The notes: generated by a model not told the origin, from the letters alone. A stretch of DNA of 64,000 nucleotides from an uncultured Gemmatimonadales bacterium (GCA_963832055.1 CAWHST010000004.1:39278-103277), one strand, 5' to 3'; shown: positions 1 to 64,000, numbered from the stretch's first letter. Numbers and translations: made by a program.

Positions 1-1
1 G

Positions 2-1561
2 TACGACGCCTTCCGACGCAACGCTCCGCTCGAGTCTCCCTTCGGGCCGGCCCCATCGGACCTCGATCCGGCCCGGAAGTCGGTCAATCCGCTGTGGACC
101 ATGCTTCGGATCGAGGTCAGGGACACGAACTCTCCGCGCGAGGGACCGTTCCGGCCGGCCGCGGCGTACAGCGTCTTCGCCCTGCACGGTACCGGCAACA
201 CCTCCGAGAACGAGCTGTACGACGGCGACATCCACGCACTGGTGGAACGGGGACTGGAGCGACATATCGACAGCCTGCGCCGAGCTGGGGGAGACAACCT
301 CGGCCGGTCGGTCCACGTCTTCGCCAACGGAACCGAGGGCGACGTGTCGCCGGACTGGCCGGCGCAGACGCGCTGCCCCCTGCCGCTGCTCCGGCCGCTG
401 CGCCGTCCGGCCGGACCGCGCACGCCGGAGAACTGGGGGTGGCAACACGCCAGCCCTGCCGCCATCGGCCGGTGCGAGGCAGCGGCTCGAGCATACGTCA
501 ACGCGGTCGGCGACACTCTCGCGCGGCGGGCGGCGGCGCTGTTCGACACACTCGCTCGCGGGTCCATGTCCGATACGGTCCGCATCGGCGTTGCGTTCCG
601 CACCCTCGCGTTGGCGGACAGTCACGAGGTGCTCGGCGTCTGCCCCAGCCCCCAGATCGGGACTTCGACCGCAGCGGGCGCCGATGACGGAGTAACTCGG
701 TACCGCGGATTCCGGTTGTTCGGCCTCTTCCCGCTCGGGCTGGAACAGGGGAAGAGCGCGGTTCGCGGCGATCCCAAGGGATGCCACGCCGAGAAGCGGA
801 CCACGCTCAGCGCGCTGACAGCGAAGCATGCCTTTCCCGAGCATGCGCAAGTCAGCGTGGTCAGGATCGGGGACCTATTGTTGGGGGCGCTCCCCGGCGA
901 GCCGACCACGATGGTGGGCGTGGCCGTGAGCGACTCGATGCTCGCCGCGGCGGCCACAGGCGGGGCGTCCGGCCTCCAGCGCAGTGATCCTGAGCCATAC
1001 CAACGGCTTCGTCAACTACGTCACGACGGCGGCGGAGTACACGGCGCAGACATACGAAGGCGGGTCGACGATCTACGGACCCAACGAAGCCGCCATGTTC
1101 GCCCGCGAGCTCGGACGGCTGACCGCCTCGCTGGTCCAGAAGGAGCGGAACCAGCCCGGGCACGCCGGACGACTCGGTGCTGGTGTATCCCGGCAAGATC
1201 GAAACCGTGGTGCCGGAGGCGAAGGCCGTGGCGGTCGAGCGTGGCATTCTGGAGCTTCACTGCAAGGGCGGATACGACGGTGGCCCGATGGGTGGATCTT
1301 CACCCCTCGCGCTTTACGCCGTCGGCGGGGCTGGTGCTCGAATGGCAGCGCCGGGTGAATGGCCGATGGACGCCCGCGGCCGTCGACGACGATCCGCATG
1401 TGGAGGTGCGGTTCACCGGCGGGAAGCGGCATGGCGGTTGGGTCTGGGAGTCGCGGTGGACTCCTCGCGGGGTGCCGGGACCGTACCGATTCGTGTTGCT
1501 GCCGCGACTGGAGATGGGGGAGGTGGCAGGCGAATGCGACCCGGCAGCCGCCGAATCGTAG
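2..1561 (+). CDS. neutral/alkaline ceramidase family protein (5' end outside window; needs frame corrections)
   Basis: The frame is open from the window edge. Ceramidase-type strings: FALHGTGNTS, FANGTEGDVSPDW and GALPGEPTTMVG (frame of ORF 101..1561), then SHTNGFVNYVTTAAEYTAQTYEGGSTIYGPNE (frame of ORF 984..1358). The C-terminal tail returns to the first frame. At least 3 frame switches. Confidence 0.7.
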   Translation, partial: YDAFRRNAPLESPFGPAPSDLDPARKSVNPLWTMLRIEVRDTNSPREGPFRPAAAYSVFALHGTGNTSENELYDGDIHALVERGLERHIDSLRRAGGDNLGRSVHVFANGTEGDVSPDWPAQTRCPLPLLRPLRRPAGPRTPENWGWQHASPAAIGRCEAAARAYVNAVGDTLARRAAALFDTLARGSMSDTVRIGVAFRTLALADSHEVLGVCPSPQIGTSTAAGADDGVTRYRGFRLFGLFPLGLEQGKSAVRGDPKGCHAEKRTTLSALTAKHAFPEHAQVSVVRIGDLLLGALPGEPTTMVGVAVSDSMLAAAATGGASGLQRSDPEPYQRLRQLRHDGGGVHGADIRRRVDDLRTQRSRHVRPRARTADRLAGPEGAEPARARRTTRCWCIPARSKPWCRRRRPWRSSVAFWSFTARADTTVARWVDLHPSRFTPSAGLVLEWQRRVNGRWTPAAVDDDPHVEVRFTGGKRHGGWVWESRWTPRGVPGPYRFVLLPRLEMGEVAGECDPAAAES

Positions 1562-1615
1562 TCTGCTGGAAGCTGCATGTCCGAGTGCTCTGGAGACGGC
1601 AGTGAGTCGGGCGAC

Positions 1616-2311
1616 CTATTCGCTCCTGAGCGCGGCCGCCGGCGGAAGCCGCCCTGCCCGGCGGGCGGGCACGATCGTGGCGAGCAGAATCGCGGCCACC
1701 AGCACGCCGGCGCTCGCGACGTAGGTGACCGGATCGACCGGACTCACTTCGAAGGTCACCGCGCGCATGACACCGCCGAGGCCAGCGCGGCGCAAAGCCC
1801 CACCGCGGACCCGACCGACGCAGTGGCCAGTCCCTCGCGCAGCACCAGGCGCACGACGCGGGTGTCGCTGGCGCCGAGGGCCAGGCGAATCGCCAGCTCA
1901 CGCCTTCGCTGCGCCACGAACTGCGCCGCCACACCGTAAACCCCCACGAATGCCAGGCTGAGCGCCAGCATCGCGAAGCTCGCCACCAGGAGCGCGCCGA
2001 ACCTGCGACGCCCGCCCGACTCGCGCATCAGCTCCCGGACCCTCGGCGTAGCGCAGGTCGGCGAGGACGTCCTCCAGGAGCCTGGTCCCCCGAGCGTCGC
2101 GGTGGTCCTCTCGCATCCGCTCGACCCCGCCGAACGCGATCTTGGCCGCGCGCCACGCCTCGTCCGGCGACATGCCGCGGCGGATGTTCGCTTCGGTCTC
2201 CATCTCCAGGTGGAAGCGGATCTCCTCGGAGAGGTCCCGTTCGACGGTGCCGCGGCGCAGCAAGGCGCGCACTCGGCCGCGGAGACCGGCCAGCCAGCCA
2301 GCAGGACTCAT
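1616..2311 (-). pseudogene. remnant of ADOP/MacB-type FtsX ABC permease (large internal deletion plus frame changes)
   Basis: ORF 1898..2311 gives the signature N-terminus of this permease family (WLAGLRGRVRALLRR..ERDLSEEIRFHLEMETEANIRRGMSPDEAWRAAKIAFGGVERMRED..LADLRYA). It is joined near 2025 directly to the last FtsX helices (ORF 1756..2028: RRFGALLVASFAMLALSLAFVGVYGV..QRRRELAIRLALGAS). My hand translation then continues VTFEVSPVDPVTYVASAGVLVAAILLATIVPARRAG..ALRSE to TAG at 1616-1618. Family members are normally about 800 aa; only about 230 aa remain here. Confidence 0.75.
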
Positions 2312-2318
2312 CGGATCC

Positions 2319-2654
2319 TCAGGTCGTCCGGAGGATGAGCTCGACGGCGCGGGCGTACTTGCGCCAGGTATCCGTTTCGCGGCGGAGGTGGCGCTCGCCC
2401 AGCCCCGTGAGGCGATAGTACTTGGCCCGCCGGTTGTTCTCGGTGATACCCCAGTCGCCGGTGACCCATCCCCGCCGCTCGAGCCGCATGAGGGCCGGGT
2501 AGAGCGACCCCTGACCTACGTCGAGCGCGCTCTGGGACAGCTCCAGGATGCGCTGCGCGATCCCCCAGCCGTGCATCGGCTCGAGATCCAGGGTCTTGAG
2601 CACCAGGAGGTCGAGGGTTCCCTGGAGGACGTCGGAGGATGTCTCGCGCGGCAT
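2319..2654 (-). CDS. PadR family transcriptional regulator
   Basis: The last 111 aa of ORF 2319..2891, from ATG 2654: LQGTLDLLVLKTL..MHGWGIAQRI..GSLYPALMRLERRGWV..NNRRAKYYRLT (winged-helix PadR pattern). It lies immediately upstream of the permease remnant on the same strand. The longer ORF extension runs through repeat copy A and is not coding. Confidence 0.85.
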   Translation of the reverse strand: MPRETSSDVLQGTLDLLVLKTLDLEPMHGWGIAQRILELSQSALDVGQGSLYPALMRLERRGWVTGDWGITENNRRAKYYRLTGLGERHLRRETDTWRKYARAVELILRTT

Positions 2655-2773
2655 GCAGGCTCCCTGGTGGGCTTCTACCGAATGTCGACAGGAATATCGG
2701 CGGCTCCTACCGGATGTCAAGAGGAGCGGGGTCGCAGGGGCAGGGGTGGCAGGAGCACGGCGTAACGGGGGCG

Positions 2774-2856
2774 CTGTCATCCCGAGCGCAGCGAGGGATC
2801 TGCCCGCAGGTCCGGAAACGTGCCGGGAGGATCCCTCGCTCCGCTCGGGATGACAG
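2774..2856. repeat. palindromic GC-rich element, copy A (tgtcatcccgagcgcagcgagggatc ... gatccctcgctccgctcgggatgaca)
   Basis: Near-perfect inverted arms of about 26 nt around a variable centre, lying between the divergent PadR and TetR genes. Same termini as the copies at 13330..13414 and 33460..33549. It produces the spurious peptide strings HPERSEGS / SLRSG in shadow ORFs. Confidence 0.85.
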
Positions 2857-2900
2857 GCCGCACTCTTGACAGGCCGGACGGGTGTCCTCATATTAACCGC

Positions 2901-3563
2901 ATGGTTAAACCACGCGGTTCAACCAAACGGTCAAAGCCGCCCCGACCGGAGCCCCGGCCCGACCAGGAAACCCGGGAGCGGATTCTCGACGCCGCCCACA
3001 CGGTCTTCATCCGGAAGGGCACCGCCAGCAGCCGGACCCAGGAGATCGCCGCCGAGGCCGGCGTCAACAAGGCCTTGGTGCACTACTACTTCGGCACCAA
3101 GGCCGCGCTCGCCGACGCCATCTTCGAGCGGGCCCTCGGCGCCCTGGTGCCCCGAGATCTTCGGGATCCTGGCCGACCCCGACCGGACCATCGAGGAGAA
3201 GGTCCCCGCCATCGTCCGGGAGCAGATCGACTTCCACTCGGCCCGCCCCTACTTCGCCGGCTACATGGTCGTCCGAGCTGCACGCGGAGCCGGAGCGGAT
3301 CGCCCGCCTGATGACGGAGCACGGACGGATTCCGCTCGACGTGCTGCGCCGGCAGCTCCAGGAGGGCGCCAAGGGCGGGCAAGATCCGCCGGATCAGCCC
3401 CGAGCAGTTCGTCGCCAACATGATGGGCCTGCTGATCTTTCCGTTCGCCATCCGGCCGGCGCTCTGCGAGCTGCTGGACCTCGATGCCACCCGCTGGCGC
3501 GCCTTCCTCGAGGAGCGCCGGCGCCTCCTTCCCGACTTCTTCATGGCGGGGCTCCGGCCATGA
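2901..3563 (+). CDS. TetR/AcrR family transcriptional regulator (needs frame corrections)
   Basis: ATG at 2901. HTH region: RERILDAAHTVFIRKGTASSRTQEIAAEAGVNKALVHYYFGTKAAL. Removing one C from the CCCC run at 3150-3153 joins ...ALGALVP to EIFGILADPDRTIEEKV. Further switches near 3265 and 3385. The TGA at 3561-3563 overlaps the next ATG (ATGA). Confidence 0.8.
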
Positions 3564-4880
3564 TCCGCGCACTCGCACTCGCGACCTTCGCGCTCGCCCT
3601 CGCCGCGCCGGCGGCGCGAGCCCAGGACACCCTCAGCGTCGACCGGCTGCAGGAGGCGGCGCTCCGGACCGACCCGCGGGCCGACCAGCGCGCCCTGCTG
3701 CGCGCCGCCACCGACCTCCGCCTCGCGGTGATCGCCGCCGACCGCCTGCCGCAGCTCGAGATCAACGGTCAGGCCACCCACCAGAGCGACGTCACCCGGC
3801 CGACCTTCGGCGTCCCCGGGCATCACCGTCCCCGATTTCCCCAAGGACCGCTGGCAGACCACGCTCGACGTCGAGCAGCGGCTCTACGACGGCGGCGACG
3901 TCGCCCGGCGCCGCGAGCTGGAGGAGGCGCGGCACGCGGAATCGGAGGCGGCGCTGGACGTCGCGCTCTACGAGCTCCGGTCGGACGTGAACTCGGCGTT
4001 CTTCTCGGCCTTCCTCTTCCAGAAGCGGTCGGCGGAGTACGACGCGCTGGTCGCCGATCTGGACGCGCGGCTCGCCGCGGTGCGCGCCCGGGTGGACGCG
4101 GGGACCGCGCTCGGCCGCGACGCCGCGGAGATCGAGGCCGAGCGGGTGCGGGCCGGCCTGCAGCGGGACGAGGCGCGGGCCTCGCGCCGCGCGTCGCTCG
4201 CGATCCTCGCCGACCTGGTGGGCGAGACGATCGACACCACCGCCGTGCTGGTGCTGCCGAGCGACGAGCCGGAGCGGACCCACCCGGCCGATCTCGACGC
4301 CGTCGCGGCGCTGCGCCGGCGGCCCGAGTTCGACCAGCTCCGCCAGTCGCGCGCCCGGCTCGACCGGGAGGTGGCCTACACCTCGGCGGAGAACCGGCCC
4401 AAGGTGTTCGCCTTCGGCCAGGCCGGCGTGGGCCTGCCGGGACTGGACCAGTTCCGCACCTCGTCGGATGCGTTCTGGCAGGCGGGGGTGAAGGTCGAGT
4501 GGCGGCCCTGGACCTGGCGGTCCGCGGGCCGGAAGGCGGCGGCCTTCCGGCTGCAGCAGGACGTCGTCGCCACCGAGGAAAAGGCGCTGGGCCGGCGGCT
4601 GGCGCGCGCCGTGGTCACCGACCTGGAGGACATCGCCCGGCTCAAGGCCGCGCTGGCGGACGACGAGCGGATCGTGGCGCTCCGCACCGAGGTCGAGCGG
4701 CAGGCGCGGGCGCAGTACGACGAAGGCGCCATCACCACGCCGGACTACGTCGAGTCGCGCACCGACGTCCTGGAAGCGCGGCTGACACTGGAGCGCCATC
4801 GGGTCGAGCTGGCCCAGGCGCGGTCGAGGTACCTCACCACCCTGGGGATCACGCCCCGCACAGCGAGCGACACGCCATGA
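3560..4880 (+). CDS. TolC-family outer membrane efflux protein (needs frame correction near 3810-3840)
   Basis: Signal peptide MIRALALATFALALAAPAARAQ followed by TolC-like repeats (LSVDRLQEAALRTDPR.., ORF 3987..4880 coiled-coil halves). ATGA overlaps with both neighbours. Confidence 0.8.
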
Positions 4881-5796
4881 GTCCCGCACACCACCGCAGG
4901 TTTGCGCCCGTCGCCCTCGTCCTCGGCGCCGTCGCGCTGGTCTCCTGCCGCAACGAGGACGCCGACGCCTACGGCAACTTCGAGGCGACCGAAGTGACGG
5001 TAGCCGCCGAGGTGGGCGGCCGGCTGCTCGCGCTTCGGACTGGAGGAGGGCGACCGCATCGCGAAGGACAGCGTCGTGGGCGTGGTGGACACGATCCCGC
5101 TCCTGCTGGAGCGACAGGCGCTGGTCGCCCGCCGGGCCGGCGGCCGCGGCGCGCGCCCGGGAGGCGGACGCCAACATCGCGGCGCTGGAAGTCCAGCGCA
5201 GCATCGCCGAGCGCGAGCTGGCCCGCACCGAGCGGCTGCTCAAGCAGGCGGCGGCCACCGCGCAGCAGGGCGACCGCGCCGAGCACGATGCGCGGGTGGT
5301 GCTGGAGCAGCTGGCCGGCGCGCGGGCGGCGCGCGGCAGCGCGCCGCCAGGAAGTCGCCGCGCTCGACGCGCAGGTGGCATCGCATCGACGACCGCCTGG
5401 CCCGGAGCCGGATCCGCAGTCCGCTCGCCGGCACCGTGCTCGCCCGCTACGTCGAGCCGGGGGAGTTCGTGCAGGCCGGCCAGCCGCTGTTCAAGCTGGC
5501 GTCGCTCGACTCGCTCACCTTCCGCGCCTACGTCGGCAACGCGCAGCTCACCCAGCTCCGCCTGGGGCAGGAGGTGCGGGTGGGCGTGGACCGGGGCGAC
5601 TCGATCGCCACGCTTCCCGGGCCGGGTCACCTGGATCGCCTCCGCCGCCGAGTTCACCCCGACGCCGATCCAGACCCGCGAGGAGCGGGCCGACCAGGTG
5701 TACGCGGTGAAGATCGCCGTGGCCAATCCCGACGGCCGGCTCCGGATCGGAATGCCGGGCGAGCTGACCATCGCCGCCGAGGCCCGCGATGAGTGA
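4877..5796 (+). CDS. HlyD-family membrane fusion (periplasmic adaptor) protein (several frame corrections)
   Basis: N-terminal anchor MSPAHHRRFAPVALVLGAVALVSC. Strings GNFEATEVTVAAEVGGRL, RSRIRSPLAGTVLARYVEPGEFVQAGQPLFKLASLDSL, and a C-terminus AEFTPTPIQTREERADQVYAVKIAV typical of YbhG-type adaptors. The pieces lie in the frames of ORFs 3311.., 5076.. and 5296... Confidence 0.8.
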
Positions 5797-7485
5797 CGGG
5801 CCCGCAGTCGAGGCCCGGGGCCTGGTGCGCCGGTTCGGCGACGACGCCGCGCTTCAGGAAGTGTCGTTCGACGTCGCGCCGGGCGAGCTCTACGGCGTGA
5901 TCGGTCCCGACGGCGCCGGCAAGACCACGCTGTTCCGGATCCTGGTCACCCTGCTGCTGCCCGACGCCGGCACCGCGCGGGTGCTGGGCCGCGACGTGGT
6001 GAAGGACCTGTGGGACCTGCGAACCCGGATCGGCTACATGCCGGGGCGCTTCTCGCTCTATCCCGACCTCAGCGTGGTGGAGAACCTCGCCTTCTTCGCC
6101 GCGCTGTTCGACACCACGATCGCGGAGGCGCGGGAGACGATCGCGCCGATCTGGGTCCAGCTCGAGCAGTTCTCCGGCCGCCGCGCGGGCGCGCTGTCCG
6201 GCGGCATGAAGCAGAAGCTCGCGCTCTGCTGCGCCCTGGTGCACCGGCCCGAGATCCTCTTCCTCGACGAGCCCACCACCGGGGTGGACGCGGTGTCGCG
6301 GAGGGAGTTCTGGGACCTGCTCGGCGCGACTGCGCGACGAGGGCCTGCCGATCGTGGTCTCCACCCCGTACATGGACGAGGCGATCCGCTGCGACCGGGT
6401 GAGCCTGATGCAGGACGGACGGCTGCTGGTCACCGACCGGCCCGCCGAGATCGGCCGCGGCTATCCGCGGCCGCTCCTGGCCGTGCGCGGCGCCGAACGT
6501 GCTCGGCCTGCTCGGTGCGCTGCGGCGCTTCCCCCACGCCGCGGCGGTCTGGCCGTTCGGGGAGGCGCTGCACTACACCGATGCGCGGCGGGACGCGCCG
6601 GCCGAGCTGATCGCGCGGGAGCTGGCCGCGCACGTCGAGGCCGCGGGGCTCTCGGGCGTGTCGATGGCGCCCGATCGCGGCGAGCATCGAGGACGCTTTC
6701 ATGTGGTACATGGCGCAGGAGGGGCGGCGTGAGGCGTGCATCGAGCGACGGTCCCACGCCATCGACGCCCAGGCGCTCACCCGCCGCTTCGGCAACTTCA
6801 CCGCGGTGGACGCGATCACGTTCCACGTCGAGCCGGGCGAGGTGTTCGGGTTCCTCGGCGCGAACGGGGCGGGGAAGACCACCGCCATCCGCATGCTGAT
6901 CGGCGTGCTGGAGCCCACCTCGGGGTCGGCGACGGTGGCCGGCTACGACCTCAAGACCCAGGCGGAGCAGGTGCGCCGCCGGATCGGCTACATGAGCCAG
7001 AAGTTCTCCCTGTACGAGGACCTGACCGTCCAGGAGAACATCACGCTCTACGGCGGCATCTACGGCGTGAGCGACCGCGACATCGTCGACCCGCACCGGC
7101 GACATCCTCACCCGGATCGGCCTGGAGAACGCCGGGGACGAGCTGGTGCGGGAGATCCCGCTCGGCTGGAAGCAGCAGCTCGCCTTCTGCGTGGCGCTGC
7201 TGCACCGGCCCGCCGTGGTCTTCCTCGACGAGCCGACCGGCGGGGTGGATCCGATCACCCGGCGGCGGTTCTGGGAGCTGATCTACGAGGCCGGCGCCGC
7301 GGGCACCAGCGTGCTGGTCACCACCCACTACCTGGACGAGGCGGAGTACTGCCGGCGCATCTCCATCATGGTGAACGGGGCCATCGCCGCCATGGGCACC
7401 CCCGCGGAGGTGCGGCAGCGCGGTGGGCGCCGAGACGCTGGACGAGGTGTTCCTCAAGCTCACCCGGCCGGGAACGGCGGCATGA
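5789..7485 (+). CDS. fused double ABC ATPase (YbhF-like) (several frame corrections)
   Basis: Two ATPase halves. Walker A GPDGAGKTT and GANGAGKTT; signature LSGGMKQKL; Walker B LFLDEPTTGVD and VFLDEPTGGVD. Pieces lie in ORFs 5789.., 6354.., 6701.. and 7146... The TGA at 7483-7485 overlaps the next ATG. Confidence 0.85.
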
Positions 7486-8591
7486 GGGCGTTCCTCGGGC
7501 TTCGTGCGGAAGGAGACCCTGCACCTGCTGCGGGACCGGCAGACGCTGGCGATCCTGATCCTGTTCCCGGTGGTGCAGGTGCTGATCTTCGGCTTCGCGG
7601 TGCGCACCGACGTGCGCGACATCGCCATCGCGATCGTGGACCCGACGCCCGACGTCGCCACCACTCGAGCTGCGGGAGCGGATCGCCGCCTCCGACCGGT
7701 TCCACATCGTCGAGCGTGGCCTCGAGCGCCGCAGGGACTCGACCTCCAGTTCCGCGACGGCTCGATCCGGCAGGCGCTGGTGCTGCCCACCGACGTCGAG
7801 CGCCGGCTCGGCCGGGGCGACTCGCTGCCGGTGCAGCTGCTCACCGACGGCAGCGATCCCGAACACCGGCGGCATCATGCAGGGCTACGCCACCGCGATC
7901 GTGGAGCGCTGGTACCGCGACGCCGTACCGGCCGGCGGCGCGCTCCGGATCGAAGCCGCAGGCGCGGATGCGCTACAACCCGACGCTGGAGAGCTCCCAC
8001 CTCTTCGTGCCGGGGCTGGTGGCCTTCGTGCTCACCATCGTGTCGGCGCTGATGACCGCGATCTCGATCTCCCGGGAGAAGGAGACCGGCACGATGGAGA
8101 TGCTGCTGGTCTCGCCCATCCGGCCCACCGCGATCGTGGCGGGCAAGGTGATGCCCTACATCGTGCTCGGCTTCGTGAGCGTCCTCCTGGTGCTGGTGGC
8201 GGCGCGGACGGTGTTCGGGGTGCCGCTCCGGGGCAGCCTGGTGCTCCTGCTGGCGGAGAGCGGGCTCTACATCGTCACGGCGCTGGCGCTCGGCATCGTG
8301 ATCTCGACCAAGGCGCCCAACCAGCGGACCGCCATGATCGCCGCGCTGGCGGGCCTGATGATGCCGACGCTGCTGCTGTCGGGCTTCATCTTCCCGCTCG
8401 ACTCGCTGCCCGCGCCGCTCCAGTGGCTCTCCCACCTCGTGCCGGCCCGGTGGTTCCTGACCATCGTGCGGGGCATCATGATCAAGGGGGCCGGCCTGGC
8501 GACGCTGTGGCAGGAGACGCTGATCCTGGTCGGGATGACGCTGTTCCTCCTCGTCAAGGGATCGCGCGGCCTCGCGATCCGGCTGGGCTGA
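7482..8591 (+). CDS. ABC-2 type transporter permease (YbhS-like) (frame corrections)
   Basis: Removing one G from GGG at 7497-7499 gives MRAFLGFVRKETLHLLRDRQTLAILILFP. The C-terminal 230 aa are intact in ORF 7146..8591 (REKETGTMEMLLVSP.., six TM segments). Confidence 0.85.
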   Translation: MRAFLGLRAEGDPAPAAGPADAGDPDPVPGGAGADLRLRGAHRRARHRHRDRGPDARRRHHSSCGSGSPPPTGSTSSSVASSAAGTRPPVPRRLDPAGAGAAHRRRAPARPGRLAAGAAAHRRQRSRTPAASCRATPPRSWSAGTATPYRPAARSGSKPQARMRYNPTLESSHLFVPGLVAFVLTIVSALMTAISISREKETGTMEMLLVSPIRPTAIVAGKVMPYIVLGFVSVLLVLVAARTVFGVPLRGSLVLLLAESGLYIVTALALGIVISTKAPNQRTAMIAALAGLMMPTLLLSGFIFPLDSLPAPLQWLSHLVPARWFLTIVRGIMIKGAGLATLWQETLILVGMTLFLLVKGSRGLAIRLG

Positions 8592-8595
8592 GCCG

Positions 8596-9730
8596 ATGCG
8601 CACCATCTTCTTCCTGGTCCGGAAGGAGTTCCTCCAGATCTTCCGCGACCGCACCACCGTGTTCCAGATCTTCATGATTCCGGTGGTGCAGCTCCTGGTG
8701 CTGGCCAACGCGGCCACCTTCGACGTGAAGCGGGTGGCGATGCTGGTGGTGGACGAGGACCGGACGACGGTGTCGACGGGGCTGGTGCAGCGGCTCGAGG
8801 CGGGGCGGCAGTTCGAGGTGGTGCGCTACGAGCCGAGCGACGCCGGCGTGGACCAGGCGCTGCTCGACCGCGAGGTGACCGCGGTGCTCCACATCCCGCG
8901 GCGCTTCGAGGAGGACCTGGTGCGGCGGCGGCGGGCGCCGGTGCAGCTGGTGCTGAACGCGGAGGAGGGGGCCACCGCCGGCATCGTCCAGTCCTACGCC
9001 AACGCGATCCTGGCCTCCTACGCCGCGGAGCTGGACCGGACGCTGCCCGCAGCCCGCGGAACGAGCGCGGCTGCCGCGCGGGTGGCGCCGCTCGACCTCC
9101 GGACCCAGCGCTGGTTCAACCCGACCCGGAACTACAAGTACTGGATGGTGCCGGCGCTGATGGTCTCGCTCACCACGATCATCGGCCTGCTGCTCACGGC
9201 GCAGAACATCACCCGGGAGAACGAGCTGGGCACGCTGGAGCAGCTCAACGTCACCCCGATGACCAAGGTCCAGTTCATCGCGGCCAAGCTGATCCCGTTC
9301 TGGCTCCTGTCGCTGCTGATCTTCTCGATCGGCCTCGCGATCGGGAAGCTGGTGTTCGGCATCCCGATGCGGGGCAACCTGCTGCTGGTCTATCTGGCGG
9401 CGGCGGTGTACCTGATCGTGGTGCTCGGGCTGGGGCTCTGGATCTCCACCATCACCCGTACCCAGCAGCAGGCGATGTTCGTCGCCTTCTTCGTGATCCT
9501 GATCTTCCTGCTGATGAGCGGGCTCTTCACTCCGGTGGACTCGATGCCGGACTGGGCCCGGCGGGTGGCCGAGGTCAATCCGGTGAAGCACTTCGTCTCC
9601 ATCATGCGGGCGGTGCTGATGCGGGGCGCCGGGCTGGAGACCGTGGGCCGGCCGATCGCTGGGTCTGGCGGCCGCCGGGGTCGCGGTGCTGGCGCTGGCG
9701 GTGATCCGATACCGGAAGTCGGTGGCGTAG
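8596..9730 (+). CDS. ABC-2 type transporter permease (YbhR-like) (one frame correction near 9655)
   Basis: ORF 8596..: MRTIFFLVRKEFLQIFRDRTTVFQIFMIPVVQ.., RENELGTLEQLNVTP, multiple TM segments. The corrected tail ...AVLALAVIRYRKSVA ends at TAG 9728-9730. Confidence 0.85.
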
Positions 9731-9732
9731 GA

Positions 9733-12000
9733 TTACACTGGCTCCGCCTGGTCCCTGGTCGACGCCGCGGCGTCGAGCATCTCGCGCACCTTGCGAGCGA
9801 GATCTCGCGGCGTGCACGGCTTCTGGAGAAACGGTTGTCCCTGCTCGAGCAACCCGCGACGGATCACGTCCTCGTCCACGAAGGCCGAGGTGAAGAGGAC
9901 GGGGAGCCCGGGGCGAAGGAGGGCCAACCGATCGCCCAATCCTCCGCCGCTCATTCCCGGCATCACCACGTCGGTGATGACCAGATCGATCCCGTGCTCC
10001 TCCTGCTCCAGCAGACGAAGAGCCTCCTCGGCATTCCGCGCTTCGCGACAGCGGTAGCCGTGGCTTCGCAAGGCGCGTACGGCGAGCGCCCGTACCAGGG
10101 CCTCGTCTTCCACGATCAGCACCGTTTCGCTGCCTCCCTCGACCTCGGGGAGACCGATCGTCTCGGCAAACGGCTCCGGCTCTCTGGGCACCTCGGGCCA
10201 ATACACCTCGATGGTGGTGCCCCGACCCGGCTCCGAGGTTGCCCACACGAACCCGCCGCTTTGCTTGGCCGCGCCGTACACGGATGAGAGCCCCAGGCCC
10301 GTGCCCTGCCCGGGCGGCTTGGTCGTGAAGAACGGCTCCCAGATACGCTGCAGGGTGGCTGCCGCCATGCCATGGCCCGTGTCGGTCACGGCCAGCATCG
10401 TGAATCTGCCGATCGGCGTGGTGTCGCCGACCTGCCGCGACGCGGGTGAGCCGGGCTCGAACCGGACCGTCTTGGTCTCGATGGTGACCCGACCGCCCTG
10501 GGGCAGTGCGTCCCGGGCATTGAGCACCAGGTTCATCAGCGTCTGCTCGATCTGGCGCGGGTCGGCGAACACGACGCCCCGGTCCGACGCAAGCTGCAGG
10601 ACGAGCTCGATGTTCTCGCCCAGGATCGAGGGGAGCAGGCCCCCGGCGCGCCGCACCACCGCATCGATGTCCAGCAGCCGCGGCTGAATCAGCTCGCGCC
10701 GCGCGAAGGCCAGAAGCTGGCGGGTCAGGCCGGCCGACCGGTCGGCGGCCAGCGAGATCTGCTCCACGTCCACCCGCCTGGGGTCGTCGGGATCCAGGCT
10801 CCGATTCAGAAACTCACTGAATCCCAGAATCGCGGTGAGCATGTTGTTGAGGTCGTGCGCGATGCCGCCGGCGAGCCGACCGACCGCCTCCAGCCGCATG
10901 CCCTCCTGGAGGTGCTCCTCGGTGCGGCGCCGCTCCGTCAGGTCGAGCATGACCCCCGCCATGTGCAGCGGCTCGCCCGTTGCCGCGTCGACGGTGCACC
11001 GGCCGACGGCCATGATCCAATGGGTGCTGCCGTCGGGCCAGATCACCCGGCACTCCACCGAGAGCGGCGACCGGTCGCGCACGGCGTGGTCCCAGCGATT
11101 CCCGGTGGCCTCGCGGTCCTCCGGGTGGATCGCCTCCAGCCAGGCGGGGTGACTCACGGTGGCCCCCGCGAGCAGCCCGAAGTGCGCCTTTGCCCGCGCA
11201 TCCCACCGCATCTCGCCGGTGGCGAGCTCGTACTCCCAGGTCCCCAGGCCACCGGCTTCGAGCGCCAACTCCAGCGCCTCCTGGTTCCGGCGAAGCTGCT
11301 CCGTGGCGTGCTTGCTCTGGGAGAGATCGCGCAGCCGCTCGGAGAAGCCGAGCAGCCGGCCCTCGCGGTCGGTCACGCGGGTCAGTGACATCGAGGCCCA
11401 GAACCGGCTGCCGTCCTTCCGGACGACCCACCGCTCCGAGCCGGCCTGGCCGCGCTCGGCGGCTTCAGCGAAGTCTCGCTCCGGCGCGCCCGCCTCGCGG
11501 TCTTCCGCGGTGTAGAGGTCCGCGGCCGAGATTCGGAGAAAGTCGAACTTGTCGTAGCCCAGGACCCGTCGCACACCGGAGTGCCAACTCGTCGGCTTGC
11601 CCTTGGCGTCCAGCAGGAAGATGGAGTAACCCTGGGTCTGATCGAGCGGTGTCCGGTACCGTTCCTCAGGGTGAGGAGGCACCTCCTCGGTGGGCTGCCG
11701 CCCCAGCAGGTCCCGCTCGAGCTGGTCGGCTCTGGCCGTGGCCTGACGAGCGGCGGCCCTGGCCCGGCGCAGAGCGCGCCACTGCGCTCCCGCCAGGCAG
11801 ACGATCACGATGGCGGTCAGCACGTAGAGCGCCAACCCGAGAGGAGTGGGACCGCCGGCAAGCGGGAGGGTCACGGGGGAGGCGGAGAGGCCAGGAATAC
11901 CGCGGCGAGGCGTTTCACTCCAGCCTCCGTCACCAACTGTGCAGCGAAAGGGGGAGGGCAGCCGCGGGTATTCGACCCTGACCCACCCGACGACTACCAC
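9733..12000 (-). CDS. hybrid sensor histidine kinase (TM, PAS domains, HisKA/HATPase, C-terminal receiver)
   Basis: Intact 755-aa ORF. H-box AGGIAHDLNNMLTAILGF; ATPase motifs NLVLNARDA, DTGHGM, GTGLGLS; receiver VLIVEDE..DLVITDVVMPGMSG..K. PAS-like repeats with WxxxGxxxW strings. Start uncertain (GTG 12000 or an internal GTG). Confidence 0.9.
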   Translation of the reverse strand: MVVVGWVRVEYPRLPSPFRCTVGDGGWSETPRRGIPGLSASPVTLPLAGGPTPLGLALYVLTAIVIVCLAGAQWRALRRARAAARQATARADQLERDLLGRQPTEEVPPHPEERYRTPLDQTQGYSIFLLDAKGKPTSWHSGVRRVLGYDKFDFLRISAADLYTAEDREAGAPERDFAEAAERGQAGSERWVVRKDGSRFWASMSLTRVTDREGRLLGFSERLRDLSQSKHATEQLRRNQEALELALEAGGLGTWEYELATGEMRWDARAKAHFGLLAGATVSHPAWLEAIHPEDREATGNRWDHAVRDRSPLSVECRVIWPDGSTHWIMAVGRCTVDAATGEPLHMAGVMLDLTERRRTEEHLQEGMRLEAVGRLAGGIAHDLNNMLTAILGFSEFLNRSLDPDDPRRVDVEQISLAADRSAGLTRQLLAFARRELIQPRLLDIDAVVRRAGGLLPSILGENIELVLQLASDRGVVFADPRQIEQTLMNLVLNARDALPQGGRVTIETKTVRFEPGSPASRQVGDTTPIGRFTMLAVTDTGHGMAAATLQRIWEPFFTTKPPGQGTGLGLSSVYGAAKQSGGFVWATSEPGRGTTIEVYWPEVPREPEPFAETIGLPEVEGGSETVLIVEDEALVRALAVRALRSHGYRCREARNAEEALRLLEQEEHGIDLVITDVVMPGMSGGGLGDRLALLRPGLPVLFTSAFVDEDVIRRGLLEQGQPFLQKPCTPRDLARKVREMLDAAASTRDQAEPV

Positions 12001-12025
12001 ATATTAGGCCGACCTCACTCCGCCA

Positions 12026-13269
12026 TCAATCCTCTATCCGATCCGAGCGCGCATTCTCCCGTCGGGCGAGGACCAGAAACGGCATCGCCACCAGCTGAAT
12101 GCCCGCGCTCAAGACGTAGGCCGACGGATAGCCCCAGACATCGGCCGCCCGGCCCAACGCGGGCTGCGCCACCACGCCGCCGGCGGAGGCCATCAGGTTG
12201 TCGAACGAGAGGACCGTCGCTCGCTGTTGGGAGGGAATGATGCCGTTCAGGTACGCCTGCCGAATCGGGACGCCGGCGGAGAACGTGCAATCCCCACACC
12301 ACCAGGAGGGCGATCGCCACCCAGAAGCTCGAGGTCAAGCCGATCAAGCGCGAGGCAGGCGACCCCGATCAGCGAGGCCAGCATGAGCACATGGGTCCGG
12401 CGGGAAAACCAGCGGCGCGCCCGCGGCACGATCAGCCCCGCGATCATCTCGGTTCCGGCGACGATGGCCGCGGCCAGCCCCGCGATCCCGAAGGCGCGCG
12501 TATCGCCGTACAGCTCCAACAGATACGGCTGGAGGGCATAGAAGGCGAAGATGTCCACTCCCCCGGCGCACAGCGCGGCCAGCATCAGCCAGCGCACCGG
12601 TGGATTTCGCCATCCGTGGTCGAGTGAGGCCTGCACCACGCCCTTGATCTCAGCCACCGCGCTCTTGCTCCGGTCGGGCGAGAACCCGAGATCCTTCATC
12701 AGGAAGAAGGCCGCGACGAGGGTGAGTGCCAGGAGCGCCGACCGGATGACGTACGGCACGCCCAGGTCGGTCACCTGGGCGATGTAGCCGCCCGCGACCG
12801 AGCCGGTGAGCATGGCGGCGCCGCTCACGACCTGACCTCGGGCCATCACCGATTCGAGGCTCTCCTTGAAGCCGCTGAAGGCCAGGGCGTCCACCAGCCA
12901 CGCCTCGGTCGCGCCGGAGAAGAAGGTGAATCCCAGGCCGAGGAGGATGGAGGCGATGGCCCAGCCCCAGAGCGGTGCGTGCATCTTCCACATGGCCAGG
13001 TACAGGAGGGTCGAGAGGAGCAGGGTGGCGGCGCCGAGCAGGTAGGACACGCGTCTGCCCCACATGTCCGCCAGGACGCCGGTGGGGACCTCGAAGATCA
13101 CCATGCCCGCCGTGAAGAACGCGTTGGCGGCGAAGGCCTCGGCGTTGTTGAGGCCGGCGTCGAGCAGGAACAGGGTGTTGATCCCCCAGATGAACGAGGC
13201 CGCCAGGGTCGACAGCAGCGTCAGCAGGAGGTAGGTGCGCTGCACCCGGCGGGCCTGGAGGTTCATCAC
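12026..13269 (-). CDS. MFS transporter (frame corrections in the last ~300 nt)
   Basis: ORF 12247..13269 shows 10+ TM segments and the MFS motif VLADMWGRRVSY. It continues in ORF 12015..12347 (LIGLTSSFWVAIALLVVWG) and in a third frame to ...ARRENARSDRIED, ending at TGA 12026-12028 (my hand translation). Confidence 0.75.
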
Positions 13270-13329
13270 TCGCTCCCTTTCGGATCACCGGCAACGTCAC
13301 CGGCTCCGGCCGGCCCGGCAAGGCCCGCC

Positions 13330-13414
13330 CTGTCATCCCGAACAAAGCGAGGGATCTTGCCCGAAGTGGTTCGAACCACTCAAAGGCAAGATCCCTCGCT
13401 TCGCTCGGGATGAC
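13330..13414. repeat. palindromic GC-rich element, copy B
   Basis: ctgtcatcccgaacaaagcgagggatcttgcc...ggcaagatccctcgcttcgctcgggatgac. It lies between the PP2C stop (13422) and the MFS start (13269). Confidence 0.85.
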
Positions 13415-13421
13415 CGGGGTG

Positions 13422-14348
13422 TTATCCCTCTTTGGGCACCGCCCGCCGCACGACCACCGTGATGTTGTCGCGGCCACCGCCGTCGAGCGCGTCCTGCAAC
13501 AGGGCCTCGCACACCTGTCTGGCCGACGTCATCGAGCGCAGCCGCTCCCGGATCCGCTCGTCCGGCACGTGGCAGGTGAGCCCGTCGCTGCACAGCAGCA
13601 CGACGGTGTCCCAGTCCAGGCCGATCCGGGTGACCGCCGGCGCGGTCTGCCTCCCGCCGATGGAGCTCGACAGCGTGTGCTCGTACCGGGTGCCCGACGC
13701 GTCGGCCCGGGTCAGCACGCCGAGATCGATCAGCTCCTGGGCCATGGTCTGGTCGCGGGTGATCTGGGTCAGCTCGCCGCCCCGGAGCAGGTAGCACCGG
13801 CTGTCGCCCACCTGGAGCAGGTAGGCCCTCGGCCAGGCGCCGAGGTACAGGGTGAGGGTCGTGGCCATGCCGCGATAGTCGGGCTCTTCCTCGCCCCGCC
13901 GCACCAGATCGGCGTGGCATTGGAGCGCCCCTTCCTGGAGCGCCTGGAAGATCTCGTGGTCGTCGGACGAGCCGGCGGCATAGTAGCAGCGCATGCTGCC
14001 CGACATGTATCGGGCCGCTCCCTCGAGCGCGATCCGGCTGGCCTCGGCGCCTTTGGTGCCGCCGCCGACGCCGTCGGCCACCATCATCAGCAGGCCGACC
14101 CGCTCGCTCTCACCCATCAGCTGGTCGGGCTCCGGCAGACTGGTGAGCTGAACCACGGTCTGCCGCCGCAGCGCGCAGACCAGGAAATGGTCCTGGTTGT
14201 CGGTACGGATTTTCCCGGGATGGGTGAGTCCGTAGATGTCGATCTCGTCGTCCCGGGGCTTTCGGTCGGGGGCGGTGGGGGGAGCGGTCAACTGCTGTGG
14301 GGTCATCGGGGCCTCCTGTGCGCAGGGGCCAGAGGGGTTCTCTGTCAA
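13422..14348 (-). CDS. PP2C-family Ser/Thr protein phosphatase (paralogue 1)
   Basis: Intact ORF. Strings GLTHPGKIRTDNQDHF, MMVADGVGGG, GMATTLT, VGDSRCYLLR, LLCSDGL, GGRDNITVVV. The true start may be the internal ATG at 14306 (MTPQQL..). Confidence 0.9.
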   Translation of the reverse strand: MTENPSGPCAQEAPMTPQQLTAPPTAPDRKPRDDEIDIYGLTHPGKIRTDNQDHFLVCALRRQTVVQLTSLPEPDQLMGESERVGLLMMVADGVGGGTKGAEASRIALEGAARYMSGSMRCYYAAGSSDDHEIFQALQEGALQCHADLVRRGEEEPDYRGMATTLTLYLGAWPRAYLLQVGDSRCYLLRGGELTQITRDQTMAQELIDLGVLTRADASGTRYEHTLSSSIGGRQTAPAVTRIGLDWDTVVLLCSDGLTCHVPDERIRERLRSMTSARQVCEALLQDALDGGGRDNITVVVRRAVPKEG

Positions 14349-14386
14349 GATGGCGTGCTGAACCGCCCCTGGCTAGGAGTGAGCGT

Positions 14387-15910
14387 TCAGGTGCTGGGCC
14401 GTCCGCAGCTCCCGCCCCCGGCCAGCTCGGGCTCCCGTTGCCGCATCAGCGCCTCGATCTCGGGGATCTCCCGCGGCACCCCGTCCGAAAGCCACTCGAG
14501 GCCCGCCGCGGTCAGCGCATAGTCGTCCTCGATGCGCACGCCGATGTTCTTGTACTTCTCGACCGCCGGCCGGACCTTCGCCAGCATCGCCCGATTCTTC
14601 GGCGTGTCGGGCAGGCTCCGGAGCAGTTCCGGGCTGACGTAGAGCGCCGGGCTCGACGGTGAAGACGTCTCCCGCCCCGAATTCATGCGCCTCCTCGTAG
14701 TACTGCGCCGGGTCGTGCACCTCGACCCCGATGCCGTGCCCTCCGAAGCCATGGATGGCGTAGAGTCGGCTCTGGATGCAGCCGCCGCGCGGACACTCCA
14801 TCCCCGCCGGCGGGTCGAAGGTCGCGTCTGCCGACTCGAATCAGTCCCAGCCGAAGCAGGCCCTTGGCGACGACCGCCTTGCCGGAGTCGTCGGCGACCA
14901 GGTAGCTCACGCCGGGCCTGATCTGGCGCACGAACGCTTCCTGCGCGTCGCGGACGATCCGGTAGATGTCGCGCTGCTCGGGGCTGAACCGGCCGTTCAC
15001 GGGGAGGGTGCGGGTCACGTCCGCCGAGTAGTGGGCGAAGGAGGCGGCGGCATCGATGAGCAGCAGCTCGCCGTCGCGCATGACGCGGTTGTCCTCCATG
15101 TAATGCAGTATGGTGGCGTTGGGACCCGAGCCGACGATGCTTCCGTATCCCGGCCGGTCTCCACCGAGCCGGCGGAAGGTCCCCTCGAGCAGCGCCTGGA
15201 TCTCGTTCTCCCCGCAGCCGGGCGCGGTCGCCTTCATCGCCTCCCGGTGCCCCCTGACGCTGATCTCGACGGCCTTGCGAAGCAGGGCGATCTCGGCGGC
15301 ACTCTTCCTCGCCCGCAGCCGGCGCACCGCGTCGTCGAGAGAGTGCATCACCAGCCAGGGATGCGCGATCCGAAGCTGCGACAGGAAACGAGCGCCCCGG
15401 GTCAGCGAATCCGCTGCGGCGAAGTCGTCGGTCTGAACATCGGGGATGACGTAGAAGGGGAGTCCGCTGGTCGCGAGCGAGTCGATCGCGGGCCGAAGCT
15501 GCGCGATCTCGCGGCCCGCGATCCCGATCCTTCGCCTCGAGATCGGCGACCCGGGTTCGGGCACCGACCCAGCGCTCTTGGATGGCCTCGCGCGTCGGAA
15601 CGAACATCGTCGCCGTCAGAACGCCCTTGCGCTTCACCATCACCAGGGCCGCGTCGGTCTCGTTGAAGCCGGTCAGGTAGTAGAAGGCCGGCAGCTGGTA
15701 GAAGGTCGGCCAGAACACGACGGGCTCAACACCACCGAAGGCGACAACCACCCCGGAGTCGATTCGGGCGGTGAGCGCTTCACGGCGCGCCGCGTACTCA
15801 CCCTGGGCCACCTGAGCGTGGGCTTGCGAGGGAACGGCGCCCGCGGCCAGGAGCCCGGCGAGCAATGCGAGCGGGCCTCGAGAACACGATCGCGACACGA
15901 GTACCTCCAC
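14387..15910 (-). CDS. Xaa-Pro aminopeptidase (M24B, secreted) (frame corrections)
   Basis: Signal peptide (LALLAGLLAAGAVPSQAHAQ) and creatinase-like N-domain in ORF 14387..15910. Catalytic core in ORF 14683..15564 (GYGSIVGSGPNATILHY, LLLIDAAASFAHYSADVTRT). C-terminus in ORF 14373..14801 and the first frame (HGFGHGIGVEVHD.., GVRIEDDY). Confidence 0.8.
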   Translation of the reverse strand: MEVLVSRSCSRGPLALLAGLLAAGAVPSQAHAQVAQGEYAARREALTARIDSGVVVAFGGVEPVVFWPTFYQLPAFYYLTGFNETDAALVMVKRKGVLTATMFVPTREAIQERWVGARTRVADLEAKDRDRGPRDRAASARDRLARDQRTPLLRHPRCSDRRLRRSGFADPGRSFPVAASDRASLAGDALSRRRGAPAAGEEECRRDRPASQGRRDQRQGAPGGDEGDRARLRGERDPGAARGDLPPARWRPAGIRKHRRLGSQRHHTALHGGQPRHARRRAAAHRCRRLLRPLLGGRDPHPPRERPVQPRAARHLPDRPRRAGSVRAPDQARRELPGRRRLRQGGRRQGPASAGTDSSRQTRPSTRRRGWSVRAAAASRADSTPSMASEGTASGSRCTTRRSTTRRRMNSGRETSSPSSPALYVSPELLRSLPDTPKNRAMLAKVRPAVEKYKNIGVRIEDDYALTAAGLEWLSDGVPREIPEIEALMRQREPELAGGGSCGRPST

Positions 15911-16020
15911 TCATCGAGGCGGTGTGCGGCGGGACGGCAAGAACGGCGACAGGTTAGTGTGCAGCATTCCGGCGTAGCGCACAAGATTGTAGGTTACCTC
16001 AACCAATCGCCCTGCGAGCA

Positions 16021-17679
16021 ATGCACCGACGAGACTTCCTGCAGTTGACCGGCCTCGCCGCCGGCGCAGTCGCGTTCCCCCTGACCCGGGGGACTCGGCT
16101 GCTGCCCGGCTGGGATGGCGCGCTCACGCCTATTCCGTCGGCGGACAAGCGACAGCTCGCCGACGCCGCGCTGGAGGCCGCGCGAGCCGCCGGCGCCACC
16201 TACGCCGACGTGCGCATCGGCCGCTACCTGAACCAGTTCGTGATCACCCGCGAGAACAAGATCCAGAACATCACCAACGCCGAGTCCTACGGCGTCGGCA
16301 TCCGGGTCCTGGCCGACGGCGCCTGGGGCTTCGCCGCGACCAGCCAGGTCACCACCGACGCGGTCGCCCGCGCCGCCCGGGACGCGGTCGCGATCGCCAA
16401 GGCCAACGCCAAGCTCCAGTCGGAGCCGGTGCAGCTCGCGCCGCAGAAGGGCGTCGGCGAGGTCTCCTGGCGGACCCCGATCGAGAAGAACGCGTTCGAG
16501 GTGCCGGTCCAGGAGAAGGTCGACCTGCTGATCACGGCGGCAACGCCGCGGCGCTGAAGAGCGGCGCCAAGTTCGTCAACTCGGGCTCCCTGTTCCTGGT
16601 CAACGAGCAGAAGTACTTCGCCTCGACCGACGGCTCCTACATCGACCAGGACATGCACCGCATCTGGCCGTACTTCGTCGCCACGGCCGTCGACTCGGCA
16701 GCGGCAAGTTCGAGAACCGCGACGCGCTGTCGCGCGCCGATGGGGATGGGCTGGGAGTACTCGTCGCCCAATCGGGCCGGGAAGCTCTCGGGCCCAGGCG
16801 AGACCGTGGTGAAGCTGTACGGGAAGTCCTACGACATGGTGGAGGACGCCGCCGCAGGCCGGCCGCCAGGCGCGGGAGAAGCTCAAGGCCCGCTCGGTCG
16901 AGGCCGGCCGGTACGACCTGGTGCTCGACCCCAGCCACCTCTGGCTCACGATCCACGAGTCGGTCGGCCATCCGCTCGAGCTCGACCGCGTGCTGGGCTA
17001 CGAGGCCAACTACGCCGGCACCAGCTTCGCCACGCTCGACAAGTGGCAGAGCAAATCGTTCAAGTACGGCAGCGACCAGGTCAACTTCGTCGCCGACAAG
17101 ACTCAGCCCGGCTCGCTGGGCGCCGTCGGGCTACGACGACGAAGGCGTCAAGACCAAGCGCTGGGACCTGATCAAGGACGGCATCCTGGTCGAACTACCA
17201 GGCGATCCGCGACCAGGCGCACATCCTCGGCCAGACCGAGTCGCACGGCTGCTGCTACGCCGACTGCTGGAGCTCGCGTGCAGTTCCAGCGCATGCCCAA
17301 CGTCTCGCTGAAGCCCGGGCAAGGCGCAGCTGACGCCGGAGCAGATGATCGCCGACGTCGAGCACGGGCATCTACATCGTCGGCGACGGCTCCTACTCGA
17401 TCGACCAGCAGCGCTACAACTTCCAGTTCGGCGGCCAGCTGTTCTACGAGATCAAGGAACGGCAAGATCGCCGGCATGCTGCGCGACGTGGCCTACCAGT
17501 CGAACACCCAGGAATTCTGGAACTCCTGCGTCGCCGTCTGCGACGACCGCGACTACCGGCTCGGCGGCTCGTTCTTCGACGGCAAGGGCCAGCCGCCGCA
17601 GTCCAGCGCGGTCTCGCACGGGTGCTCGACCACCCGCTTCAACGGCGTCAACGTCATCAACACGGCGACGAAGATCTGA
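16021..17679 (+). CDS. TldD-family metalloprotease with Tat signal (many frame corrections)
   Basis: Twin-arginine leader MHRRDFLQLTGLAAGAVAF. Strings YADVRIGRY, GVGIRVLADGAWGFA, HESVGHPLELDRVLGYEANYAGTSF (HExxxH), and a C-terminus GSFFDGKGQP..HGCSTTRFNGVNVINT. The pieces are spread over ORFs 16021.., 16653.., 16921.. and 17345... Confidence 0.8.
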
Positions 17680-19016
17680 TGCCTCCTTACTCCGAAGCCG
17701 ACGCGCGGGCGCTCCTGGAGCAGGTCCTGGCGCGGTCCAAGGCCGAAGGGTGCGAGGCACTGCTCCAGGCGAGCCGGAGCGGCAACATCCGCTTCGCGCG
17801 GAACGCGGTGAGCACCAGCGGTGTGATCGAGGACGCGTCCTTGGTCATCCGGTCGCGCTACGGCCTGCGGCTGGGCACGGCAACCGTCAACGAATTCGAC
17901 GACGAGAGTCTCACGCGGACGGTCCGGCTCACCGAGGAGCTCGCCCGGCTCGCGCCCGCCGACCCGGAGTTCCAGCCGCTGCTGGAGCCGCAGCAATACT
18001 CCCGCTCCCCCGGCGCTGGGTGGATGCGACCGCCGCGGTCAGTCCCGGGTTCCGGGCCGAGGCCGCCGCCCACAGCATCGAGAAGGCCAAGGCGAGCGGC
18101 TGCGTCGCCGCGGGCTACCTCACCGACTCGGCCAACTGGAGGGCGCTGCTCAACAGCAGGGGCACGTTCGGCTACTTCGCCGATACCGGCGCCACCTACA
18201 GCGTCACCGCTCGGACCGAGAGCGGTGACGGCTCGGGGTGGGGCGGCCAGGACATGAACGATATCGCCCGGCTCGATTCCGAGGGGACGGCCGGGATCGC
18301 CAGCGAGAAGGCGGCCGCCAGCCGGAACGTGCGCGCCCTCGAGCCGGGCAAGTACACCGTCATTCTGGAGCCGGCGGCCTCGGTCGACCTGGTCCAGCAA
18401 CTGGTGCTCGACAACAGCGCTCGGGCGGCGGAGGAAGGTCGCAGCTTTCTCAGCAAGCCAGGCGGCGGCACCAAGGCGGGTCAGAAGATGCTGGACGAGC
18501 GGGTCACGATCTATTCCGACCCCGCGAGCGCCGACGTACCGTGTACCCCGTGGGACGACGAGGGGCTCGCCCGCGACGCGCACGGTGTGGATCGACAAAG
18601 GCATCGTCCGCACGCTGGGGTACCCGCGGTACTGGGCCAAGAAGCAAGGGCGAACTCCGGTGGCGGTGCCGGGAAACTTGGTCATGGAGGGCGGAGATCA
18701 GTCGCTGGAGGATCTTATCCGGGGCACCGAGCGGGGCGTGCTGGTGACCCGAACCTGGTACCTCCGCATGGTCGATCCGCAGACCCTGCTCTACACCGGC
18801 CTCACCCGCGATGGCACCTTCTACGTGGAACGCGGGCGCATCACGTACGCGATCAAGAATTTCCGATTCAACGAATCGCCGGTGATCATGCTCAACAACC
18901 TGGATGCGCTGGGGCGGCCGGCGCGGGTGCAGAGCGCCCAGACGCAGGGGAGGGTGATGATCCCGCCGATGCGAATCCGCGACTTCACCTTCAGCAGCCT
19001 GTCCGACGCGGTCTGA
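17679..19016 (+). CDS. PmbA/TldE-family protease partner (frame corrections)
   Basis: ATG 17679 overlaps the TldD TGA (TGATG). ORF 17622.. (RNAVSTSGVIEDASLVIRS), ORF 17345.. middle part (YTVILEPAASVDLVQ.., EGRSFLS), ORF 18585..19016 (GVLVTRTWYLRMVDPQTLLYTGLTRDGTFYVERG). Confidence 0.8.
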
Positions 19017-19048
19017 CGCGAGCGGCGAGCGAGTTCTCCGGAGGTCTC

Positions 19049-19606
19049 ATGATCCTCGCGCTCGTGGTCCTCCTCGCGCTCGCCGCCCTCGTCGCGCTCA
19101 CCTACAACAGCCTGGCCCGGCTCCGCCTGCTCGCCTCCAACGCCTGGGCGGACATCGACGTCCAGCTCAAGCGCCGGCACGACCTGATCCCCACTCTGGT
19201 CGCCACGGTGAAGGGACACGCGGGCTATGAGAAGGGCACGCTCGAATCCGTGGTCCAGGCCCGCAACCGCGCCGCGAGCGCCGGTGGCCCCGCCGCGGCG
19301 GGCGCCGCCGAAGGAGAGCTGGCGAGCTCGGTGCGGCAGATCTTCGCCCTGGCCGAGGCGTACCCCGACCTCAAGGCCGCGGAGAGCTTCCTCTCGCTGC
19401 AGCGAAGTCTCACCGAGATCGAGGACCACATCCAGAATGCCCGCCGCTATTACAACGCTGTGGTACGCGACTTCAATACCAAGATCGCGCAGTTTCCGTC
19501 GAACCTGATCGCCGGGGCACTCGGCTTTCGCCCGCGGGAGTTCTTCGGCTTGAGCGATTCCGCGGAGCAGGCCCCGCCGGCGGTAGACCTGGGGGGCGGC
19601 CGATGA
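19049..19606 (+). CDS. lemA: LemA family protein
   Basis: ATG 19049 preceded by GGAGG. N-terminal TM, then YNSLARLR..NAWADIDVQLKRRHDLIP.., RYYNAVVRDFNTKIAQFPSNLIA. Overlaps the next gene (ATGA at 19603-19606). Confidence 0.9.
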   Translation: MILALVVLLALAALVALTYNSLARLRLLASNAWADIDVQLKRRHDLIPTLVATVKGHAGYEKGTLESVVQARNRAASAGGPAAAGAAEGELASSVRQIFALAEAYPDLKAAESFLSLQRSLTEIEDHIQNARRYYNAVVRDFNTKIAQFPSNLIAGALGFRPREFFGLSDSAEQAPPAVDLGGGR

Positions 19607-21312
19607 TGGGCATCGCCCTGGCGCTGCTCTTCTTCCTCCTCGTGCCGCCCGCCGCCGCCCAGCGATCGCTCGCCATCGAGCGGTTCGACGCCCTCATTAC
19701 CGTCGGCCGCGACGGCGGCGTGGACGTCACCGAGACGATCACGGCGAAGTTCACCGGCTCCTGGAACGGGATCTACCGCACCGTCCCGGTCGAGTATCAC
19801 ACGCCGCAGGGGTTCAACTGGACGCTGAAGCTGCGGTTGCTCGGAGCGAGCGGCGCGGACGGACAGTCACTCAAGGTCGAGGGCGAGCGAGACCGCCACT
19901 ACCTCAAGTACAAGATCTGGGTGCCCGGCGCCGCGGACGCGACGCGCACCCTGGTGCTCCGCTACCGGGCGAAGAACGGGCTCCGCTTCTTCGAGGATCA
20001 CGACGAGCTGTACTGGAACGTGACCGGCGACGAGTGGGACGTCCCGATCGGGGCGGCCTCCGCGCGGATCGTGCTGCCGGCCGGCGCGACCGGCGTGCGC
20101 GCCATCGCCTTCAATGGCGCTTACGGCTCCACCGCACAGGATGCCCAGGTCGCCATCGAGGGCACGGCGGTCCGCGTCGTGCTGCCCCAGCCGCTCGGAT
20201 TTCACGAAGGGCTCACCGCGGTGGTCGGGTGGGACAAGGGACTGGTCGCCGAGCCGACCGACGCCGACCGTGTGCTGGGCTTCCTGGCGAGCAACTGGCC
20301 GCTGGGGATCCCGGTCGTCGTGCTGCTCGGGATGTTCGCTGCTCTGGCGGCGGGTGGGACGCGACCCCGGGCGGTTGCCGGTCGCGGTGCAGTACGACAC
20401 CCCGGACGCGCTCACCCCCGCCGAGGCCGGCACCCTGATCGACGAATCGGCCGACATGCGGGACATCACCGCGACAGTGGTGGACCTCGCGGTGCGCGGG
20501 TTCCTCAAGATCGAGGAGCGGGAGGAGAAGCTGTTGCTCGGCCTGATGACCCGGCGCGACTACGTCTTCCACCGGCTCACGCCGCCGCCGGGGCGAAGGC
20601 GCTCGAGAACCACGAGTCGCGGGTGCTCGACGGGATCTTCGAGTCCGGAAGCGCCACGGTGAAGCTCTCCGACCTCGACAACGAGTTCTACCAGCATCTC
20701 TCCCGCATCCGGGAGAGCATCTTCGACCGGCTGGTCGGGCGCGGGCTCTACCGCTCGCGTCCGGACAAGGTGAAGGGCTGGTGGCTGATCGGTGCCGTCG
20801 TCCTGGGCGGCGTCATCCTCGGTTTCGGGTCGTCGATCGGCGCGGCCTTCTTCGACATGACGCCGCTGCCGTTCGTGATCGCCGCGGTCGCCAGCGGACT
20901 GATCGTGGCGGCGTTCGGGCGCATCATGCCGGCGCGTACCGTCCAGGGCGCCCGCGCGCTGGAGCGGGTGCTGGGCTTCGAGGAGTTCCTCCGCCGGGTC
21001 GAGGGCGACCGGCTGGAGCGGGTGGTGAAGACGCCGGAGATGTTCGAGCGGTTCCTGCCGTTCGCGATGGCGTTCGGGGTGGAGCGGAAGTGGGCGAAGG
21101 CGTTTCAGGACATCTATCGCGAGCCGCCCACCTGGTACGTGGGATCGCACGCCGGTCCCTTCGACCTGAACGGCTTCTCCAGCCGGCTGGGAGATCTCTC
21201 CAGCCGCGCCGAGAGCGCCATGAGCTCGTCGCCGCGGAGCTCGGGCGGATCGGGGTTCAGCGGGGGGTCCTCCGGGGGTGGGTCGGGCGGAGGAGGTGGG
21301 GGAGGGTTTTGA
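19603..21312 (+). CDS. DUF2207 domain membrane protein (two frame corrections, ~20340 and ~20590)
   Basis: Signal peptide, then ITVGRDGGVDVTETITAKFTGSWNGIYR and DELYWNVTGDEWDVPI, TM segments, and a Gly/Ser-rich tail SSGGSGFSGGSSGGGSGGGGGGGF. LemA-DUF2207 is a known gene pair. Confidence 0.85.
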   Translation: MMGIALALLFFLLVPPAAAQRSLAIERFDALITVGRDGGVDVTETITAKFTGSWNGIYRTVPVEYHTPQGFNWTLKLRLLGASGADGQSLKVEGERDRHYLKYKIWVPGAADATRTLVLRYRAKNGLRFFEDHDELYWNVTGDEWDVPIGAASARIVLPAGATGVRAIAFNGAYGSTAQDAQVAIEGTAVRVVLPQPLGFHEGLTAVVGWDKGLVAEPTDADRVLGFLASNWPLGIPVVVLLGMFAALAAGGTRPRAVAGRGAVRHPGRAHPRRGRHPDRRIGRHAGHHRDSGGPRGARVPQDRGAGGEAVARPDDPARLRLPPAHAAAGAKALENHESRVLDGIFESGSATVKLSDLDNEFYQHLSRIRESIFDRLVGRGLYRSRPDKVKGWWLIGAVVLGGVILGFGSSIGAAFFDMTPLPFVIAAVASGLIVAAFGRIMPARTVQGARALERVLGFEEFLRRVEGDRLERVVKTPEMFERFLPFAMAFGVERKWAKAFQDIYREPPTWYVGSHAGPFDLNGFSSRLGDLSSRAESAMSSSPRSSGGSGFSGGSSGGGSGGGGGGGF

Positions 21313-21342
21313 AACGAGGCGCTCCCCCACCACGAGAATGTG

Positions 21343-22179
21343 TTACCCCTGCATCCGAGCCACGACCACGGTGATGTTGTCGCTGCCGCCGCCGGCCAGG
21401 GCCGCATCCACCAGCTCCCGACACGCGGCCGCCGCGTCGGTCGCGCGGCCGAGGATCTCGGCGATCTGCTCGTCGGACACGTGCCGGGTGAGGCCGTCGG
21501 TGCAGAGCAGCAGGACGTCACCCAGTTGCAGGTCCACCAATCCCACCGCCGGGGTCAGCTCATCCGCACCCAACGCGCTCACCAGCGTCGCCGCCATCGG
21601 CGCCTTCTGGGCCTGCTCTTCGGTCCACGCGCCGGCATCCACCATGTATTCGCCGGTCGTCTGATCGCGCGTGAGCTGCCGGAGCAAGCCCTTGCGGAGA
21701 TAGAAGGCGCGGCTGTCGCCCGCGTGCAGGATGTACGCCCGCGGCCACACCAGCGTCGCCATGGTGAGCGTGGTCGCGGGCCCCTCATGGCGGCCGCCGT
21801 GTTCCGCGACGATGCGCTGATGCGCGTCCTGCACTCCGGCCTCGAGCTGCTCCAGGAACTCGTGCTCCCGGTCCACGTCGAGGTTGTGGAAGCACCCGGC
21901 CGCCTGGCTGATGTACTCGACCAGCGCCGTGACGGCCGTCTGGCTCGCGAGCGCGCCGCCCGGCCGGCCGCCCACGCCGTCTGCCACGACGAAGAGCAAT
22001 GCCTCGGGGCCGCGGAGCCGGTCGAAGACGCGCGGGTCCTCCAGGCTGGTCTGCCGGACTTGGGCCGTCTTCTGCAGCGAGACGATGACGAAGTGGTCTT
22101 CGTTGGCTTTTCGCTTGCGTCCGACGTCGGTCAGACCAGATGCGTCCACCCGCACTTCTACCACCGCCGTGGCCGTCAT
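21343..22179 (-). CDS. PP2C-family Ser/Thr protein phosphatase (paralogue 2), last gene of the GTPase operon
   Basis: ATG 22179 overlaps the GTPase TGA (ATGA). Strings GLTDVGRKRKANEDHF, FVVADGVGGRPGG, ATTLT, AGDSRAFYLR, LLCTDGL, GGSDNITVVV. Same subfamily layout as the phosphatase at 13422..14348. Confidence 0.9.
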   Translation of the reverse strand: MTATAVVEVRVDASGLTDVGRKRKANEDHFVIVSLQKTAQVRQTSLEDPRVFDRLRGPEALLFVVADGVGGRPGGALASQTAVTALVEYISQAAGCFHNLDVDREHEFLEQLEAGVQDAHQRIVAEHGGRHEGPATTLTMATLVWPRAYILHAGDSRAFYLRKGLLRQLTRDQTTGEYMVDAGAWTEEQAQKAPMAATLVSALGADELTPAVGLVDLQLGDVLLLCTDGLTRHVSDEQIAEILGRATDAAAACRELVDAALAGGGSDNITVVVARMQG

Positions 22180-22685
22180 GGGCGTGCCTCCCTGGTTGCG
22201 AGCGTTCCCCGCCCGAGCCGGCGGAACACCTCCTCGACGCCGTCGCCCGTCTTGGCGCTGGTGCGCACCATGTCCCACTGGCCCGCCAGCGCCTCCTCGT
22301 CGCGTCGGCCGAGCGCCCAGCGATCCACCAGGTCCGCCTTGTTGAGCGCCAGCACGCCGGGGACGTCGCCGGCAGCTTCGCGGGCCAGCGCCTTGAGCTC
22401 CGGGAGCTGGTCGCAGCTCTCCCGCCGGGTGCCGTCAGCGACGTAAAGGATGGCGTGGGCACCGCGGAGATAACTCGTCGTGATGTCCTCGTGGGAGTCG
22501 CGGCCGGCCAGGTCCCACAGAACCAGGGTCAGACTCGCGCCGTCGATCTCAATCGGCTTCCGGTCGATCTTCACCCCCACCGTGGAGAGATACCGCTCCG
22601 AAAACAGGGAGTGCACGAACCGCTGCACCAGGCTGGTCTTTCCGGTGCCGAACAGGCCGACCATGCAAACTTTCTTCTGGATCAT
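22176..22685 (-). CDS. small Ras/Rab-like GTPase
   Basis: Intact 169-aa ORF. G1 GLFGTGKTS, switch-I Thr (STVG), G3 WDLAGRD (DxxG followed by R, not Q), G4 NKAD, G5 SAK. ATGA overlaps at both ends. Confidence 0.85.
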   Translation of the reverse strand: MIQKKVCMVGLFGTGKTSLVQRFVHSLFSERYLSTVGVKIDRKPIEIDGASLTLVLWDLAGRDSHEDITTSYLRGAHAILYVADGTRRESCDQLPELKALAREAAGDVPGVLALNKADLVDRWALGRRDEEALAGQWDMVRTSAKTGDGVEEVFRRLGRGTLATREARP

Positions 22686-24453
22686 GGTGACGCCTCCCGT
22701 CCGGACGCTTCCCAGCCAATGCTCACGATGAAGGAGACACTCCGGTTCACGCGCGCCTGCTCGACGGGGTCGGCCGCGGTCAGCGGCTGAGTGGTGCCAG
22801 CGGCGCGCACCCGGGCCGCACCGGCGGGTGCGCCGCGCGCCCCCAGCGCCGCGAGCACCACCTCGGCACGGACCCGGCTCAGTGCCTGGTTGGTCGAGTC
22901 GGACCCTGTGGGATCGGTCCGGCCGACGAGCTCGAGCGCTGCATGAGCACCGATCGCGGCCGCCTCGGCCTCGAGCCGGCTGAACGAGGCGGCCACTCGT
23001 GCCGCCGTGCCGCGGGCCTCCCGCCCGAGGGAGGCCGAGCCGACGTCGAACAACACGCGCCGCCCCTCGATGTCCTTCTCCAGCGCCGTCAAGTTGGCCG
23101 GCACCTCGGCCGTGACGTCACTCAGGTCCAGCGCGGCCACACCGGCGGGGAGCGCCGCGAGCCGGGCGGTCGCCGCGACCCACGGTGAGCGGCGCCGGTC
23201 CTCGCAGGTGAAGCGTGTCGCCGGCCAGCGCGAGGGCCAAGGTCGCCGGCGGCGCGAGACTCTTTCGGGCCCGGGCCAGCACCAGCTCGGGCCGGAGCGA
23301 GAGGTAAGGCTCCCAGCGCTGCTCGACTTCAGCGGTGTCCACGGCCACGCCGGCGAGAAGTGTCGAGGGGTCGGGAGCGAGCGGGTCGCGGAGCCCGGCA
23401 AAGCTCCAGCGGCCGCCGTCCCGTTCCGCCTGCGTCACCACGATTCCGGGCTCCGACTCCAGACGGGCCACCGCCCGATCCCAACGTTGCTCCGATCGCA
23501 TCCTGAACCACAGCAGGGCTCCGAGGACGCAACACGGCACCGGCGACCCAGGGGAGCCAGGCCAGGGACCTGCGGCCGTTCCGCTGGCGGTCGGTGGAGA
23601 CCACCGTGGCGAGACAATCCTCCAGCAGCGGGCGGGCAGGCTCGAATGGAGTGGCGTCGCCGTCGAAAGCCGTCAGCGGGCCGGAGTACTCGAGGTGGAC
23701 TCGCTCGAGCGTGTCCTGCAGCTTGGCGAGCAGCGTGTCCGGAGCCTGGCCGCGGACCACCGCCGCGATCACCGCCTGCGGGCCCTGCTCCACCATCACG
23801 GTCAGCTCGCCGACGCTGAACTGCCGGAGACCGCCGGCGTCCCGCTCCGGGGCGAAGGAATCGGCCACGAAGTCGCGAATGGCGGTGAGCATTCCGGAGA
23901 TGAGATCGGCGTCGCTGACGGGGAGGTCCGGCGCCCAGGCGTGGGCGAGCAGGAGTCCGGTCTCCGCGTGGATCAGGAAGACCTGCTCGACCCGGTAGAC
24001 CAGCGCGTGCTTGAGGACGATCTGCGCGTAGGGTACGCCGGTGCGCCACGCCTCGAGCCGCCACTTGAGCCCGCGAGGCGAGAGGTTGTGCTCGAGGGCG
24101 CTGTTGATGGACGCGACCAGCCCCGCCAGCGCCTCGGCAATCGCCTTACGGATGGCGGGGCCGAGCACCGGGAAGATGGCGGTGGCGATCTCCCGGGGGT
24201 TCCGGCGGACGGACTCCCCGATGGCATTTTCGACGGTCGGCGCGAGCGCGCGGGCGAGCTGCCGGTCACGCGCCGCGCGGAGGACGATCGCCTCCGGCAA
24301 GAGCTCCGCCAACTCTTCGCGGGTGAGACCCGCCGCGTCGAGGCGCCGCTCCAGCTCGCGGAGCCGGCGCCGCTCGGCGCCGAGGATGAGCTCACGAAGT
24401 TCGGCCAGGTCCTCGACGGCGGCCGGCTCCCACGGCGCCCGGTCGTCGCTCAC
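22682..24453 (-). CDS. multidomain membrane protein: N-terminal helical region, Roadblock/LC7-like domain, TM segment, periplasmic region, OmpA-like C-terminal domain (two frame corrections, ~23540 and ~23170)
   Basis: ORF 23329..24453 holds the N-terminus and the Roadblock-like pattern VEQVFLIHAETGLLLAHAW..DADLISGMLTAIRDFVADSF..LRQFSVGELTVMVEQGPQAVIAAVVRG..LLAKLQDTLERV. ORF 23118..23540 holds the TM segment (CCVLGALLWF). ORF 22682..23401 holds the OmpA_C motif LELVGRTDPTGSDSTNQALSRVRAEVV. The Roadblock assignment is pattern-based inference. Confidence 0.65.
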
Positions 24454-24456
24454 GCA

Positions 24457-25050
24457 TCACCCCCGCGGGCCGTTTTTTCCCGGCGGCGCGCCGCCGACGC
24501 GGGCGGCCAGCTCCGAGAGGAACCCGGCGAGAGCGGCACTGTCGGTCTTCGTGGACTTGAGCTCCTGGTGCGACCGGCTCAGTTCGGCCGTCAGGCGGTC
24601 CGCCAGCCTGGCAAGCTCGGAGGAGGCCGCCTGCGATTGGAGCAGGAGTTGGTCGCGGAGGCCGGCGTCGGCCAGGTTGGTGGCCTCCTCCAGCTTGAGA
24701 TGCCGCTTCTCCAGCGCGCGGATAGCCTCCTTGATCTCGGCGGCCAGCGACTTGAGCTCCTCGGTGCGCTTGCTCCGTTCCGCCGCCAGCCGCTCGCCCA
24801 GCACCTGCGCCTCGCTCCTGATGAAGGCATCGAGCGACTCCACCTGCTTGGCGAAGTCTGACCGGAGGGCCTCATGCTCGTGGCGAAGACGCTCTTCGAG
24901 GCCTTGGAGGCGGGTTTCGACCGCCCGCATCTGGCCCCCGAACAGGATGTCGCGAACCTTGTCGAGACTCTCGGGCTGGGCCTCGGCCGCGGGGGGGTCG
25001 GCGACCTGGACCCCGCCCGACTTCCTCTTGTCGCTGTCGTTCCTGGCCAT
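24457..25050 (-). CDS. coiled-coil protein, first gene of the GTPase operon
   Basis: Intact 197-aa ORF, heptad-rich (LQGLEERLRHEHEALRSDFAKQVESL.., LKSLAAEIKEAIRALEKRHLKLEE). It ends 3 nt before the next start. It shares an N-terminal motif with the downstream protein (see findings). Confidence 0.7.
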   Translation of the reverse strand: MARNDSDKRKSGGVQVADPPAAEAQPESLDKVRDILFGGQMRAVETRLQGLEERLRHEHEALRSDFAKQVESLDAFIRSEAQVLGERLAAERSKRTEELKSLAAEIKEAIRALEKRHLKLEEATNLADAGLRDQLLLQSQAASSELARLADRLTAELSRSHQELKSTKTDSAALAGFLSELAARVGGAPPGKNGPRG

Positions 25051-25372
25051 CGTTGGCTCACCGGTATCTGGGTGGGACCCGGGACGATCGTGCCGGGGAC
25101 TTTTAACGTATCACTCGGTTCCGAGGTTGGCCATCCGGTCGCCAGGACGTCGGATCGGTGTGGCACCGCCACACCGCTGCAAGGAATGTCGCCCATTGCT
25201 GGCGGGCGCATCCTCTCTCTCCCCAACATCTTCGGGTCCAGGCCCGGGCTAGCCCGGGACCTGCCTATCCCATGGCCCAGCGCCGGGCAGGCCACGGGAC
25301 AGTGCAACTCCTGCCGTCGCCCAGATTCTGCATCCACCGCACGGGAGGGATCATGCGCATCGGCGGCAGCGT

Positions 25373-26080
25373 GTGAAACGCGGCGAGCTCACGGTGGCAG
25401 GCCTGCTCGGCATACTCCTTATTACCGGGGCCCGCGCGCCGGCATCCGTTGAGACGTCTGGGGCAGCGGTGACCGCCGACAGCACGGTCATCGACTCGAT
25501 CCAAACGCAGCCCGCTCCGACGCGGAGCGCCACGCTGCTGGACAGCGTGCGTGCGGAGTCGGCGCTCCCGGCGGCCGCGGTGCGCCGGCCGATCGAGCGG
25601 TATCTCGGCCGATTCAGCGACGATCGGCTGCTGGTGCGGCGCATCAGCGGCGCGGTCCTCCGCGAGTCCCGCCGCCAGCAGGTGCCGCCGTCGCTCATCG
25701 TGGCGGTGCTGGTGACGGAGAACACGACGCTCCGCCCCGAGGCGGAGAGCATGGTCGGGGCACGGGGGCTGATGCAGGTGATGCCGTTCCACGCCGGTGC
25801 GCAGCTCTGCGACTCCGACGACCTGGTGGACGTGGACAGCAACATCTGCCACGGCACGCTCATCCTCGCCCGGAATCTGCGGGCGACCAACACCTCGGTC
25901 GCGGCGCTCCTCCGCTACAACGGCTGCGTGCGGGGGACGAACACCCCCGACTGCCATCGCTACCCCGGCCGGGTGCTCGCGCGGGCGAGCCACGTCCGTC
26001 GCGAGATCCTCGCCGGCACCAGCGCGGGCATCCTCATCTCCGCCGATTCGGCGGCCCCGGTGCAGCTCGCCGCGCGCTGA
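25373..26080 (+). CDS. lytic transglycosylase (SLT domain), secreted
   Basis: GTG start and signal-like N-terminus. SLT core LIVAVLVTENTTLRPEAESMVGARGLMQVMPF.. and LLRYNG. Confidence 0.8.
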   Translation: MKRGELTVAGLLGILLITGARAPASVETSGAAVTADSTVIDSIQTQPAPTRSATLLDSVRAESALPAAAVRRPIERYLGRFSDDRLLVRRISGAVLRESRRQQVPPSLIVAVLVTENTTLRPEAESMVGARGLMQVMPFHAGAQLCDSDDLVDVDSNICHGTLILARNLRATNTSVAALLRYNGCVRGTNTPDCHRYPGRVLARASHVRREILAGTSAGILISADSAAPVQLAAR

Positions 26081-26121
26081 GGTAGGCCGGCCGCCTCACC
26101 GACTCAGTCCATAGAAACGAC

Positions 26122-26149
26122 CAGCGCCCGGGCTCTCGCCCGGGCGCTG
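26122..26149. terminator. bidirectional intrinsic terminator hairpin between convergent genes
   Basis: Perfect 12-bp GC stem cagcgcccgggc-tctc-gcccgggcgctg. Flanked by tcgtctt on the plus side and, on the minus strand, gtcgtttct. It lies between the stops at 26080 (+) and 26169 (-). Confidence 0.6.
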
Positions 26150-26168
26150 TCGTCTTACTCGGGGCCGC

Positions 26169-27302
26169 TCACCGTGCCGCGGCACCGAGGCATTGGGCCC
26201 GGGGATCGCTCGGCGGAGCGCTCTGCTCCGGCGACTCAGGGTCACCGGCAGCCGACATCCGGAGCTCCTGCCGTGGCCGGACGCTCGCGAAGTTGGCGCG
26301 GCTGTAGGGCCCGCCCGGCGCGAAGGTCGCTGTCTGGATCGCCTTGCCCTGCGTCTTGCCGTGCCAGGTAATGGAGCCGTTCGGGTTGACGGTGCCCCAG
26401 CTGTTGACCTCGTCGATGCCGCGCATCGCCGCGATAAAGGTGTTTCCTAGGCCATAGGGGTTGTCGGGCGACGGCAGGACATCTCCGTCAGGACCGGTCA
26501 CCGTCTCCATGCACCGCGACCAGCTCTCCTCGATCGGGCCGAGAGTGCTCAAATCTCCCACGTCTCCATCGCATGACCCGATGTACTGCGCCAGGTCGGG
26601 GTCGATCATGTACATCACCTCGGTGCAGGGGCCGGACGACGAAGCCAGCCGCGAGATCCCGGGGCTCGGAGTGCGGTAGACCAGCGACGCGATGTGCGGC
26701 GTCTCCCCCTCGTTGGGGTCCCCGGCCGCGAAGTGAACCGGCGCTCCGGTGACGGCGGTGCCGTCGTCGAGGCTGATCGACCAGTTGCCGCCTCCCTCGG
26801 TGGAGATGAGCCGGACTCGGTCGCCGCTGGGCTCGAGCGCCATGGCGAAGTGGATCTCGAAGAAATCCACGATCTTGGGGGAGAATTGCCCGCTCGCTAT
26901 CGGGGTGGCGACCGCGGTCAGGGGGTCGATGGTGTACACCCGGCTGTCGTTGCCGACGCCGTAGACCTTGCCATCCGATGGCCGAACGACGATCCCGATG
27001 ATGCGCTTGAGGATCGGGAGCCCGGTGATGCGCATCTGCGCGCTGAGCACGTCGAAGCTTTCCGAGCCGAAGACAAGGAAGTTGTTGGCGAGGTCGACTG
27101 CATACACCACGTACCCGACCGGCGCTGGTGCCGGCGGTGGATCGTCCGGGCCCGGATCGGTCGGCCCGGGATCGGAGGGCAGCGGACCGGTCGGGCCGCT
27201 GCCGCCGTCCTTGCCGCAACCGGCCCCGGCGAGGGTGGCCCCGAGAGCAAGGAATGCCAGCGCGAAGGCGCGGATCCCTCGGCGAAGTGAGCTGTGGTGC
27301 AT
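26169..27302 (-). CDS. DUF4394 domain lipoprotein
   Basis: Intact ORF. Lipobox LAGAGC and a Pro-rich linker, followed by repeats typical of DUF4394 (ITGLP..IIGIVVRPSDGKVYGVGNDSRVYTIDPLTAVAT.., DRVRLISTEGGGNWSISLDDGTAV). Confidence 0.7.
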   Translation of the reverse strand: MHHSSLRRGIRAFALAFLALGATLAGAGCGKDGGSGPTGPLPSDPGPTDPGPDDPPPAPAPVGYVVYAVDLANNFLVFGSESFDVLSAQMRITGLPILKRIIGIVVRPSDGKVYGVGNDSRVYTIDPLTAVATPIASGQFSPKIVDFFEIHFAMALEPSGDRVRLISTEGGGNWSISLDDGTAVTGAPVHFAAGDPNEGETPHIASLVYRTPSPGISRLASSSGPCTEVMYMIDPDLAQYIGSCDGDVGDLSTLGPIEESWSRCMETVTGPDGDVLPSPDNPYGLGNTFIAAMRGIDEVNSWGTVNPNGSITWHGKTQGKAIQTATFAPGGPYSRANFASVRPRQELRMSAAGDPESPEQSAPPSDPRAQCLGAAAR

Positions 27303-27411
27303 CTTGGCCTCCGGCGGTGGTGGAGAAGGGTCGCTGACCTCGCGTCGATCCTGTCGACCGACAGCCTAGGGCTCGCCGGTCACTGCGATCTCAACCGCTT
27401 CTCAACCCGCC

Positions 27412-30221
<2,810 letters not shown>

Positions 30222-30237
30222 ACCGATCGGGGGACCA

Positions 30238-30917
30238 CTATGTGACCCGAACGCCGAGCTCGTCGAGGTGTCGGAGGAGGTCGGCAGGATCCTGATAGAC
30301 TCGGTATGCACCTGCACGCGTCAGCTCGTCGTCGCCATAGCCGCCGGAGAGCAATCCCACCCCCAACGCGCGCGCCCGTCGTGCGGCCAGCAGGTCCCAC
30401 ACACTGTCCCCGACCACGATGGATCGCTCGACTGGTATGCCGAGCTCCTGGGCGGCGGCGAGAAACAGGTCGGGATCGGGCTTGGCATGGCGCACCTGGT
30501 CCCGGGTGATGATCGGGACACCGGCGGGGACGTTCAGCATGTCCAGCGCCGGCTGCGCGCTCTCCCGCCAACCGCTGGTCGCGATCGACCAGGGCACGCC
30601 GGCCCGCGTCAGATGCTCGAGGAGCTCGCGGGCGCCGGGCAACGGGCGGACTTGCCCGACCAGCCGGGCATACTCCTGGGCATGGGACTGTCGGATGCGG
30701 TCGGTTTGCTCGCGCGGTGACCGGCTGACCCGTCTCCCGCAGCAGGGCGTTGACGAGCAAGCCTCCACTCATCCCGATGCGGCGATGGATGCGCCAGACC
30801 GAGAGCGAGATCCCGGCGCGCTCCAGAGCGCTCGCGCCAAGCGAGAACATGCTGGTAGACACTGTCGACCAGCGTGCCGTCCAGGTCAAACAGGAACCCA
30901 GGATTCTCCGCGGTCAT
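30238..30917 (-). CDS. HAD-superfamily hydrolase (phosphatase-like) (two frame corrections)
   Basis: Motif I FLFDLDGTLVDS (ORF 30609..30917). Cap and motifs II-IV in ORF 30238..30768 (SIATSG.., KPDPDLF, VVGDSVWDLLAA). Confidence 0.75.
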
Positions 30918-31000
30918 TGCGGTACCCTTGCACGTAGCTTCGAAAGCTACAGTGCCCCGGACGATTCCGAGAATCTCCAGGCACGGCCCCGCAGACAGGA

Positions 31001-31028
31001 GAGCCGGACGGGCTGCCCCGTCCGGCTC
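31001..31028 (-). terminator. GC-rich hairpin downstream of the ABM-fold gene
   Basis: Perfect 12-bp stem gagccggacggg-ctgc-cccgtccggctc, about 30 nt after the stop at 31057. The T-tract is weak. Confidence 0.4.
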
Positions 31029-31056
31029 CGATCTGCTCGTCGCGCGGCCGCCCGCA

Positions 31057-31380
31057 TCAACGGGTAGCGACGGCGGCCTCCTTCAACACCAGCAGCTCGC
31101 CCTCGAAGATCTCGGGGCTGCCGAGCTGGTCCTTCAGCGGGTCCTTCTTGACGAAGTCGGCCGCGCGCCGGGTGGACTCGGCGGCTCCGGTCTTGTCCTC
31201 GAAGAGGCTGATGGTCACCAGTTCCTTGTTGCCCACGTTGACCGCGTAGTAGCAGTGAAAGCCCCGGATGTCCTGGGCGATGGGGATGAATCCGTCCTCG
31301 ATCCGGTGCTTGAGCTCGTTGAAGGCCTTCAGGTCCACTGTCCCCGTCTTCGGGGTGTACCGCCGAATGGTTGCGTACAT
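31057..31380 (-). CDS. small ABM/Dabb-fold (antibiotic-biosynthesis-monooxygenase-like) protein
   Basis: The last 107 aa of ORF 31057..31842, from ATG 31380 preceded by GGAGGGAG: MYATIRRYTPKTG..GFHCYYAVNVGNKELVTISLFEDKTGAEES-type pattern. The upstream part of the ORF is non-coding leader. Confidence 0.6.
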   Translation of the reverse strand: MYATIRRYTPKTGTVDLKAFNELKHRIEDGFIPIAQDIRGFHCYYAVNVGNKELVTISLFEDKTGAAESTRRAADFVKKDPLKDQLGSPEIFEGELLVLKEAAVATR

Positions 31381-31499
31381 CGCTCCCTCCGGTCGTAGAA
31401 TGTCTTTGTTCGTCGTGATCGCGACTTCAGGCCGCGGCCGCTTCCCTCCTTCCTCGCACGGCTCCGCCGGCCGGCGAAACCGACCGGGCCAGGGAGAAC

Positions 31500-31538
31500 A
31501 TAAAAACCGGCGGAGCAAGAGCTTGCTCAGCCGGTTTC
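31500..31538 (-). terminator. canonical intrinsic terminator on the minus strand inside the 5' leader of the ABM-fold gene
   Basis: Minus strand reads gaaaccggc-tgagcaagctcttgctcc-gccggttttTATG: a nested GC stem followed by a T run. No coding gene lies upstream of it on this strand. Confidence 0.55.
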
Positions 31539-31685
31539 GCGATTCGCTCCACCCGGCGCTTGGGCGACCAATAGACTTCTTGCGCCGGGTTTCTTCGCCT
31601 CTGAAGGTCCCAGTATTGGGCACGGGACTTCCGACGTCAAGGCCGAAGGGACCCTTCGCCGCTCGGAAGGGGCGTATATTTCCGT
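31539..31685 (-). ncRNA. candidate structured leader or small RNA (unclassified)
   Basis: Non-coding interval with complementary segments (minus strand): cgaagggtccc/gggaccttc and acccggcgc/gcgccgggt. It ends in the terminator at 31500..31538. I could not match any known RNA family by eye. Confidence 0.3.
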
Positions 31686-34600
31686 ATGCCTTTATCCGGA
31701 TTCCACCCCGCCGTTGCGCGCTGGTTTGCCGAACGGCTGGGCGAGCCGACCAGGGCCCAGCGGCAGGCCTGGGAAGCAATCCGCGCCGGCCGGCACACGC
31801 TGGTCTCGGCTCCCACCGGGTCGGGTAAGACCCTCGCCGCATTTCTGATCGAGCTCGACCTGCTGCTGCGCGAGAGCCTCGCAGGCGGCCTGCCGGACGA
31901 GACGCGGGTCCTGTATGTCTCGCCCCTCAAGGCGCTGAGCGCGGACATCCACCGGAACCTGGCGGAGCCCCGGCGCGAGATCCGTCGCTTGGCGGAAGAG
32001 ATGGGATTCGACGCCCCCAGGATCACCGCGGCCGTCCGCTCCGGCGACACGCCCGCCGCCGAGCGTGCGGCCATGCTGCGGAAGCCGCCCCACATTCTCG
32101 TCACCACGCCCGAGTCGCTGTATCTCCTGCTGACCGCCCGGCGCAGCCGCGAGATGCTGCGGACGGTCCGCACCGTCATCGTGGACGAGATCCACGCGGT
32201 GCTCGAGTCGCGCCGAGGCGCCCACCTTGCCCTGAGCCTCGAGCGGCTGGCGCATGTGGCCGGCGGCCCGCTCCAGCGCATCGGCCTTTCGGCGACGATG
32301 GAGCCGATCGAGGAAGTGGCGGAGTGGCTGGTGGGAGAGACGGCGGACGGGCGGGCCGCCACCATCATCAATGAAGGCCACCGCCGAGCGCTGGACCTCG
32401 CGCTCGAGCTTCCCCGCTCACCGCTCGATTCCGTGATGTCCGGCGAGGTGTGGGCGGAGGTCTACGCCCGCCTGGCGGAGCTGATCCGGGCACACCGCAC
32501 CACGCTGGTGTTCGTCAATACTCGCCGCATGGCGGAACGGGTATCGCGTCAGCTGGCCGAGCGGCTGGGTGAGCCGGCGGTCGGCGGCGCATCACGGGAG
32601 CCTCTCGAAGGAGTCGCGACTCGACGCCGAAGAACGCCTCAAGGAGGGAAAGCTTCGGGCCCTCGTCGCCACTGCATCGCTGGAGCTGGGGATCGACATC
32701 GGCCACGTGGACCTGGTATGCCAGCTAGGGACTCCCCGGCGAATCTCGACCCTCCTCCAGCGGGTCGGGCGTTCGGGTCACACAGTGCAAGGCATGCCCA
32801 AGGGCAGGCTCTTCCCCCTCACCCGGGACGAGCTGGTGGAATCCACCGCGCTGCTCCGATCGGTCCAGGCCGGCAAGTTGGACCGGATCGCCATGCGGGA
32901 GAAGCCGCTCGACGTCCTGTCGCAGCAGCTCGTGGCCGAGAGCGCCGCCGAGGACTGGCAAGCCGACGGGCTGTTCGACCTGGTGCGCCGGGCCCATCCC
33001 TACCGCGGCCTGGAGCGGTCCGAATTCGACGAGGTGGTCGCGATGCTCTCGCGCGGCTTCGACACCCGCCGCGGACGACGGGGAGCGCTGCTCCATCACG
33101 ACACGGTCGGCGGGCGGCTGCGCGGCCGCCGGGGTGCGCGGATGATGGCCATCACTTCGGGCGGGGCGATTCCGGACAACGCCGACTACCGGGTGGTGTT
33201 GGAGCCGGAGGACACGTTCATCGGCACGGTGAACGAAGACTTCGCGGTGGAGAGCATGGCGGGAGACGTCTTCCAGCTGGGGAACCTTTCGTGGCGGATC
33301 CTGCGGGTGCAGCGCGGCGTGGTACGGGTGGAAGATGCTCGGGGGCAGCCGCCCACCATTCCGTTCTGGCTGGGCGAGGCGCCGGCGCGGAGTCCGGAGC
33401 TGTCGGCGGCGGTGGCGGAGTTGCGTGGGGAAATCGAGGACTGGCTGGAACGGGAAGCGTGTCATCCCGAGGAAGCGGAGCGACCGAGGACCTTGTCCGC
33501 CACGGTCCGAAGCAGGCGGGCAAGGTCCCTCGCTTCGCTCGGGATGACATCGCCGTTACGCAGCTCGTCACCTATCTCGCCGAGTCGCGCCGTCTGCTCG
33601 GTGCGCTCCCCACCCAGGACACCCTCATCGCCGAGCGCTTTTTCGACGAATCGGGCGGCATGCAGCTCGTCCTCCATGCCCCGTTCGGCAGCAGGGTGAA
33701 TCGCGCCTGGGGTCTCGCGCTCCGGAAGCGGTTCTGCCGCCAGTTCAACTTCGAGCTCCAGGCCGCGGCCACGGAGGACGCGGTGCTGCTGTCGCTGGGC
33801 CCGCAGCACTCCTTCCCGCTGGAGACCGTGTTCCGGTTCCTGCATCCCGACACGGTGGGCGACATTCTGGTCCAGGCGCTGCTCGACGCGCCGATGTTCG
33901 GCACCCACTGGCGCTGGAACGCGTCCATCGCGCTCGCGCTGCCGCGAAGCCGGGGCGGCCGCCGGGTGGCGCCACAGATTCAGCGGATGGAAGCCGAGGA
34001 TCTGCTCGCCGCCGCCTTCCCCGACGCGGCCGCCTGTCTGGAGAACATCCCGGGCGACCGCGAGGTCCCCGATCATCCACTGGTGCGGCAGACCATCGAC
34101 GACTGCCTGCACGAGGTGATGGATCTCGACGGCCTGATCGCAGTGCTCCGGCGGATCCACTCGGGCGAGATCCGCTGCATCGCCCGTGACCTGCCGGAGC
34201 CCTCGCCGCTGGCGCACGAGATCCTCAATGCCAGACCGTACGCGTTCCTGGACGATGCGCCGCTGGAGGAGCGACGCACCCAGGCGGTTTACACCCGGCG
34301 GGCGTTCGAACCCTCCTCGGCCGACGACCTTGGCGTGCTGGACCCGGCGGCCATCGAGCGGGTTCGAGCGGAGGCCTGGCCCGAGATCCAGCACCCGGAC
34401 GAGCTGCACGACACCCTGGTCACCTCGGGATTTCTCACCGAGGCCGAAGGCGCCCCCTGGGCCGGCTTCATGGAAGAGCTGACCGGCGCCGGCCGCGCCG
34501 CGAGAGTGGAGTCCGTCCGGCGATGGCCCGGTGCTCTGGGTCGCCACCGAGCGACTGCCCGAGGCGGCGCTGCTCTCCGATCCCGGCGCGCGTGAGCCCG

Positions 34601-36060
34601 CGGTCCGCGAGCTCCTCCGGGGCCGGCTCGGCATCATCGGCCCCACCACCGCGAGGGACCTCGCGGCGACGCTCGCCGTTCCGGAGATCGAGGCGGAGGC
34701 CGCGCTCGTCGCTCTGGAGGCCGAGGGGGTGGTGCTGCGGGGCCGGTTCACTCCGCGAGCCGGCGGCACGGCCGCGGTGCTCGAGTGGTGCGACCGCCGG
34801 CTGCTGGCGCGGATCCACCGGTACACGCTCAACCGGCTCCGCGCCGAGATCGAGCCGGTGAGCCCGGCGGACTTCATGCGATTCTTGTTCGCCTGGCAGC
34901 GAGTGGACCCGGAGCATCGGGCGTCGGGCCTCGAGGGGCTCGCCGCGGTGGTGGCGCAGCTGGATGGGTTCGAGCTTCCCGCCGCCGCCTGGGAGAGCGA
35001 TGTCCTCGCGGGTCGACTGGAGGGGTACGATCCGGCCCTGCTCGATACGTTGAGCCTCACCGGCCGCGTGGGCTGGGCGGCAGGCCAGCGGGGCAGGGGA
35101 GCGGGACCGATCCGTTCCACACCCATCGCCCTGTTCCAGAGGGAGCACGCGGGCGATTGGCTCGCCGGACGGACCAGTGAGGAAAGGCCGGCACTCCCGA
35201 GCAATGCCGCGCGCGTGCGGGAGGTCCTGGAGCAGCGCGGCGCATCGTTCTTCCACGAGCTGGTGCCGCTGTCGGGTCTCCTGCCCACTCAGGTTGAAGG
35301 CGCGCTGGGTGAGTTGGCGGGGCTGGGTCTGGTCACCTCCGACAGCTTCGCCGGGCTTCGCGCCCTGATCACCCCTTCCAGCAAGAGGAAGCCGATCAAG
35401 GGCGGCCGGCGCCGCCAGCGCACGGTGCCGTACGGAATCGAGAGCGCGGGCCGGTGGGCCTTGATCGGCCGCGGCGCAGCCGGACAGCCTGACGGCACCG
35501 ATCCAGTCGAGCACACCGCCAGGACGCTGCTCGACAGGTACGGCGTGGTGTTCAAGCGGTTGCTCGCCCGGGAAACCGGGATGCCGGCATGGCGCGAGCT
35601 GCTGCTGGCCTACCGCCGGCTGGAGGCGAGAGGTGAGATCCGGGGCGGCCGGTTCGTCTCCGGCATGTCGGGCGAGCAGTTCGCGCTGCCCGAGGCCGTC
35701 GGGAAGCTCCGGGCCATGCGCCGGCAGGAAGCCCGCGGAGGCCTGATCGCGGTGGGCGCCGCGGATCCGCTCAACCTGACCGGCATCGTCACCCCGGGCG
35801 AGCGGATCGCCACGGCCACCAGGAGCCGCATCCTCTATCGCGACGGCGTCCCGGTGCTCGCGCTGGAGCGAGGCGAGGTCAAGCCGGTCGGGCCGAGCGT
35901 CTCGGCGCCCACACCCGAGATGGTGCAGGCGCTGGTGCGGAAACAGATCGGCCCGGCGCTGCGCGCCCGACTCGCCATGGCCGGCATACCTGCCGACTCC
36001 CTACCGCCAAGCGGCCGGCCGGCGCGGCGGCGCTCGCAGAGGAAAGTAGCGAGCCACTGA
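31686..36060 (+). CDS. lhr: Lhr-type large ATP-dependent DEAH-box helicase, interrupted by a palindromic element (plus 2 homopolymer frame corrections at ~32575 and ~34525)
   Basis: Motif [10 protein letters not shown], motif II VDEIH, then [22 protein letters not shown] and QRVGRSGH. Lhr-specific middle part ([30 protein letters not shown]) and long C-terminal domain (ORF 34531..36060). The frames on either side of 33460..33548 are reconciled by deleting 89 nt. Confidence 0.85.
33460..33549. repeat. palindromic GC-rich element, copy C, inserted within the lhr reading frame
   Basis: tgtcatcccgaggaagcggagcgaccgagg...ggtccctcgcttcgctcgggatgaca. Same termini as copies A and B. The left arm is partly degenerate. 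Confidence 0.8.
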
Positions 36061-38684
36061 TGCACGAGCGCCTGGCGGCGGCACTCGCGGACCGATACAG
36101 GATCGAGCGGCAGCCGGACGGCAGCCTGACCCTCCTCGGCCGGGGCGGCACGGCGACCGTGTACCTCGCGCACGACCTCCGGCACGATCGGCCCGTCGCC
36201 CTGAAGGTGGTGCACCAGCGAGCTCGCCGAGTCGGTCGGCTCCGAGCGCTTCCTGCGCGAGATCCGCATCGTCGCCAAGCTCTCCCATCCCCATATCCTG
36301 CCGCTGTTCGACTCCGGCGAAGTGCGTCTGGGCGATGGCGACGGCGCCTCCCTTCTCTATTACGTCATGCCCTACGTCACCGGCGAGACGCTGCGCCAGC
36401 GGCTCCAGGGGCGGATGCCGGTCGCCGCCGCGATCCGGATCGCGCGGGAGGTGGCGCTGGCCCTGGACTCCGCCCATCGCCAGGGCGTGATCCACCGCGA
36501 CATCAAGCCGGAGAACATCCTGTTCGAGGACGGCCAGGCGGTCGTGGCCGACTTCGGTATCGCCACCGCCGTGGAGGGGGGCCCGGACCGGCTCACCGCC
36601 ACCGGACTCGCGGTGGGAACGCCCGCCTACATGAGTCCGGAGCAGGCGGGCGGATCGTCCACCCTCGACGGCCGGAGCGACATCTACAGCCTGGGATGCC
36701 TGCTCTACGAAATGCTCGACGGCGAGCCCCCGTTCACCGGGCCGACCCCGCAGTCGGTCATGGCGAAGCAGGTGGTCGCGCCTCCGCCTCCGCTTCGCTC
36801 CCGGCATCCCGAGATTCCGGAACCGGTCGAGCGGGTGCTCGCGAAAGCGTTGGCCAAGGAGCCGGGCGATCGCTTCTCCACGGCGGCGGAATTCGCCAGC
36901 GCTCTGGAGGCGGCCGGCGCGGCGGAGCGCCCACGGGAGAGCGGCCGCCGCCGGGCGGCCGTTCTCCTGGGCCTGGGCGCGATCGCCACGACGGGCGTGC
37001 TGTTCGCCCTGGGCCTGGGCGACCGGAAAGACCAGCCTGGCGACACGCCCAGTATCGCCGTTCTGCCGTTCGAGAACCTCGGGGCCACCGAGGACGGCTA
37101 CTTCAGCGACGGCATCACGGAGGAAATCACCAGCCGGCTGGCGATGATCCCCCGGCTCGGCGTCATCTCCCGCACCAGCGCCGATCAGTACCGGGGGACG
37201 GACAAATCGCTCAAGCAAGTGGGGCGCGAGCTCGGAGCGGACTACATCCTCGAGGGCAGCGTGAGGTGGGAGAAGTCGTCCGGGGAGCGAGCCGGGTGCG
37301 AGTCACCCCGCAGCTCATCCGCGTCTCCGACGACCACCACCTCTGGGCCGGGAGGTACGACGAGACTCTCGAAGAGGTGTTCCAGGTGCAGTCCCGCATC
37401 GCGGAACAGGTCGCCTCCGCCCTGGACCTCGCGCTCCAGCGCCCCGAGCAGGAGGCGCTCGCCGCCAAGCCGACCGAGGACCTCCGGGCCTACGACTTCT
37501 ATCTCCGCGGGAACGATTACCTCGACCGGCCGGGGGACCCCGACGCACTCCGCACGGCCGAAGAGATGTACACCAAGGCCACCGAGCTGGATCCCACCTT
37601 CGCGCTCGCCTTCGCGCGGCTGGCCCGGGCTCGCATCTGGCAGTTTCACTTCTCGGAGCGGACCGGCGAGCGGCTCGCCCAGGCGCGGAGTGCCGCCGAC
37701 TCCGCGCTGCGGCTTCAGCCCGGGCTGCCGGAGGCGCACCTCGCGCTGGGGCAGATCTACTACTGGGGCCAGCTCGACTACCCCGCGGCGCTGCGGGAGT
37801 TCCGCACCGCTCACGCCGGCGATCCCGGCAACGGTGACATCTCGTGGGCCCGCGGACTGGTCGAGCGGCGCATGGGCCAATGGGACCAGGCGATAACGGA
37901 TCTGCGCCGGGCGGTGGATCTGGACCCGAGGTCGGTGGTCAAGTCTCTGGACCTGTTCGAGGTGTATGTCAGGCGGCGGGACTACCCGCAGGCGGAACGC
38001 TACCTCAAGCGCGCCATGGTATTGGAGCCCGACTCGCCGGCCTCCATCTTCGAGGCGCAGCTCATCGTCGCGCGCGACGGCGATCTGAAGGCGGCAGCCG
38101 CCGCTCTCAAGGAAGGGGTTCGCAGGGCGGGCCTCGACGACATCGTCGCCTGGGCCCCGACATTCGATCTCGGCGCCGCCCTGTGGGGGACCCTGGATAG
38201 TTCCGCGCAGGCGGCGGGAGACCGGCTCTCGGTGGCCTCATTCGGGGTGGACTCCGCCGGCTATTATCTGGCGAAAGCCAGGGTCCGCAGGTACCGGGGC
38301 GACGCTACGAGCAAGGTCTACTTCGACTCCGCGGCGACGGTCCTCGAGGCCGGGACCCAGGCCCGGCCGGACGACCCCACGCTCAGGGCCGAGCTGGCCT
38401 ACGCCTATGCCGGGCTCGGCCGCCGCGAGCCCGCCATCCGGGAGGGCCTGCGCGCGGTGCAGCTGCGGCCCCCTTCCAAGGACACCTGGCTCGGGGTGGA
38501 CATGGTTCGCAATCTGGCGGTGGTGTACGTCATGCTGGGTGAGGCCGACTCGGCGGTGCAGCAGCTCCGGGTGCTGCTGTCGGTTCCCTCGTGGATCTCC
38601 GTGCCCGGGCTCCGGGCCGATCCGACGTGGGATCCCATTCGGCGGGATCCCGGTTTCCAGGCGCTCCTGAAGCGCGGGGGGTGA
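36060..38684 (+). CDS. Ser/Thr protein kinase with TM segment, periplasmic domain and TPR region (STK2; two frame corrections ~36225 and ~37290)
   Basis: The ATG overlaps the lhr TGA. Strings RYRIER..GGTATVYLAHDLRHDRPVALKV, HRDIKPENILF, DFGIA, MSPEQ. TM segment (AAVLLGLGAIATTGVLFAL). Then IAVLPFENLGATEDGYFSDGITEEITSRL and TPR-like repeats to ...DPGFQALLKRGG. Confidence 0.85.
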   Translation: MHERLAAALADRYRIERQPDGSLTLLGRGGTATVYLAHDLRHDRPVALKVVHQRARRVGRLRALPARDPHRRQALPSPYPAAVRLRRSASGRWRRRLPSLLRHALRHRRDAAPAAPGADAGRRRDPDRAGGGAGPGLRPSPGRDPPRHQAGEHPVRGRPGGRGRLRYRHRRGGGPGPAHRHRTRGGNARLHESGAGGRIVHPRRPERHLQPGMPALRNARRRAPVHRADPAVGHGEAGGRASASASLPASRDSGTGRAGARESVGQGAGRSLLHGGGIRQRSGGGRRGGAPTGERPPPGGRSPGPGRDRHDGRAVRPGPGRPERPAWRHAQYRRSAVREPRGHRGRLLQRRHHGGNHQPAGDDPPARRHLPHQRRSVPGDGQIAQASGARARSGLHPRGQREVGEVVRGASRVRVTPQLIRVSDDHHLWAGRYDETLEEVFQVQSRIAEQVASALDLALQRPEQEALAAKPTEDLRAYDFYLRGNDYLDRPGDPDALRTAEEMYTKATELDPTFALAFARLARARIWQFHFSERTGERLAQARSAADSALRLQPGLPEAHLALGQIYYWGQLDYPAALREFRTAHAGDPGNGDISWARGLVERRMGQWDQAITDLRRAVDLDPRSVVKSLDLFEVYVRRRDYPQAERYLKRAMVLEPDSPASIFEAQLIVARDGDLKAAAAALKEGVRRAGLDDIVAWAPTFDLGAALWGTLDSSAQAAGDRLSVASFGVDSAGYYLAKARVRRYRGDATSKVYFDSAATVLEAGTQARPDDPTLRAELAYAYAGLGRREPAIREGLRAVQLRPPSKDTWLGVDMVRNLAVVYVMLGEADSAVQQLRVLLSVPSWISVPGLRADPTWDPIRRDPGFQALLKRGG

Positions 38685-38800
38685 GCGCAGGCCGCCGGGC
38701 CGTCACATTCCGGCTTGGTTGTGGGTTCCTCCTGGGGCGGATCTGGCTGGGTCACGCCCTGTGTCCGGAACTCACGTCACCACTCTCCGCCGGAGGCCCC

Positions 38801-39563
38801 ATGCGAATCCGAGGAAGTCCCTTCGGGCCGCTAACGCTGCTTCTTCTTCTGCTCCTGCCGGCCTGCGATAAGCCGACGACTCCCACCAAGACCGAATCGG
38901 ACCCCGGTTCCCCGACAACCGATGTCGAGCTGCAAGCTGCCGGAGCCGAGGAGGCCGACGCAGTGGGGGACGCGGTGGCCTTCGCCGATGCGGAGCTTGT
39001 TCTTCGAGCTCAACTCTACCGACAACGACCTGGGCCTCCAGCTTTTCCTCGATTCGGACGGCTGGAAGCGGGTCAGGGTGCTGGACCCGGCGAGGAACGA
39101 GATCGTCCTGTTGCAGGCGGAGGGGAGACTGGCGAGGCTCGGCATCACCGAGCTGCGCTTCGAGAGCGCCGAGCCTTCGCCCGCTGAGGTGCTGGCGCTG
39201 TTCCCGCCCGGGAAGTACCGCTTCCGGGGCCGGTCGGTCGAGGGCGAGCAGCTGGCGAGTAACGTGACGTTGTCGCACGATCTGCTGCCCGCGCCTACGT
39301 TCTCCCCCTCCGACGGCGAGGTGGTGGACCCGAGGGATGTCGTCGTCGAGTGGAACGCGCCGGGCGCCGAGCAGGTCGAGCTCATCATCGAGCAGGACGA
39401 GCTGGGCCATGTTCTCGACATCACGCTCTCGGGGTCGAGTAAGCGGCTGAGAGTGCCGCCGCAGTTTCTGAGGCCCGGGATGGAGTACAAGATCGAGATC
39501 CTGTCGATCTCGGAGAACGGCAACCGGACCATCGCCGAGAGCACGTTCCGCACCAGCTCTTAG
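38801..39563 (+). CDS. lipoprotein of unknown function (one frame correction ~38990)
   Basis: ATG 38801 preceded by GGAGG. Lipobox LLLLLPAC. The remainder lies in ORF 38922..39563 (two Ig-like-looking halves; no family recognised). Confidence 0.55.
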
Positions 39564-39632
39564 GCGCAGCGCTTCAATACTTTCGGGTCGGCAGACAGGT
39601 CGAGGAGGCCATCCTCCCGCCCCTGCCGGCCC

Positions 39633-40265
39633 TTAGTAGCGCCGGACTGCCTCCCCCATCGCGGTGCATGTCCCATTTCCCCACGCGACCATAGGCATCA
39701 CGCTGGATCTCGGTGAGCTGCCCCGCGCGCCGCGGACCCACGCGCAAAGAAACCCGCCCATCAGGCTCCACTCCGCGGTGAACACCATCCAACCGGATCG
39801 CACCACCAGGGGAAGCCCCGGAGCCGCGCCAACGATCCTCAGCCCGTGCGGAAAGCAGTGAATGGGCTCGCCTGCGCGCGTTGCCGCCGCCTTTGCCGCC
39901 GCCTCCTTGAGCGCCCACGCGAGGGCCGGCCGCACCTCCGCATGCGGCGCCAGCGCCTCCCACTCCTCGGCACTCGCTATCGCCTCCGCGTGACGGCGGC
40001 CGACCCGGCCGATCTCGACGAGATCCACCCCGATGCGGACGCCCGCGGGCGCGACCACCGCCGCCGCCATGCCGCGGGTGTGCGACCGGGAGGTCGCGCA
40101 GGCATCCCGGCGGTAGCCCGACGCCTCCAGCACCGCGGCCACCGCGCGATCGGCCGCCGCGCGATCGCAGGCCCATCGCTGCGCGCGCGGGATCGCGCCG
40201 AGCCCCGCCGTGCTCCGGGCGAACCCGAGCCACACATCCGGGGCCACCCGCCGGCAGGGCGTCAT
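39633..40265 (-). CDS. 4'-phosphopantetheinyl transferase (Sfp-type)
   Basis: ATG 40265 overlaps the ACP stop (ATGA). Strings SRSHTRGMAAAVVAPAGVRIGVDLVEIGR and WALKEAAAKA match the SxSH..GxDxE and WxxKEAxxK motifs. The C-terminal ~50 aa are uncertain. Confidence 0.6.
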   Translation of the reverse strand: MTPCRRVAPDVWLGFARSTAGLGAIPRAQRWACDRAAADRAVAAVLEASGYRRDACATSRSHTRGMAAAVVAPAGVRIGVDLVEIGRVGRRHAEAIASAEEWEALAPHAEVRPALAWALKEAAAKAAATRAGEPIHCFPHGLRIVGAAPGLPLVVRSGWMVFTAEWSLMGGFLCAWVRGARGSSPRSSVMPMVAWGNGTCTAMGEAVRRY

Positions 40266-40570
40266 GCGCGCGCCATCTCGTTCTCCGCGAACGCCAGCAC
40301 CACCTCGGGAGTGATCGCGATGGACAGATCCGCTGCCGGAAGACTCGCGGTGAGAAAATCCTGCCACCGGGTGTAGGGAATCCGCGTGCCGAGCGCGTCT
40401 TCCAGCCGGAAGACCAGGTCCAGGAAATCGATGGATTCCGCTCCCAAGTCCCGGATGAGCGCGGCACCGGGCGCGACCTCGTCGGCGGAGATGACCAGGA
40501 CCTCGGCCACGATCTCGCGGACGAGCTGCTCGAGACCTCTGCCGTTTACCAGCGACGGATTGCCAGGCAT
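40262..40570 (-). CDS. acyl carrier protein (stand-alone, cluster-specific)
   Basis: The last 102 aa of ORF 40262..40927, from ATG 40570. The phosphopantetheine site context is IRDLGAESIDFLDLVFRLE (DSL-type motif with Ser). Confidence 0.8.
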   Translation of the reverse strand: MPGNPSLVNGRGLEQLVREIVAEVLVISADEVAPGAALIRDLGAESIDFLDLVFRLEDALGTRIPYTRWQDFLTASLPAADLSIAITPEVVLAFAENEMARA

Positions 40571-41850
40571 GCGTTCTGTCCCCCGAAGCCGAACGAGGTG
40601 CTGAGCGCGGCCTCCGGGGAGGCCGGCCGGGCCACGTTGGGCACGTAGTCGAGGTCGCACTCGCCGTCGGCGGCCTCGAGGTTGACGGTCGGCGGCAGGA
40701 AGCGCTCCCGGATCGCGGCGAGCGCCGCCACCAGCTCGACCGCGCCCGCCGCCGCGAGCAGGTGGCCGATCATGGACTTGGTCGAGCTCACCGGGATGCC
40801 GCCGACGCACGAGCCGAGACTCTGCTTGAGCGCCCGGGTCTCGGTGATGTCGTTCATCCGGGTGCCGGTGCCGTGGGCATTGACGTAGCCGACATCGTGG
40901 GGCGCCATGTCCGCATCGGCGAGGCACAGGCGGATGGCGCGCGCGGCCCCCTCCGCGTCCGGCCGCTCGTCGGTGATGCGCCAGGCGTCGCAGGTCGAGC
41001 CATATCCCGCCAACTCCGCCAGCACCGTAGCGCCCCGCGCTTCCGCGAAGGGGCCGCGCTCGAGCAACACGAAGCCGGCACCCTCACCGATGACGAAGCC
41101 GTCCCGGTCGCGGTCGAACGGCCGGCTGGCCCGGCCGGGCTCGTCGTTGCGGCGGGAGAGCGTCCCCAGAAGGCTGAAGCCCAGCACGGCGACCGGATTC
41201 ACTCCGGCATCGGCGCCCCCGGCCAGCACCACGTCCGCGTCGCCGCGCTGGATGAGCCGCATCCCCTCGCCGATCGCCTGGGTCCCTGCGCTGCACGCCG
41301 TCGTGATCGTGGCGTTCGGGCCCTGGGCATCGTTCTGGATGGCGACGTGCGCCGCGGCCAGGTTGGGCAGCCCCCGAAGCGTGGCGAGAGGATTGGTTCG
41401 CTCGGCGTAGAGCCGCGCGAAGGCCGGGATGTCCCACTTATTGGTCCCTCCCAGCTTGGCGGCGTCGATGGTCGCTTCGGCCTGGGTCGCGAGCAGGTCG
41501 AGATCGGTGGGCCCCATGCCTCCCGCTCCCACCACCACCGCGACTCGTCGAGGGTCCACCTCGTCCCGGTCCAGGCGGGCGTACCGGCGCGCCATGGCGG
41601 CCGCGGCCACCGCGAAGAGCGCCGCACGGCTCATCAGCTTGGTCGCCTTCCGGGGCTCGACCCACGCCGCGAGATCGGCGTCGGCCGCGCGCACCTCGGC
41701 GGCGATCCTGGTGTCGAGGCCGGCGGAGTCGAAGACGGTGATGGGACCCACCCCCGAGCGCCCCTGCCTCAGCGCGTCGCGGAACGCCTCGTAGCCGAGA
41801 CCGATCGGCGTGACCACGCCGACGCCGGTGATCGCGACGCGGTCAGCCAC
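40546..41850 (-). CDS. beta-ketoacyl-ACP synthase (KAS II / FabF-like)
   Basis: Intact 434-aa ORF. Active-site Cys in ITTACSAGTQAIG; His motifs in VNAHGTGT and SSTKSMIGHLLAAAG. Confidence 0.9.
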   Translation of the reverse strand: MADRVAITGVGVVTPIGLGYEAFRDALRQGRSGVGPITVFDSAGLDTRIAAEVRAADADLAAWVEPRKATKLMSRAALFAVAAAAMARRYARLDRDEVDPRRVAVVVGAGGMGPTDLDLLATQAEATIDAAKLGGTNKWDIPAFARLYAERTNPLATLRGLPNLAAAHVAIQNDAQGPNATITTACSAGTQAIGEGMRLIQRGDADVVLAGGADAGVNPVAVLGFSLLGTLSRRNDEPGRASRPFDRDRDGFVIGEGAGFVLLERGPFAEARGATVLAELAGYGSTCDAWRITDERPDAEGAARAIRLCLADADMAPHDVGYVNAHGTGTRMNDITETRALKQSLGSCVGGIPVSSTKSMIGHLLAAAGAVELVAALAAIRERFLPPTVNLEAADGECDLDYVPNVARPASPEAALSTSFGFGGQNACLAIRRW

Positions 41851-42323
41851 CGTCGAGCTCGGGATAGTGTCCCAGCCAGGTCTCCATCATCTGACGCCAG
41901 TGCGGCTGGTACACCTCGGGCATCACCCGGCCGGGCTCGACCAGCCTGAAGGTGAAGCGGGCCGACGCGATGGTCCGATCATCCACCATCGCCGCTCCGC
42001 GCGCCCGGGCGACCGTGCCCTCCAGCGACTCCAGCTCGGTTTCCAGCCTGACCTGATCGCCCGGCCGGGCAAAGGCCAGAAACCGCGCGCGCTCGATGGA
42101 AACCATCAGCGCGAGGAACCGGCCCTCGACCGACCGATGGATCAGCACACCAGCGGTCTGGGCCAGCCCCTCGAGCAGATAGACGCCCGGGAGCACGGGG
42201 TTGCCGGGGAAATGGGCATCGAACTCGTCCTCCGCAAGTGCAACCGCCTTGAGCCCGGTGGCGCGCACGCCGGGCTCCAGATGGACGATGCGGTCGAGCC
42301 AGAAGTGACGCACGCCCGGCCCG
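41843..42323 (-). CDS. FabA/FabZ-like hot-dog 3-hydroxyacyl-ACP dehydratase
   Basis: C-terminal part of ORF 41843..43906, from GTG 42323: RHFWLDRIVHLEPG..DAHFPGNPVLPGVYLLEGLAQTAG (catalytic His in HFPG). It overlaps the KAS start by 8 nt. Confidence 0.75.
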
Positions 42324-42326
42324 TGC

Positions 42327-43809
42327 CTATCGCGCTCGCCGCATGGCCATCGGCCACTGCTGGTACTGGCTCGCGGAGTACTCGACCGCGGCGCCGGGCT
42401 CCTCGACAATGCGCCGCACCATCGCGGTGTCCGGCGGACCGCCCGGGGTGAGATGCAGGCGGTACCAGCCGCGGCTGTGGAGCACGACGGTGCGCTCGCT
42501 GCCACGCCGTACCGGCGGGGCGGGGAACTCGAGCGTGGCGCGGTCGCCGGTATTGGGCATGGCGTGGTAGAGCGTGTCCGCGGTGGTGACCGCCGCCAGC
42601 ACCACGGGATCGGACGCCGAGTTGGGAGCGATGGTGTCCACCGTGAGCGGCTGGTTCGCGGCTGTAGTCGATGGCGAAATAGTTCAGAGCCCAGAACCCG
42701 CGCGGAGGACGGATCCGAATTCGCACCGAGTCGCCACGGACCTTGCTCAGGTCGAGAGGGACGACCCGTTCCGCGGCGAGGAACGGGCCGCTGCCCGGCA
42801 GGATGCCGCGCACCTGCCAACCGTCCGGCTCCTCCACTTGGAGCAGGAGGCCATAGAGCTCCTCGCGAACCGCCCAGGTGCGAACCGAATCCGCGGCCAA
42901 GGAGTCGGCGTCGACCTGAGCGTACCAGTCCTCCACCGCCGTGCCGCGCAGCTCCAGCATGGCGCGGATCATGTGCGATCCCCAGAGGGCCGTGCCGGTT
43001 CGGGAGACCAGCTTGGCGCGGGTGGCGCCGGCCGGGCGGGGGAAAGTGAGCACCACCTCGTCCCGCAATCCACCGGCGCTGTCCGCCAGCGGCAGCGGCT
43101 CCCAGATGCGACGGTCGTCGGCGGACAGCCAGTGGAGCAGGTCCTTGCCGGTGCGATCGACGGCGGCGGACGGCGGCAGCGGCCGGGAGAGGGTGTGCAG
43201 CCCGCCCCACTCGTCGGGTACGACCCGGAGCCCGGGCGCGTGGTCCACGGCCCAGAGCGAGAAGAGGTTGGTCATCTGGGTCTCGTTCACCTCGTTGGTG
43301 ACGAGCAGCCGGTAGGCGCCGCCTTCGCTCCGCAGGGTGGGGAGAACGCCGAAGTCGTCGCGCTCCAACCCGCGGGTGACGGCTCCGCCATACGGCTCGG
43401 CCTCGAAGACGTAGCGGGTGCCGTCCCAGGAGTAGACGAAGGGGCACGACTCCTTGGTGGCGGCCGCGATAACGGCGGCCACCAGTACCACTCCGGCCGC
43501 CACGCCGAGGACCGCGAAAACGGACTTGCCCACGTCGGTGCGCCGGAGCCACCAGCGCTGCACGCTGTCCACCGGGATCGCCATTGGCCGCGCCTCGACC
43601 GTGGCGTAGACCGTGTCGCCCCGAATGGCCGCGGCCGAATCGAAATCGTAGCCGATGCCCGCTAGGGTGGTTACACCCTCGATGGAATCTTCCGTGGGCG
43701 GTTGGGCCTCGACCGCCGGGACGGGCTTCACGCTGGTGCAGCCGGTGGAGTAATACAAGGAGAGCGGGAGAAGGATCAGCGCGATGGGACGTTGCAGCGG
43801 ACGGAGCAT
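42327..43809 (-). CDS. lipoprotein of unknown function, first gene of the ACP/KAS cluster (one frame correction ~42650)
   Basis: ATG 43809 preceded by GGGAGA. Lipobox LSLYYSTGC, a TM-like segment, then CPFVYSWDGTRYVFEAEPYGGAVTRGLERDDF. The C-terminus is in ORF 42327..42641. No family recognised. Confidence 0.55.
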
Positions 43810-43924
43810 TTGAGTCTCCCGCGTCGGCACTGCTGCATCTGTTGAGAGAGCGCTCGGGTGCGGCGTCGCCGTGCTGCCGAACCCAAGCTTGCGCAGATGC
43901 GGTCAAGCCAGAGTCAAGGATGGG

Positions 43925-44611
43925 CTAGGGCGCCTCCAGCCCCACCACCACCTCCGGCGCCATGCCCAGGAAGAGTCCCGTCTCCACCACACCGGCCCGG
44001 CGAGACAACACATCCGCAACCGCGAGCGGGTCCCCGATGCCGCCGGCGAACCGAGCATCGACGATGTAGTGCCCATCGTCCGTTACGAACGCCACCTCCT
44101 CTCCCCGGCGGGTCCGGAGCACCGGGTCGGCACCGAGGTCGCGGAGAAAGGCGAGGTGGGTGGCCCAACCGAAGGGCGTGACCACCACCGGCAGAGGGAC
44201 CCGCTCGCCGAGGCGGCGGACCAGTTTGTCCTGATCCACCACGATGACCAGTCGCCGCGAATGTGCCGCGACGATCTTCTCCCGCAACAGCGCGCCGCCA
44301 AGGCCTTTGATGAGGTCGCCGGTGGGGCTCACTTCGTCGGCGCCGTCGATGGTGAGGTCGACGCGGGGATCGGCCGGCAAGTCCGCGAGTGGGATACCCA
44401 CCTGACGCGCCAGGTCGCGGGTGGCGTTGGATGTCGGGATGCCGACGACGCCGGAGAGCCGCCCCGCCGCCAGACGCCGCCCGATCTCACGTACCGCGGC
44501 ACTGGCGGTCGCCCCCGAGCCGAGCCCCACCCGCATCCCGTCGCGTACGAGGTCTACCGCCCGCCGCGCGGCGTCGAGGTGCGCGGTCCGGGCCGGCGAC
44601 GCCTCCGTCAC
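43925..44611 (-). CDS. rpiA: ribose-5-phosphate isomerase A
   Basis: GTG 44611 overlaps the zwf TGA. Strings GLGSGATA, IDGADEV and KGLGGALLREKIVA, in the last 228 aa of ORF 43925..45655. Confidence 0.9.
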   Translation of the reverse strand: MTEASPARTAHLDAARRAVDLVRDGMRVGLGSGATASAAVREIGRRLAAGRLSGVVGIPTSNATRDLARQVGIPLADLPADPRVDLTIDGADEVSPTGDLIKGLGGALLREKIVAAHSRRLVIVVDQDKLVRRLGERVPLPVVVTPFGWATHLAFLRDLGADPVLRTRRGEEVAFVTDDGHYIVDARFAGGIGDPLAVADVLSRRAGVVETGLFLGMAPEVVVGLEAP

Positions 44612-46179
44612 GGCTGTCGCCAGCGGGCGCCGTCGCGCGCGATGAACTGGTCCGCGGCAGCCGGCCCCCAGCTCCCCGCCGCATAATTGGGGAACTTCGC
44701 GGGGGCCTGCCATGCCTCGATCACCGGATCGACCACCTCCCAGGCGGCCTCCACGGCATCGGCGCGGGTGAAGAGCGTGGCGTCCCCCACCATGCAGTCC
44801 AGCAGCAGCGTCTCGTACGCGGAGTGGGCGGCGGGGCCGAACGCCTCGGCGTAGCTGAAGTCCATCCGGGCCGCCGTCATCCGGACGCCGACCCCGGGGA
44901 TCTTGATGTCGAACGCGAGGGAGATCCCCTCCTGGGGCTGCACCCGGATCGCGATCACGTTGGGGGCGATGGTCTGGCCGCGATCCAGCGGGAACATCAG
45001 GTGGGGCGGCTCCCGAAACTGCACTGCGATCTCGGTGACCCGCCTGGCCATCCGCTTCCCCGAGCGGAGGAAGAACGGGACTCCGTGCCAGCGCCAGTTG
45101 TCCACCAGGAGCCTGAGGCTCCCCCAGGTTGCCGTATTCGATGCCGGGTCCACGTCGGGTTCCTGCCGGTAGCCGGGCACCTTGACACCCTCGATGGTGC
45201 CGGGCCCGTACTGGCCTCGCACCGAATGGTCGTGGATCTCCGCGGCCGGCACGCGGCGGATGGCGCGGAGCACCTTGGTCTTCTCGTCCCGGACGGCGTC
45301 GGCCTGAAAAGCGACCGGCGGCTCCATGGCAGTGAGGCACATGAGCTGGAGGAGGTGATTCTGGAACATGTCGCGCACCACCCCGGCCTCCTCGTAATAG
45401 CCCGCGCGGTGCTCGACGCCGACGGTCTCCGCGGCGGTGATCTGCACGTGGTGAATGTGCTGGCGATTCCACACCGGTTCGAAGATGGAGTTCGCGAACC
45501 GGAAGACCATGAGGTTCTGCACCGTCTCCTTGCCGAGGTAGTGGTCGATCCGGTAGACCTGGTGCTCGGCGAACGCCGCGCTCACGGCGCGGTTCAGCGC
45601 CCGCGCGCTCTCGAGATCGTGCCCGAACGGCTTTTCGATCACCAGGCGCACCCACGGACGGACCGACCGGTGGGCGACCCGCTCCGCCACACCGCTGCGC
45701 ACCAGGTGGGTGACGGTGTCGCCGTAGACGCTGGGTGGGATGGCCAGGTAGAAGAGCCTGCCGTCGCTCTGGCGCCGGGCCGACTCGATCGCACCGAGCC
45801 GGTCGCCCAGCGACGCGTAGGTGGCGCTGGTGGTGAGGTCGCCCTGGACGTAGCTCAACCGCGGCGCGAAGCGGGCCCAGGCCTCGTCGTCGATCTCGCC
45901 GGCCGGACTCGGGTCGTCGGCGTCGCGAGCCGATTCATAGACCAGGCGCCTGAAGGCCTCGTCCGTCATCGGGCTTCGCGCCACGCCGACCAGGGCGAAG
46001 TCCTCGTCGAGCATCCCATCGCAGTGGAGATGAAAGAGCGCCGGAAAGAGTTTCCGTTTGGCGAGGTCCCCCGCGGCGCCGAAGATCACCACGGTACAGG
46101 CGTCGCCCCGCTTGAGCGGCTGCGCCACGGCGGGCTCATCGCACCGGGCCGGGGCGATCACCTCGGCCGGGATGGTCAT
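44608..46179 (-). CDS. zwf: glucose-6-phosphate dehydrogenase
   Basis: ATG 46179 overlaps the gnd TGA (ATGA). Strings VIFGAAGDLAKRKLFPAL, EKPFG, YRIDHYLGKE. Intact. Confidence 0.95.
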   Translation of the reverse strand: MTIPAEVIAPARCDEPAVAQPLKRGDACTVVIFGAAGDLAKRKLFPALFHLHCDGMLDEDFALVGVARSPMTDEAFRRLVYESARDADDPSPAGEIDDEAWARFAPRLSYVQGDLTTSATYASLGDRLGAIESARRQSDGRLFYLAIPPSVYGDTVTHLVRSGVAERVAHRSVRPWVRLVIEKPFGHDLESARALNRAVSAAFAEHQVYRIDHYLGKETVQNLMVFRFANSIFEPVWNRQHIHHVQITAAETVGVEHRAGYYEEAGVVRDMFQNHLLQLMCLTAMEPPVAFQADAVRDEKTKVLRAIRRVPAAEIHDHSVRGQYGPGTIEGVKVPGYRQEPDVDPASNTATWGSLRLLVDNWRWHGVPFFLRSGKRMARRVTEIAVQFREPPHLMFPLDRGQTIAPNVIAIRVQPQEGISLAFDIKIPGVGVRMTAARMDFSYAEAFGPAAHSAYETLLLDCMVGDATLFTRADAVEAAWEVVDPVIEAWQAPAKFPNYAAGSWGPAAADQFIARDGARWRQP

Positions 46180-47075
46180 GCCTGCTTCACCGCGTGGCCG
46201 CCGAACTGGTTCCTGAGCGCGGCGATGACCTTGGCGGAGAACGATTCGTCCTGCCGCGACGCGAAGCGCATCAGCAGCGAAAGGGTGATGACCGGCGCCG
46301 GCACGCTCTGGTCGATGGCCTCCTGCACCGTCCACCGGCCCTCACCCGAGTCGTCCACGTATCCCCGGATGTCGGCCAGGTCGGCGCTGTCGGCGAAGGC
46401 GCGCTCCGCGAGCTCGTTGAGCCAGGAGCGGACCACGCTCCCCCGGTTCCAGACCGCGGCGATCTGGTGCAGGTCGAGCTCGAAGTCCTTGGAATGGTGC
46501 AGGATCTCATAGCCTTCGGCGTACGCCTGGAGCATGCCGTACTCGATCCCGTTGTGCACCATCTTGACGTAGTGCCCCGCGCCGGTCGGGCCGACGTGGG
46601 CGAAGCCGGCCTCCGGCGCCAGCGATCGGAAGACCGGCTCGACGCGCCCGACGGCGGCCTTGCTGCCCCCGACCATCAGGCAGTAGCCGTTCTCGAGCCC
46701 CCAGATGCCGCCGCTGGTGCCGGCGTCGATGAGCTCGAGTCCCCGGGCCTGGAGGGCGGCCCCCCGCCGGATCGTATCGTGGAAGTTGGAATTGCCGCCG
46801 TCGATGATGATGTCGCCCTTGGCCAGTCCCGGCAGCACCTGCTCTATGGTCTGATCCACCGGCGCACCGGCGGGGACCATGAGCCAGACGACGCGCGGGG
46901 TCTGCAGGCGGCTCACGAGGTCGGCGAGATCTTTGGCGCCCTCCGCGCCTTCGCCCGCGAGCTCGGTGACGGTCTCGGCGCTTCGATCCCACACCACGGT
47001 CTCGTGCCCGTCCCGGAGCAGGCGGCGAACCATGTTGCCACCCATCCTCCCGAGGCCCACCATCGCCAGTCTCAT
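46176..47075 (-). CDS. gnd: 6-phosphogluconate dehydrogenase, decarboxylating (short form)
   Basis: From ATG 47075: MRLAMVGLGRMGGNMVRRL, IIIDGGNS, GTSGG, HYVKMVHNGIEYG. Intact. Confidence 0.9.
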   Translation of the reverse strand: MRLAMVGLGRMGGNMVRRLLRDGHETVVWDRSAETVTELAGEGAEGAKDLADLVSRLQTPRVVWLMVPAGAPVDQTIEQVLPGLAKGDIIIDGGNSNFHDTIRRGAALQARGLELIDAGTSGGIWGLENGYCLMVGGSKAAVGRVEPVFRSLAPEAGFAHVGPTGAGHYVKMVHNGIEYGMLQAYAEGYEILHHSKDFELDLHQIAAVWNRGSVVRSWLNELAERAFADSADLADIRGYVDDSGEGRWTVQEAIDQSVPAPVITLSLLMRFASRQDESFSAKVIAALRNQFGGHAVKQA

Positions 47076-47216
47076 GACTCTCGTCTCCCGTAATCCGGCG
47101 TGGCCGCCCAAAGTCCGCCTACTGCCTCAAAGATAGTGACGAGGTCGAAAATGGAGGGGTCGCGAACGAGCCATCCGAGCGCCATCTTTCTCAAGCACTG
47201 GTCCGCAGGAGCCAAC

Positions 47217-47489
47217 ATGTCAGAACAGTCTCTCCGGGCACTGGTGGCGGCTCTCCGCTCGGAGCTCGCCCACGCGCACGACCTCGATGCGGATGCGCGA
47301 GAGGTGTTGCACAGCCTGGCCCGGGAGGTCGAGGCAGTCCTTCAAAGCCCACCCCCGGGCTCCCCGGTGGTGGAGCCAACTTTGCGCGATCGTCTCGCCG
47401 ATCGTGTGAGGGAGCTCGAGGTGTCACACCCGAAACTCTCGAGGACCGTCGGCAACATCGTTGACACCTTGGCCTTCTACAACCTCTAG
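47217..47489 (+). CDS. DUF4404 family protein
   Basis: ATG 47217 within ORF 47100..47489: MSEQSLRALVAALRSEL..., C-terminus HPKLSRTVGNIVDTLAFYNL. Confidence 0.6.
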   Translation: MSEQSLRALVAALRSELAHAHDLDADAREVLHSLAREVEAVLQSPPPGSPVVEPTLRDRLADRVRELEVSHPKLSRTVGNIVDTLAFYNL

Positions 47490-47515
47490 CGCGCCTCGAT
47501 CCCACCGGTACCTCC

Positions 47516-48418
47516 GTGGCCCGGCCATCCGCCTCGGTGTTGACGGGGGCGCAGACAGCGCCGGCCAGGTCACCACAACCAAGGCGCGGGCCCGTGTCCC
47601 CTTTGCTCCGTCGAACCCCGCCCAGGAATGCCACACTCACCGCCCGGAACACCGATCGCCATGACCTGTACCAGCGCGCGGTTCAGGATGTGAAAGCGGA
47701 GGGGCGATTCCTGTCCGGAACATTCGAGAGGATCGCGGGGCGCAAGGCCAAGTCATTGCGGGAGGACTTCTGTGGAACGGCCCTCCTCTGCGCCGAGTGG
47801 GTGAAGACGCGGGATCGCACCGCGGTCGGCGTGGATCTCGATCCGGAGGTGCTCGCCTGGGGCGCCGAACACAATCGCGCGCCACTCGGCCCCCGTGCCT
47901 CCTCCCTCCGGCTCCTCAGGCAGGACGTGAGGGCGCCCTGTCGCGGCCGGTTCGACGTGAGCGTGGCGCTGAACTTCAGCTACTTCGTCTTCCGCACGCG
48001 TGATGGCCTCCGGAAATACTTCGCGGGCGTGCGTCGCTTCATGGCCGCGGACGGCATCTTCGTGCTCGATGCCTACGGGGGGTACCAGTCCTGGCGCCCC
48101 CAGACTGAGCGGCGGAAGCTCCGTGGTTTCACCTATGTATGGGAGCAGTCCCGGGTGGATCCCATCGATCACTCGGTAGTGAATCACATCCACTTCGAGT
48201 TCACGAATGGCTCCCGCATCCGGCGAGCATTCACCTACCACTGGCGGCTATGGACCCTGCCGGAGATCCAGGAGCTGCTGGCCGAGGCAGGCTTCTCGCG
48301 CTCGATGGTGTATTGGGAAGACCGCGACGCTAACAAGGACGGCACCGGCCGGTACCGTGCGAGGACCCATGTGGCCCAGGAACCGGCTTGGGTCGCCTAC
48401 ATCGTCGCGGAGCGATGA
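47516..48418 (+). CDS. class I SAM-dependent methyltransferase
   Basis: Motif I context SLREDFCGTALLCAEW..AVGVDLD and a post-I acidic residue. Intact ORF, but the true start is unclear (the first ~40 aa look non-coding). Confidence 0.7.
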   Translation: MARPSASVLTGAQTAPARSPQPRRGPVSPLLRRTPPRNATLTARNTDRHDLYQRAVQDVKAEGRFLSGTFERIAGRKAKSLREDFCGTALLCAEWVKTRDRTAVGVDLDPEVLAWGAEHNRAPLGPRASSLRLLRQDVRAPCRGRFDVSVALNFSYFVFRTRDGLRKYFAGVRRFMAADGIFVLDAYGGYQSWRPQTERRKLRGFTYVWEQSRVDPIDHSVVNHIHFEFTNGSRIRRAFTYHWRLWTLPEIQELLAEAGFSRSMVYWEDRDANKDGTGRYRARTHVAQEPAWVAYIVAER

Positions 48419-48523
48419 GGCCCCGCGCCGCGACTCCCACCCGCTGGCGTAACGCCAATCCAAGGAACATGTTGCACCTGGGTCCATGGCCGTCCCCGCA
48501 TTCCAGCGCCCGACGGAGGTCCG

Positions 48524-49240
48524 TTGATCATCTCGGTCAAGAACCACTCCCGCATTCCCGATGAAGAAGTTCTGGCCACGGTTCGGGCGGTCAACCGCCA
48601 GATCGCGGAGGACTTCGAGCCCTATTGGGACCTCGGCGCCATCCTCCGCGTCACCGATCCCAAGGCCAAGCCGCTTCAGGCGGACGCGATCATCCGCATC
48701 TATCCGCACGGCCACGACTACCACTGGACCCCGACCGGCCTGCCCGAAGGCCACGTCTTCACCACACTGACCGCGCTGGCCCGGGAATCGGTTCCCTGGC
48801 TCACCTGGACCACCTCGCTGTCCCACGAGGCGCTCGAGCTGATCGCCGACCCCCAACTCAACATTCTGGTGCAGGGCCCCCATCCCGTGCAGCGCAGACG
48901 GCTGGTGTTCCACTACCGCGAGGTCTGCGATCCGGTCCAGAGCGAGACCTACCGGATCGACGGGATCACTGTCTCGAACTTCGTCCTCCCGCACTACTAC
49001 AACAGCCTGGGCGAATCCGGCGGCCGGAACGACTTTCTCGGCACCGGGCTCCAGGCCTTTCGCTGGAACGAGAACGGCATAATCGGATTCTGGGACCCCC
49101 GCCAAGGCCCGCGCGGCAAGTACGTCACCTGGCCTCAGTACGACCGGAGCCACGTAGTCGCCCAGCACTATCGCCTGAAGGGACCCACCGGCCGCCTGTA
49201 CCGGTACGCTCACCCGAGGGTAAGTGGACCTTCTCGCTAG
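48524..49240 (+). CDS. hypothetical protein (no family recognised)
   Basis: Intact 238-aa ORF. TTG start with GGAGG 4 nt upstream. Non-shadow amino-acid composition. It overlaps the STK3 start by 17 nt. Confidence 0.6.
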   Translation: MIISVKNHSRIPDEEVLATVRAVNRQIAEDFEPYWDLGAILRVTDPKAKPLQADAIIRIYPHGHDYHWTPTGLPEGHVFTTLTALARESVPWLTWTTSLSHEALELIADPQLNILVQGPHPVQRRRLVFHYREVCDPVQSETYRIDGITVSNFVLPHYYNSLGESGGRNDFLGTGLQAFRWNENGIIGFWDPRQGPRGKYVTWPQYDRSHVVAQHYRLKGPTGRLYRYAHPRVSGPSR

Positions 49241-52129
49241 GCTGAAGGCCGCTCTGGCCGGAACCTATCGGATCGAGCGCGAGCTCGGCTCCGGCGGCAT
49301 GGCCACCGTGTACCTCGCGCGGGATCTTCGGCACGACCGAGACGTGGCGATCAAGGTGATGCTGCCGAAAGTGGCGGCCGCGCTCTCCCCCGAGCGGTTC
49401 CTCCAGGAAATCCACATCGCGGCCCAGTTGCAGCACCCCCTCATCCTTCCGCTCTTCGATTCGGGACAGGCCGACGAGCTCTACTACTACGTCATGCCTC
49501 GGATCGTCGGGGAGTCACTCCGGCAGCGACTGCTTCGGGAGAAGCGTCTTCCGCTGGCGGAGGCGGTCCAGATCGGGCGCGAGATCGCCGAGGCGCTCGA
49601 GTATGCCCACGGCAAAGGCGTGGTCCATCGCGATATCAAGCCCGAGAACATCATGCTCACCGGCGGTCACCCGCTGGTGGCCGATTTCGGCATCGCCCGG
49701 GCGCTCGGCGTCTCCGGGGACGAGAGGCTGACGTCCACCGGAATGCGGTTCGGCACGCCGCTCTATATGAGTCCGGAGCAGGCGTTGGGCGACCCCGGGC
49801 TCGACGCCCGCAGCGACATCTACTCGCTGGGCTGCGTGATCTATGAGATGATCGGCGGCTCGCCGCCCTACACCGGGGCCAGCCTGCACGCCGTCCTCTC
49901 CGGGCACGTGGCGGGCAAGTTGCCGCCGCTGACCACCCAGCGAATCGGCATTCCCGCCGGACTCCGGGCCACGGTCGAGACCGCCCTGGCCCGGGAGCCG
50001 GCGGATCGTTTCCAGACCGCCGAGGAATTCGCGCGGGCGCTGGCCGACCCGTCCTGGTCCGGCAGCAGCCGCCGGCGTTGGACTCCCGTGCTCGGGCAAC
50101 GGCGCTCGGACGAATCGGACTCGGGCGAGTTGCGGTCACCGTGGCGGCCGGTGGCGCTGTCATCGTGGCTGCCTGGGCCATGTGGTCGCGGTTGAGCCCG
50201 CGTCCGGCGCTGGATTCCAATCTCGTTGCGGTCGCGCCGTTCGACGCGTTGGGGCCGGGCCTCGAGCTCTGGCGCGAGGGGCTGATGGACATGCTGTCCC
50301 GCAACCTCAACGGCGCGGGGCCTCTTCGGGTGGTATCACCTACGGTCGTGGCCCGTAACTGGTCCGGTCGAGCTGACATCGCCTCGGCGCGGCAGGTGGG
50401 CCTCGAGACCGGGGCCGGGCTCAGCGTGGTCGGGTCCATCGTGGCCGCCGGACCGGATTCGGTGCGGCTCGCGGTCACGGTGGTAGACGTCGCCACCGCG
50501 GAGCCGCTGGGTGATGTGGAATTCGGGGGAGCGGTTTCGCGGATGGACGTCGCCGTGGATTCGCTCACGATGGGCCTGCTCGCCGCGCTCGCCCGGACCC
50601 GCCAGATCGGCGCCGTCCACCTCGGCGCTACCCGGTCGAGCTCGCTCCCGGCCCTCAAGGCCTATCTGCAGGGGGAGCAGTATTTCCGCCGGGCCGAATG
50701 GGATGCGGCACAAAGAGATTTCGAGCGCGCCGCGAGCCTCGACCCGAACTTCGCTCTCGCGTTCTACCGGATCTTTCAGACCCGTTTCTACAAGGGCACC
50801 GGGCGCGACTCACTGATGTGGTCCTACGCTCTCCGGGCGGGCGAGCTGAACCGGGGACTGGCGCCTCGGGAGAGCCTGATGATCGCGGCGGACTCCCTCC
50901 TGGCCGCCGTCAGCGACGCCCCTGCCCTGGACGCCGAAGCCCAGCGCCACCGGAAGCGGGTCTTCGCGATCCTGGAGCTGGCCAATCGACGGTTTCCCGA
51001 GGACGCAGAGGTCTGGTACCAACTGGGCCGTGCCCGAGCCCGGATCGGGTACTTGATCGGCGTGCAGCCGGAGCAGGCGCTGCAGGCGCTGGACCGCGCC
51101 ATCGTACTCGACTCCTCTTTCGCGCCCGCGTACGTGGAGGCGTTCGCCTTCTCGACTGTGGCGAGAGGGCAGGAAGCAACCCGGCGGTATCTGAAGGCGT
51201 ACCTGGCGGTCGCTCCGAAAGGCATCCTGGCGGACGTGGCCCGGCTCGCTCTCGACCTAATGGATCCGAGACGCTCCGGGTCCGACGCCGTGGCCAGCAC
51301 GCTGGATACAGCCTCGGCCCGGATGCTCTATCACACGGCGAACATCTTCGAGTACGCCGCCGACTCCACCGAGACTTACATTCGCCTCGGACGCCACCTG
51401 GTGGAGCGCGCTCCCGATCCCAGCCTCGCGGCCGACCCGGCTCTGCCCCGCCGGGTGCTCGGCTTCGGCCTCGCGTTCCGGGGACACATGGCCGAAGCGC
51501 TGCGCATCCTCGGAACCGACCGGCTCTACCTCGTCTCCCAGGCCGCGGCGCTCGGTGGGATGCCGCGTGACAGCGCGAGGGCGGTGTTCGATCCGCTGCT
51601 TCGCGACGACCCCGCGCCGCTGGCTGATTTGGTCTTCGCCCTGCCGTGGTGGTCGAAGGAGCGCGATACCAGCGCGCTCAGCCGCGCCATAGACCTCGCC
51701 GGCCGGCAAGCGAAGCGGGTGCCCACGGCCCGGTTTCTTGCCGAGGCTGCTCGAGCCTGGCACACTCTTGCCGTCGGCGACAGCGTCGCGGCGCTCAGCC
51801 AGTTTCTGCAGCTGCCGGATTTCCCGAACTACTCCGGCATCGGCGACTGGGAGCGCTACACGGCGATCCGTCTCCTCAACGACGCCGGCCGCTTCCATGA
51901 GGCGCGCACCCGGCTCGACCGCGAGATCCCGAGCACGGCGTTCCCCTGGGACGTCGTGCTCTTGCTGGAACGGGCTCGTGCCATGGAGGGGCTCGGGCAA
52001 CCCACCGTGGCGGCGGATCAGTACGCCCGGGTCGCCGATCTGTGGGCGAGAGGCGATTCGGCACTGCAACCCCTCGTCTCCTCGGCTCGGGCCGCTTCCC
52101 TGCGACTGCGCCGGGCCGGTGGCCCCTAG
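49224..52129 (+). CDS. Ser/Thr protein kinase with TM segment, periplasmic domain and TPR-like region (STK3; one frame correction ~50090)
   Basis: GTG 49224. Strings TYRIERELGSGGMATVYLARDLRHDRDVAIKV, HRDIKPENIM, DFGIAR, MSPEQ. TM segment in ORF 50078.. (VAVTVAAGGAVIVAAWAMW), then LVAVAPFDALG.. and helical repeats to TAG 52127-52129. Confidence 0.85.
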
Positions 52130-53373
52130 GCCGGCCTTGCCGGTGGCGCCACCAGGAGCACCGAGGGCCGGGCAGGGTCGGCCAGCCCGAGGAAGAAGTA
52201 CCCGATGCCGGCGAGCCCGATCATCAGCGAGGGGTTGCTGCCCCGCCGAACGCCACAGGGCCAACCCAGCGGGTCCTCCGCAAACCGGGCCGCCGCCGCG
52301 GCTGCCGCTTCCCATACCAGCTCTCCGATCGCGGGCTGGCCGAACCCGCGAGACGCGTAGCGAAGCACCTCTCCCAGTCCGGCACGACCATGACAGAGAG
52401 AGAAGTCGCCATCGATCCAGCCATCGCGATCGGCCATGGAGGATCGGGTGGTCCGAATCGCCGCCTCGGCATCCTTCCGATGAGCATCGAATCCGAGCTC
52501 GACCGCACGCAAACGGGTGAGCCCGATCCCCGGTGCCCCGTGACACCACGCCACACAAGCCGGCGCGTCGTCGCCGTCCTCCTCCCGGAAGTCCGGCCAG
52601 TTGTTCTCCGACGGGCGAAACCAACGGTTCTCGTAGCGGAAGGCCTGATGCGCCGCCTCGATCATCTCGTCCTCGCCGGTGGCGCTGCCCAGCTCGAGCA
52701 GCGACCACCCTATGCCCGCGGCCCCGTGCGCCAGTCCGGTGAGCGGGCGGCAGGCCTCGATTCCTGCCGCTACCGGCCATGACCACCCGTCGTCGCTTCT
52801 GGTCGCGGCCGCAACCGTCTGGCGGCCCAGCCGCATCGCGAGATCGCGGAACGCCGGTCGGTCGAGCAGGGTGGCCAGCGCCAGCAGCGGAGCAATCGCT
52901 CCAGTGCCTCCGGTGAGGGGGTCAGCCACCAGATCGCCATCCGCCGCGTCGCTCAGGCGGTCGAGCAGCGCGATCGACCGGGCTTCCAGGTCGGAGCGCT
53001 CCAGCGACCGGCCGATCATCGCAGCGGCGTAGGCGATGCCCACTTCGCCGGTGTAGAAGCTGGCCCGTGTGGGCGGCGGGATCGTATCGAGCCGGTCCAG
53101 CGCATGACCGATCGCGGCGAGCGCCATGTTCCGCCATCGCCGGTGCGGGCTTCGCCGGCAGGCTTCGGCGAGGAAGAGGGCCACGCCCGAGCTGCCGCCA
53201 TACAGGTCGGGGCCGAGGGTTCCGTAGGTGAAATCCACCTGGTCGGAGCCGTCTTCGGCGTCCTGGGTCATGCCCATCCAGGTGCATCTGTCACCGTGAT
53301 GGAATGCGGTGTCGCACAGGTGATCCGCGATGCGTGCCGCGACCGAGAGCGCCGCCTGGGCATCGAAGGTCAT
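52126..53373 (-). CDS. LanC-like lanthionine cyclase (stand-alone)
   Basis: Intact 415-aa ORF. Strings GLAHGAAGIGW, ACVAWCHGAPGIG and FSLCHGRAGLG (Cys/Cys-His zinc-ligand motifs), with GG-containing alpha-toroid repeats. ATG 53373 overlaps the upstream TGA (ATGA). Confidence 0.85.
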   Translation of the reverse strand: MTFDAQAALSVAARIADHLCDTAFHHGDRCTWMGMTQDAEDGSDQVDFTYGTLGPDLYGGSSGVALFLAEACRRSPHRRWRNMALAAIGHALDRLDTIPPPTRASFYTGEVGIAYAAAMIGRSLERSDLEARSIALLDRLSDAADGDLVADPLTGGTGAIAPLLALATLLDRPAFRDLAMRLGRQTVAAATRSDDGWSWPVAAGIEACRPLTGLAHGAAGIGWSLLELGSATGEDEMIEAAHQAFRYENRWFRPSENNWPDFREEDGDDAPACVAWCHGAPGIGLTRLRAVELGFDAHRKDAEAAIRTTRSSMADRDGWIDGDFSLCHGRAGLGEVLRYASRGFGQPAIGELVWEAAAAAAARFAEDPLGWPCGVRRGSNPSLMIGLAGIGYFFLGLADPARPSVLLVAPPARPA

Positions 53374-54368
53374 CGGCGGTCCATGTGGAGGTCCGGAAAG
53401 TCATCCGCCGAGCCGGGATTCAAGTAGATCCGATCCAGCTGGTAGCCGTCGCGCGCCAGCCGGGAGGACAGAAGGGCGTTGCGCTCTTCGATCGAGCCGA
53501 GCGCGCTCCACTCCGGTTCGGCGAGGATGCCGGCAAGCAGCCGGCCGCGGTGTTCGCCGAAGCTCGAGCCGTCACCCGGGTCTTCCGCCAGCCCTACCCC
53601 TGGAGCCAGTCGCTTGACCAGCAATGACACGCTGGATCGGACCCACGCTCCGATCTCCTCATAGACCCTTCGCAGGATTGGTACTGTCCGAGGGTAGTCA
53701 CCCCGGGCAAGGTAGAGGACCGCGGGATCGGTCCGGTGATAGCGCAGGGGTTCGCTCAGAACCTTGAGCTGGAACCCGATTCCAGCCCGATTGAGTTGGC
53801 GAGTCATCTGGCTGACCAGACGCTCCGCTCCGGTGGGCGCGATGTGCCAGTAGACCCGGACCGTGTTGCCGTCGTCCCGGGTATCATCGGCGTCGCCATG
53901 GGCGAGATAGAACCCGGCGACCAACTCGAAGTGCTCCTTGGGAATTCGGACCGCGCCGGGCCGGTCAATGGCGACCACACCGTCCACGGGCCGGTACTCC
54001 CCAGGCGGGATCCAGAACCGGACTCCGTGCCGCTCGGCCACGATCCGGTCATCGGGTTCGACGCTTCGAGCGGTCCAGCCGGCTTGCCAAGTACCCGAGC
54101 CCGAGTTGACGGCGGACAGCCGGTCCGCGAAGTCCCGGGCGCCGACCCAGTTGGTGAAGCCGGAGGCGACGGATCCCTGAGCGGGCTCCCGGCAGTGCAG
54201 CGAGACGTAGATCGCGTCGGCCAGCGCAGACTGGAGCGGAGGCACATCCGCCGAGGGGGCGACACTGCTCGGCACCTGGTGCCGCCGGCCGAGAAAGGTG
54301 AACGACGTGGGGGAGTGGACCTGCACGGAATGGAGTGCGGTTCTGAGATCGTCACCGGCGAGAGTCAT
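53370..54368 (-). CDS. HopA1-effector-like protein (putative phospho-Ser/Thr lyase component, LanX-like)
   Basis: Intact 332-aa ORF, translationally coupled (ATGA) to the kinase upstream and the cyclase downstream. The segment VRVYWHIAPTGAERLV..GFQLKVLSEPLRYHRTDPAVLYL resembles my recollection of the HopA1-family core. The assignment is not verified by a search. Confidence 0.55.
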   Translation of the reverse strand: MTLAGDDLRTALHSVQVHSPTSFTFLGRRHQVPSSVAPSADVPPLQSALADAIYVSLHCREPAQGSVASGFTNWVGARDFADRLSAVNSGSGTWQAGWTARSVEPDDRIVAERHGVRFWIPPGEYRPVDGVVAIDRPGAVRIPKEHFELVAGFYLAHGDADDTRDDGNTVRVYWHIAPTGAERLVSQMTRQLNRAGIGFQLKVLSEPLRYHRTDPAVLYLARGDYPRTVPILRRVYEEIGAWVRSSVSLLVKRLAPGVGLAEDPGDGSSFGEHRGRLLAGILAEPEWSALGSIEERNALLSSRLARDGYQLDRIYLNPGSADDFPDLHMDRR

Positions 54369-55526
54369 GCCTCCGCCGAGCCGTTCGAGCTGAGACCGAG
54401 GACGACCTCGCGGGCGGCGTCGGGCGTCAGGAGCATGTTGATCCCAAGCTGGAGGATCGCCGCGGCGCGCCGTGGCATCTGCACCTCAGCCTGACTCCAC
54501 TCGAACGCCGACTTGAGGAGCCTGACGGCCACATGGCCCGGAAGTCGGTCTCGCAAGTCCCGGACTTCCGCCTCAGTCAGGCGCGCCGCTTCCAGGTAAC
54601 ACCTCCAGAGGTCACGGTGGGCGGGAAGAAGCCCGGCAAGGAGGGCGCCCAGGAGCCCTGCCGCCGCGTCGGGCTTGGTGCCGTCGGTCGGCTCCAGTCC
54701 CAGTACCGCTTCCGTGATGAAGGAGTGGAGCGCGCTTCCGAGGTCCCAGGCCGGATCGCCGAGCTGAGCCATCTCCCAGTCCAGGAGCAGCACCCGGACC
54801 GGGAGGCCCGTGCTGTCCTGTTGCGACCAGGACGTTGTTCCACTTGAAGTCGCCGTGAATGAGCCGGATCGGCCGCCACTCGTCGCGCAGCCGGTCGAGG
54901 GCAGCCACCGCTGCTGGTTGCGACTGCAGGGCCTGGAGGACGATCAACTGCGCCGGTGCCAGCTCTCTCAGGCTGGCGGGCGCGGGGCGGGCGAGGTCGA
55001 ATACCCAGGGTGCCGTCCGAGGCAGGACCGGCGCGATTGCCGCTTCGGGCCCGATGGGCAGGCAGTGGCATTCCGCCAGGGCCGTTGCCACGAGGCGGCG
55101 CAAAGCGGCGAGGTAAGGTGGTGAAGCCTCGACGTCCAACACATGCGGGCGGGCCGCGTCCGTGACCAGGTCGAGGACCAGGATGGAGCGCTCCGGATCG
55201 TAGTGGCGCCGGCACGGCAATGCCGGGCGGAGCCCTGCTGCCCGGCGGTCAGTGGCGACCCAGTCATACAGGGAGGCCTCGACCGCCAGCGGACCAGTGG
55301 TGCCGATCTCACGGCGGGGCGCTTGTTTCAGGAAAAAGCTGTGTCCCGGGCCGCCGAGCACGCGGAAGTTGCGGTTGCGGCCTGGCACCTCCTCGAGCCG
55401 GAGTCCGTGGTGGACCAGGGAGGGGAGGTCGAGGAGACCGAGGCCTAGAAGGTAGGGTACGCTGGATTGCAGGGTCAGCTCGGGACGAGACCCGATGACA
55501 ACCGTTCCATCGGACCGGCTGCCCAT
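54365..55526 (-). CDS. APH/protein-kinase-like phosphotransferase (LanK-like) (one frame correction at 54801-54809)
   Basis: ORF 54612..55541 plus ORF 54365..54793. Catalytic loop LIHGDFKWNNVLV, then LLLDWEMAQLGDPAWDLG (APH family pattern). ATG 55526 is preferred over TTG 55541. Removing one base from the G3/C3 runs joins ..TGQHG to LPVRVLLLDWE. Confidence 0.8.
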
Positions 55527-55571
55527 CGGGTCTCGTCCCAACTACGGACCTGCGCGCTCGAGTCCGACGCG

Positions 55572-55749
55572 CTAGCAGGTCTTCTTGCCGGTGCCGCATC
55601 CCGGCCCGCGGCGGGTCGGTTTCGGCTTCGGCTTGCTGCGTCTTCTTTTTCCCCGCCTTCTTGACGGCCATCACCGCCACGCCACTGTCCTCATCGCTCC
55701 AGTGCTGCGCCATCACGTCGCCCGAAAAGAACCTTGCCTCGTCGGTCAT
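55572..55749 (-). CDS. candidate lanthipeptide precursor peptide (58 aa after removing one base from the G4/A5 run at 55646-55654)
   Basis: ATG 55749 with AGGGAG 10 nt upstream. Corrected product: MTDEARFFSGDVMAQHWSDEDSGVAVMAVKKAGKRRRSKPKPKPTRRGPGCGTGKKTC, ending at TAG 55572-55574. That stop is 45 nt before the kinase ATG at 55526 (30 nt before the alternative TTG at 55541). Uncorrected, the frame runs 165 aa into the kinase gene, which is implausible. Confidence 0.45.
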
Positions 55750-55896
55750 GTAGATGCGCTCCCTGCTTGGGCCGGTTGGAAGAGGAGTTGCCGGGAAGTT
55801 CGGCACCGCGTGGGGATAGTATGCGGCGGCTTCCGGGCCGGCGCAATGCGGCCAGTTCCATTGCCAGAGCGCCCTGCTCGACCGGTGGATCGGCCG

Positions 55897-56506
55897 TCAG
55901 GCGGCGACACCCAGCGCCGCCAGCTGCCCGGCGAGCCGCTCGCCGGTGGTGAAGTGAACCGTTCGCATGCCGAGCGCCTGGGCCGGCGCGAGATTGGGGC
56001 CGCGATCGTCGATGAACACGACGCGGTCGGGCGGGGCCTGCGAGATGCCGAGCGCCAGCTCGTAGATCCGGCGCGACGGCTTGGTGAAGCCGAGCCAGCA
56101 GGAGGAGAAGAACGCCTCGAAGAGGTCCCGCAGGCCGAAGCGCTCGATGCGATACAGATTGAGCTCCAGCCCCTCATTGTTGAGCGTCATCATCCGAAAT
56201 CTGCCGGTCCCCGCGAGTTGCCGGGCGAGCTCGATCGTCGGCTGGTCGGGGCGGCTCTCGGCCAGCATGAAGTCGACGAACGTCTGCCGGCTGAACTCGC
56301 GTGGCGCGGTAGAACACGGTAGCGTCGAGGTAATCGTCCAACGTCATGCGCCCCTGCTCGTAGGTGCCGACCGCATCCCGATGCTGCTGCTCGAATTCGG
56401 CCGGATCCAGCCCGAACCGCTCGGTGGCAGTTCGGCGCTGAGGCGAGCTCCACGCGTTGGTCCCCAGCACCCCGCCGATATCGAAGAAGAGATGGCTGAT
56501 GCTCAT
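55897..56506 (-). CDS. HAD-superfamily hydrolase (one frame correction ~56290)
   Basis: Motif I variant LFFDIGGVLGTN (ORF 56174..56506). The remainder is in ORF 55897..56268 (MTLNNEG.., TKPSRRIYE, VFIDDRGPNL). Its start overlaps the tal stop (ATGA-type). Confidence 0.7.
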
Positions 56507-57647
56507 TTCCCGTCGGCGGCACCCTTCTTCAGCGCCTGCCGTTTCTTGCCGATAGTGGCGAGGAGCGTCGCGTACGACTTGGCGAACTTCTCGATGCCCT
56601 CCGTCTCCAGTACCCGGGTGACGTCGTCGAAATCCACGCCGACCCGGGCCAGCCGCTCCATCCGCTCGTGGGCGTCATCCTCATGGCCGGCGAGCGTAGG
56701 GGCGACGGTGCCGTGGTCCTCGAACTTGCGAAGCGTGTCGGGCGGGACGGTGTTGATGGTATCGCGGCCGATCAGCTGGTCGAGATAGAGCACGTCGGAG
56801 TAGGCCGGGTTCTTGGTGCCGGTGCTGGCCCAGAGCGGACGCTGCACCTTCGCGCCTTTCGCCGCCAGCCGGCGCCAGCGGTCGCTCCCGGCGATCCCCT
56901 GGAACACCGTGTAGGTGAGACGGGCGTTGGCGATGCCGATGGTGCCGGCCAGGTCCTTCGCCTCCGGCCGGTCGATCTTCGGCGAGCCGGGTGTCGACCT
57001 CCGTGTCCACCCGGCTCACGAAGAACGAGGCCACGGAGGCCACCCGGTCGATCGGCTGGCCCTTCGCGACGCGGGCTTCCAGCGCCGCCAGGTATGCTTC
57101 GGCCACCTGGCGGTAGTGCTCGACCGAGAAGAGCAGGGTGATGTTGATGTTGATGCCGTCGGTGAGGCAGCGCTCGATCGCCGGCCAGCCCTCCTCGGTG
57201 CCGGGAATCTTGATCATGACATTGGGCCGGTCCACCGCCCGCCAGAGCCGCACCGCTTCGGCGATGGTGGCCTGGGTGTCGCGCGCGGCCCCGGGCGAGA
57301 CTTCGAGCGAGACGAACCCGTCGGCGCCGTCGGTGCGGTCGTAGACCGGGCGGAACAGGTCGGCGGCGCTCTGCACGTCCTCGACCGCGAGTCGCCTCGA
57401 AGATCTCGGCGTCGGAGCGGCTCGAGCCGGCCAGCTTGGCGAGGGCGTCGTCATAGTCGGTGCTCGTGCCGATGGCCTGCTCGAAAATGGTGGGATTCGA
57501 CGTCATGCCCCGCAGCCCGGCGGCGATCAGCCCGGCCAGCTCCCCGGAGCGGAGCATCGCCCGGCGCAGGTAGTCGAGCCAAACGCTCTGCCCCAGCTCG
57601 AGGAGCGCCTGCATCCGGGAGCCGGTCCTGGTCGAGGTTGCCGTCAT
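56503..57647 (-). CDS. tal: transaldolase (frame corrections)
   Basis: ATG 57647 preceded by AAGGGGGA. Strings GQSVWLDYLRR, GMTSNPTIF, FVSLEVSP, MIKIPGT, NITLLFS, FFVSRVD, WASTGTKNP. The pieces lie in ORFs 56772.., 56681.. and 56503... Confidence 0.85.
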
Positions 57648-57657
57648 CTGTCCCCCT

Positions 57658-59683
57658 TCATTTCCCTAGGAGCCGCTCGACCCGCGCCACCACGGCGTCG
57701 GCCGTAAGGCCCAGTTCGCGATAGATCCGCTCGTAGGGCGCGGACGCGCCGAAGCGGGTCAGCCCGATGACCTCTCCCTGGTCGCCGACCCAGCGATACC
57801 ACGGCATCGGATGCGCCGCCTCGACCGCGACCCGCCGCCGGATGCCGGGCGGCAGCACTTCGTTGCGGTAGCTCTCCGGCTCTCGCGCGAAGAGCTCGAG
57901 GCTCGGCACGCTCACGACCCGCGCGGGCACCTCGCGGGCGGCGAGCTTCTCCTGCGCCGCCAGCACGATCTCGACCTCGGAGCCGCTCGCCATGAGGATG
58001 ACCTCGGGCCGGCCTCCCGCCGCCTCCGACAGGATGTACGCTCCCCGGGCGACGCCGGACGCGGCACCGTGTTTCGCGCGGTCGAACACCGCGAGGTTCT
58101 GCCGGCTCAGCGCGAGCGCCACCGGGCCGTGCCGGTGGCCGATCGCGACGCGCCAGGCCTCGGCGGTCTCGTTCGCGTCGGCCGGACGGAGCACCGTCAG
58201 GTGCGGGATGGCGCGCAGGAGCGCCAGCATCTCGACCGGCTGATGGGTCGGGCCGTCCTCGCCGAGTCCGATCGAATCGTGGGTGAAGACGTAGATCACC
58301 TGCCGTTCCATCAGCGCGGCGAGCCGGATCGGCGGCCGCATGTAGTCGGAGAAGATGAGGAAGGTGGCGCCGTAGGGGAGAATCCCGCCGTGCAGCGCCA
58401 TGCCGTTCAGCACCGTTCCCATCCCATGCTCACGGATGCCGAAGTGCATGTTGCGGCCGGCGTAGTGGCCGGCCTCGAAGTCGCCGGCGTCCTTCATCAG
58501 CGTCTTGGTGGAGGGGGCGAGATCGCCGGCCCCGCCCATCAGCTCCGGCAGCCGCGGTGCGATGGCGTTGAGCACCTTCTCCGAGGCGTTCCGGGTCGCG
58601 ACCGGCTTCCCGGCGAGGAAAGCTCGGGATGTCGGCGTCCCACCCGGGCGGCAGCTCGCCCCGGTAGCGCCGCTCGAGCTCCTTCGCGCGATCCGGCTGG
58701 GCGGCCTGGAACGCGGCGTAGCGCCGCCGCCAGTCCTCCTCCAGCGCCGCTCCGCGGTCGCGGCACTTCCGCCATTCGGTGAGCGCGTCGTCGGGGACGT
58801 GGAAGGGCTCGGTCGAGGGCCAGCCGAGCGCCTGCTTGGTGAGCCGGATCTCCTCCTCGCCCAGCGGCGAGCCGTGCGCCTCGGCGGTGTCCACCTTGTT
58901 GGGGCTGCCGAACGCGATGTGAGTGCGTACGATGACCAGCGAGGGCCGGTCGGTGGCGGCCTTGGCGGCGTGGATCGCGCGCGTCGAGCGCGTCGAGGTC
59001 GTTCCCGTCCGCCACGTGCTGCACGTGCCAGCCGTACGCCTGGTAGCGGGCGCCGACGTCCTCGCTGAAGGCCAGGGCGGTGTCGCCTTCGATGGTGATG
59101 TGGTTGTCGTCGTAGAACCCGATCAGCTTGCCCAGCCGCAGGTGTCCGGCGAGCGATGCCGCCTCGTGGGAGACGCCCTCCATGATGTCGCCGTCACTGG
59201 CGATGAAGTAGGTGTGGTGATCCACCGGCCGATGGCCGCCGCCGTTGAAGACCGCCGCCAGATGCGCCTCGGCGACCGCGAACCCGACGGCGTTGCCCAC
59301 GCCCTGGCCCAGCGGCCCGGTGGTGGTCTCGACCCCGGGCGTGACGCCGTGCTCGGGATGTCCCGGCGTGCGGCTGTCCCACTGTCGGAACTGCTTGAGG
59401 TCGTCCAGCGAGAGGTCGTAGCCGGAAAGGTAGAGCACGCTGTAGAGCAGCATCGAGGCGTGGCCCGCCGAGAGCACGAACGGTCGCGATCCATCCACAG
59501 CGGGTTGGCGGGATTGTGCCGGATGTGGCGGGTGAAGAGCAGGTAGGCGAGCGGCGCCAACGCCATGGGGGTGCCGGGATGCCCGGAGTTGGCCCGCTGC
59601 ACCGCGTCCATGGAGAGGGTGCGAACCGTGTCGATGCAGAGCTGCTCGAGCGATTGGGTTGCGGAAGCGATGCTCTGTGCCAT
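57658..59683 (-). CDS. tkt: transketolase (several frame corrections)
   Basis: ATG 59683: [31 protein letters not shown]. Strings [24 protein letters not shown] and [14 protein letters not shown]-terminal half in ORF 57658..58575 (HFGIREHGM.., [17 protein letters not shown]). Confidence 0.9.
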
Positions 59684-60680
59684 TTCAATCCTCGGTCTCG
59701 CCGCGACCGCCGCGGCACCGTAGAGCGCGACGTCACCGGTGAGGATGACCTTGACCGGAATCCGGGCCATCACGCCCGAGAGTCGGCCCTTGTCGCGAAA
59801 CGCCTTCATGAAGGCGCCGGCGGCGAGCCGGCGCACGATCTTGGGCGCGATGCCGCCGGCGATGTACACCCCGCCCGAGGCGAGGACGGTGAGCGCCAGG
59901 TTGCCCGCCGCGGTGCCGTACGCCCGGGCGAAGACCTCGAGCGTCTTCGCCGAGAGCGGATCGGTGCCGGCGAGTCCGTGCCGGGCGATCACCGCGGCGG
60001 GGTCGTTCCCGGCCATCTCCTCGCGAACGCGCCGCCTGCTCCTCGGCGACGCCGGCGGCCGCGAGATAGCGATAGATACGGGCGATTCCGGCTCCCGACA
60101 GGACCCGTTCCGAGGAGACCCGGCCGAACTCCTTCGCGAGGAATGCGAGGAGATCGCGCTCGAGCGCCGTCGGTCGGCGAGAAGTCGGCGTGCCCGCCCT
60201 CCGACGGGATGGACGACGTAGCGGGACCCATCCCAGAGAAGGTAGCCCTGGCCTAGGCCGGTGCCGGCGCCGATGATGGCGATCGGTCCGTGATCGACGG
60301 CGACCCCCGGCTGGAGCACCTCCACCTCGTCGTCGGACAGGCTGTGCAGCCCGTAACCCACCGCGCCGAAGTCGTTGATGATCGTGGTTCGCGGGATCCC
60401 GATCTCCCGGGCGAGCACGCGGGCGTTGACCTTCCAGGGAAGGTTGGGGGCCTCGCAATCGCCGTCGATGACCGGACAGGCGATGCCGAAACAGGCGACG
60501 TCGGGCCGGGCGCCGGACTCGGCGAGATAGCGGGTGACCAGCGACGCCAACCCGGGTGCCGCCGCGCTGGCATAGCGCGCCTCGTGGACGATCCGCGCCT
60601 GCCCCGGCCCGCGCACCTCGAAGATGGCGAACCGTGCGTTGGTTCCGCCGATGTCTCCCGCGAGCACCCGCCTGATCATC
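59684..60680 (-). CDS. glk: glucokinase (two internal frame corrections; 3' end unresolved, no stop before tkt in the current frame)
   Basis: ATG 60680 overlaps the pgl TGA. Strings [44 protein letters not shown], ..VALYGAA. Confidence 0.8.
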
Positions 60681-61379
60681 GGCGGGCCTCGAGCTGCGCG
60701 GCCGCGGCCACGTCGGCGATCCATAGTCCCGCTCGCGCCAGCTGCCCCGGTGTCTCGCCGCGGAGCGTAGGGTCCGTCGATGACCCGAGCCAGAGCGCCG
60801 GCCTTCTTCGCCCCGGCCACGAGCCCGATCATCAGGCGAGCGTCGCGGATCACCGGCGGCGTGATGGTCAGGCGGTCGCGCGGCGGCGTGGGCGCGTTGA
60901 CCGCGAGGACCCGGCGGACGGACTCGGCGAGGGAGGCAGCGCCGGGGAAGAGGGACGCGGTGTGACCGTCCTCGCCCAGTCCCAGCACCAGGAGATCGAG
61001 CCGCTCGGGAAGTATCGCCGCGTAGGCACGCGCCGCCTCGTCGTGGTCGGGTCGCTCCCCCTCCATCCGGTGGACCTGGAGCGCGGCCGACGGGCACCCG
61101 GTCCAGCAGCGCCTCCTTCACCATCCGATAGTTGCTCGCCGGGTCGTCGGGCGGCACGCAACGCTCGTCGCCGAAGAACACGTCGATGCGGCTCCACGCC
61201 TCCCGGTCGGGCAACTCGGCGGCCAGGCGCACGTAGACTGGAGTGGGCGTCGAGCCCCCCGAGAGGGCGAGGGAGCAACGCTCCCGCGTCTCGAGGACCC
61301 GCCGGATCTCGGCGGCCAGCCGCCTGGCAGCCGATCCCGCGAACTCGGCGCGCTCGACAACCACGAGCTCCGCGGTCAC
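60677..61379 (-). CDS. pgl: 6-phosphogluconolactonase (two frame corrections)
   Basis: ORF 59733..61379 N-terminus: SLALSGGSTP.., FFGDERCVPPDDP.SNY. ORF 59123..61066: LLVLGLGEDGHTASLFPG. The corrected tail ...AAAQLEARR ends at the TGA overlapping the glk ATG. Confidence 0.85.
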
Positions 61380-61654
61380 TCAATCGCCCGCGAAAGGAGG
61401 CTGCTGGGTGGCGGCGGCGCATGCGCCGGCGAAGCGCGATGGGAAGTGCGGGGAACAGCGGAGCGGAACAACCGGGACAACAGGGCCTGCCTCGAGGACG
61501 GAAGGAGCCGTGGGGACGATTCCGCAACATAAAGGGAGGCGGGACGGGTACGCCACAACGCCGGCGATTGATTTGAGCGCCGGGCCCGAAGATTCTTGGA
61601 GGGTCGGACCCCAGGCACCGCCACTCAAACGGAATCGATTCCAAGGAGGCTCTG

Positions 61655-62018
61655 ATGGCTTACGTCGATGGTTTTCTCCTCCCTGTCCCCAAGCGGAACG
61701 TGCAGGCCTACCGGCGCATCGCGCAGAAGGCAGGCAAGAGTGTGGCGGGAGCACGGCGCACTCGAGTACCGGGAGTGCGTAGGCGACGACCTGAATGTGA
61801 AGGGGATGGGGACCTTCCCCCGCCGGGTCAAGGTCAAGCCCGGCGAGACGGTGGTCTTCTCCTGGATTACCTACAAGTCGCGCGCCCATCGCGACAAGGT
61901 CAACGCCAAGGTGATGAAGGACCCGCGGCTCGCCAAGATGATGAATGATCCGAAGGCGATGCCCTTCGACTTCAAGCGTATGGCGTACGGGGGGTTCAAG
62001 GTCCTGGTGGACCTCTAG
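61655..62018 (+). CDS. DUF1428 family protein (one frame correction ~61740)
   Basis: MAYVDGFLLPVPKRNVQAYRRIAQKAGK (ORF 61655..) joins VWREHGALEYRECVGDDL...FKRMAYGGFKVLVDL (ORF 61668..62018). Confidence 0.8.
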
Positions 62019-62169
62019 GAACCTCCGGGCGACGCCGGTCGAGTCCACCGGCGGTCGTTCGCCCGGCGGTGGCTCGCTCGGTGGGGGCTCGCTGGGCGGA
62101 AGGGGCGGCGGCACCCACGCGACGACGGTGAGCCGCACGCCGGCGACGTCGCTGGAGCCGAGGGACAGC

Positions 62170-63068
62170 TCATGACTCACCTCGTCGTCGCCTCGGGGCG
62201 GGCTCCGAGCCGGGATCTACGCCGGTGGCCGGATCGTAGCGGAGCGGATCCACCCGCATGCGGAACTCGAATCGGAAGCTCGCCGCGTCGCAGCGGAACT
62301 CGGCCCAATCGAACGTCGCGCGATCGGCGGTGCATGCCCCGGTCAGAGCCTGGAGCGCGTTGGTCTGTGAGCCTTCCACAGCCCACCAGCTTCCGACGTC
62401 GCGCACCAGGTATTCACCCATGAATCCTGGATAGCCGCCTCCGCCGCCGCCGGCGGTATCGCCGGGACTGGGGGGCGTCTCTCCATCGGCGCCCGTGGCC
62501 TCGCGGGTGGGCAGTCCCGTCATGACATCAGGCACACCTGGCTCGACCCCGGTGCTGCCCAGGTCGGCCACGATCCGCACCACCTCGGCCATGTTCTCGG
62601 GCTCCCACGCGATGAGGGTGCGCATCGAGTAGGTGCCCACCTCCCTGCACTCGCCGGGGCCTGCCCTCGGGGGAATTGCGCTCGGGGGGTGGAACGGCCA
62701 CGCTGCTGTCTCCGGGCACCACTGACGCCGCTGTCTCCCGGCACCACGATCGCGCTGTCGTCCGGCCAGGTGCACTCGAGGCTGGGGAAATCGAGCTGCT
62801 CGGCCACCGCGAGGAAGGGACGGTCCTGGCCGTCGACCGTGAGCCTGACCGAGGTGGCGCTTCCGGTTAGCCGGACGATCTCGGCGGCATGGCGCAGGGC
62901 GTCCGCGGTGGGCGAGTAGCCTTCGCCCTCCACCGAGTCGGCGAGCTGCTCGAAACGCGCCGCCAGCTCCTGTCCGCCGCCACCACCGCCGGGATCGACC
63001 GTCCCGTCGCCGCAGCCCACCATCGCGAGAACCGCCATGCAGGCAGACAACCTGGGCCGGTGCCGCAT
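62170..63068 (-). CDS. lipoprotein of unknown function (one frame correction ~62650)
   Basis: Lipobox LAMVGC (ORF 62520..63068). The C-terminal half is in ORF 62170..63105 (..MRTLIAWEPENMAEVVRIV..). No family recognised. Confidence 0.5.
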
Positions 63069-63115
63069 ACGTCCTCCGAGTCGTGGGAGCCGATTCCCCT
63101 CTCATTTAATAGGGG

Positions 63116-63808
63116 CTATTCCCTGGAGGCGCCAGTTTTCCCCGACCTCCGCACCGACCAGGCGCAGGCTCCGACCGCGAGAACCGCGGCCGGCAGCGAC
63201 ACCCAAGCCTCCGGCGAGCCCATGGCCAACAGGGTTCCGCCGGTGAACAGACACCACAGGATCGGCACGGCCAGGAGAGCCATGCGGAGAGGCCCTTCCG
63301 CCATGAGAAGGAGGCCGAGCGTTGCCAGGACAGTCGGATCAGGGGCGACCCCGAAGACCTCCACCTGACGCCAGCCGCGGCCCAGCAGCGGGGCGATCAG
63401 CGGATAGACGCCCAGAGACAGGATGAGCAGCGCGATACCAACGATGCCTTCCGTACCGCGCCCGCGGCGAAATCTCAGCCGCCCGCCGACCACCCCGATC
63501 CACACCAGCAACAGCACTTCGATGGCGAACGACCAAATGCAATAGATCACCGCCCAGTTGATTTGCAGGTAGCGCCGCCACAGGAATGCCCACGCGACCC
63601 AGGTCCAGAGCGCGGCCAGGATGGCGCTGACGGTGCGCGACTGCCCGGACGTGGGCCGCCGCAGGGAGACCGCAATGACCAGCCCGAGTCCGATCGTCAC
63701 GACCTGACCCGGCCAGACGGCCTCATTGTGGCGCTCGATCAGCCGGTAGTAGGTCCGCGGCGAAAACAGCAGGAAGTCCGAGAGGCTATACGTCCACCAT
63801 TCGGGCAT
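63116..63808 (-). CDS. integral membrane protein (DUF6064-like)
   Basis: Intact ORF. ATG 63808 overlaps the upstream TGA. MPEWWTYSLSDFLLFSPRTYYRLIERHNEAVWP, then about 6 TM segments. Confidence 0.6.
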   Translation of the reverse strand: MPEWWTYSLSDFLLFSPRTYYRLIERHNEAVWPGQVVTIGLGLVIAVSLRRPTSGQSRTVSAILAALWTWVAWAFLWRRYLQINWAVIYCIWSFAIEVLLLVWIGVVGGRLRFRRGRGTEGIVGIALLILSLGVYPLIAPLLGRGWRQVEVFGVAPDPTVLATLGLLLMAEGPLRMALLAVPILWCLFTGGTLLAMGSPEAWVSLPAAVLAVGACAWSVRRSGKTGASRE

Positions 63809-64000
63809 CAAAGGCCCTCTACATGGGCAGCTATCCGGCGCCGCATGGCCGGATCAGGAAGCACTCCGGTCGCGGCCCCCAGGTTCTCGACCACGTGCCC
63901 GAGCTGGCTGGTCGCCGGAATGGCGCAGGTGACGGCCGGGTGTGCGACGATGAACTTGAGGAGGAGTTGCGCCCAGTTGACCGCGCCGATCTCGGAGGCA
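63808..64000 (-). CDS. aldo/keto reductase, C-terminal fragment (5' part outside window)
   Basis: My hand translation of the minus strand gives ASEIGAVNWAQLLLKFIVAHPAVTCAIPATSQLGHVVENLGAATGVLPDPAMRRRIAAHVEGL, ending at TGA 63808-63810. This pattern is typical of AKR C-termini. Confidence 0.65.
   Translation of the reverse strand, partial: ASEIGAVNWAQLLLKFIVAHPAVTCAIPATSQLGHVVENLGAATGVLPDPAMRRRIAAHVEGL

Follow-up and report, generated by a model that had tools for sequence, protein, structure and literature searches.

Palindromic repeats that are translated in frame within proteins are best known from Rickettsia, with a few known from Coxiella and enterobacteria. As summarised in PMC10969869, Rickettsia palindromic elements (RPEs; Ogata et al. 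2000) form a family of short palindromes of ~100-150 bp, copies of which lie in frame in unrelated genes, are read through and are apparently tolerated. REP and REPIN elements, which are mobilised by RAYT, consist of two inverted GC-rich units and a spacer, form one hairpin and reach a high copy number (PMC3337134, PMC3733652). REPs are extragenic by definition. In-frame MITEs, among them Coxiella QMITE1, intragenic ERIC and large BOX, are non-autonomous, have terminal inverted repeats and can give in-frame peptide insertions (PMC5896051, PMC10969869). The large helicase-related protein Lhr has been characterised from M. smegmatis and E. coli as a full-length protein with Lhr-Core and CTD (PMC5758891, PMC8053096). 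At the position considered here those that have been characterised possess a connector of their own, 12-14 aa long, and no repeat-derived loop.

The repeat family described here was found in a 64-kb stretch of DNA from an uncultured Gemmatimonadales bacterium (the window), in which one copy lies inside lhr. Its elements are, at ~75-115 nt, shorter than RPEs and otherwise share the features listed above, and the host belongs to the free-living soil Gemmatimonadales and has 70% GC, unlike Rickettsia. The likeness to RPEs drawn here is one of behaviour, and the family is not filed as an RPE member. A parallel with Rickettsia had been drawn in the preliminary description, and as a way of working it holds, with in-frame copies in Lhr, in a Peptidase_M19 protein and in a Met_synt_B12 protein. 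New relative to RPEs are the repeated use of one linker by members of a whole clade, the occurrence of both orientations at one junction and the tandem copies. The two-unit hairpin organisation and high copy number are those of REP/REPIN, and, as for REPs, neither copy A nor copy B is located in an identified gene, B being demonstrably intergenic. In the arm alignment, however, 14 of 20 arms started with TGTC and the rest mostly with GGTC (one with CGTC), rather than with the GTAG/CGTC tag by which REPs are recognised (PMC3733652), and copy C is coding. Copy C has the terminal inverted repeats TGTCATCCCGAG / CTCGGGATGACA expected of a MITE, but no target-site duplication was found as a shared direct repeat at the flanks of A, B, C or the orthologous copies. 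The host gene resembles those of M. smegmatis and E. coli in encoding Lhr-Core and CTD. Searches of published full texts with arm sequences and VILSEAK matched unrelated primers only, and nothing relevant tying Gemmatimonas or Gemmatimonadota to REP or MITE was found among the papers listed. Over positions 33300-33700 Rfam gave, at E up to 10, just sub-threshold look-alikes of plant miRNA hairpins and no known RNA family.

The coordinates of lhr and of the repeats are given in Table 1. As sequenced, lhr is made up of four frame segments (31686-32582, 32584-33459, 33549-~34517 and ~34522-36060). The repaired protein matched the Pfam domains DEAD, Helicase_C, WH_Lhr, DEAD_assoc, WH3_Lhr and WH4_Lhr, so that a DExH motor, a WH domain, the DEAD_assoc domain 4 and C-terminal WH modules of the Lhr family are all present. 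The flanks of the insert matched 7lhl and 5v9x, two structures of M. smegmatis Lhr, at E ~1e-160. The closest public homologue, P0001, is an intact protein of 1437 aa that is 96% identical. Upstream of copy C the Lhr sequence is read in the frame of ORF 32569..33699 and ends in EDWLEREA, with the last codon GCG ending at 33459. Downstream it resumes at ATC at 33549 in the frame of ORF 31686..34595. The two frames differ since 89 nt lie between them. The sequence and the ORFs thus confirm the initial observation of a palindromic element inside lhr between good Lhr flanks in different frames.

Table 1. Positions of lhr, its frame breaks and the palindromic repeats in the window.
Feature	Position	Strand	Remarks
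lhr (large helicase-related)	31686..36060	+	Pfam, identity to P0001, pN/pS; ~1458 aa once repaired
lhr frame break 1	32583..32585	+	GTCGGCGGCG, one base longer than in the intact relative
lhr frame break 2 (missing-G site)	33488..33490	+	GAGG-ACC in the window, GAGGGACC expected
lhr frame break 3	34517..34520	+	extra G (~34520) in TCCGTCCG[G]CGATGG
Repeat copy A	2775..2855		short arm on both sides; flanking ORFs without Pfam match
Repeat copy B	13331..13415		short arm on both sides; intergenic
Palindromic repeat element, copy C	33460..33549	+	90 nt as sequenced; full orthologous copies 91 nt
Copy C left arm, 'long' type	33460..33495	+	TGTCATCCCGAGGAAGCGGAGCGACCGAGG(G)ACCTTG; 12 residues in frame
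Copy C central loop	33496..33520	+	25 nt; inner stem TCCGCC...GGCGGG
Copy C right arm, 'short' type	33521..33549	+	CAAGGTCCCTCGCTTCGCTCGGGATGACA; read as KVPRFARDD in the downstream Lhr frame

Copy C reads TGTCATCCCGAGGAAGCGGAGCGACCGAGGACCTTGTCCGCCACGGTCCGAAGCAGGCGGGCAAGGTCCCTCGCTTCGCTCGGGATGACA in the window and is an imperfect palindrome. Its outer arms are 26 nt long and 77% complementary, and its inner arms 14 nt and 93% complementary. As single-stranded DNA it folded at -35.4 kcal/mol (z = -7.2), and none of 200 shuffled sequences was as stable. Hairpin z-scores of family elements ranged from -7 to -12, and 5 of 24 stem pairs were changed on both sides in at least one sequence. There are two arm forms in the family, short (GTCATCCCGAGCGAAGCGAGGGATC) and long (GTCATCCCGAGGGAGCGCAGCGACCGAGGGATC). 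The left arm type of copy C is shared with L162, which encodes P0005 (CHPEGAQRPRDL), and with L165, which encodes P0013. With up to 3 mismatches allowed, the window contained five occurrences of the 22-nt arm motif compared with 0.00 expected, and an arm HMM recognised exactly six arms, corresponding to the three elements A, B and C. Copy C had been assigned to a repeat family from the outset, and both searches uphold this. Copy B separates two minus-strand genes, with the stop of one for a PP2C phosphatase (13422..14348) on one side and the start of one for an MFS transporter (12247..13269) on the other. On translation two of the three frames are stop-free in either orientation, while the third ends in TGA in both. 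Read-through is therefore easy, given these frames and the high GC content.

Copy C is read here as a translated repeat of ~91 bp that is resident in the clade at a variable linker of Lhr, with the frame break being an assembly error. The probability of this reading is put at about 80%. The element would be an imperfect-palindromic, non-autonomous repeat with a MITE- or REPIN-like organisation, placed in the length-variable linker of domain 4. In living cells of this strain it would be transcribed and translated within Lhr, adding a loop of 30 aa rich in Pro, Gly, Arg and Asp between two helices. Its persistence may be explained by a site that accepts almost any length together with the stop-free frames in either orientation. 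The mode of movement of the element is something that we infer.

The occurrence of the element in related Lhr proteins was assessed in the best 120 Lhr homologues, all of which were Gemmatimonadales-like and 69-96% identical. Peptides derived from the arms were present at the Lhr linker in at least 39 of these, and several more had remnants. In the immediate clade (P0001-P0008) every member had element-derived sequence at the linker. DNA of orthologous copies was obtained for P0005 (L162), P0013 (L165), P0002 (L163), P0004 (L164), P0006 (L166), P0008 (L167) and P0007 (L168), in addition to L082 and L002. Eight copies were checked at the DNA level among L002, L082 and L162-L168, with the palindrome itself present. 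The stretch from TGT to GAC was a multiple of 3 in each of these loci and was read as CHPE...RDD. Two relatives with at least 90% identity to the window Lhr, P0001 and P0272, had a 14-aa remnant only (FHLEGSEGASRPAD and SHPEQSDEASRPAD). The locus L001 is syntenic with window positions 21660-43106 at 95-96% nucleotide identity, yet the two could not be aligned across 33437-33561. On this distribution the element is resident in the clade at this junction, in both orientations, and not acquired by this strain alone.

Both orientations occur at the linker. The long arm is on the left in the window, L162, L164 and L165 and on the right in L163, L166, L167, L168 and L082. The window copy and that of L166 are identical at 79 of 91 positions when one is reverse complemented, compared with 68 of 91 directly. 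Both junctions are identical at the nucleotide level in the window, L166 and L167 (...GAACGGGA(A/G)NNN|TGTCAT...ATGACA|TCGC(C/T)G). L166 and L168 have identical arms, between which the 25-nt loops match at 23 of 25 positions as reverse complement and at 16 of 25 directly. Read from the opposite strand, the window copy as repaired encodes 30 residues close to the insert of P0006. The two orientation forms read CHPE-E/GA-RPRDL...IPRFARDD and CHPERSEGS.... The simplest reading of the two orientations would be in-place inversion between the inverted repeats of the element itself. If confirmed, such inversion would be a means of altering a coding loop for which no description was found in the literature searched. 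A wider proposal is that the palindrome is translated and invertible, that inversion rewrites a surface loop of the helicase with the frame kept, and that this soil-bacterial family, which spans phyla and is also present in a second Lhr loop and in unrelated enzymes, is a general generator of protein loop variation. This proposal is tentative, and the balance of probability lies slightly against it as a whole.

The two orientations could also be separate insertions, made repeatedly and independently at the same nucleotide through a preference for the target or for an existing copy. The patchy distribution over the Lhr tree, where full copies, half copies and empty linkers are interleaved, would fit such a history, as would the extra right end just downstream in L164 and L162 and the colonisation of a second Lhr loop. 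The identical junctions of the window, L166 and L167 and the close match of window and L166 as reverse complements speak against it, and re-insertion gives no explanation for a loop flipped between the identical arms of L166 and L168. Repeated insertion is considered unlikely, though it is the strongest of the alternatives. A translated palindrome at this loop of a DNA-repair helicase, clade-wide and in both orientations, appears to be real biology.

The frame break in copy C was located to the left arm. For GGTCCCTC in the right arm the stem partner has to be GAGGGACC, which predicts GGG. The only MAFFT gap of the window was at the same site, CGA-GGACC compared with CGAGGGA(T/G)C in the four orthologues aligned. 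Of the 12 copies aligned for RNAalifold, that of the window alone was gapped at a stem pair (29-105). From T to A the element measures 91 nt in L162, L166 and L168 compared with 90 nt in the window. The right arm, the orthologue alignment and the 91-nt copies of these three relatives together indicate that a G was lost from the left-arm GGG run. The break is this lost G, which most likely arose as an assembly or consensus error, like the other single-base indels of the window. When the G was restored, the Lhr codons were 90 nt apart, the complete T..A palindrome measured 91 nt, and the insert was in frame with 30 aa. The repaired insert runs straight into IAVTQ... and resembles that of P0005 (CHPEGAQRPRDLARAFPEPAGKIPHSARDD). 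The preliminary description had suggested a true length that is in frame, which is borne out by the single restored base and by the orthologous copies, all of which are in frame. The 30-aa peptide proposed with it is wrong after residue 10, as it was kept in the upstream frame but the missing base lies within the left arm.

The quality of the surrounding sequence was assessed against L001. There were 18 frame-shifting indels in ~20 kb of coding sequence. They affect 9 genes whose L001 counterparts are intact, and among them are the two further breaks of lhr. Most were single bases and several lay in short G or C runs. The ratio pN/pS against L001 was 0.08-0.13 in all four lhr segments, and no in-frame stops were present. 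The indels, the low pN/pS and the lack of stops point to an indel-rich consensus and not to a run of pseudogenes. At the third break, removal of the extra G restored an 11-residue peptide as in P0272. The public gene call P0271 (443 aa, the C-terminal piece) is encoded exactly at 34729-36060, which implies that the source record annotates lhr in pieces. The state of lhr as a split gene is probably an artefact. Hairpins such as copy C are spots where assemblies drop bases and annotators split genes, and lhr is an example.

A real one-base deletion would make lhr a recent pseudogene, or a gene expressed as fragments, with the palindrome acting as a mutational hot spot. The gene is deposited in four frame segments, with P0271 being merely its C-terminal piece, and real slippage is plausible at hairpins and G-runs. 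Extra bases in the window make up 15 of the 18 indels, so that the missing base needed in copy C is of the rarer type (3 of 18). The preliminary description had called the gene essential-looking, a view that does not stand, as PMC9841417 reports a viable Lhr deletion mutant of M. smegmatis, that is, Lhr is dispensable there. A real deletion is nevertheless improbable, more so than repeated insertion. The same reasoning would turn at least nine neighbouring genes into pseudogenes, for which assembly error is a far better fit. Downstream of each break lhr retains its low pN/pS and is stop-free, and every other locus examined is in frame at the Lhr linker. The element had been said to split lhr. 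The frames are indeed broken as sequenced, but this is one of three breaks in lhr, with many more in neighbouring genes, and an assembly error is therefore indicated.

The length of the linker was measured from FW to ERFFDE. Wherever both anchors were found among the matches listed (~165 loci) the distance was divisible by 3, with the window alone deviating at 269 nt. In Lhr proteins of many phyla among the matches listed the distance was typically 74-77 aa (range 66-134 aa), and the typical linker among these matches holds a helix DRxxAxxWLxx. The corresponding lengths for the window are 60 aa if the element is left out and 90 aa if it is counted. Deletion of the 89 nt had been proposed to rejoin the frame exactly, which it does. 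With 60 aa compared with 74-77 aa, however, the result is not the ancestral gene, and the element is not a simple insertion. An empty site had been anticipated in close relatives. None of the relatives had an empty 60-aa linker, and the nearest ones carried remnants or full copies. In this subclade repeat-derived sequence has taken the place of the native linker helix.

It is very improbable that the segment is native Lhr linker, with no insertion, and that the intergenic copies resemble or derive from it. Homologous residues at the linker in many orthologues would suit this explanation, and the preliminary description had regarded such residues as evidence against an insertion. They are formally present, but what the orthologues have there is again the element, and in Lhr proteins of other phyla these residues are absent. 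Many Gemmatimonadales Lhr proteins likewise have the conserved helix DRxxAxxWVxxLL in place of the segment. The same palindrome is intergenic at copy B, lies beside lhr in Verrucomicrobia and is found in unrelated proteins, and it occurs in both orientations. The native-linker explanation was rejected on these grounds. Least probable of all is that the hairpin stimulates programmed -1 ribosomal frameshifting at the break, which was also rejected: a strong hairpin does lie where the frame changes, and a -1 slip would bridge that change, but the window sequence has no slippery heptamer ahead of the copy C stem, none of the orthologues examined needs a frameshift, and the other two lhr breaks and those in neighbouring genes are without such a structure.

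The translated insert was placed on the Lhr protein by alignment with M. smegmatis Lhr. It falls between LDRKAF (~residue 628) and ATDNLHQLL (~642), a place taken in M. smegmatis Lhr by a different connector, DKRCQKMGFAGY. The site belongs to domain 4 (aa 530-856) and lies between two helices, the first of which follows Trp597, and ~30 residues past the tryptophan of the PFW motif. By our own count this tryptophan would be Trp597 of M. smegmatis. Trp597 in M. smegmatis Lhr is reported to stack on the first duplex nucleoside (PMC5758891, PMC8053096). An AlphaFold2 model of a repaired fragment (WH plus domain 4) gave the insert as a low-confidence coil between helices, and the model was poor, with a mean pLDDT of 53. 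The insert may form a loop that is tolerated at the protein surface. Copies of this kind provide a natural experiment on which protein sites accept arbitrary insertions of 25-35 aa, and in them selfish DNA is seen feeding protein length variation.

The family also occurs in other loops and other proteins. In P0002, P0007, P0015, P0021, P0049 and P0104 it is present in another variable Lhr loop, which follows residue 216 (WLVG...IIN). In two Verrucomicrobia genomes (L045 and L062) lhr has related copies beside it. When 1.84 billion proteins were searched with a profile of the insert peptides, 166 representative proteins matched at E up to 1e-3, and most of these matches were short ORFs crossing arrays of elements. 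P0128 is a dipeptidase in which two or three in-frame copies, arranged in tandem, interrupt the Peptidase_M19 domain. P0210 has a Met_synt_B12 (MetH) domain with one in-frame copy. A separate word-index protein search with a concatenated 60-aa insert peptide gave one match.

The preliminary description attributed the splitting of lhr to the palindromic element (copy C, window 33460-33549). This account was incomplete, as two further single-base breaks, absent from that description, are present in the gene (table). The comparison was made with L001, a syntenic locus that codes for the intact Lhr protein P0001. Window 21660-43106 is 95-96% identical to L001 and carries 18 frame-shifting indels, affecting nine genes. 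The Ser/Thr kinase genes flanking lhr on both sides (27412.. and 36060..) are among the nine. Judged from this alignment, the window is an indel-rich assembly.

Frame breaks and insertions in the window relative to L001
Feature	Window position	Difference from L001	Location
lhr frame break	32583-32585	one extra base (L001 intact)	
lhr frame break	34517-34520	one extra base (L001 intact)	
Insertion	27491-27534	44 nt	kinase gene start
Insertion	38730-38769	40 nt	intergenic

The direct repeats at 36135-36775 and 49284-49911, which are 72-77% identical with a constant spacing of approximately 13.14 kb, are paralogous Ser/Thr kinase genes.

The variable linker of lhr contains an unalignable island (window 33437-33561 compared to L001 11751-11816) within synteny that is otherwise 95-96% identical. 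Divergence from L001 runs past both element ends, reaching approximately 25 nt upstream and 12 nt downstream, and this suggests that allelic replacement or recombination occurred at the linker.

Additional repeat units were visible beside the element in orthologous lhr loci. In L165 (P0013), at 3601-3665, three tandem copies of a 21-nt unit lie directly after the element. The unit contains the last bases of the element and the copies are translated as DSEQLVA x3. In the linkers of L164 (P0004) and L162 (P0005), the full element is followed after a few bases by part of another right end, CTCGAGATGAC or CGGGATGAC, an arrangement resembling the arrival of a second copy next to the first.

Other repeat-like peptides are recurrent in the variable loops of the Lhr homologues P0002-P0055, after query residues 216, 1102, and 1240. 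These include SAVPPFRRSAV, STVNSERALPDPSRLPFTVHRSPA, and runs of the GRTDGQTDGRT type, and may be translated repeats of other families.

Many public "proteins" of 50-440 amino acids (P0122-P0127, matched by the insert-peptide profile, and similar) consist solely of read-through of tandem arrays of the element family. CHPERSEGS, a peptide from a translated arm of the repeat, recurs in them at intervals of 20-70 residues, and these entries probably represent spurious gene calls.

Follow-up and report, generated by a model that had tools for sequence, protein, structure and literature searches.

A cluster of four genes occupies the minus strand of positions 52126-55749 in a 64,000-nucleotide stretch of DNA (hereafter the window) from an uncultured soil Gemmatimonadales bacterium, and the question it raises is whether these genes direct the synthesis of a lanthipeptide and, if so, of which class. 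A sequence-only reading had described a class V three-component system, with a kinase, a HopA1-like protein, a LanC-like cyclase and a small upstream ORF, in a Gemmatimonadota-like genomic context; the nearest relatives do place the locus in a Gemmatimonadales genome. Judging from the sequence, we consider it very probable that the segment is a lanA-lanK-lanY-lanC operon for a class V-type lanthipeptide of the LanC-containing subgroup (class Vb). The predicted features are collected in Table 1.

Table 1. Predicted features of the cluster and its surroundings, in window coordinates
Feature	Position	Strand	Remark
Precursor gene (lanA-like), 58 aa + stop	55572..55749	-	One extra base at 55638, judged spurious
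LanK, class V-type peptide Ser/Thr kinase, APH fold, 386 aa	54365..55526	-	Extra base at 54823, judged spurious
LanY, HopA1-fold phosphoSer/phosphoThr lyase, 332 aa	53370..54368	-	ATGA overlap with LanK stop
Stand-alone LanC-type zinc cyclase, 415 aa	52126..53373	-	ATGA overlap with LanY stop
Possible stem-loop across the precursor stop codon, between lanA and lanK	55545..55581	-	Status uncertain
Convergent Ser/Thr protein kinase with TPR repeats	49224..52129	+	Pfam; conserved neighbour, membership of the system putative

Organization and integrity of the cluster

The two 4-nt ATGA overlaps (54365-54368 and 53370-53373) and the directly upstream small ORF were found as described earlier, together with the ORF coordinates. 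The small ORF starts with an ATG at 55749, has a GGGAG motif about 10 nt upstream of that codon and is separated from lanK by 45 nt. No second copy of LanC, LanY, LanK or the precursor was found anywhere in the 64,000-nt window.

As given in the window, lanK lies in two reading frames (54612-55541 and 54365-54793) and a frameshift removes the Cys-containing end of the small ORF. Alignment to the related locus L001 traced each break to one extra base (Table 1). Both genes are unbroken in a relative that is 96.8% identical, and L001 and L002 carry an intact lanK (386 and 391 aa, respectively) as well as intact 58-aa and 63-aa precursor genes at the same place. The comparison with the 96.8%-identical relative revealed 13 single-base indels in 12.6 kb (about 1 per kb), and indels also disrupt the genes encoding transketolase, transaldolase, a HAD hydrolase and the neighbouring Ser/Thr kinase, the latter by a missing base near 50097. 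Wherever the gene calls of the same relative allow the check, the affected genes are whole there; these four neighbours are whole in it and in more distant relatives, and the Ser/Thr kinase gene is intact in L001 and L002. Since lanK and lanA are whole in this relative and housekeeping neighbours are broken likewise, the sequence comparison argues that the frameshifts are sequencing or assembly errors and not biology, so that the operon is most likely intact in the actual organism. If the frameshifts were real, the copy in this strain would be dead and the cluster an array of pseudogenes, as a literal reading of the window, with lanK in two frames and lanA lacking its Cys-containing core, would have it. 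Such a decayed remnant is very unlikely, given that the indels recur at about 1 per kb and reach transketolase, transaldolase, the HAD hydrolase and the Ser/Thr kinase, that a free-living bacterium with all those genes broken is implausible, and that the nearest genomes are MAGs whose contig_NNNN names suggest a long-read assembler.

Kinase, lyase and cyclase

The kinase motifs HGDFKWNN (224-231) and DWE..GDPAWDL (248-262) are present in LanK, and Pfam recognized its APH domain (PF01636), matched in two pieces (E=1.6e-8 and 6.3e-4). The best NCBIfam match was NF038156 (lant_syn_V_LxmK; E=1.7e-22, profile positions 20-344 of 347); its score of 80 bits stays far below the equivalog cutoff, set at 315 bits, which makes LanK a distant relative of LxmK and not an equivalog. 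A profile of the LanK family matched LxmK (9dk1_A) over nearly its full length (positions 31-362, E=1.2e-27), whereas the best small-molecule APH reached 9.6e-8, about 20 orders of magnitude weaker; the LanK family groups with LxmK, and not with small-molecule APHs or antibiotic kinases. Among 23 sequences, residues K67, E83, H224, D226, N231, D249, W250 and E251 show no variation.

The 332-aa middle protein, which the sequence-only reading had assigned to the HopA1 family, does belong to it (PF17914, E=1.3e-32), with Pfam, phmmer and Foldseek in agreement on a HopA1/LanY-like protein. By phmmer it matched the lyase LxmY (9dk1_B, E=3.1e-7), which was also the top Foldseek match of its AlphaFold model (pLDDT 89.9; E=6e-18, TM 0.75/0.79), while the HopA1 effector 4rsw scored only E=5e-8 with a TM of 0.46 and the lyase regions of ThurKC and CuvL gave marginal Foldseek matches (E about 0.07-0.6). 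LanY and LxmY are nevertheless distant relatives, with only 23-25% identity. R171, K202, R212 and Y219 are invariant across phyla, and their spacing (31, 10, 7) matches that of the catalytic R187, K219, R229 and Y236 of CaoY (32, 10, 7; PMC9486802).

The third enzyme is, as had been claimed, a stand-alone LanC (LANC_like PF05147, E=2.6e-54; profile positions 3-347 of 350) with the zinc motifs GLAHGAAG (213-220), WCHGAPG (276-282) and LCHGRAG (326-332). Across 22 sequences from many phyla, H216, C277 and C327 never change, and H328 is conserved in at least 90%. The protein is most similar to the cyclase domains of LanM enzymes (TIGR03897, E=1.3e-77; LicM2 6st5, E=1.4e-17); the match to NisC is far weaker (E=1e-4), and LanCL1 and LanCL2 in the PDB are also matched (E=6e-8 to 6e-5).

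The precursor peptide

Once repaired, the small ORF encodes MTDEARFFSGDVMAQHWSDEDSGVAVMAVKKAGKKKTSKPKPKPTRRGPGCGTGKKTC. Its 34 metagenomic homologues share a common leader and a near-invariant end, KPKPKPT[RK]RGPGCGTGKKTC, in which Cys51 and Cys58 are invariant, positions 45 and 53 vary between Ser and Thr only, and Ser/Thr also occurs at 57. A Lys/Pro/Ala-rich stretch, which varies, separates an acidic and aromatic leader from a core of roughly 14 residues. The core contains the two Cys, placed at i+6 and i+5 from the conserved Ser/Thr even in the divergent core of L011. It is very short, with no more than these two Cys, and the dominance of the Lys/Pro-rich stretch is unusual for a lanthipeptide. 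Between the L001 and L008 precursors, pS exceeded pN both in the leader (0.61 vs 0.18) and in the core (0.52 vs 0.11); by these sequence measures the family is conserved in Gemmatimonadales and under purifying selection in both parts. The gene stands directly before lanK in the Gemmatimonadales loci L001-L011, with the exception of L004, whose contig begins inside lanK. In other phyla the cassettes come with textbook tandem arrays of the precursor gene, fourfold in L040 and twofold in L070.

The lanA-lanK spacer hairpin was predicted within an 86-nt fold (-37.5 kcal/mol, z=-1.79). Its conservation does not extend beyond close relatives, in which there is one compensatory pair; it is an uncertain candidate element.

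Genomic neighbourhood

Between 39.6 and 63.8 kb, the long ORFs that were scanned comprise pentose-phosphate, fatty-acid and Ser/Thr kinase genes, together with several that have no Pfam match. In agreement with the sequence-only reading, no LanB, LanM, LanKC or LanL domain was detected by Pfam in these ORFs, nor a flavoprotein decarboxylase, protease or ABC transporter; the gene calls of a close relative likewise lack all of them within 6 kb of the cassette. Neither source yielded a protease, transporter or immunity gene near the cluster, or a second APH-fold gene other than the Pkinase domain of the neighbouring Ser/Thr kinase, and no LanX-type (second APH-like) or flavoprotein decarboxylase gene was found within about 10 kb. 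That neighbour (Pfam Pkinase, E=7e-46, with TPR; 968 aa in the relative) adjoins LanC in L001-L011 and L017, all Gemmatimonadales loci, and likewise in L059, whose contig was assigned to Thermoleophilaceae by binning. L010 has it on the strand of the cassette, with the adjacency to LanC retained.

Class assignment and comparison with known systems

The class V three-component assignment stands as regards a kinase, a HopA1-type lyase and a LanC with an adjacent precursor; the arrangement is not, however, that of lexapeptide, cacaoidin and pristinin, which the sequence-only reading took it to define. Those belong to class Va, with LanK, LanY, LanX and LanD and no LanC (PMC11186320, PMC12291118). 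Nor is LxmX the lyase, as had been supposed: the HopA1 lyase is LxmY, while LanX (the LxmX family) is a kinase-fold protein, one member of which, RosX, was shown to be an AviMeCys cyclase (PMC12291118). We rejected class Va for this locus: a LanC is present, no LanD or LanX candidate was found within about 10 kb and the window holds no kinase paralogue. Classes I-IV were rejected as well, the sole LANC_like protein being a stand-alone one of 415 aa and the long ORFs scanned at 39.6-63.8 kb showing no LanB, LanM, LanKC or LanL domain by Pfam.

A kinase and a lyase with a stand-alone LanC constitute class Vb, of which SmoA from Streptomyces is the example (Pei et al., JACS 2022, as cited in PMC11186320 and PMC12328550). 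As described in PMC11186320, PMC12291118 and PMC12328550, the SmoA system (a SmoK/SmoY-type dehydratase and SmoC) resembles ours in its stand-alone LanK (PF01636), LanY (PF17914) and LanC, in a small precursor with C-terminal Cys and Ser/Thr and in having neither LanD nor LanX; with these two absent, the rings should all be of the (Me)Lan type, and AviMeCys is not expected. It is set apart by its host, Streptomyces and not a member of the Gemmatimonadota, and by its overlapping "stapled" rings, in contrast to the sequential rings that we predict. The polybasic precursor family, which has so far turned up in Gemmatimonadales-like loci alone, appears to be new. The enzyme set is therefore already known from Streptomyces (class Vb), and the locus, itself without a characterised product, adds a member to a known kind rather than a new kind.

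Dehydration by LanK and LanY, as predicted here, is shared with the class Va systems (lexapeptide LxmK/LxmY/LxmX/LxmD, cacaoidin CaoK/CaoY/CaoX/CaoD, pristinin, triantimycins and rosins), which, however, need LanD and LanX for a C-terminal AviMeCys where our locus has a zinc LanC, and which frequently include genes for a methyltransferase and an F420 reductase (PMC11186320, PMC12291118); no such gene was found here in the scanned ORFs or the relative's gene calls. Class III LanKC and class IV LanL employ the chemistry that we predict, namely phosphorylation, elimination (there by an OspF/SpvC-related lyase) and cyclisation, and the LanL cyclase has zinc ligands as does LanC here. Each of those enzymes, though, unites three domains in one polypeptide, among them a Pkinase-type kinase and a lyase of the OspF type, whereas here three separate proteins include an APH-fold kinase and a HopA1-fold lyase. 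Class II LanM (LicM2, 6st5) provides the best cyclase sequence match, with all zinc-ligand motifs aligned, but our 415-aa cyclase stands alone, without a dehydratase domain.

Proposed pathway

CaoK and CaoY are active in vitro (PMC9486802), LxmK and LxmY form a heterodimer with the leader on the kinase C-lobe (PMC12141560), and ring formation in SmoA is directed by LanC (PMC11186320, PMC12328550). By analogy, LanK and LanY would form a heterodimer, with which their tight translational coupling is consistent, and the conserved N-terminal leader MTDEARFFSGDVMAQHWSDEDGGVA would dock on this complex. LanK may then phosphorylate the conserved core residues Thr45, Thr53 and Thr57 with ATP, LanY would eliminate the phosphate to give dehydrobutyrines, and the zinc cyclase LanC would link Cys51 and Cys58 to these through their thiols. 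The rings that best fit the spacing would be Dhb45-Cys51 (i+6) and Dhb53-Cys58 (i+5), a topology that is a guess, with residue 57 left dehydrated or unmodified. More speculatively, an unlinked protease could cut the leader and an unlinked exporter secrete the peptide, on which the Lys/Pro-rich stretch may stay and render it strongly cationic. The product of the cluster is a predicted ring-bridged lanthipeptide.

Alternative readings

The three enzymes might instead act on a cellular protein, such as the neighbouring Ser/Thr kinase, the small ORF being incidental or regulatory. Analogies exist in the phosphothreonine lyases that act on kinase activation loops and in the eukaryotic LanCL proteins that add thiols to dehydroamino acids in proteins. 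The TPR-containing Ser/Thr kinase adjoins LanC in nearly all Gemmatimonadales loci, even in L010 where it is flipped, export, protease and immunity genes were not found nearby, and LanC matches LanCL1 and LanCL2; HopA1 and OspF family effectors, moreover, target host proteins (PMC9486802). Ser/Thr kinases are, however, very numerous in these phyla, so that the adjacency may be mere inherited synteny, and LanC is much nearer to LanM cyclase domains than to LanCL proteins, just as the kinase and lyase are closest to the peptide-modifying LxmK and LxmY. A small ORF that is built of leader and core, keeps its Cys and Ser/Thr positions without change and is under purifying selection, found immediately before lanK in L001-L011 except L004, and multiplied in tandem in cassettes of other phyla, fits poorly with an incidental role, and we regard protein-directed activity as very unlikely.

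It is also very unlikely that the peptide is dehydrated without becoming a lanthipeptide, either persisting as a dehydroamino-acid peptide or receiving an external thiol from LanC in the manner of LanCL and glutathione. LanK/LanY pairs do serve thioamitides and kintamdin too (PMC9486802, PMC9415263, PMC7794033), and Thr57 adjoins Cys58, between which a ring is not easy to form. Yet the two invariant Cys keep their i+6/i+5 distances from conserved Ser/Thr even in L011, the cyclase has every zinc ligand of the lanthionine cyclases, and the sole characterised K-Y-C (kinase-lyase-cyclase) system makes (Me)Lan rings (PMC11186320, PMC12328550).

For the lanthipeptide that we favour, it is conceivable, albeit doubtful, that it differs from a typical secreted antibiotic and is instead a polycationic product, highly conserved throughout the order, that serves physiology or signalling in Gemmatimonadales; the TPR-containing Ser/Thr kinase next to the cassette might sense it or work together with it. 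In favour of this reading, the core hardly varies, the Lys/Pro/Ala-rich stretch is histone-like, the neighbouring kinase is conserved, and immunity, export and protease genes were not found nearby.

Distribution

Wherever the contig allows, the K-Y-C genes are contiguous and in this order on one strand in 77 of 77 related loci; the LanK-LanY adjacency, with a 4-nt overlap here, is kept in the 77 loci. The cassette is frequent among public MAGs, where at least 10 phyla carry it, and LanK/LanY pairs were already reported in 2020 in Firmicutes, Cyanobacteria, Planctomycetes and Proteobacteria (PMC7794033). The statement of the sequence-only reading that all characterised examples come from actinomycetes holds for the compounds in the literature found; the genes are not so confined, as pairs and cassettes occur in many phyla. 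It seems that the cassette belongs chiefly to Acidobacteriota, Gemmatimonadota and Chloroflexota, and not to Streptomyces; if this is true, the locus gives access to a large family of lanthipeptides that are still uncharacterised. Among the loci recovered, Kitasatospora (L065) provided the sole one of streptomycete type, with a LanY 34% identical to ours.

Gene content of the cluster and frameshifts in the window

The cluster consists of four genes on the minus strand across window positions 52126-55749, which encode a precursor peptide (lanA), a kinase (LanK), a HopA1-fold lyase (LanY) and a zinc cyclase (LanC). The sequence-only reading had described this set as a class V-type lanthipeptide synthetase outside the actinomycetes; the observation holds and was for the most part interpreted correctly. 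The three protein families it proposed were all assigned by Pfam with E-values far beyond chance (LANC_like, HopA1 PF17914 and APH PF01636), every kinase and cyclase motif that it quoted was found, the small ORF that it placed upstream of the kinase starts at the ATG at 55749, and the 4-nt overlaps between the enzyme genes (53370-53373 and 54365-54368) match its positions exactly. The translational coupling of the three enzyme genes fits a stoichiometric complex.

Features of the cluster and its neighbourhood (window coordinates)
Feature	Position	Strand	Description
LanC cyclase	52126-53373	-	415-aa ORF; LANC_like E=2.6e-54 (Pfam)
LanY lyase	53370-54368	-	332-aa ORF; HopA1 PF17914 E=1.3e-32 (Pfam)
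LanK kinase, repaired	54365-55526	-	386 aa; one extra base at 54823 removed
Precursor lanA, repaired	55572-55749	-	58 aa; one extra base at 55638 removed
Stem-loop, GC-rich	55545-55581	-	z=-1.79
Ser/Thr protein kinase with TPR repeats	49224-52129	+	968 aa; convergent, stop overlaps LanC stop at 52126-52129
Conserved 238-aa protein	48524-49240	+	no Pfam match; overlaps start of Ser/Thr kinase gene; travels with that kinase in relatives
Weak methyltransferase-like ORF	47516-48418	+	Methyltransf_25 E=3e-4, below cutoff; upstream of the 238-aa protein
Single-base indels relative to L001 (window 47000-60000)	59779, 59697, 59695, 59481, 58980, 58614, 57393, 56979, 56305, 55870, 55638, 54823, 50097

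As given, LanK is spread over two reading frames, in overlapping ORFs at 54365-54793 and 54612-55541, which are jointly one kinase and both match APH (E=1.6e-8 and 6.3e-4). The closest relative is L001, with 96.8% identity across 12.6 kb; L001 and L003 are one and the same region, on contig_27325 of the Gemmatimonadales MAG MFD02840.bin.2.331. There a single gene codes for a kinase of 386 aa and the small gene for a product of 58 aa, and in the more distant Gemmatimonadales locus L002, whose lyase is 74% identical, the two products have 391 and 63 aa. Deleting two extra bases from the window restores the 386-aa LanK and the precursor MTDEARFFSGDVMAQHWSDEDSGVAVMAVKKAGKKKTSKPKPKPTRRGPGCGTGKKTC. 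A programmed frameshift or a pseudogene might be invoked for such interruptions, and both readings were rejected, as indels in this region also disrupt housekeeping genes whose counterparts in relatives are unbroken. The alignment with L001 contains 13 single-base indels in the 12.6 kb, about one per kb, and where the L001 gene calls permit comparison they hit genes for transketolase, transaldolase, a HAD hydrolase, the precursor, LanK and the neighbouring Ser/Thr kinase (the last by a missing base near 50097), all of them intact in L001. Because a genome with all those genes broken is not credible, we attribute the indels to errors of sequencing or assembly. The window has the appearance of an unpolished long-read assembly, so that ORFs that seem "split" or "fused" at other places in it should be distrusted.

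Relationships of the three enzymes

A phmmer search of the PDB with the single LanK sequence matched only aminoglycoside-type kinases and did not reach LxmK, the lexapeptide kinase. When 23 LanK family members from related loci were combined into a profile, this matched LxmK (9dk1_A) nearly end to end with E=1.2e-27, against E=9.6e-8 for the best small-molecule kinase. Among NCBIfam models, LanK scores best with "class V lanthionine synthetase subunit LxmK" (E=1.7e-22), although its 80 bits are far under the equivalog cutoff of 315; neither the lyase nor the precursor has a model in NCBIfam. The ATP-binding Lys/Glu pair, the HGD...N motif and DWE are invariant in the family alignment.

By sequence search, LanY matches the chain named "Lyase" in the LxmKY complex of lexapeptide (9dk1_B, E=3.1e-7). 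An AlphaFold model of LanY based on 17 homologues (pLDDT 89.9, pTM 0.89) superposes on LxmY over the whole length (Foldseek E=6e-18, TM 0.75/0.79), with the Pseudomonas HopA1 effector well behind (E=5e-8, TM 0.46). Residues R171, K202, R212 and Y219 do not vary across the alignment, and their spacing agrees with that of R187, K219, R229 and Y236 in the cacaoidin lyase CaoY, three of which matter for phosphate elimination according to mutagenesis (PMC9486802).

The zinc-ligand set of LanC is complete (H216, C277, C327 and H328). Its nearest matches are cyclase domains of LanM enzymes, which belong to class II (TIGR03897, E=1.3e-77, 261 bits; LicM2, E=1.4e-17), the match to the class I LanC NisC (E=1e-4) being far weaker; this suggests that the split system borrowed a LanM-type cyclase or shares ancestry with one.

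Precursor peptide and genomic surroundings

The search of a large protein collection yielded 34 relatives of the precursor and, wherever the source names the organism, these come from Gemmatimonadales MAGs. Their alignment shows a conserved leader, MT[DH]EARFF[SA]GDVMAQHWSDEDGGVA, a Lys/Ala/Pro-rich middle stretch of variable length and a nearly invariant end, KPKPKPT[RK]RGPGCGTGKKTC. The core has two conserved cysteines, Cys51 and Cys58; positions 45 and 53 are Thr or Ser, and position 57 is Thr except in the most divergent member, L011, whose core (...PTRNRPGCETTGPACATH) retains a Thr at six residues' distance ahead of the first Cys and Thr at four to five ahead of the second. Going by this spacing, the peptide may carry methyllanthionine rings at 45-51 and 53-58, one after the other, a possible pattern that is proposed tentatively. 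Between relatives, synonymous change greatly exceeds non-synonymous change in both leader and core (for L001 and L008, 0.61 versus 0.18 in the leader and 0.52 versus 0.11 in the core); the precursor is a real protein-coding gene under constraint. The L011 precursor (L011:3067-3312) carries a histone-like (PAKK)n repeat followed by ...PGCETTGPACATH, and that of L010 (L010:3569-3753) ends in ...KAPCPKTSVTRRKKKKK, with a single Cys placed before Ser/Thr. The polybasic stretch is a constant feature across these two divergent precursors.

The stop codon of the precursor lies within a weak (z=-1.79), GC-rich stem-loop between lanA and lanK, which is kept in close relatives only. Attenuator or processing stem-loops occur in lanthipeptide operons; this one is possibly such a site, a candidate of uncertain status. 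A promoter and terminator scan of the operon gave hits no more numerous than in shuffled sequence.

Gene content around the cluster was established with Pfam on long ORFs, GC3-based calling being too noisy at 70% GC. The cluster sits inside a pentose-phosphate pathway neighbourhood (flanks 43900-47100 and 55900-61400). The flank at 55900-61400 holds genes for 6-phosphogluconolactonase (pgl), glucokinase (glk), transketolase (tkt), transaldolase (tal) and the HAD hydrolase. On the other side, the convergent TPR Ser/Thr kinase, the 238-aa conserved protein and the weak methyltransferase-like protein lie nearest, followed by 6-phosphogluconate dehydrogenase (gnd), glucose-6-phosphate dehydrogenase (zwf), ribose-5-phosphate isomerase (rpiA) and fatty-acid synthesis genes. 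In the ORFs scanned up to a distance of about 10 kb, several of them without a Pfam match, we found neither a protease nor an ABC transporter, a reductase, a flavoprotein decarboxylase or a second APH-like gene, and none of the four cluster genes has a paralogue elsewhere in the window. The TPR Ser/Thr kinase adjoins LanC in the Gemmatimonadales loci L001-L011 and L017 and also in L059; in L010 it lies downstream of LanC on the same strand. It could be functionally linked to the cluster, as sensor or regulator, or its position could be mere inherited synteny. As the upstream flank differs in L002, the conserved unit comprises the precursor, the three enzyme genes and the downstream Ser/Thr kinase block.

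Class assignment and proposed mechanism

Class Va lanthipeptides (cacaoidin, lexapeptide, pristinins, massatides, triantimycins and rosins) depend on LanK, LanY, LanX and LanD, carry a C-terminal AviMeCys and have no LanC (PMC11186320, PMC12291118, PMC12328550). As cited in these papers, class Vb has LanK, LanY and a dedicated LanC, forms (Me)Lan rings only and counts SmoA, from Streptomyces, as its sole characterised member (PMC11186320, PMC12291118, PMC12328550). The window cluster has this same gene set; it is a class Vb-type lanthipeptide cluster, of a kind already described, and constitutes no new class. The sequence-only reading erred in equating LxmK/X/Y with kinase, lyase and cyclase: LxmY is the lyase, and the LanX family to which LxmX belongs is kinase-fold, its member RosX having been shown to be the AviMeCys cyclase. 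Nor do the lexapeptide, cacaoidin and pristinin loci share the kinase-lyase-LanC set, as it had held, since none of the three has a LanC. Its view that all characterised examples are actinomycete is consistent with the literature surveyed (the massatide source, for instance, is Streptomyces leeuwenhoekii), although LanK/LanY pairs had already been reported outside Streptomyces: of 391 pairs, Actinobacteria and Firmicutes supplied most, and a few came from Cyanobacteria, Planctomycetes and Proteobacteria (PMC7794033). Candidate precursors from Cyanobacteria have been described as well (PMC9486802). The literature was also searched for class V members from Gemmatimonadota, Acidobacteriota, Chloroflexota or Myxococcota, with nothing relevant coming up, and the literature surveyed contained no characterised lanthipeptide of this class from Gemmatimonadota or any other non-Actinomycetota phylum. 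What is new here is the phylum, the precursor family and, from the survey of other genomes, how widely the cassette occurs in soil phyla that are uncultured; no new chemistry or new principle is revealed.

CaoK/CaoY has been reconstituted in vitro (PMC9486802), and LxmKY is a heterodimer of known structure with the leader predicted to lie on the kinase C-lobe (PMC12141560). By homology with these pairs, a complex of LanK and LanY would bind the leader, phosphorylate core Thr residues and then eliminate the phosphate; after dehydration, LanC would direct the addition of the two Cys thiols, and leader removal and export would be supplied by unlinked functions. In all, this is probably a functional lanthipeptide cluster in the actual organism. 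Since the core barely varies across the order, a polybasic stretch is present and immunity genes are lacking, one may speculate that the peptide has a conserved physiological role and is not an arms-race antibiotic. With four genes and a precursor short enough to synthesise, this minimal cluster offers an easy test case for heterologous expression.

Distribution of the cassette in other phyla

When the lyase alignment was scanned against one genome per GTDB species, with phyla taken from record titles, at least 77 related loci (L003-L079) from at least 10 phyla were recovered. The counts, in each case at least, are 27 for Acidobacteriota, 14 for Actinomycetota (mostly non-streptomycete MAGs, with one streptomycete-type locus, from Kitasatospora, among the matches listed), 11 for Gemmatimonadota, 10 for Chloroflexota, 7 for Pseudomonadota, 2 for Myxococcota, 1 each for Eremiobacterota, Bacteroidota, Planctomycetota and Bacillota, and 2 unclassified. 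The kinase-lyase-LanC order, on one strand and directly adjacent, is present in all listed loci with a long enough contig. This wide occurrence in abundant, poorly cultured soil phyla makes the cassette useful for genome mining, and it also informs the evolution of split versus fused lanthipeptide synthetases.

Loci outside the Gemmatimonadales, L059 apart, have precursor families different from that of the window. Four tandem precursor copies (...RIPPECTGLTLRCTGGSK), each with a Lys-rich leader and about 296 bp apart, lie upstream of the cassette in an Acidoferrales MAG (L040, 2288-3325), and two tandem copies do so in a proteobacterial MAG (L070, 3168-3524); such repetition is a classic signature of RiPP systems. 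Among the matches listed, the Gemmatimonadales-type precursor is confined to Gemmatimonadales loci and L059, a contig binned as Thermoleophilaceae (Actinomycetota). The latter encodes a Gemmatimonadales-type leader, MTHVASFFSGEVMAQHWSDGDDG..., at 3255-3473, and a Ser/Thr kinase 70% identical to the Gemmatimonadales one at 7982-8782; these genes reflect either mis-binning or recent transfer. The core of the L059 precursor appears to be frameshifted.
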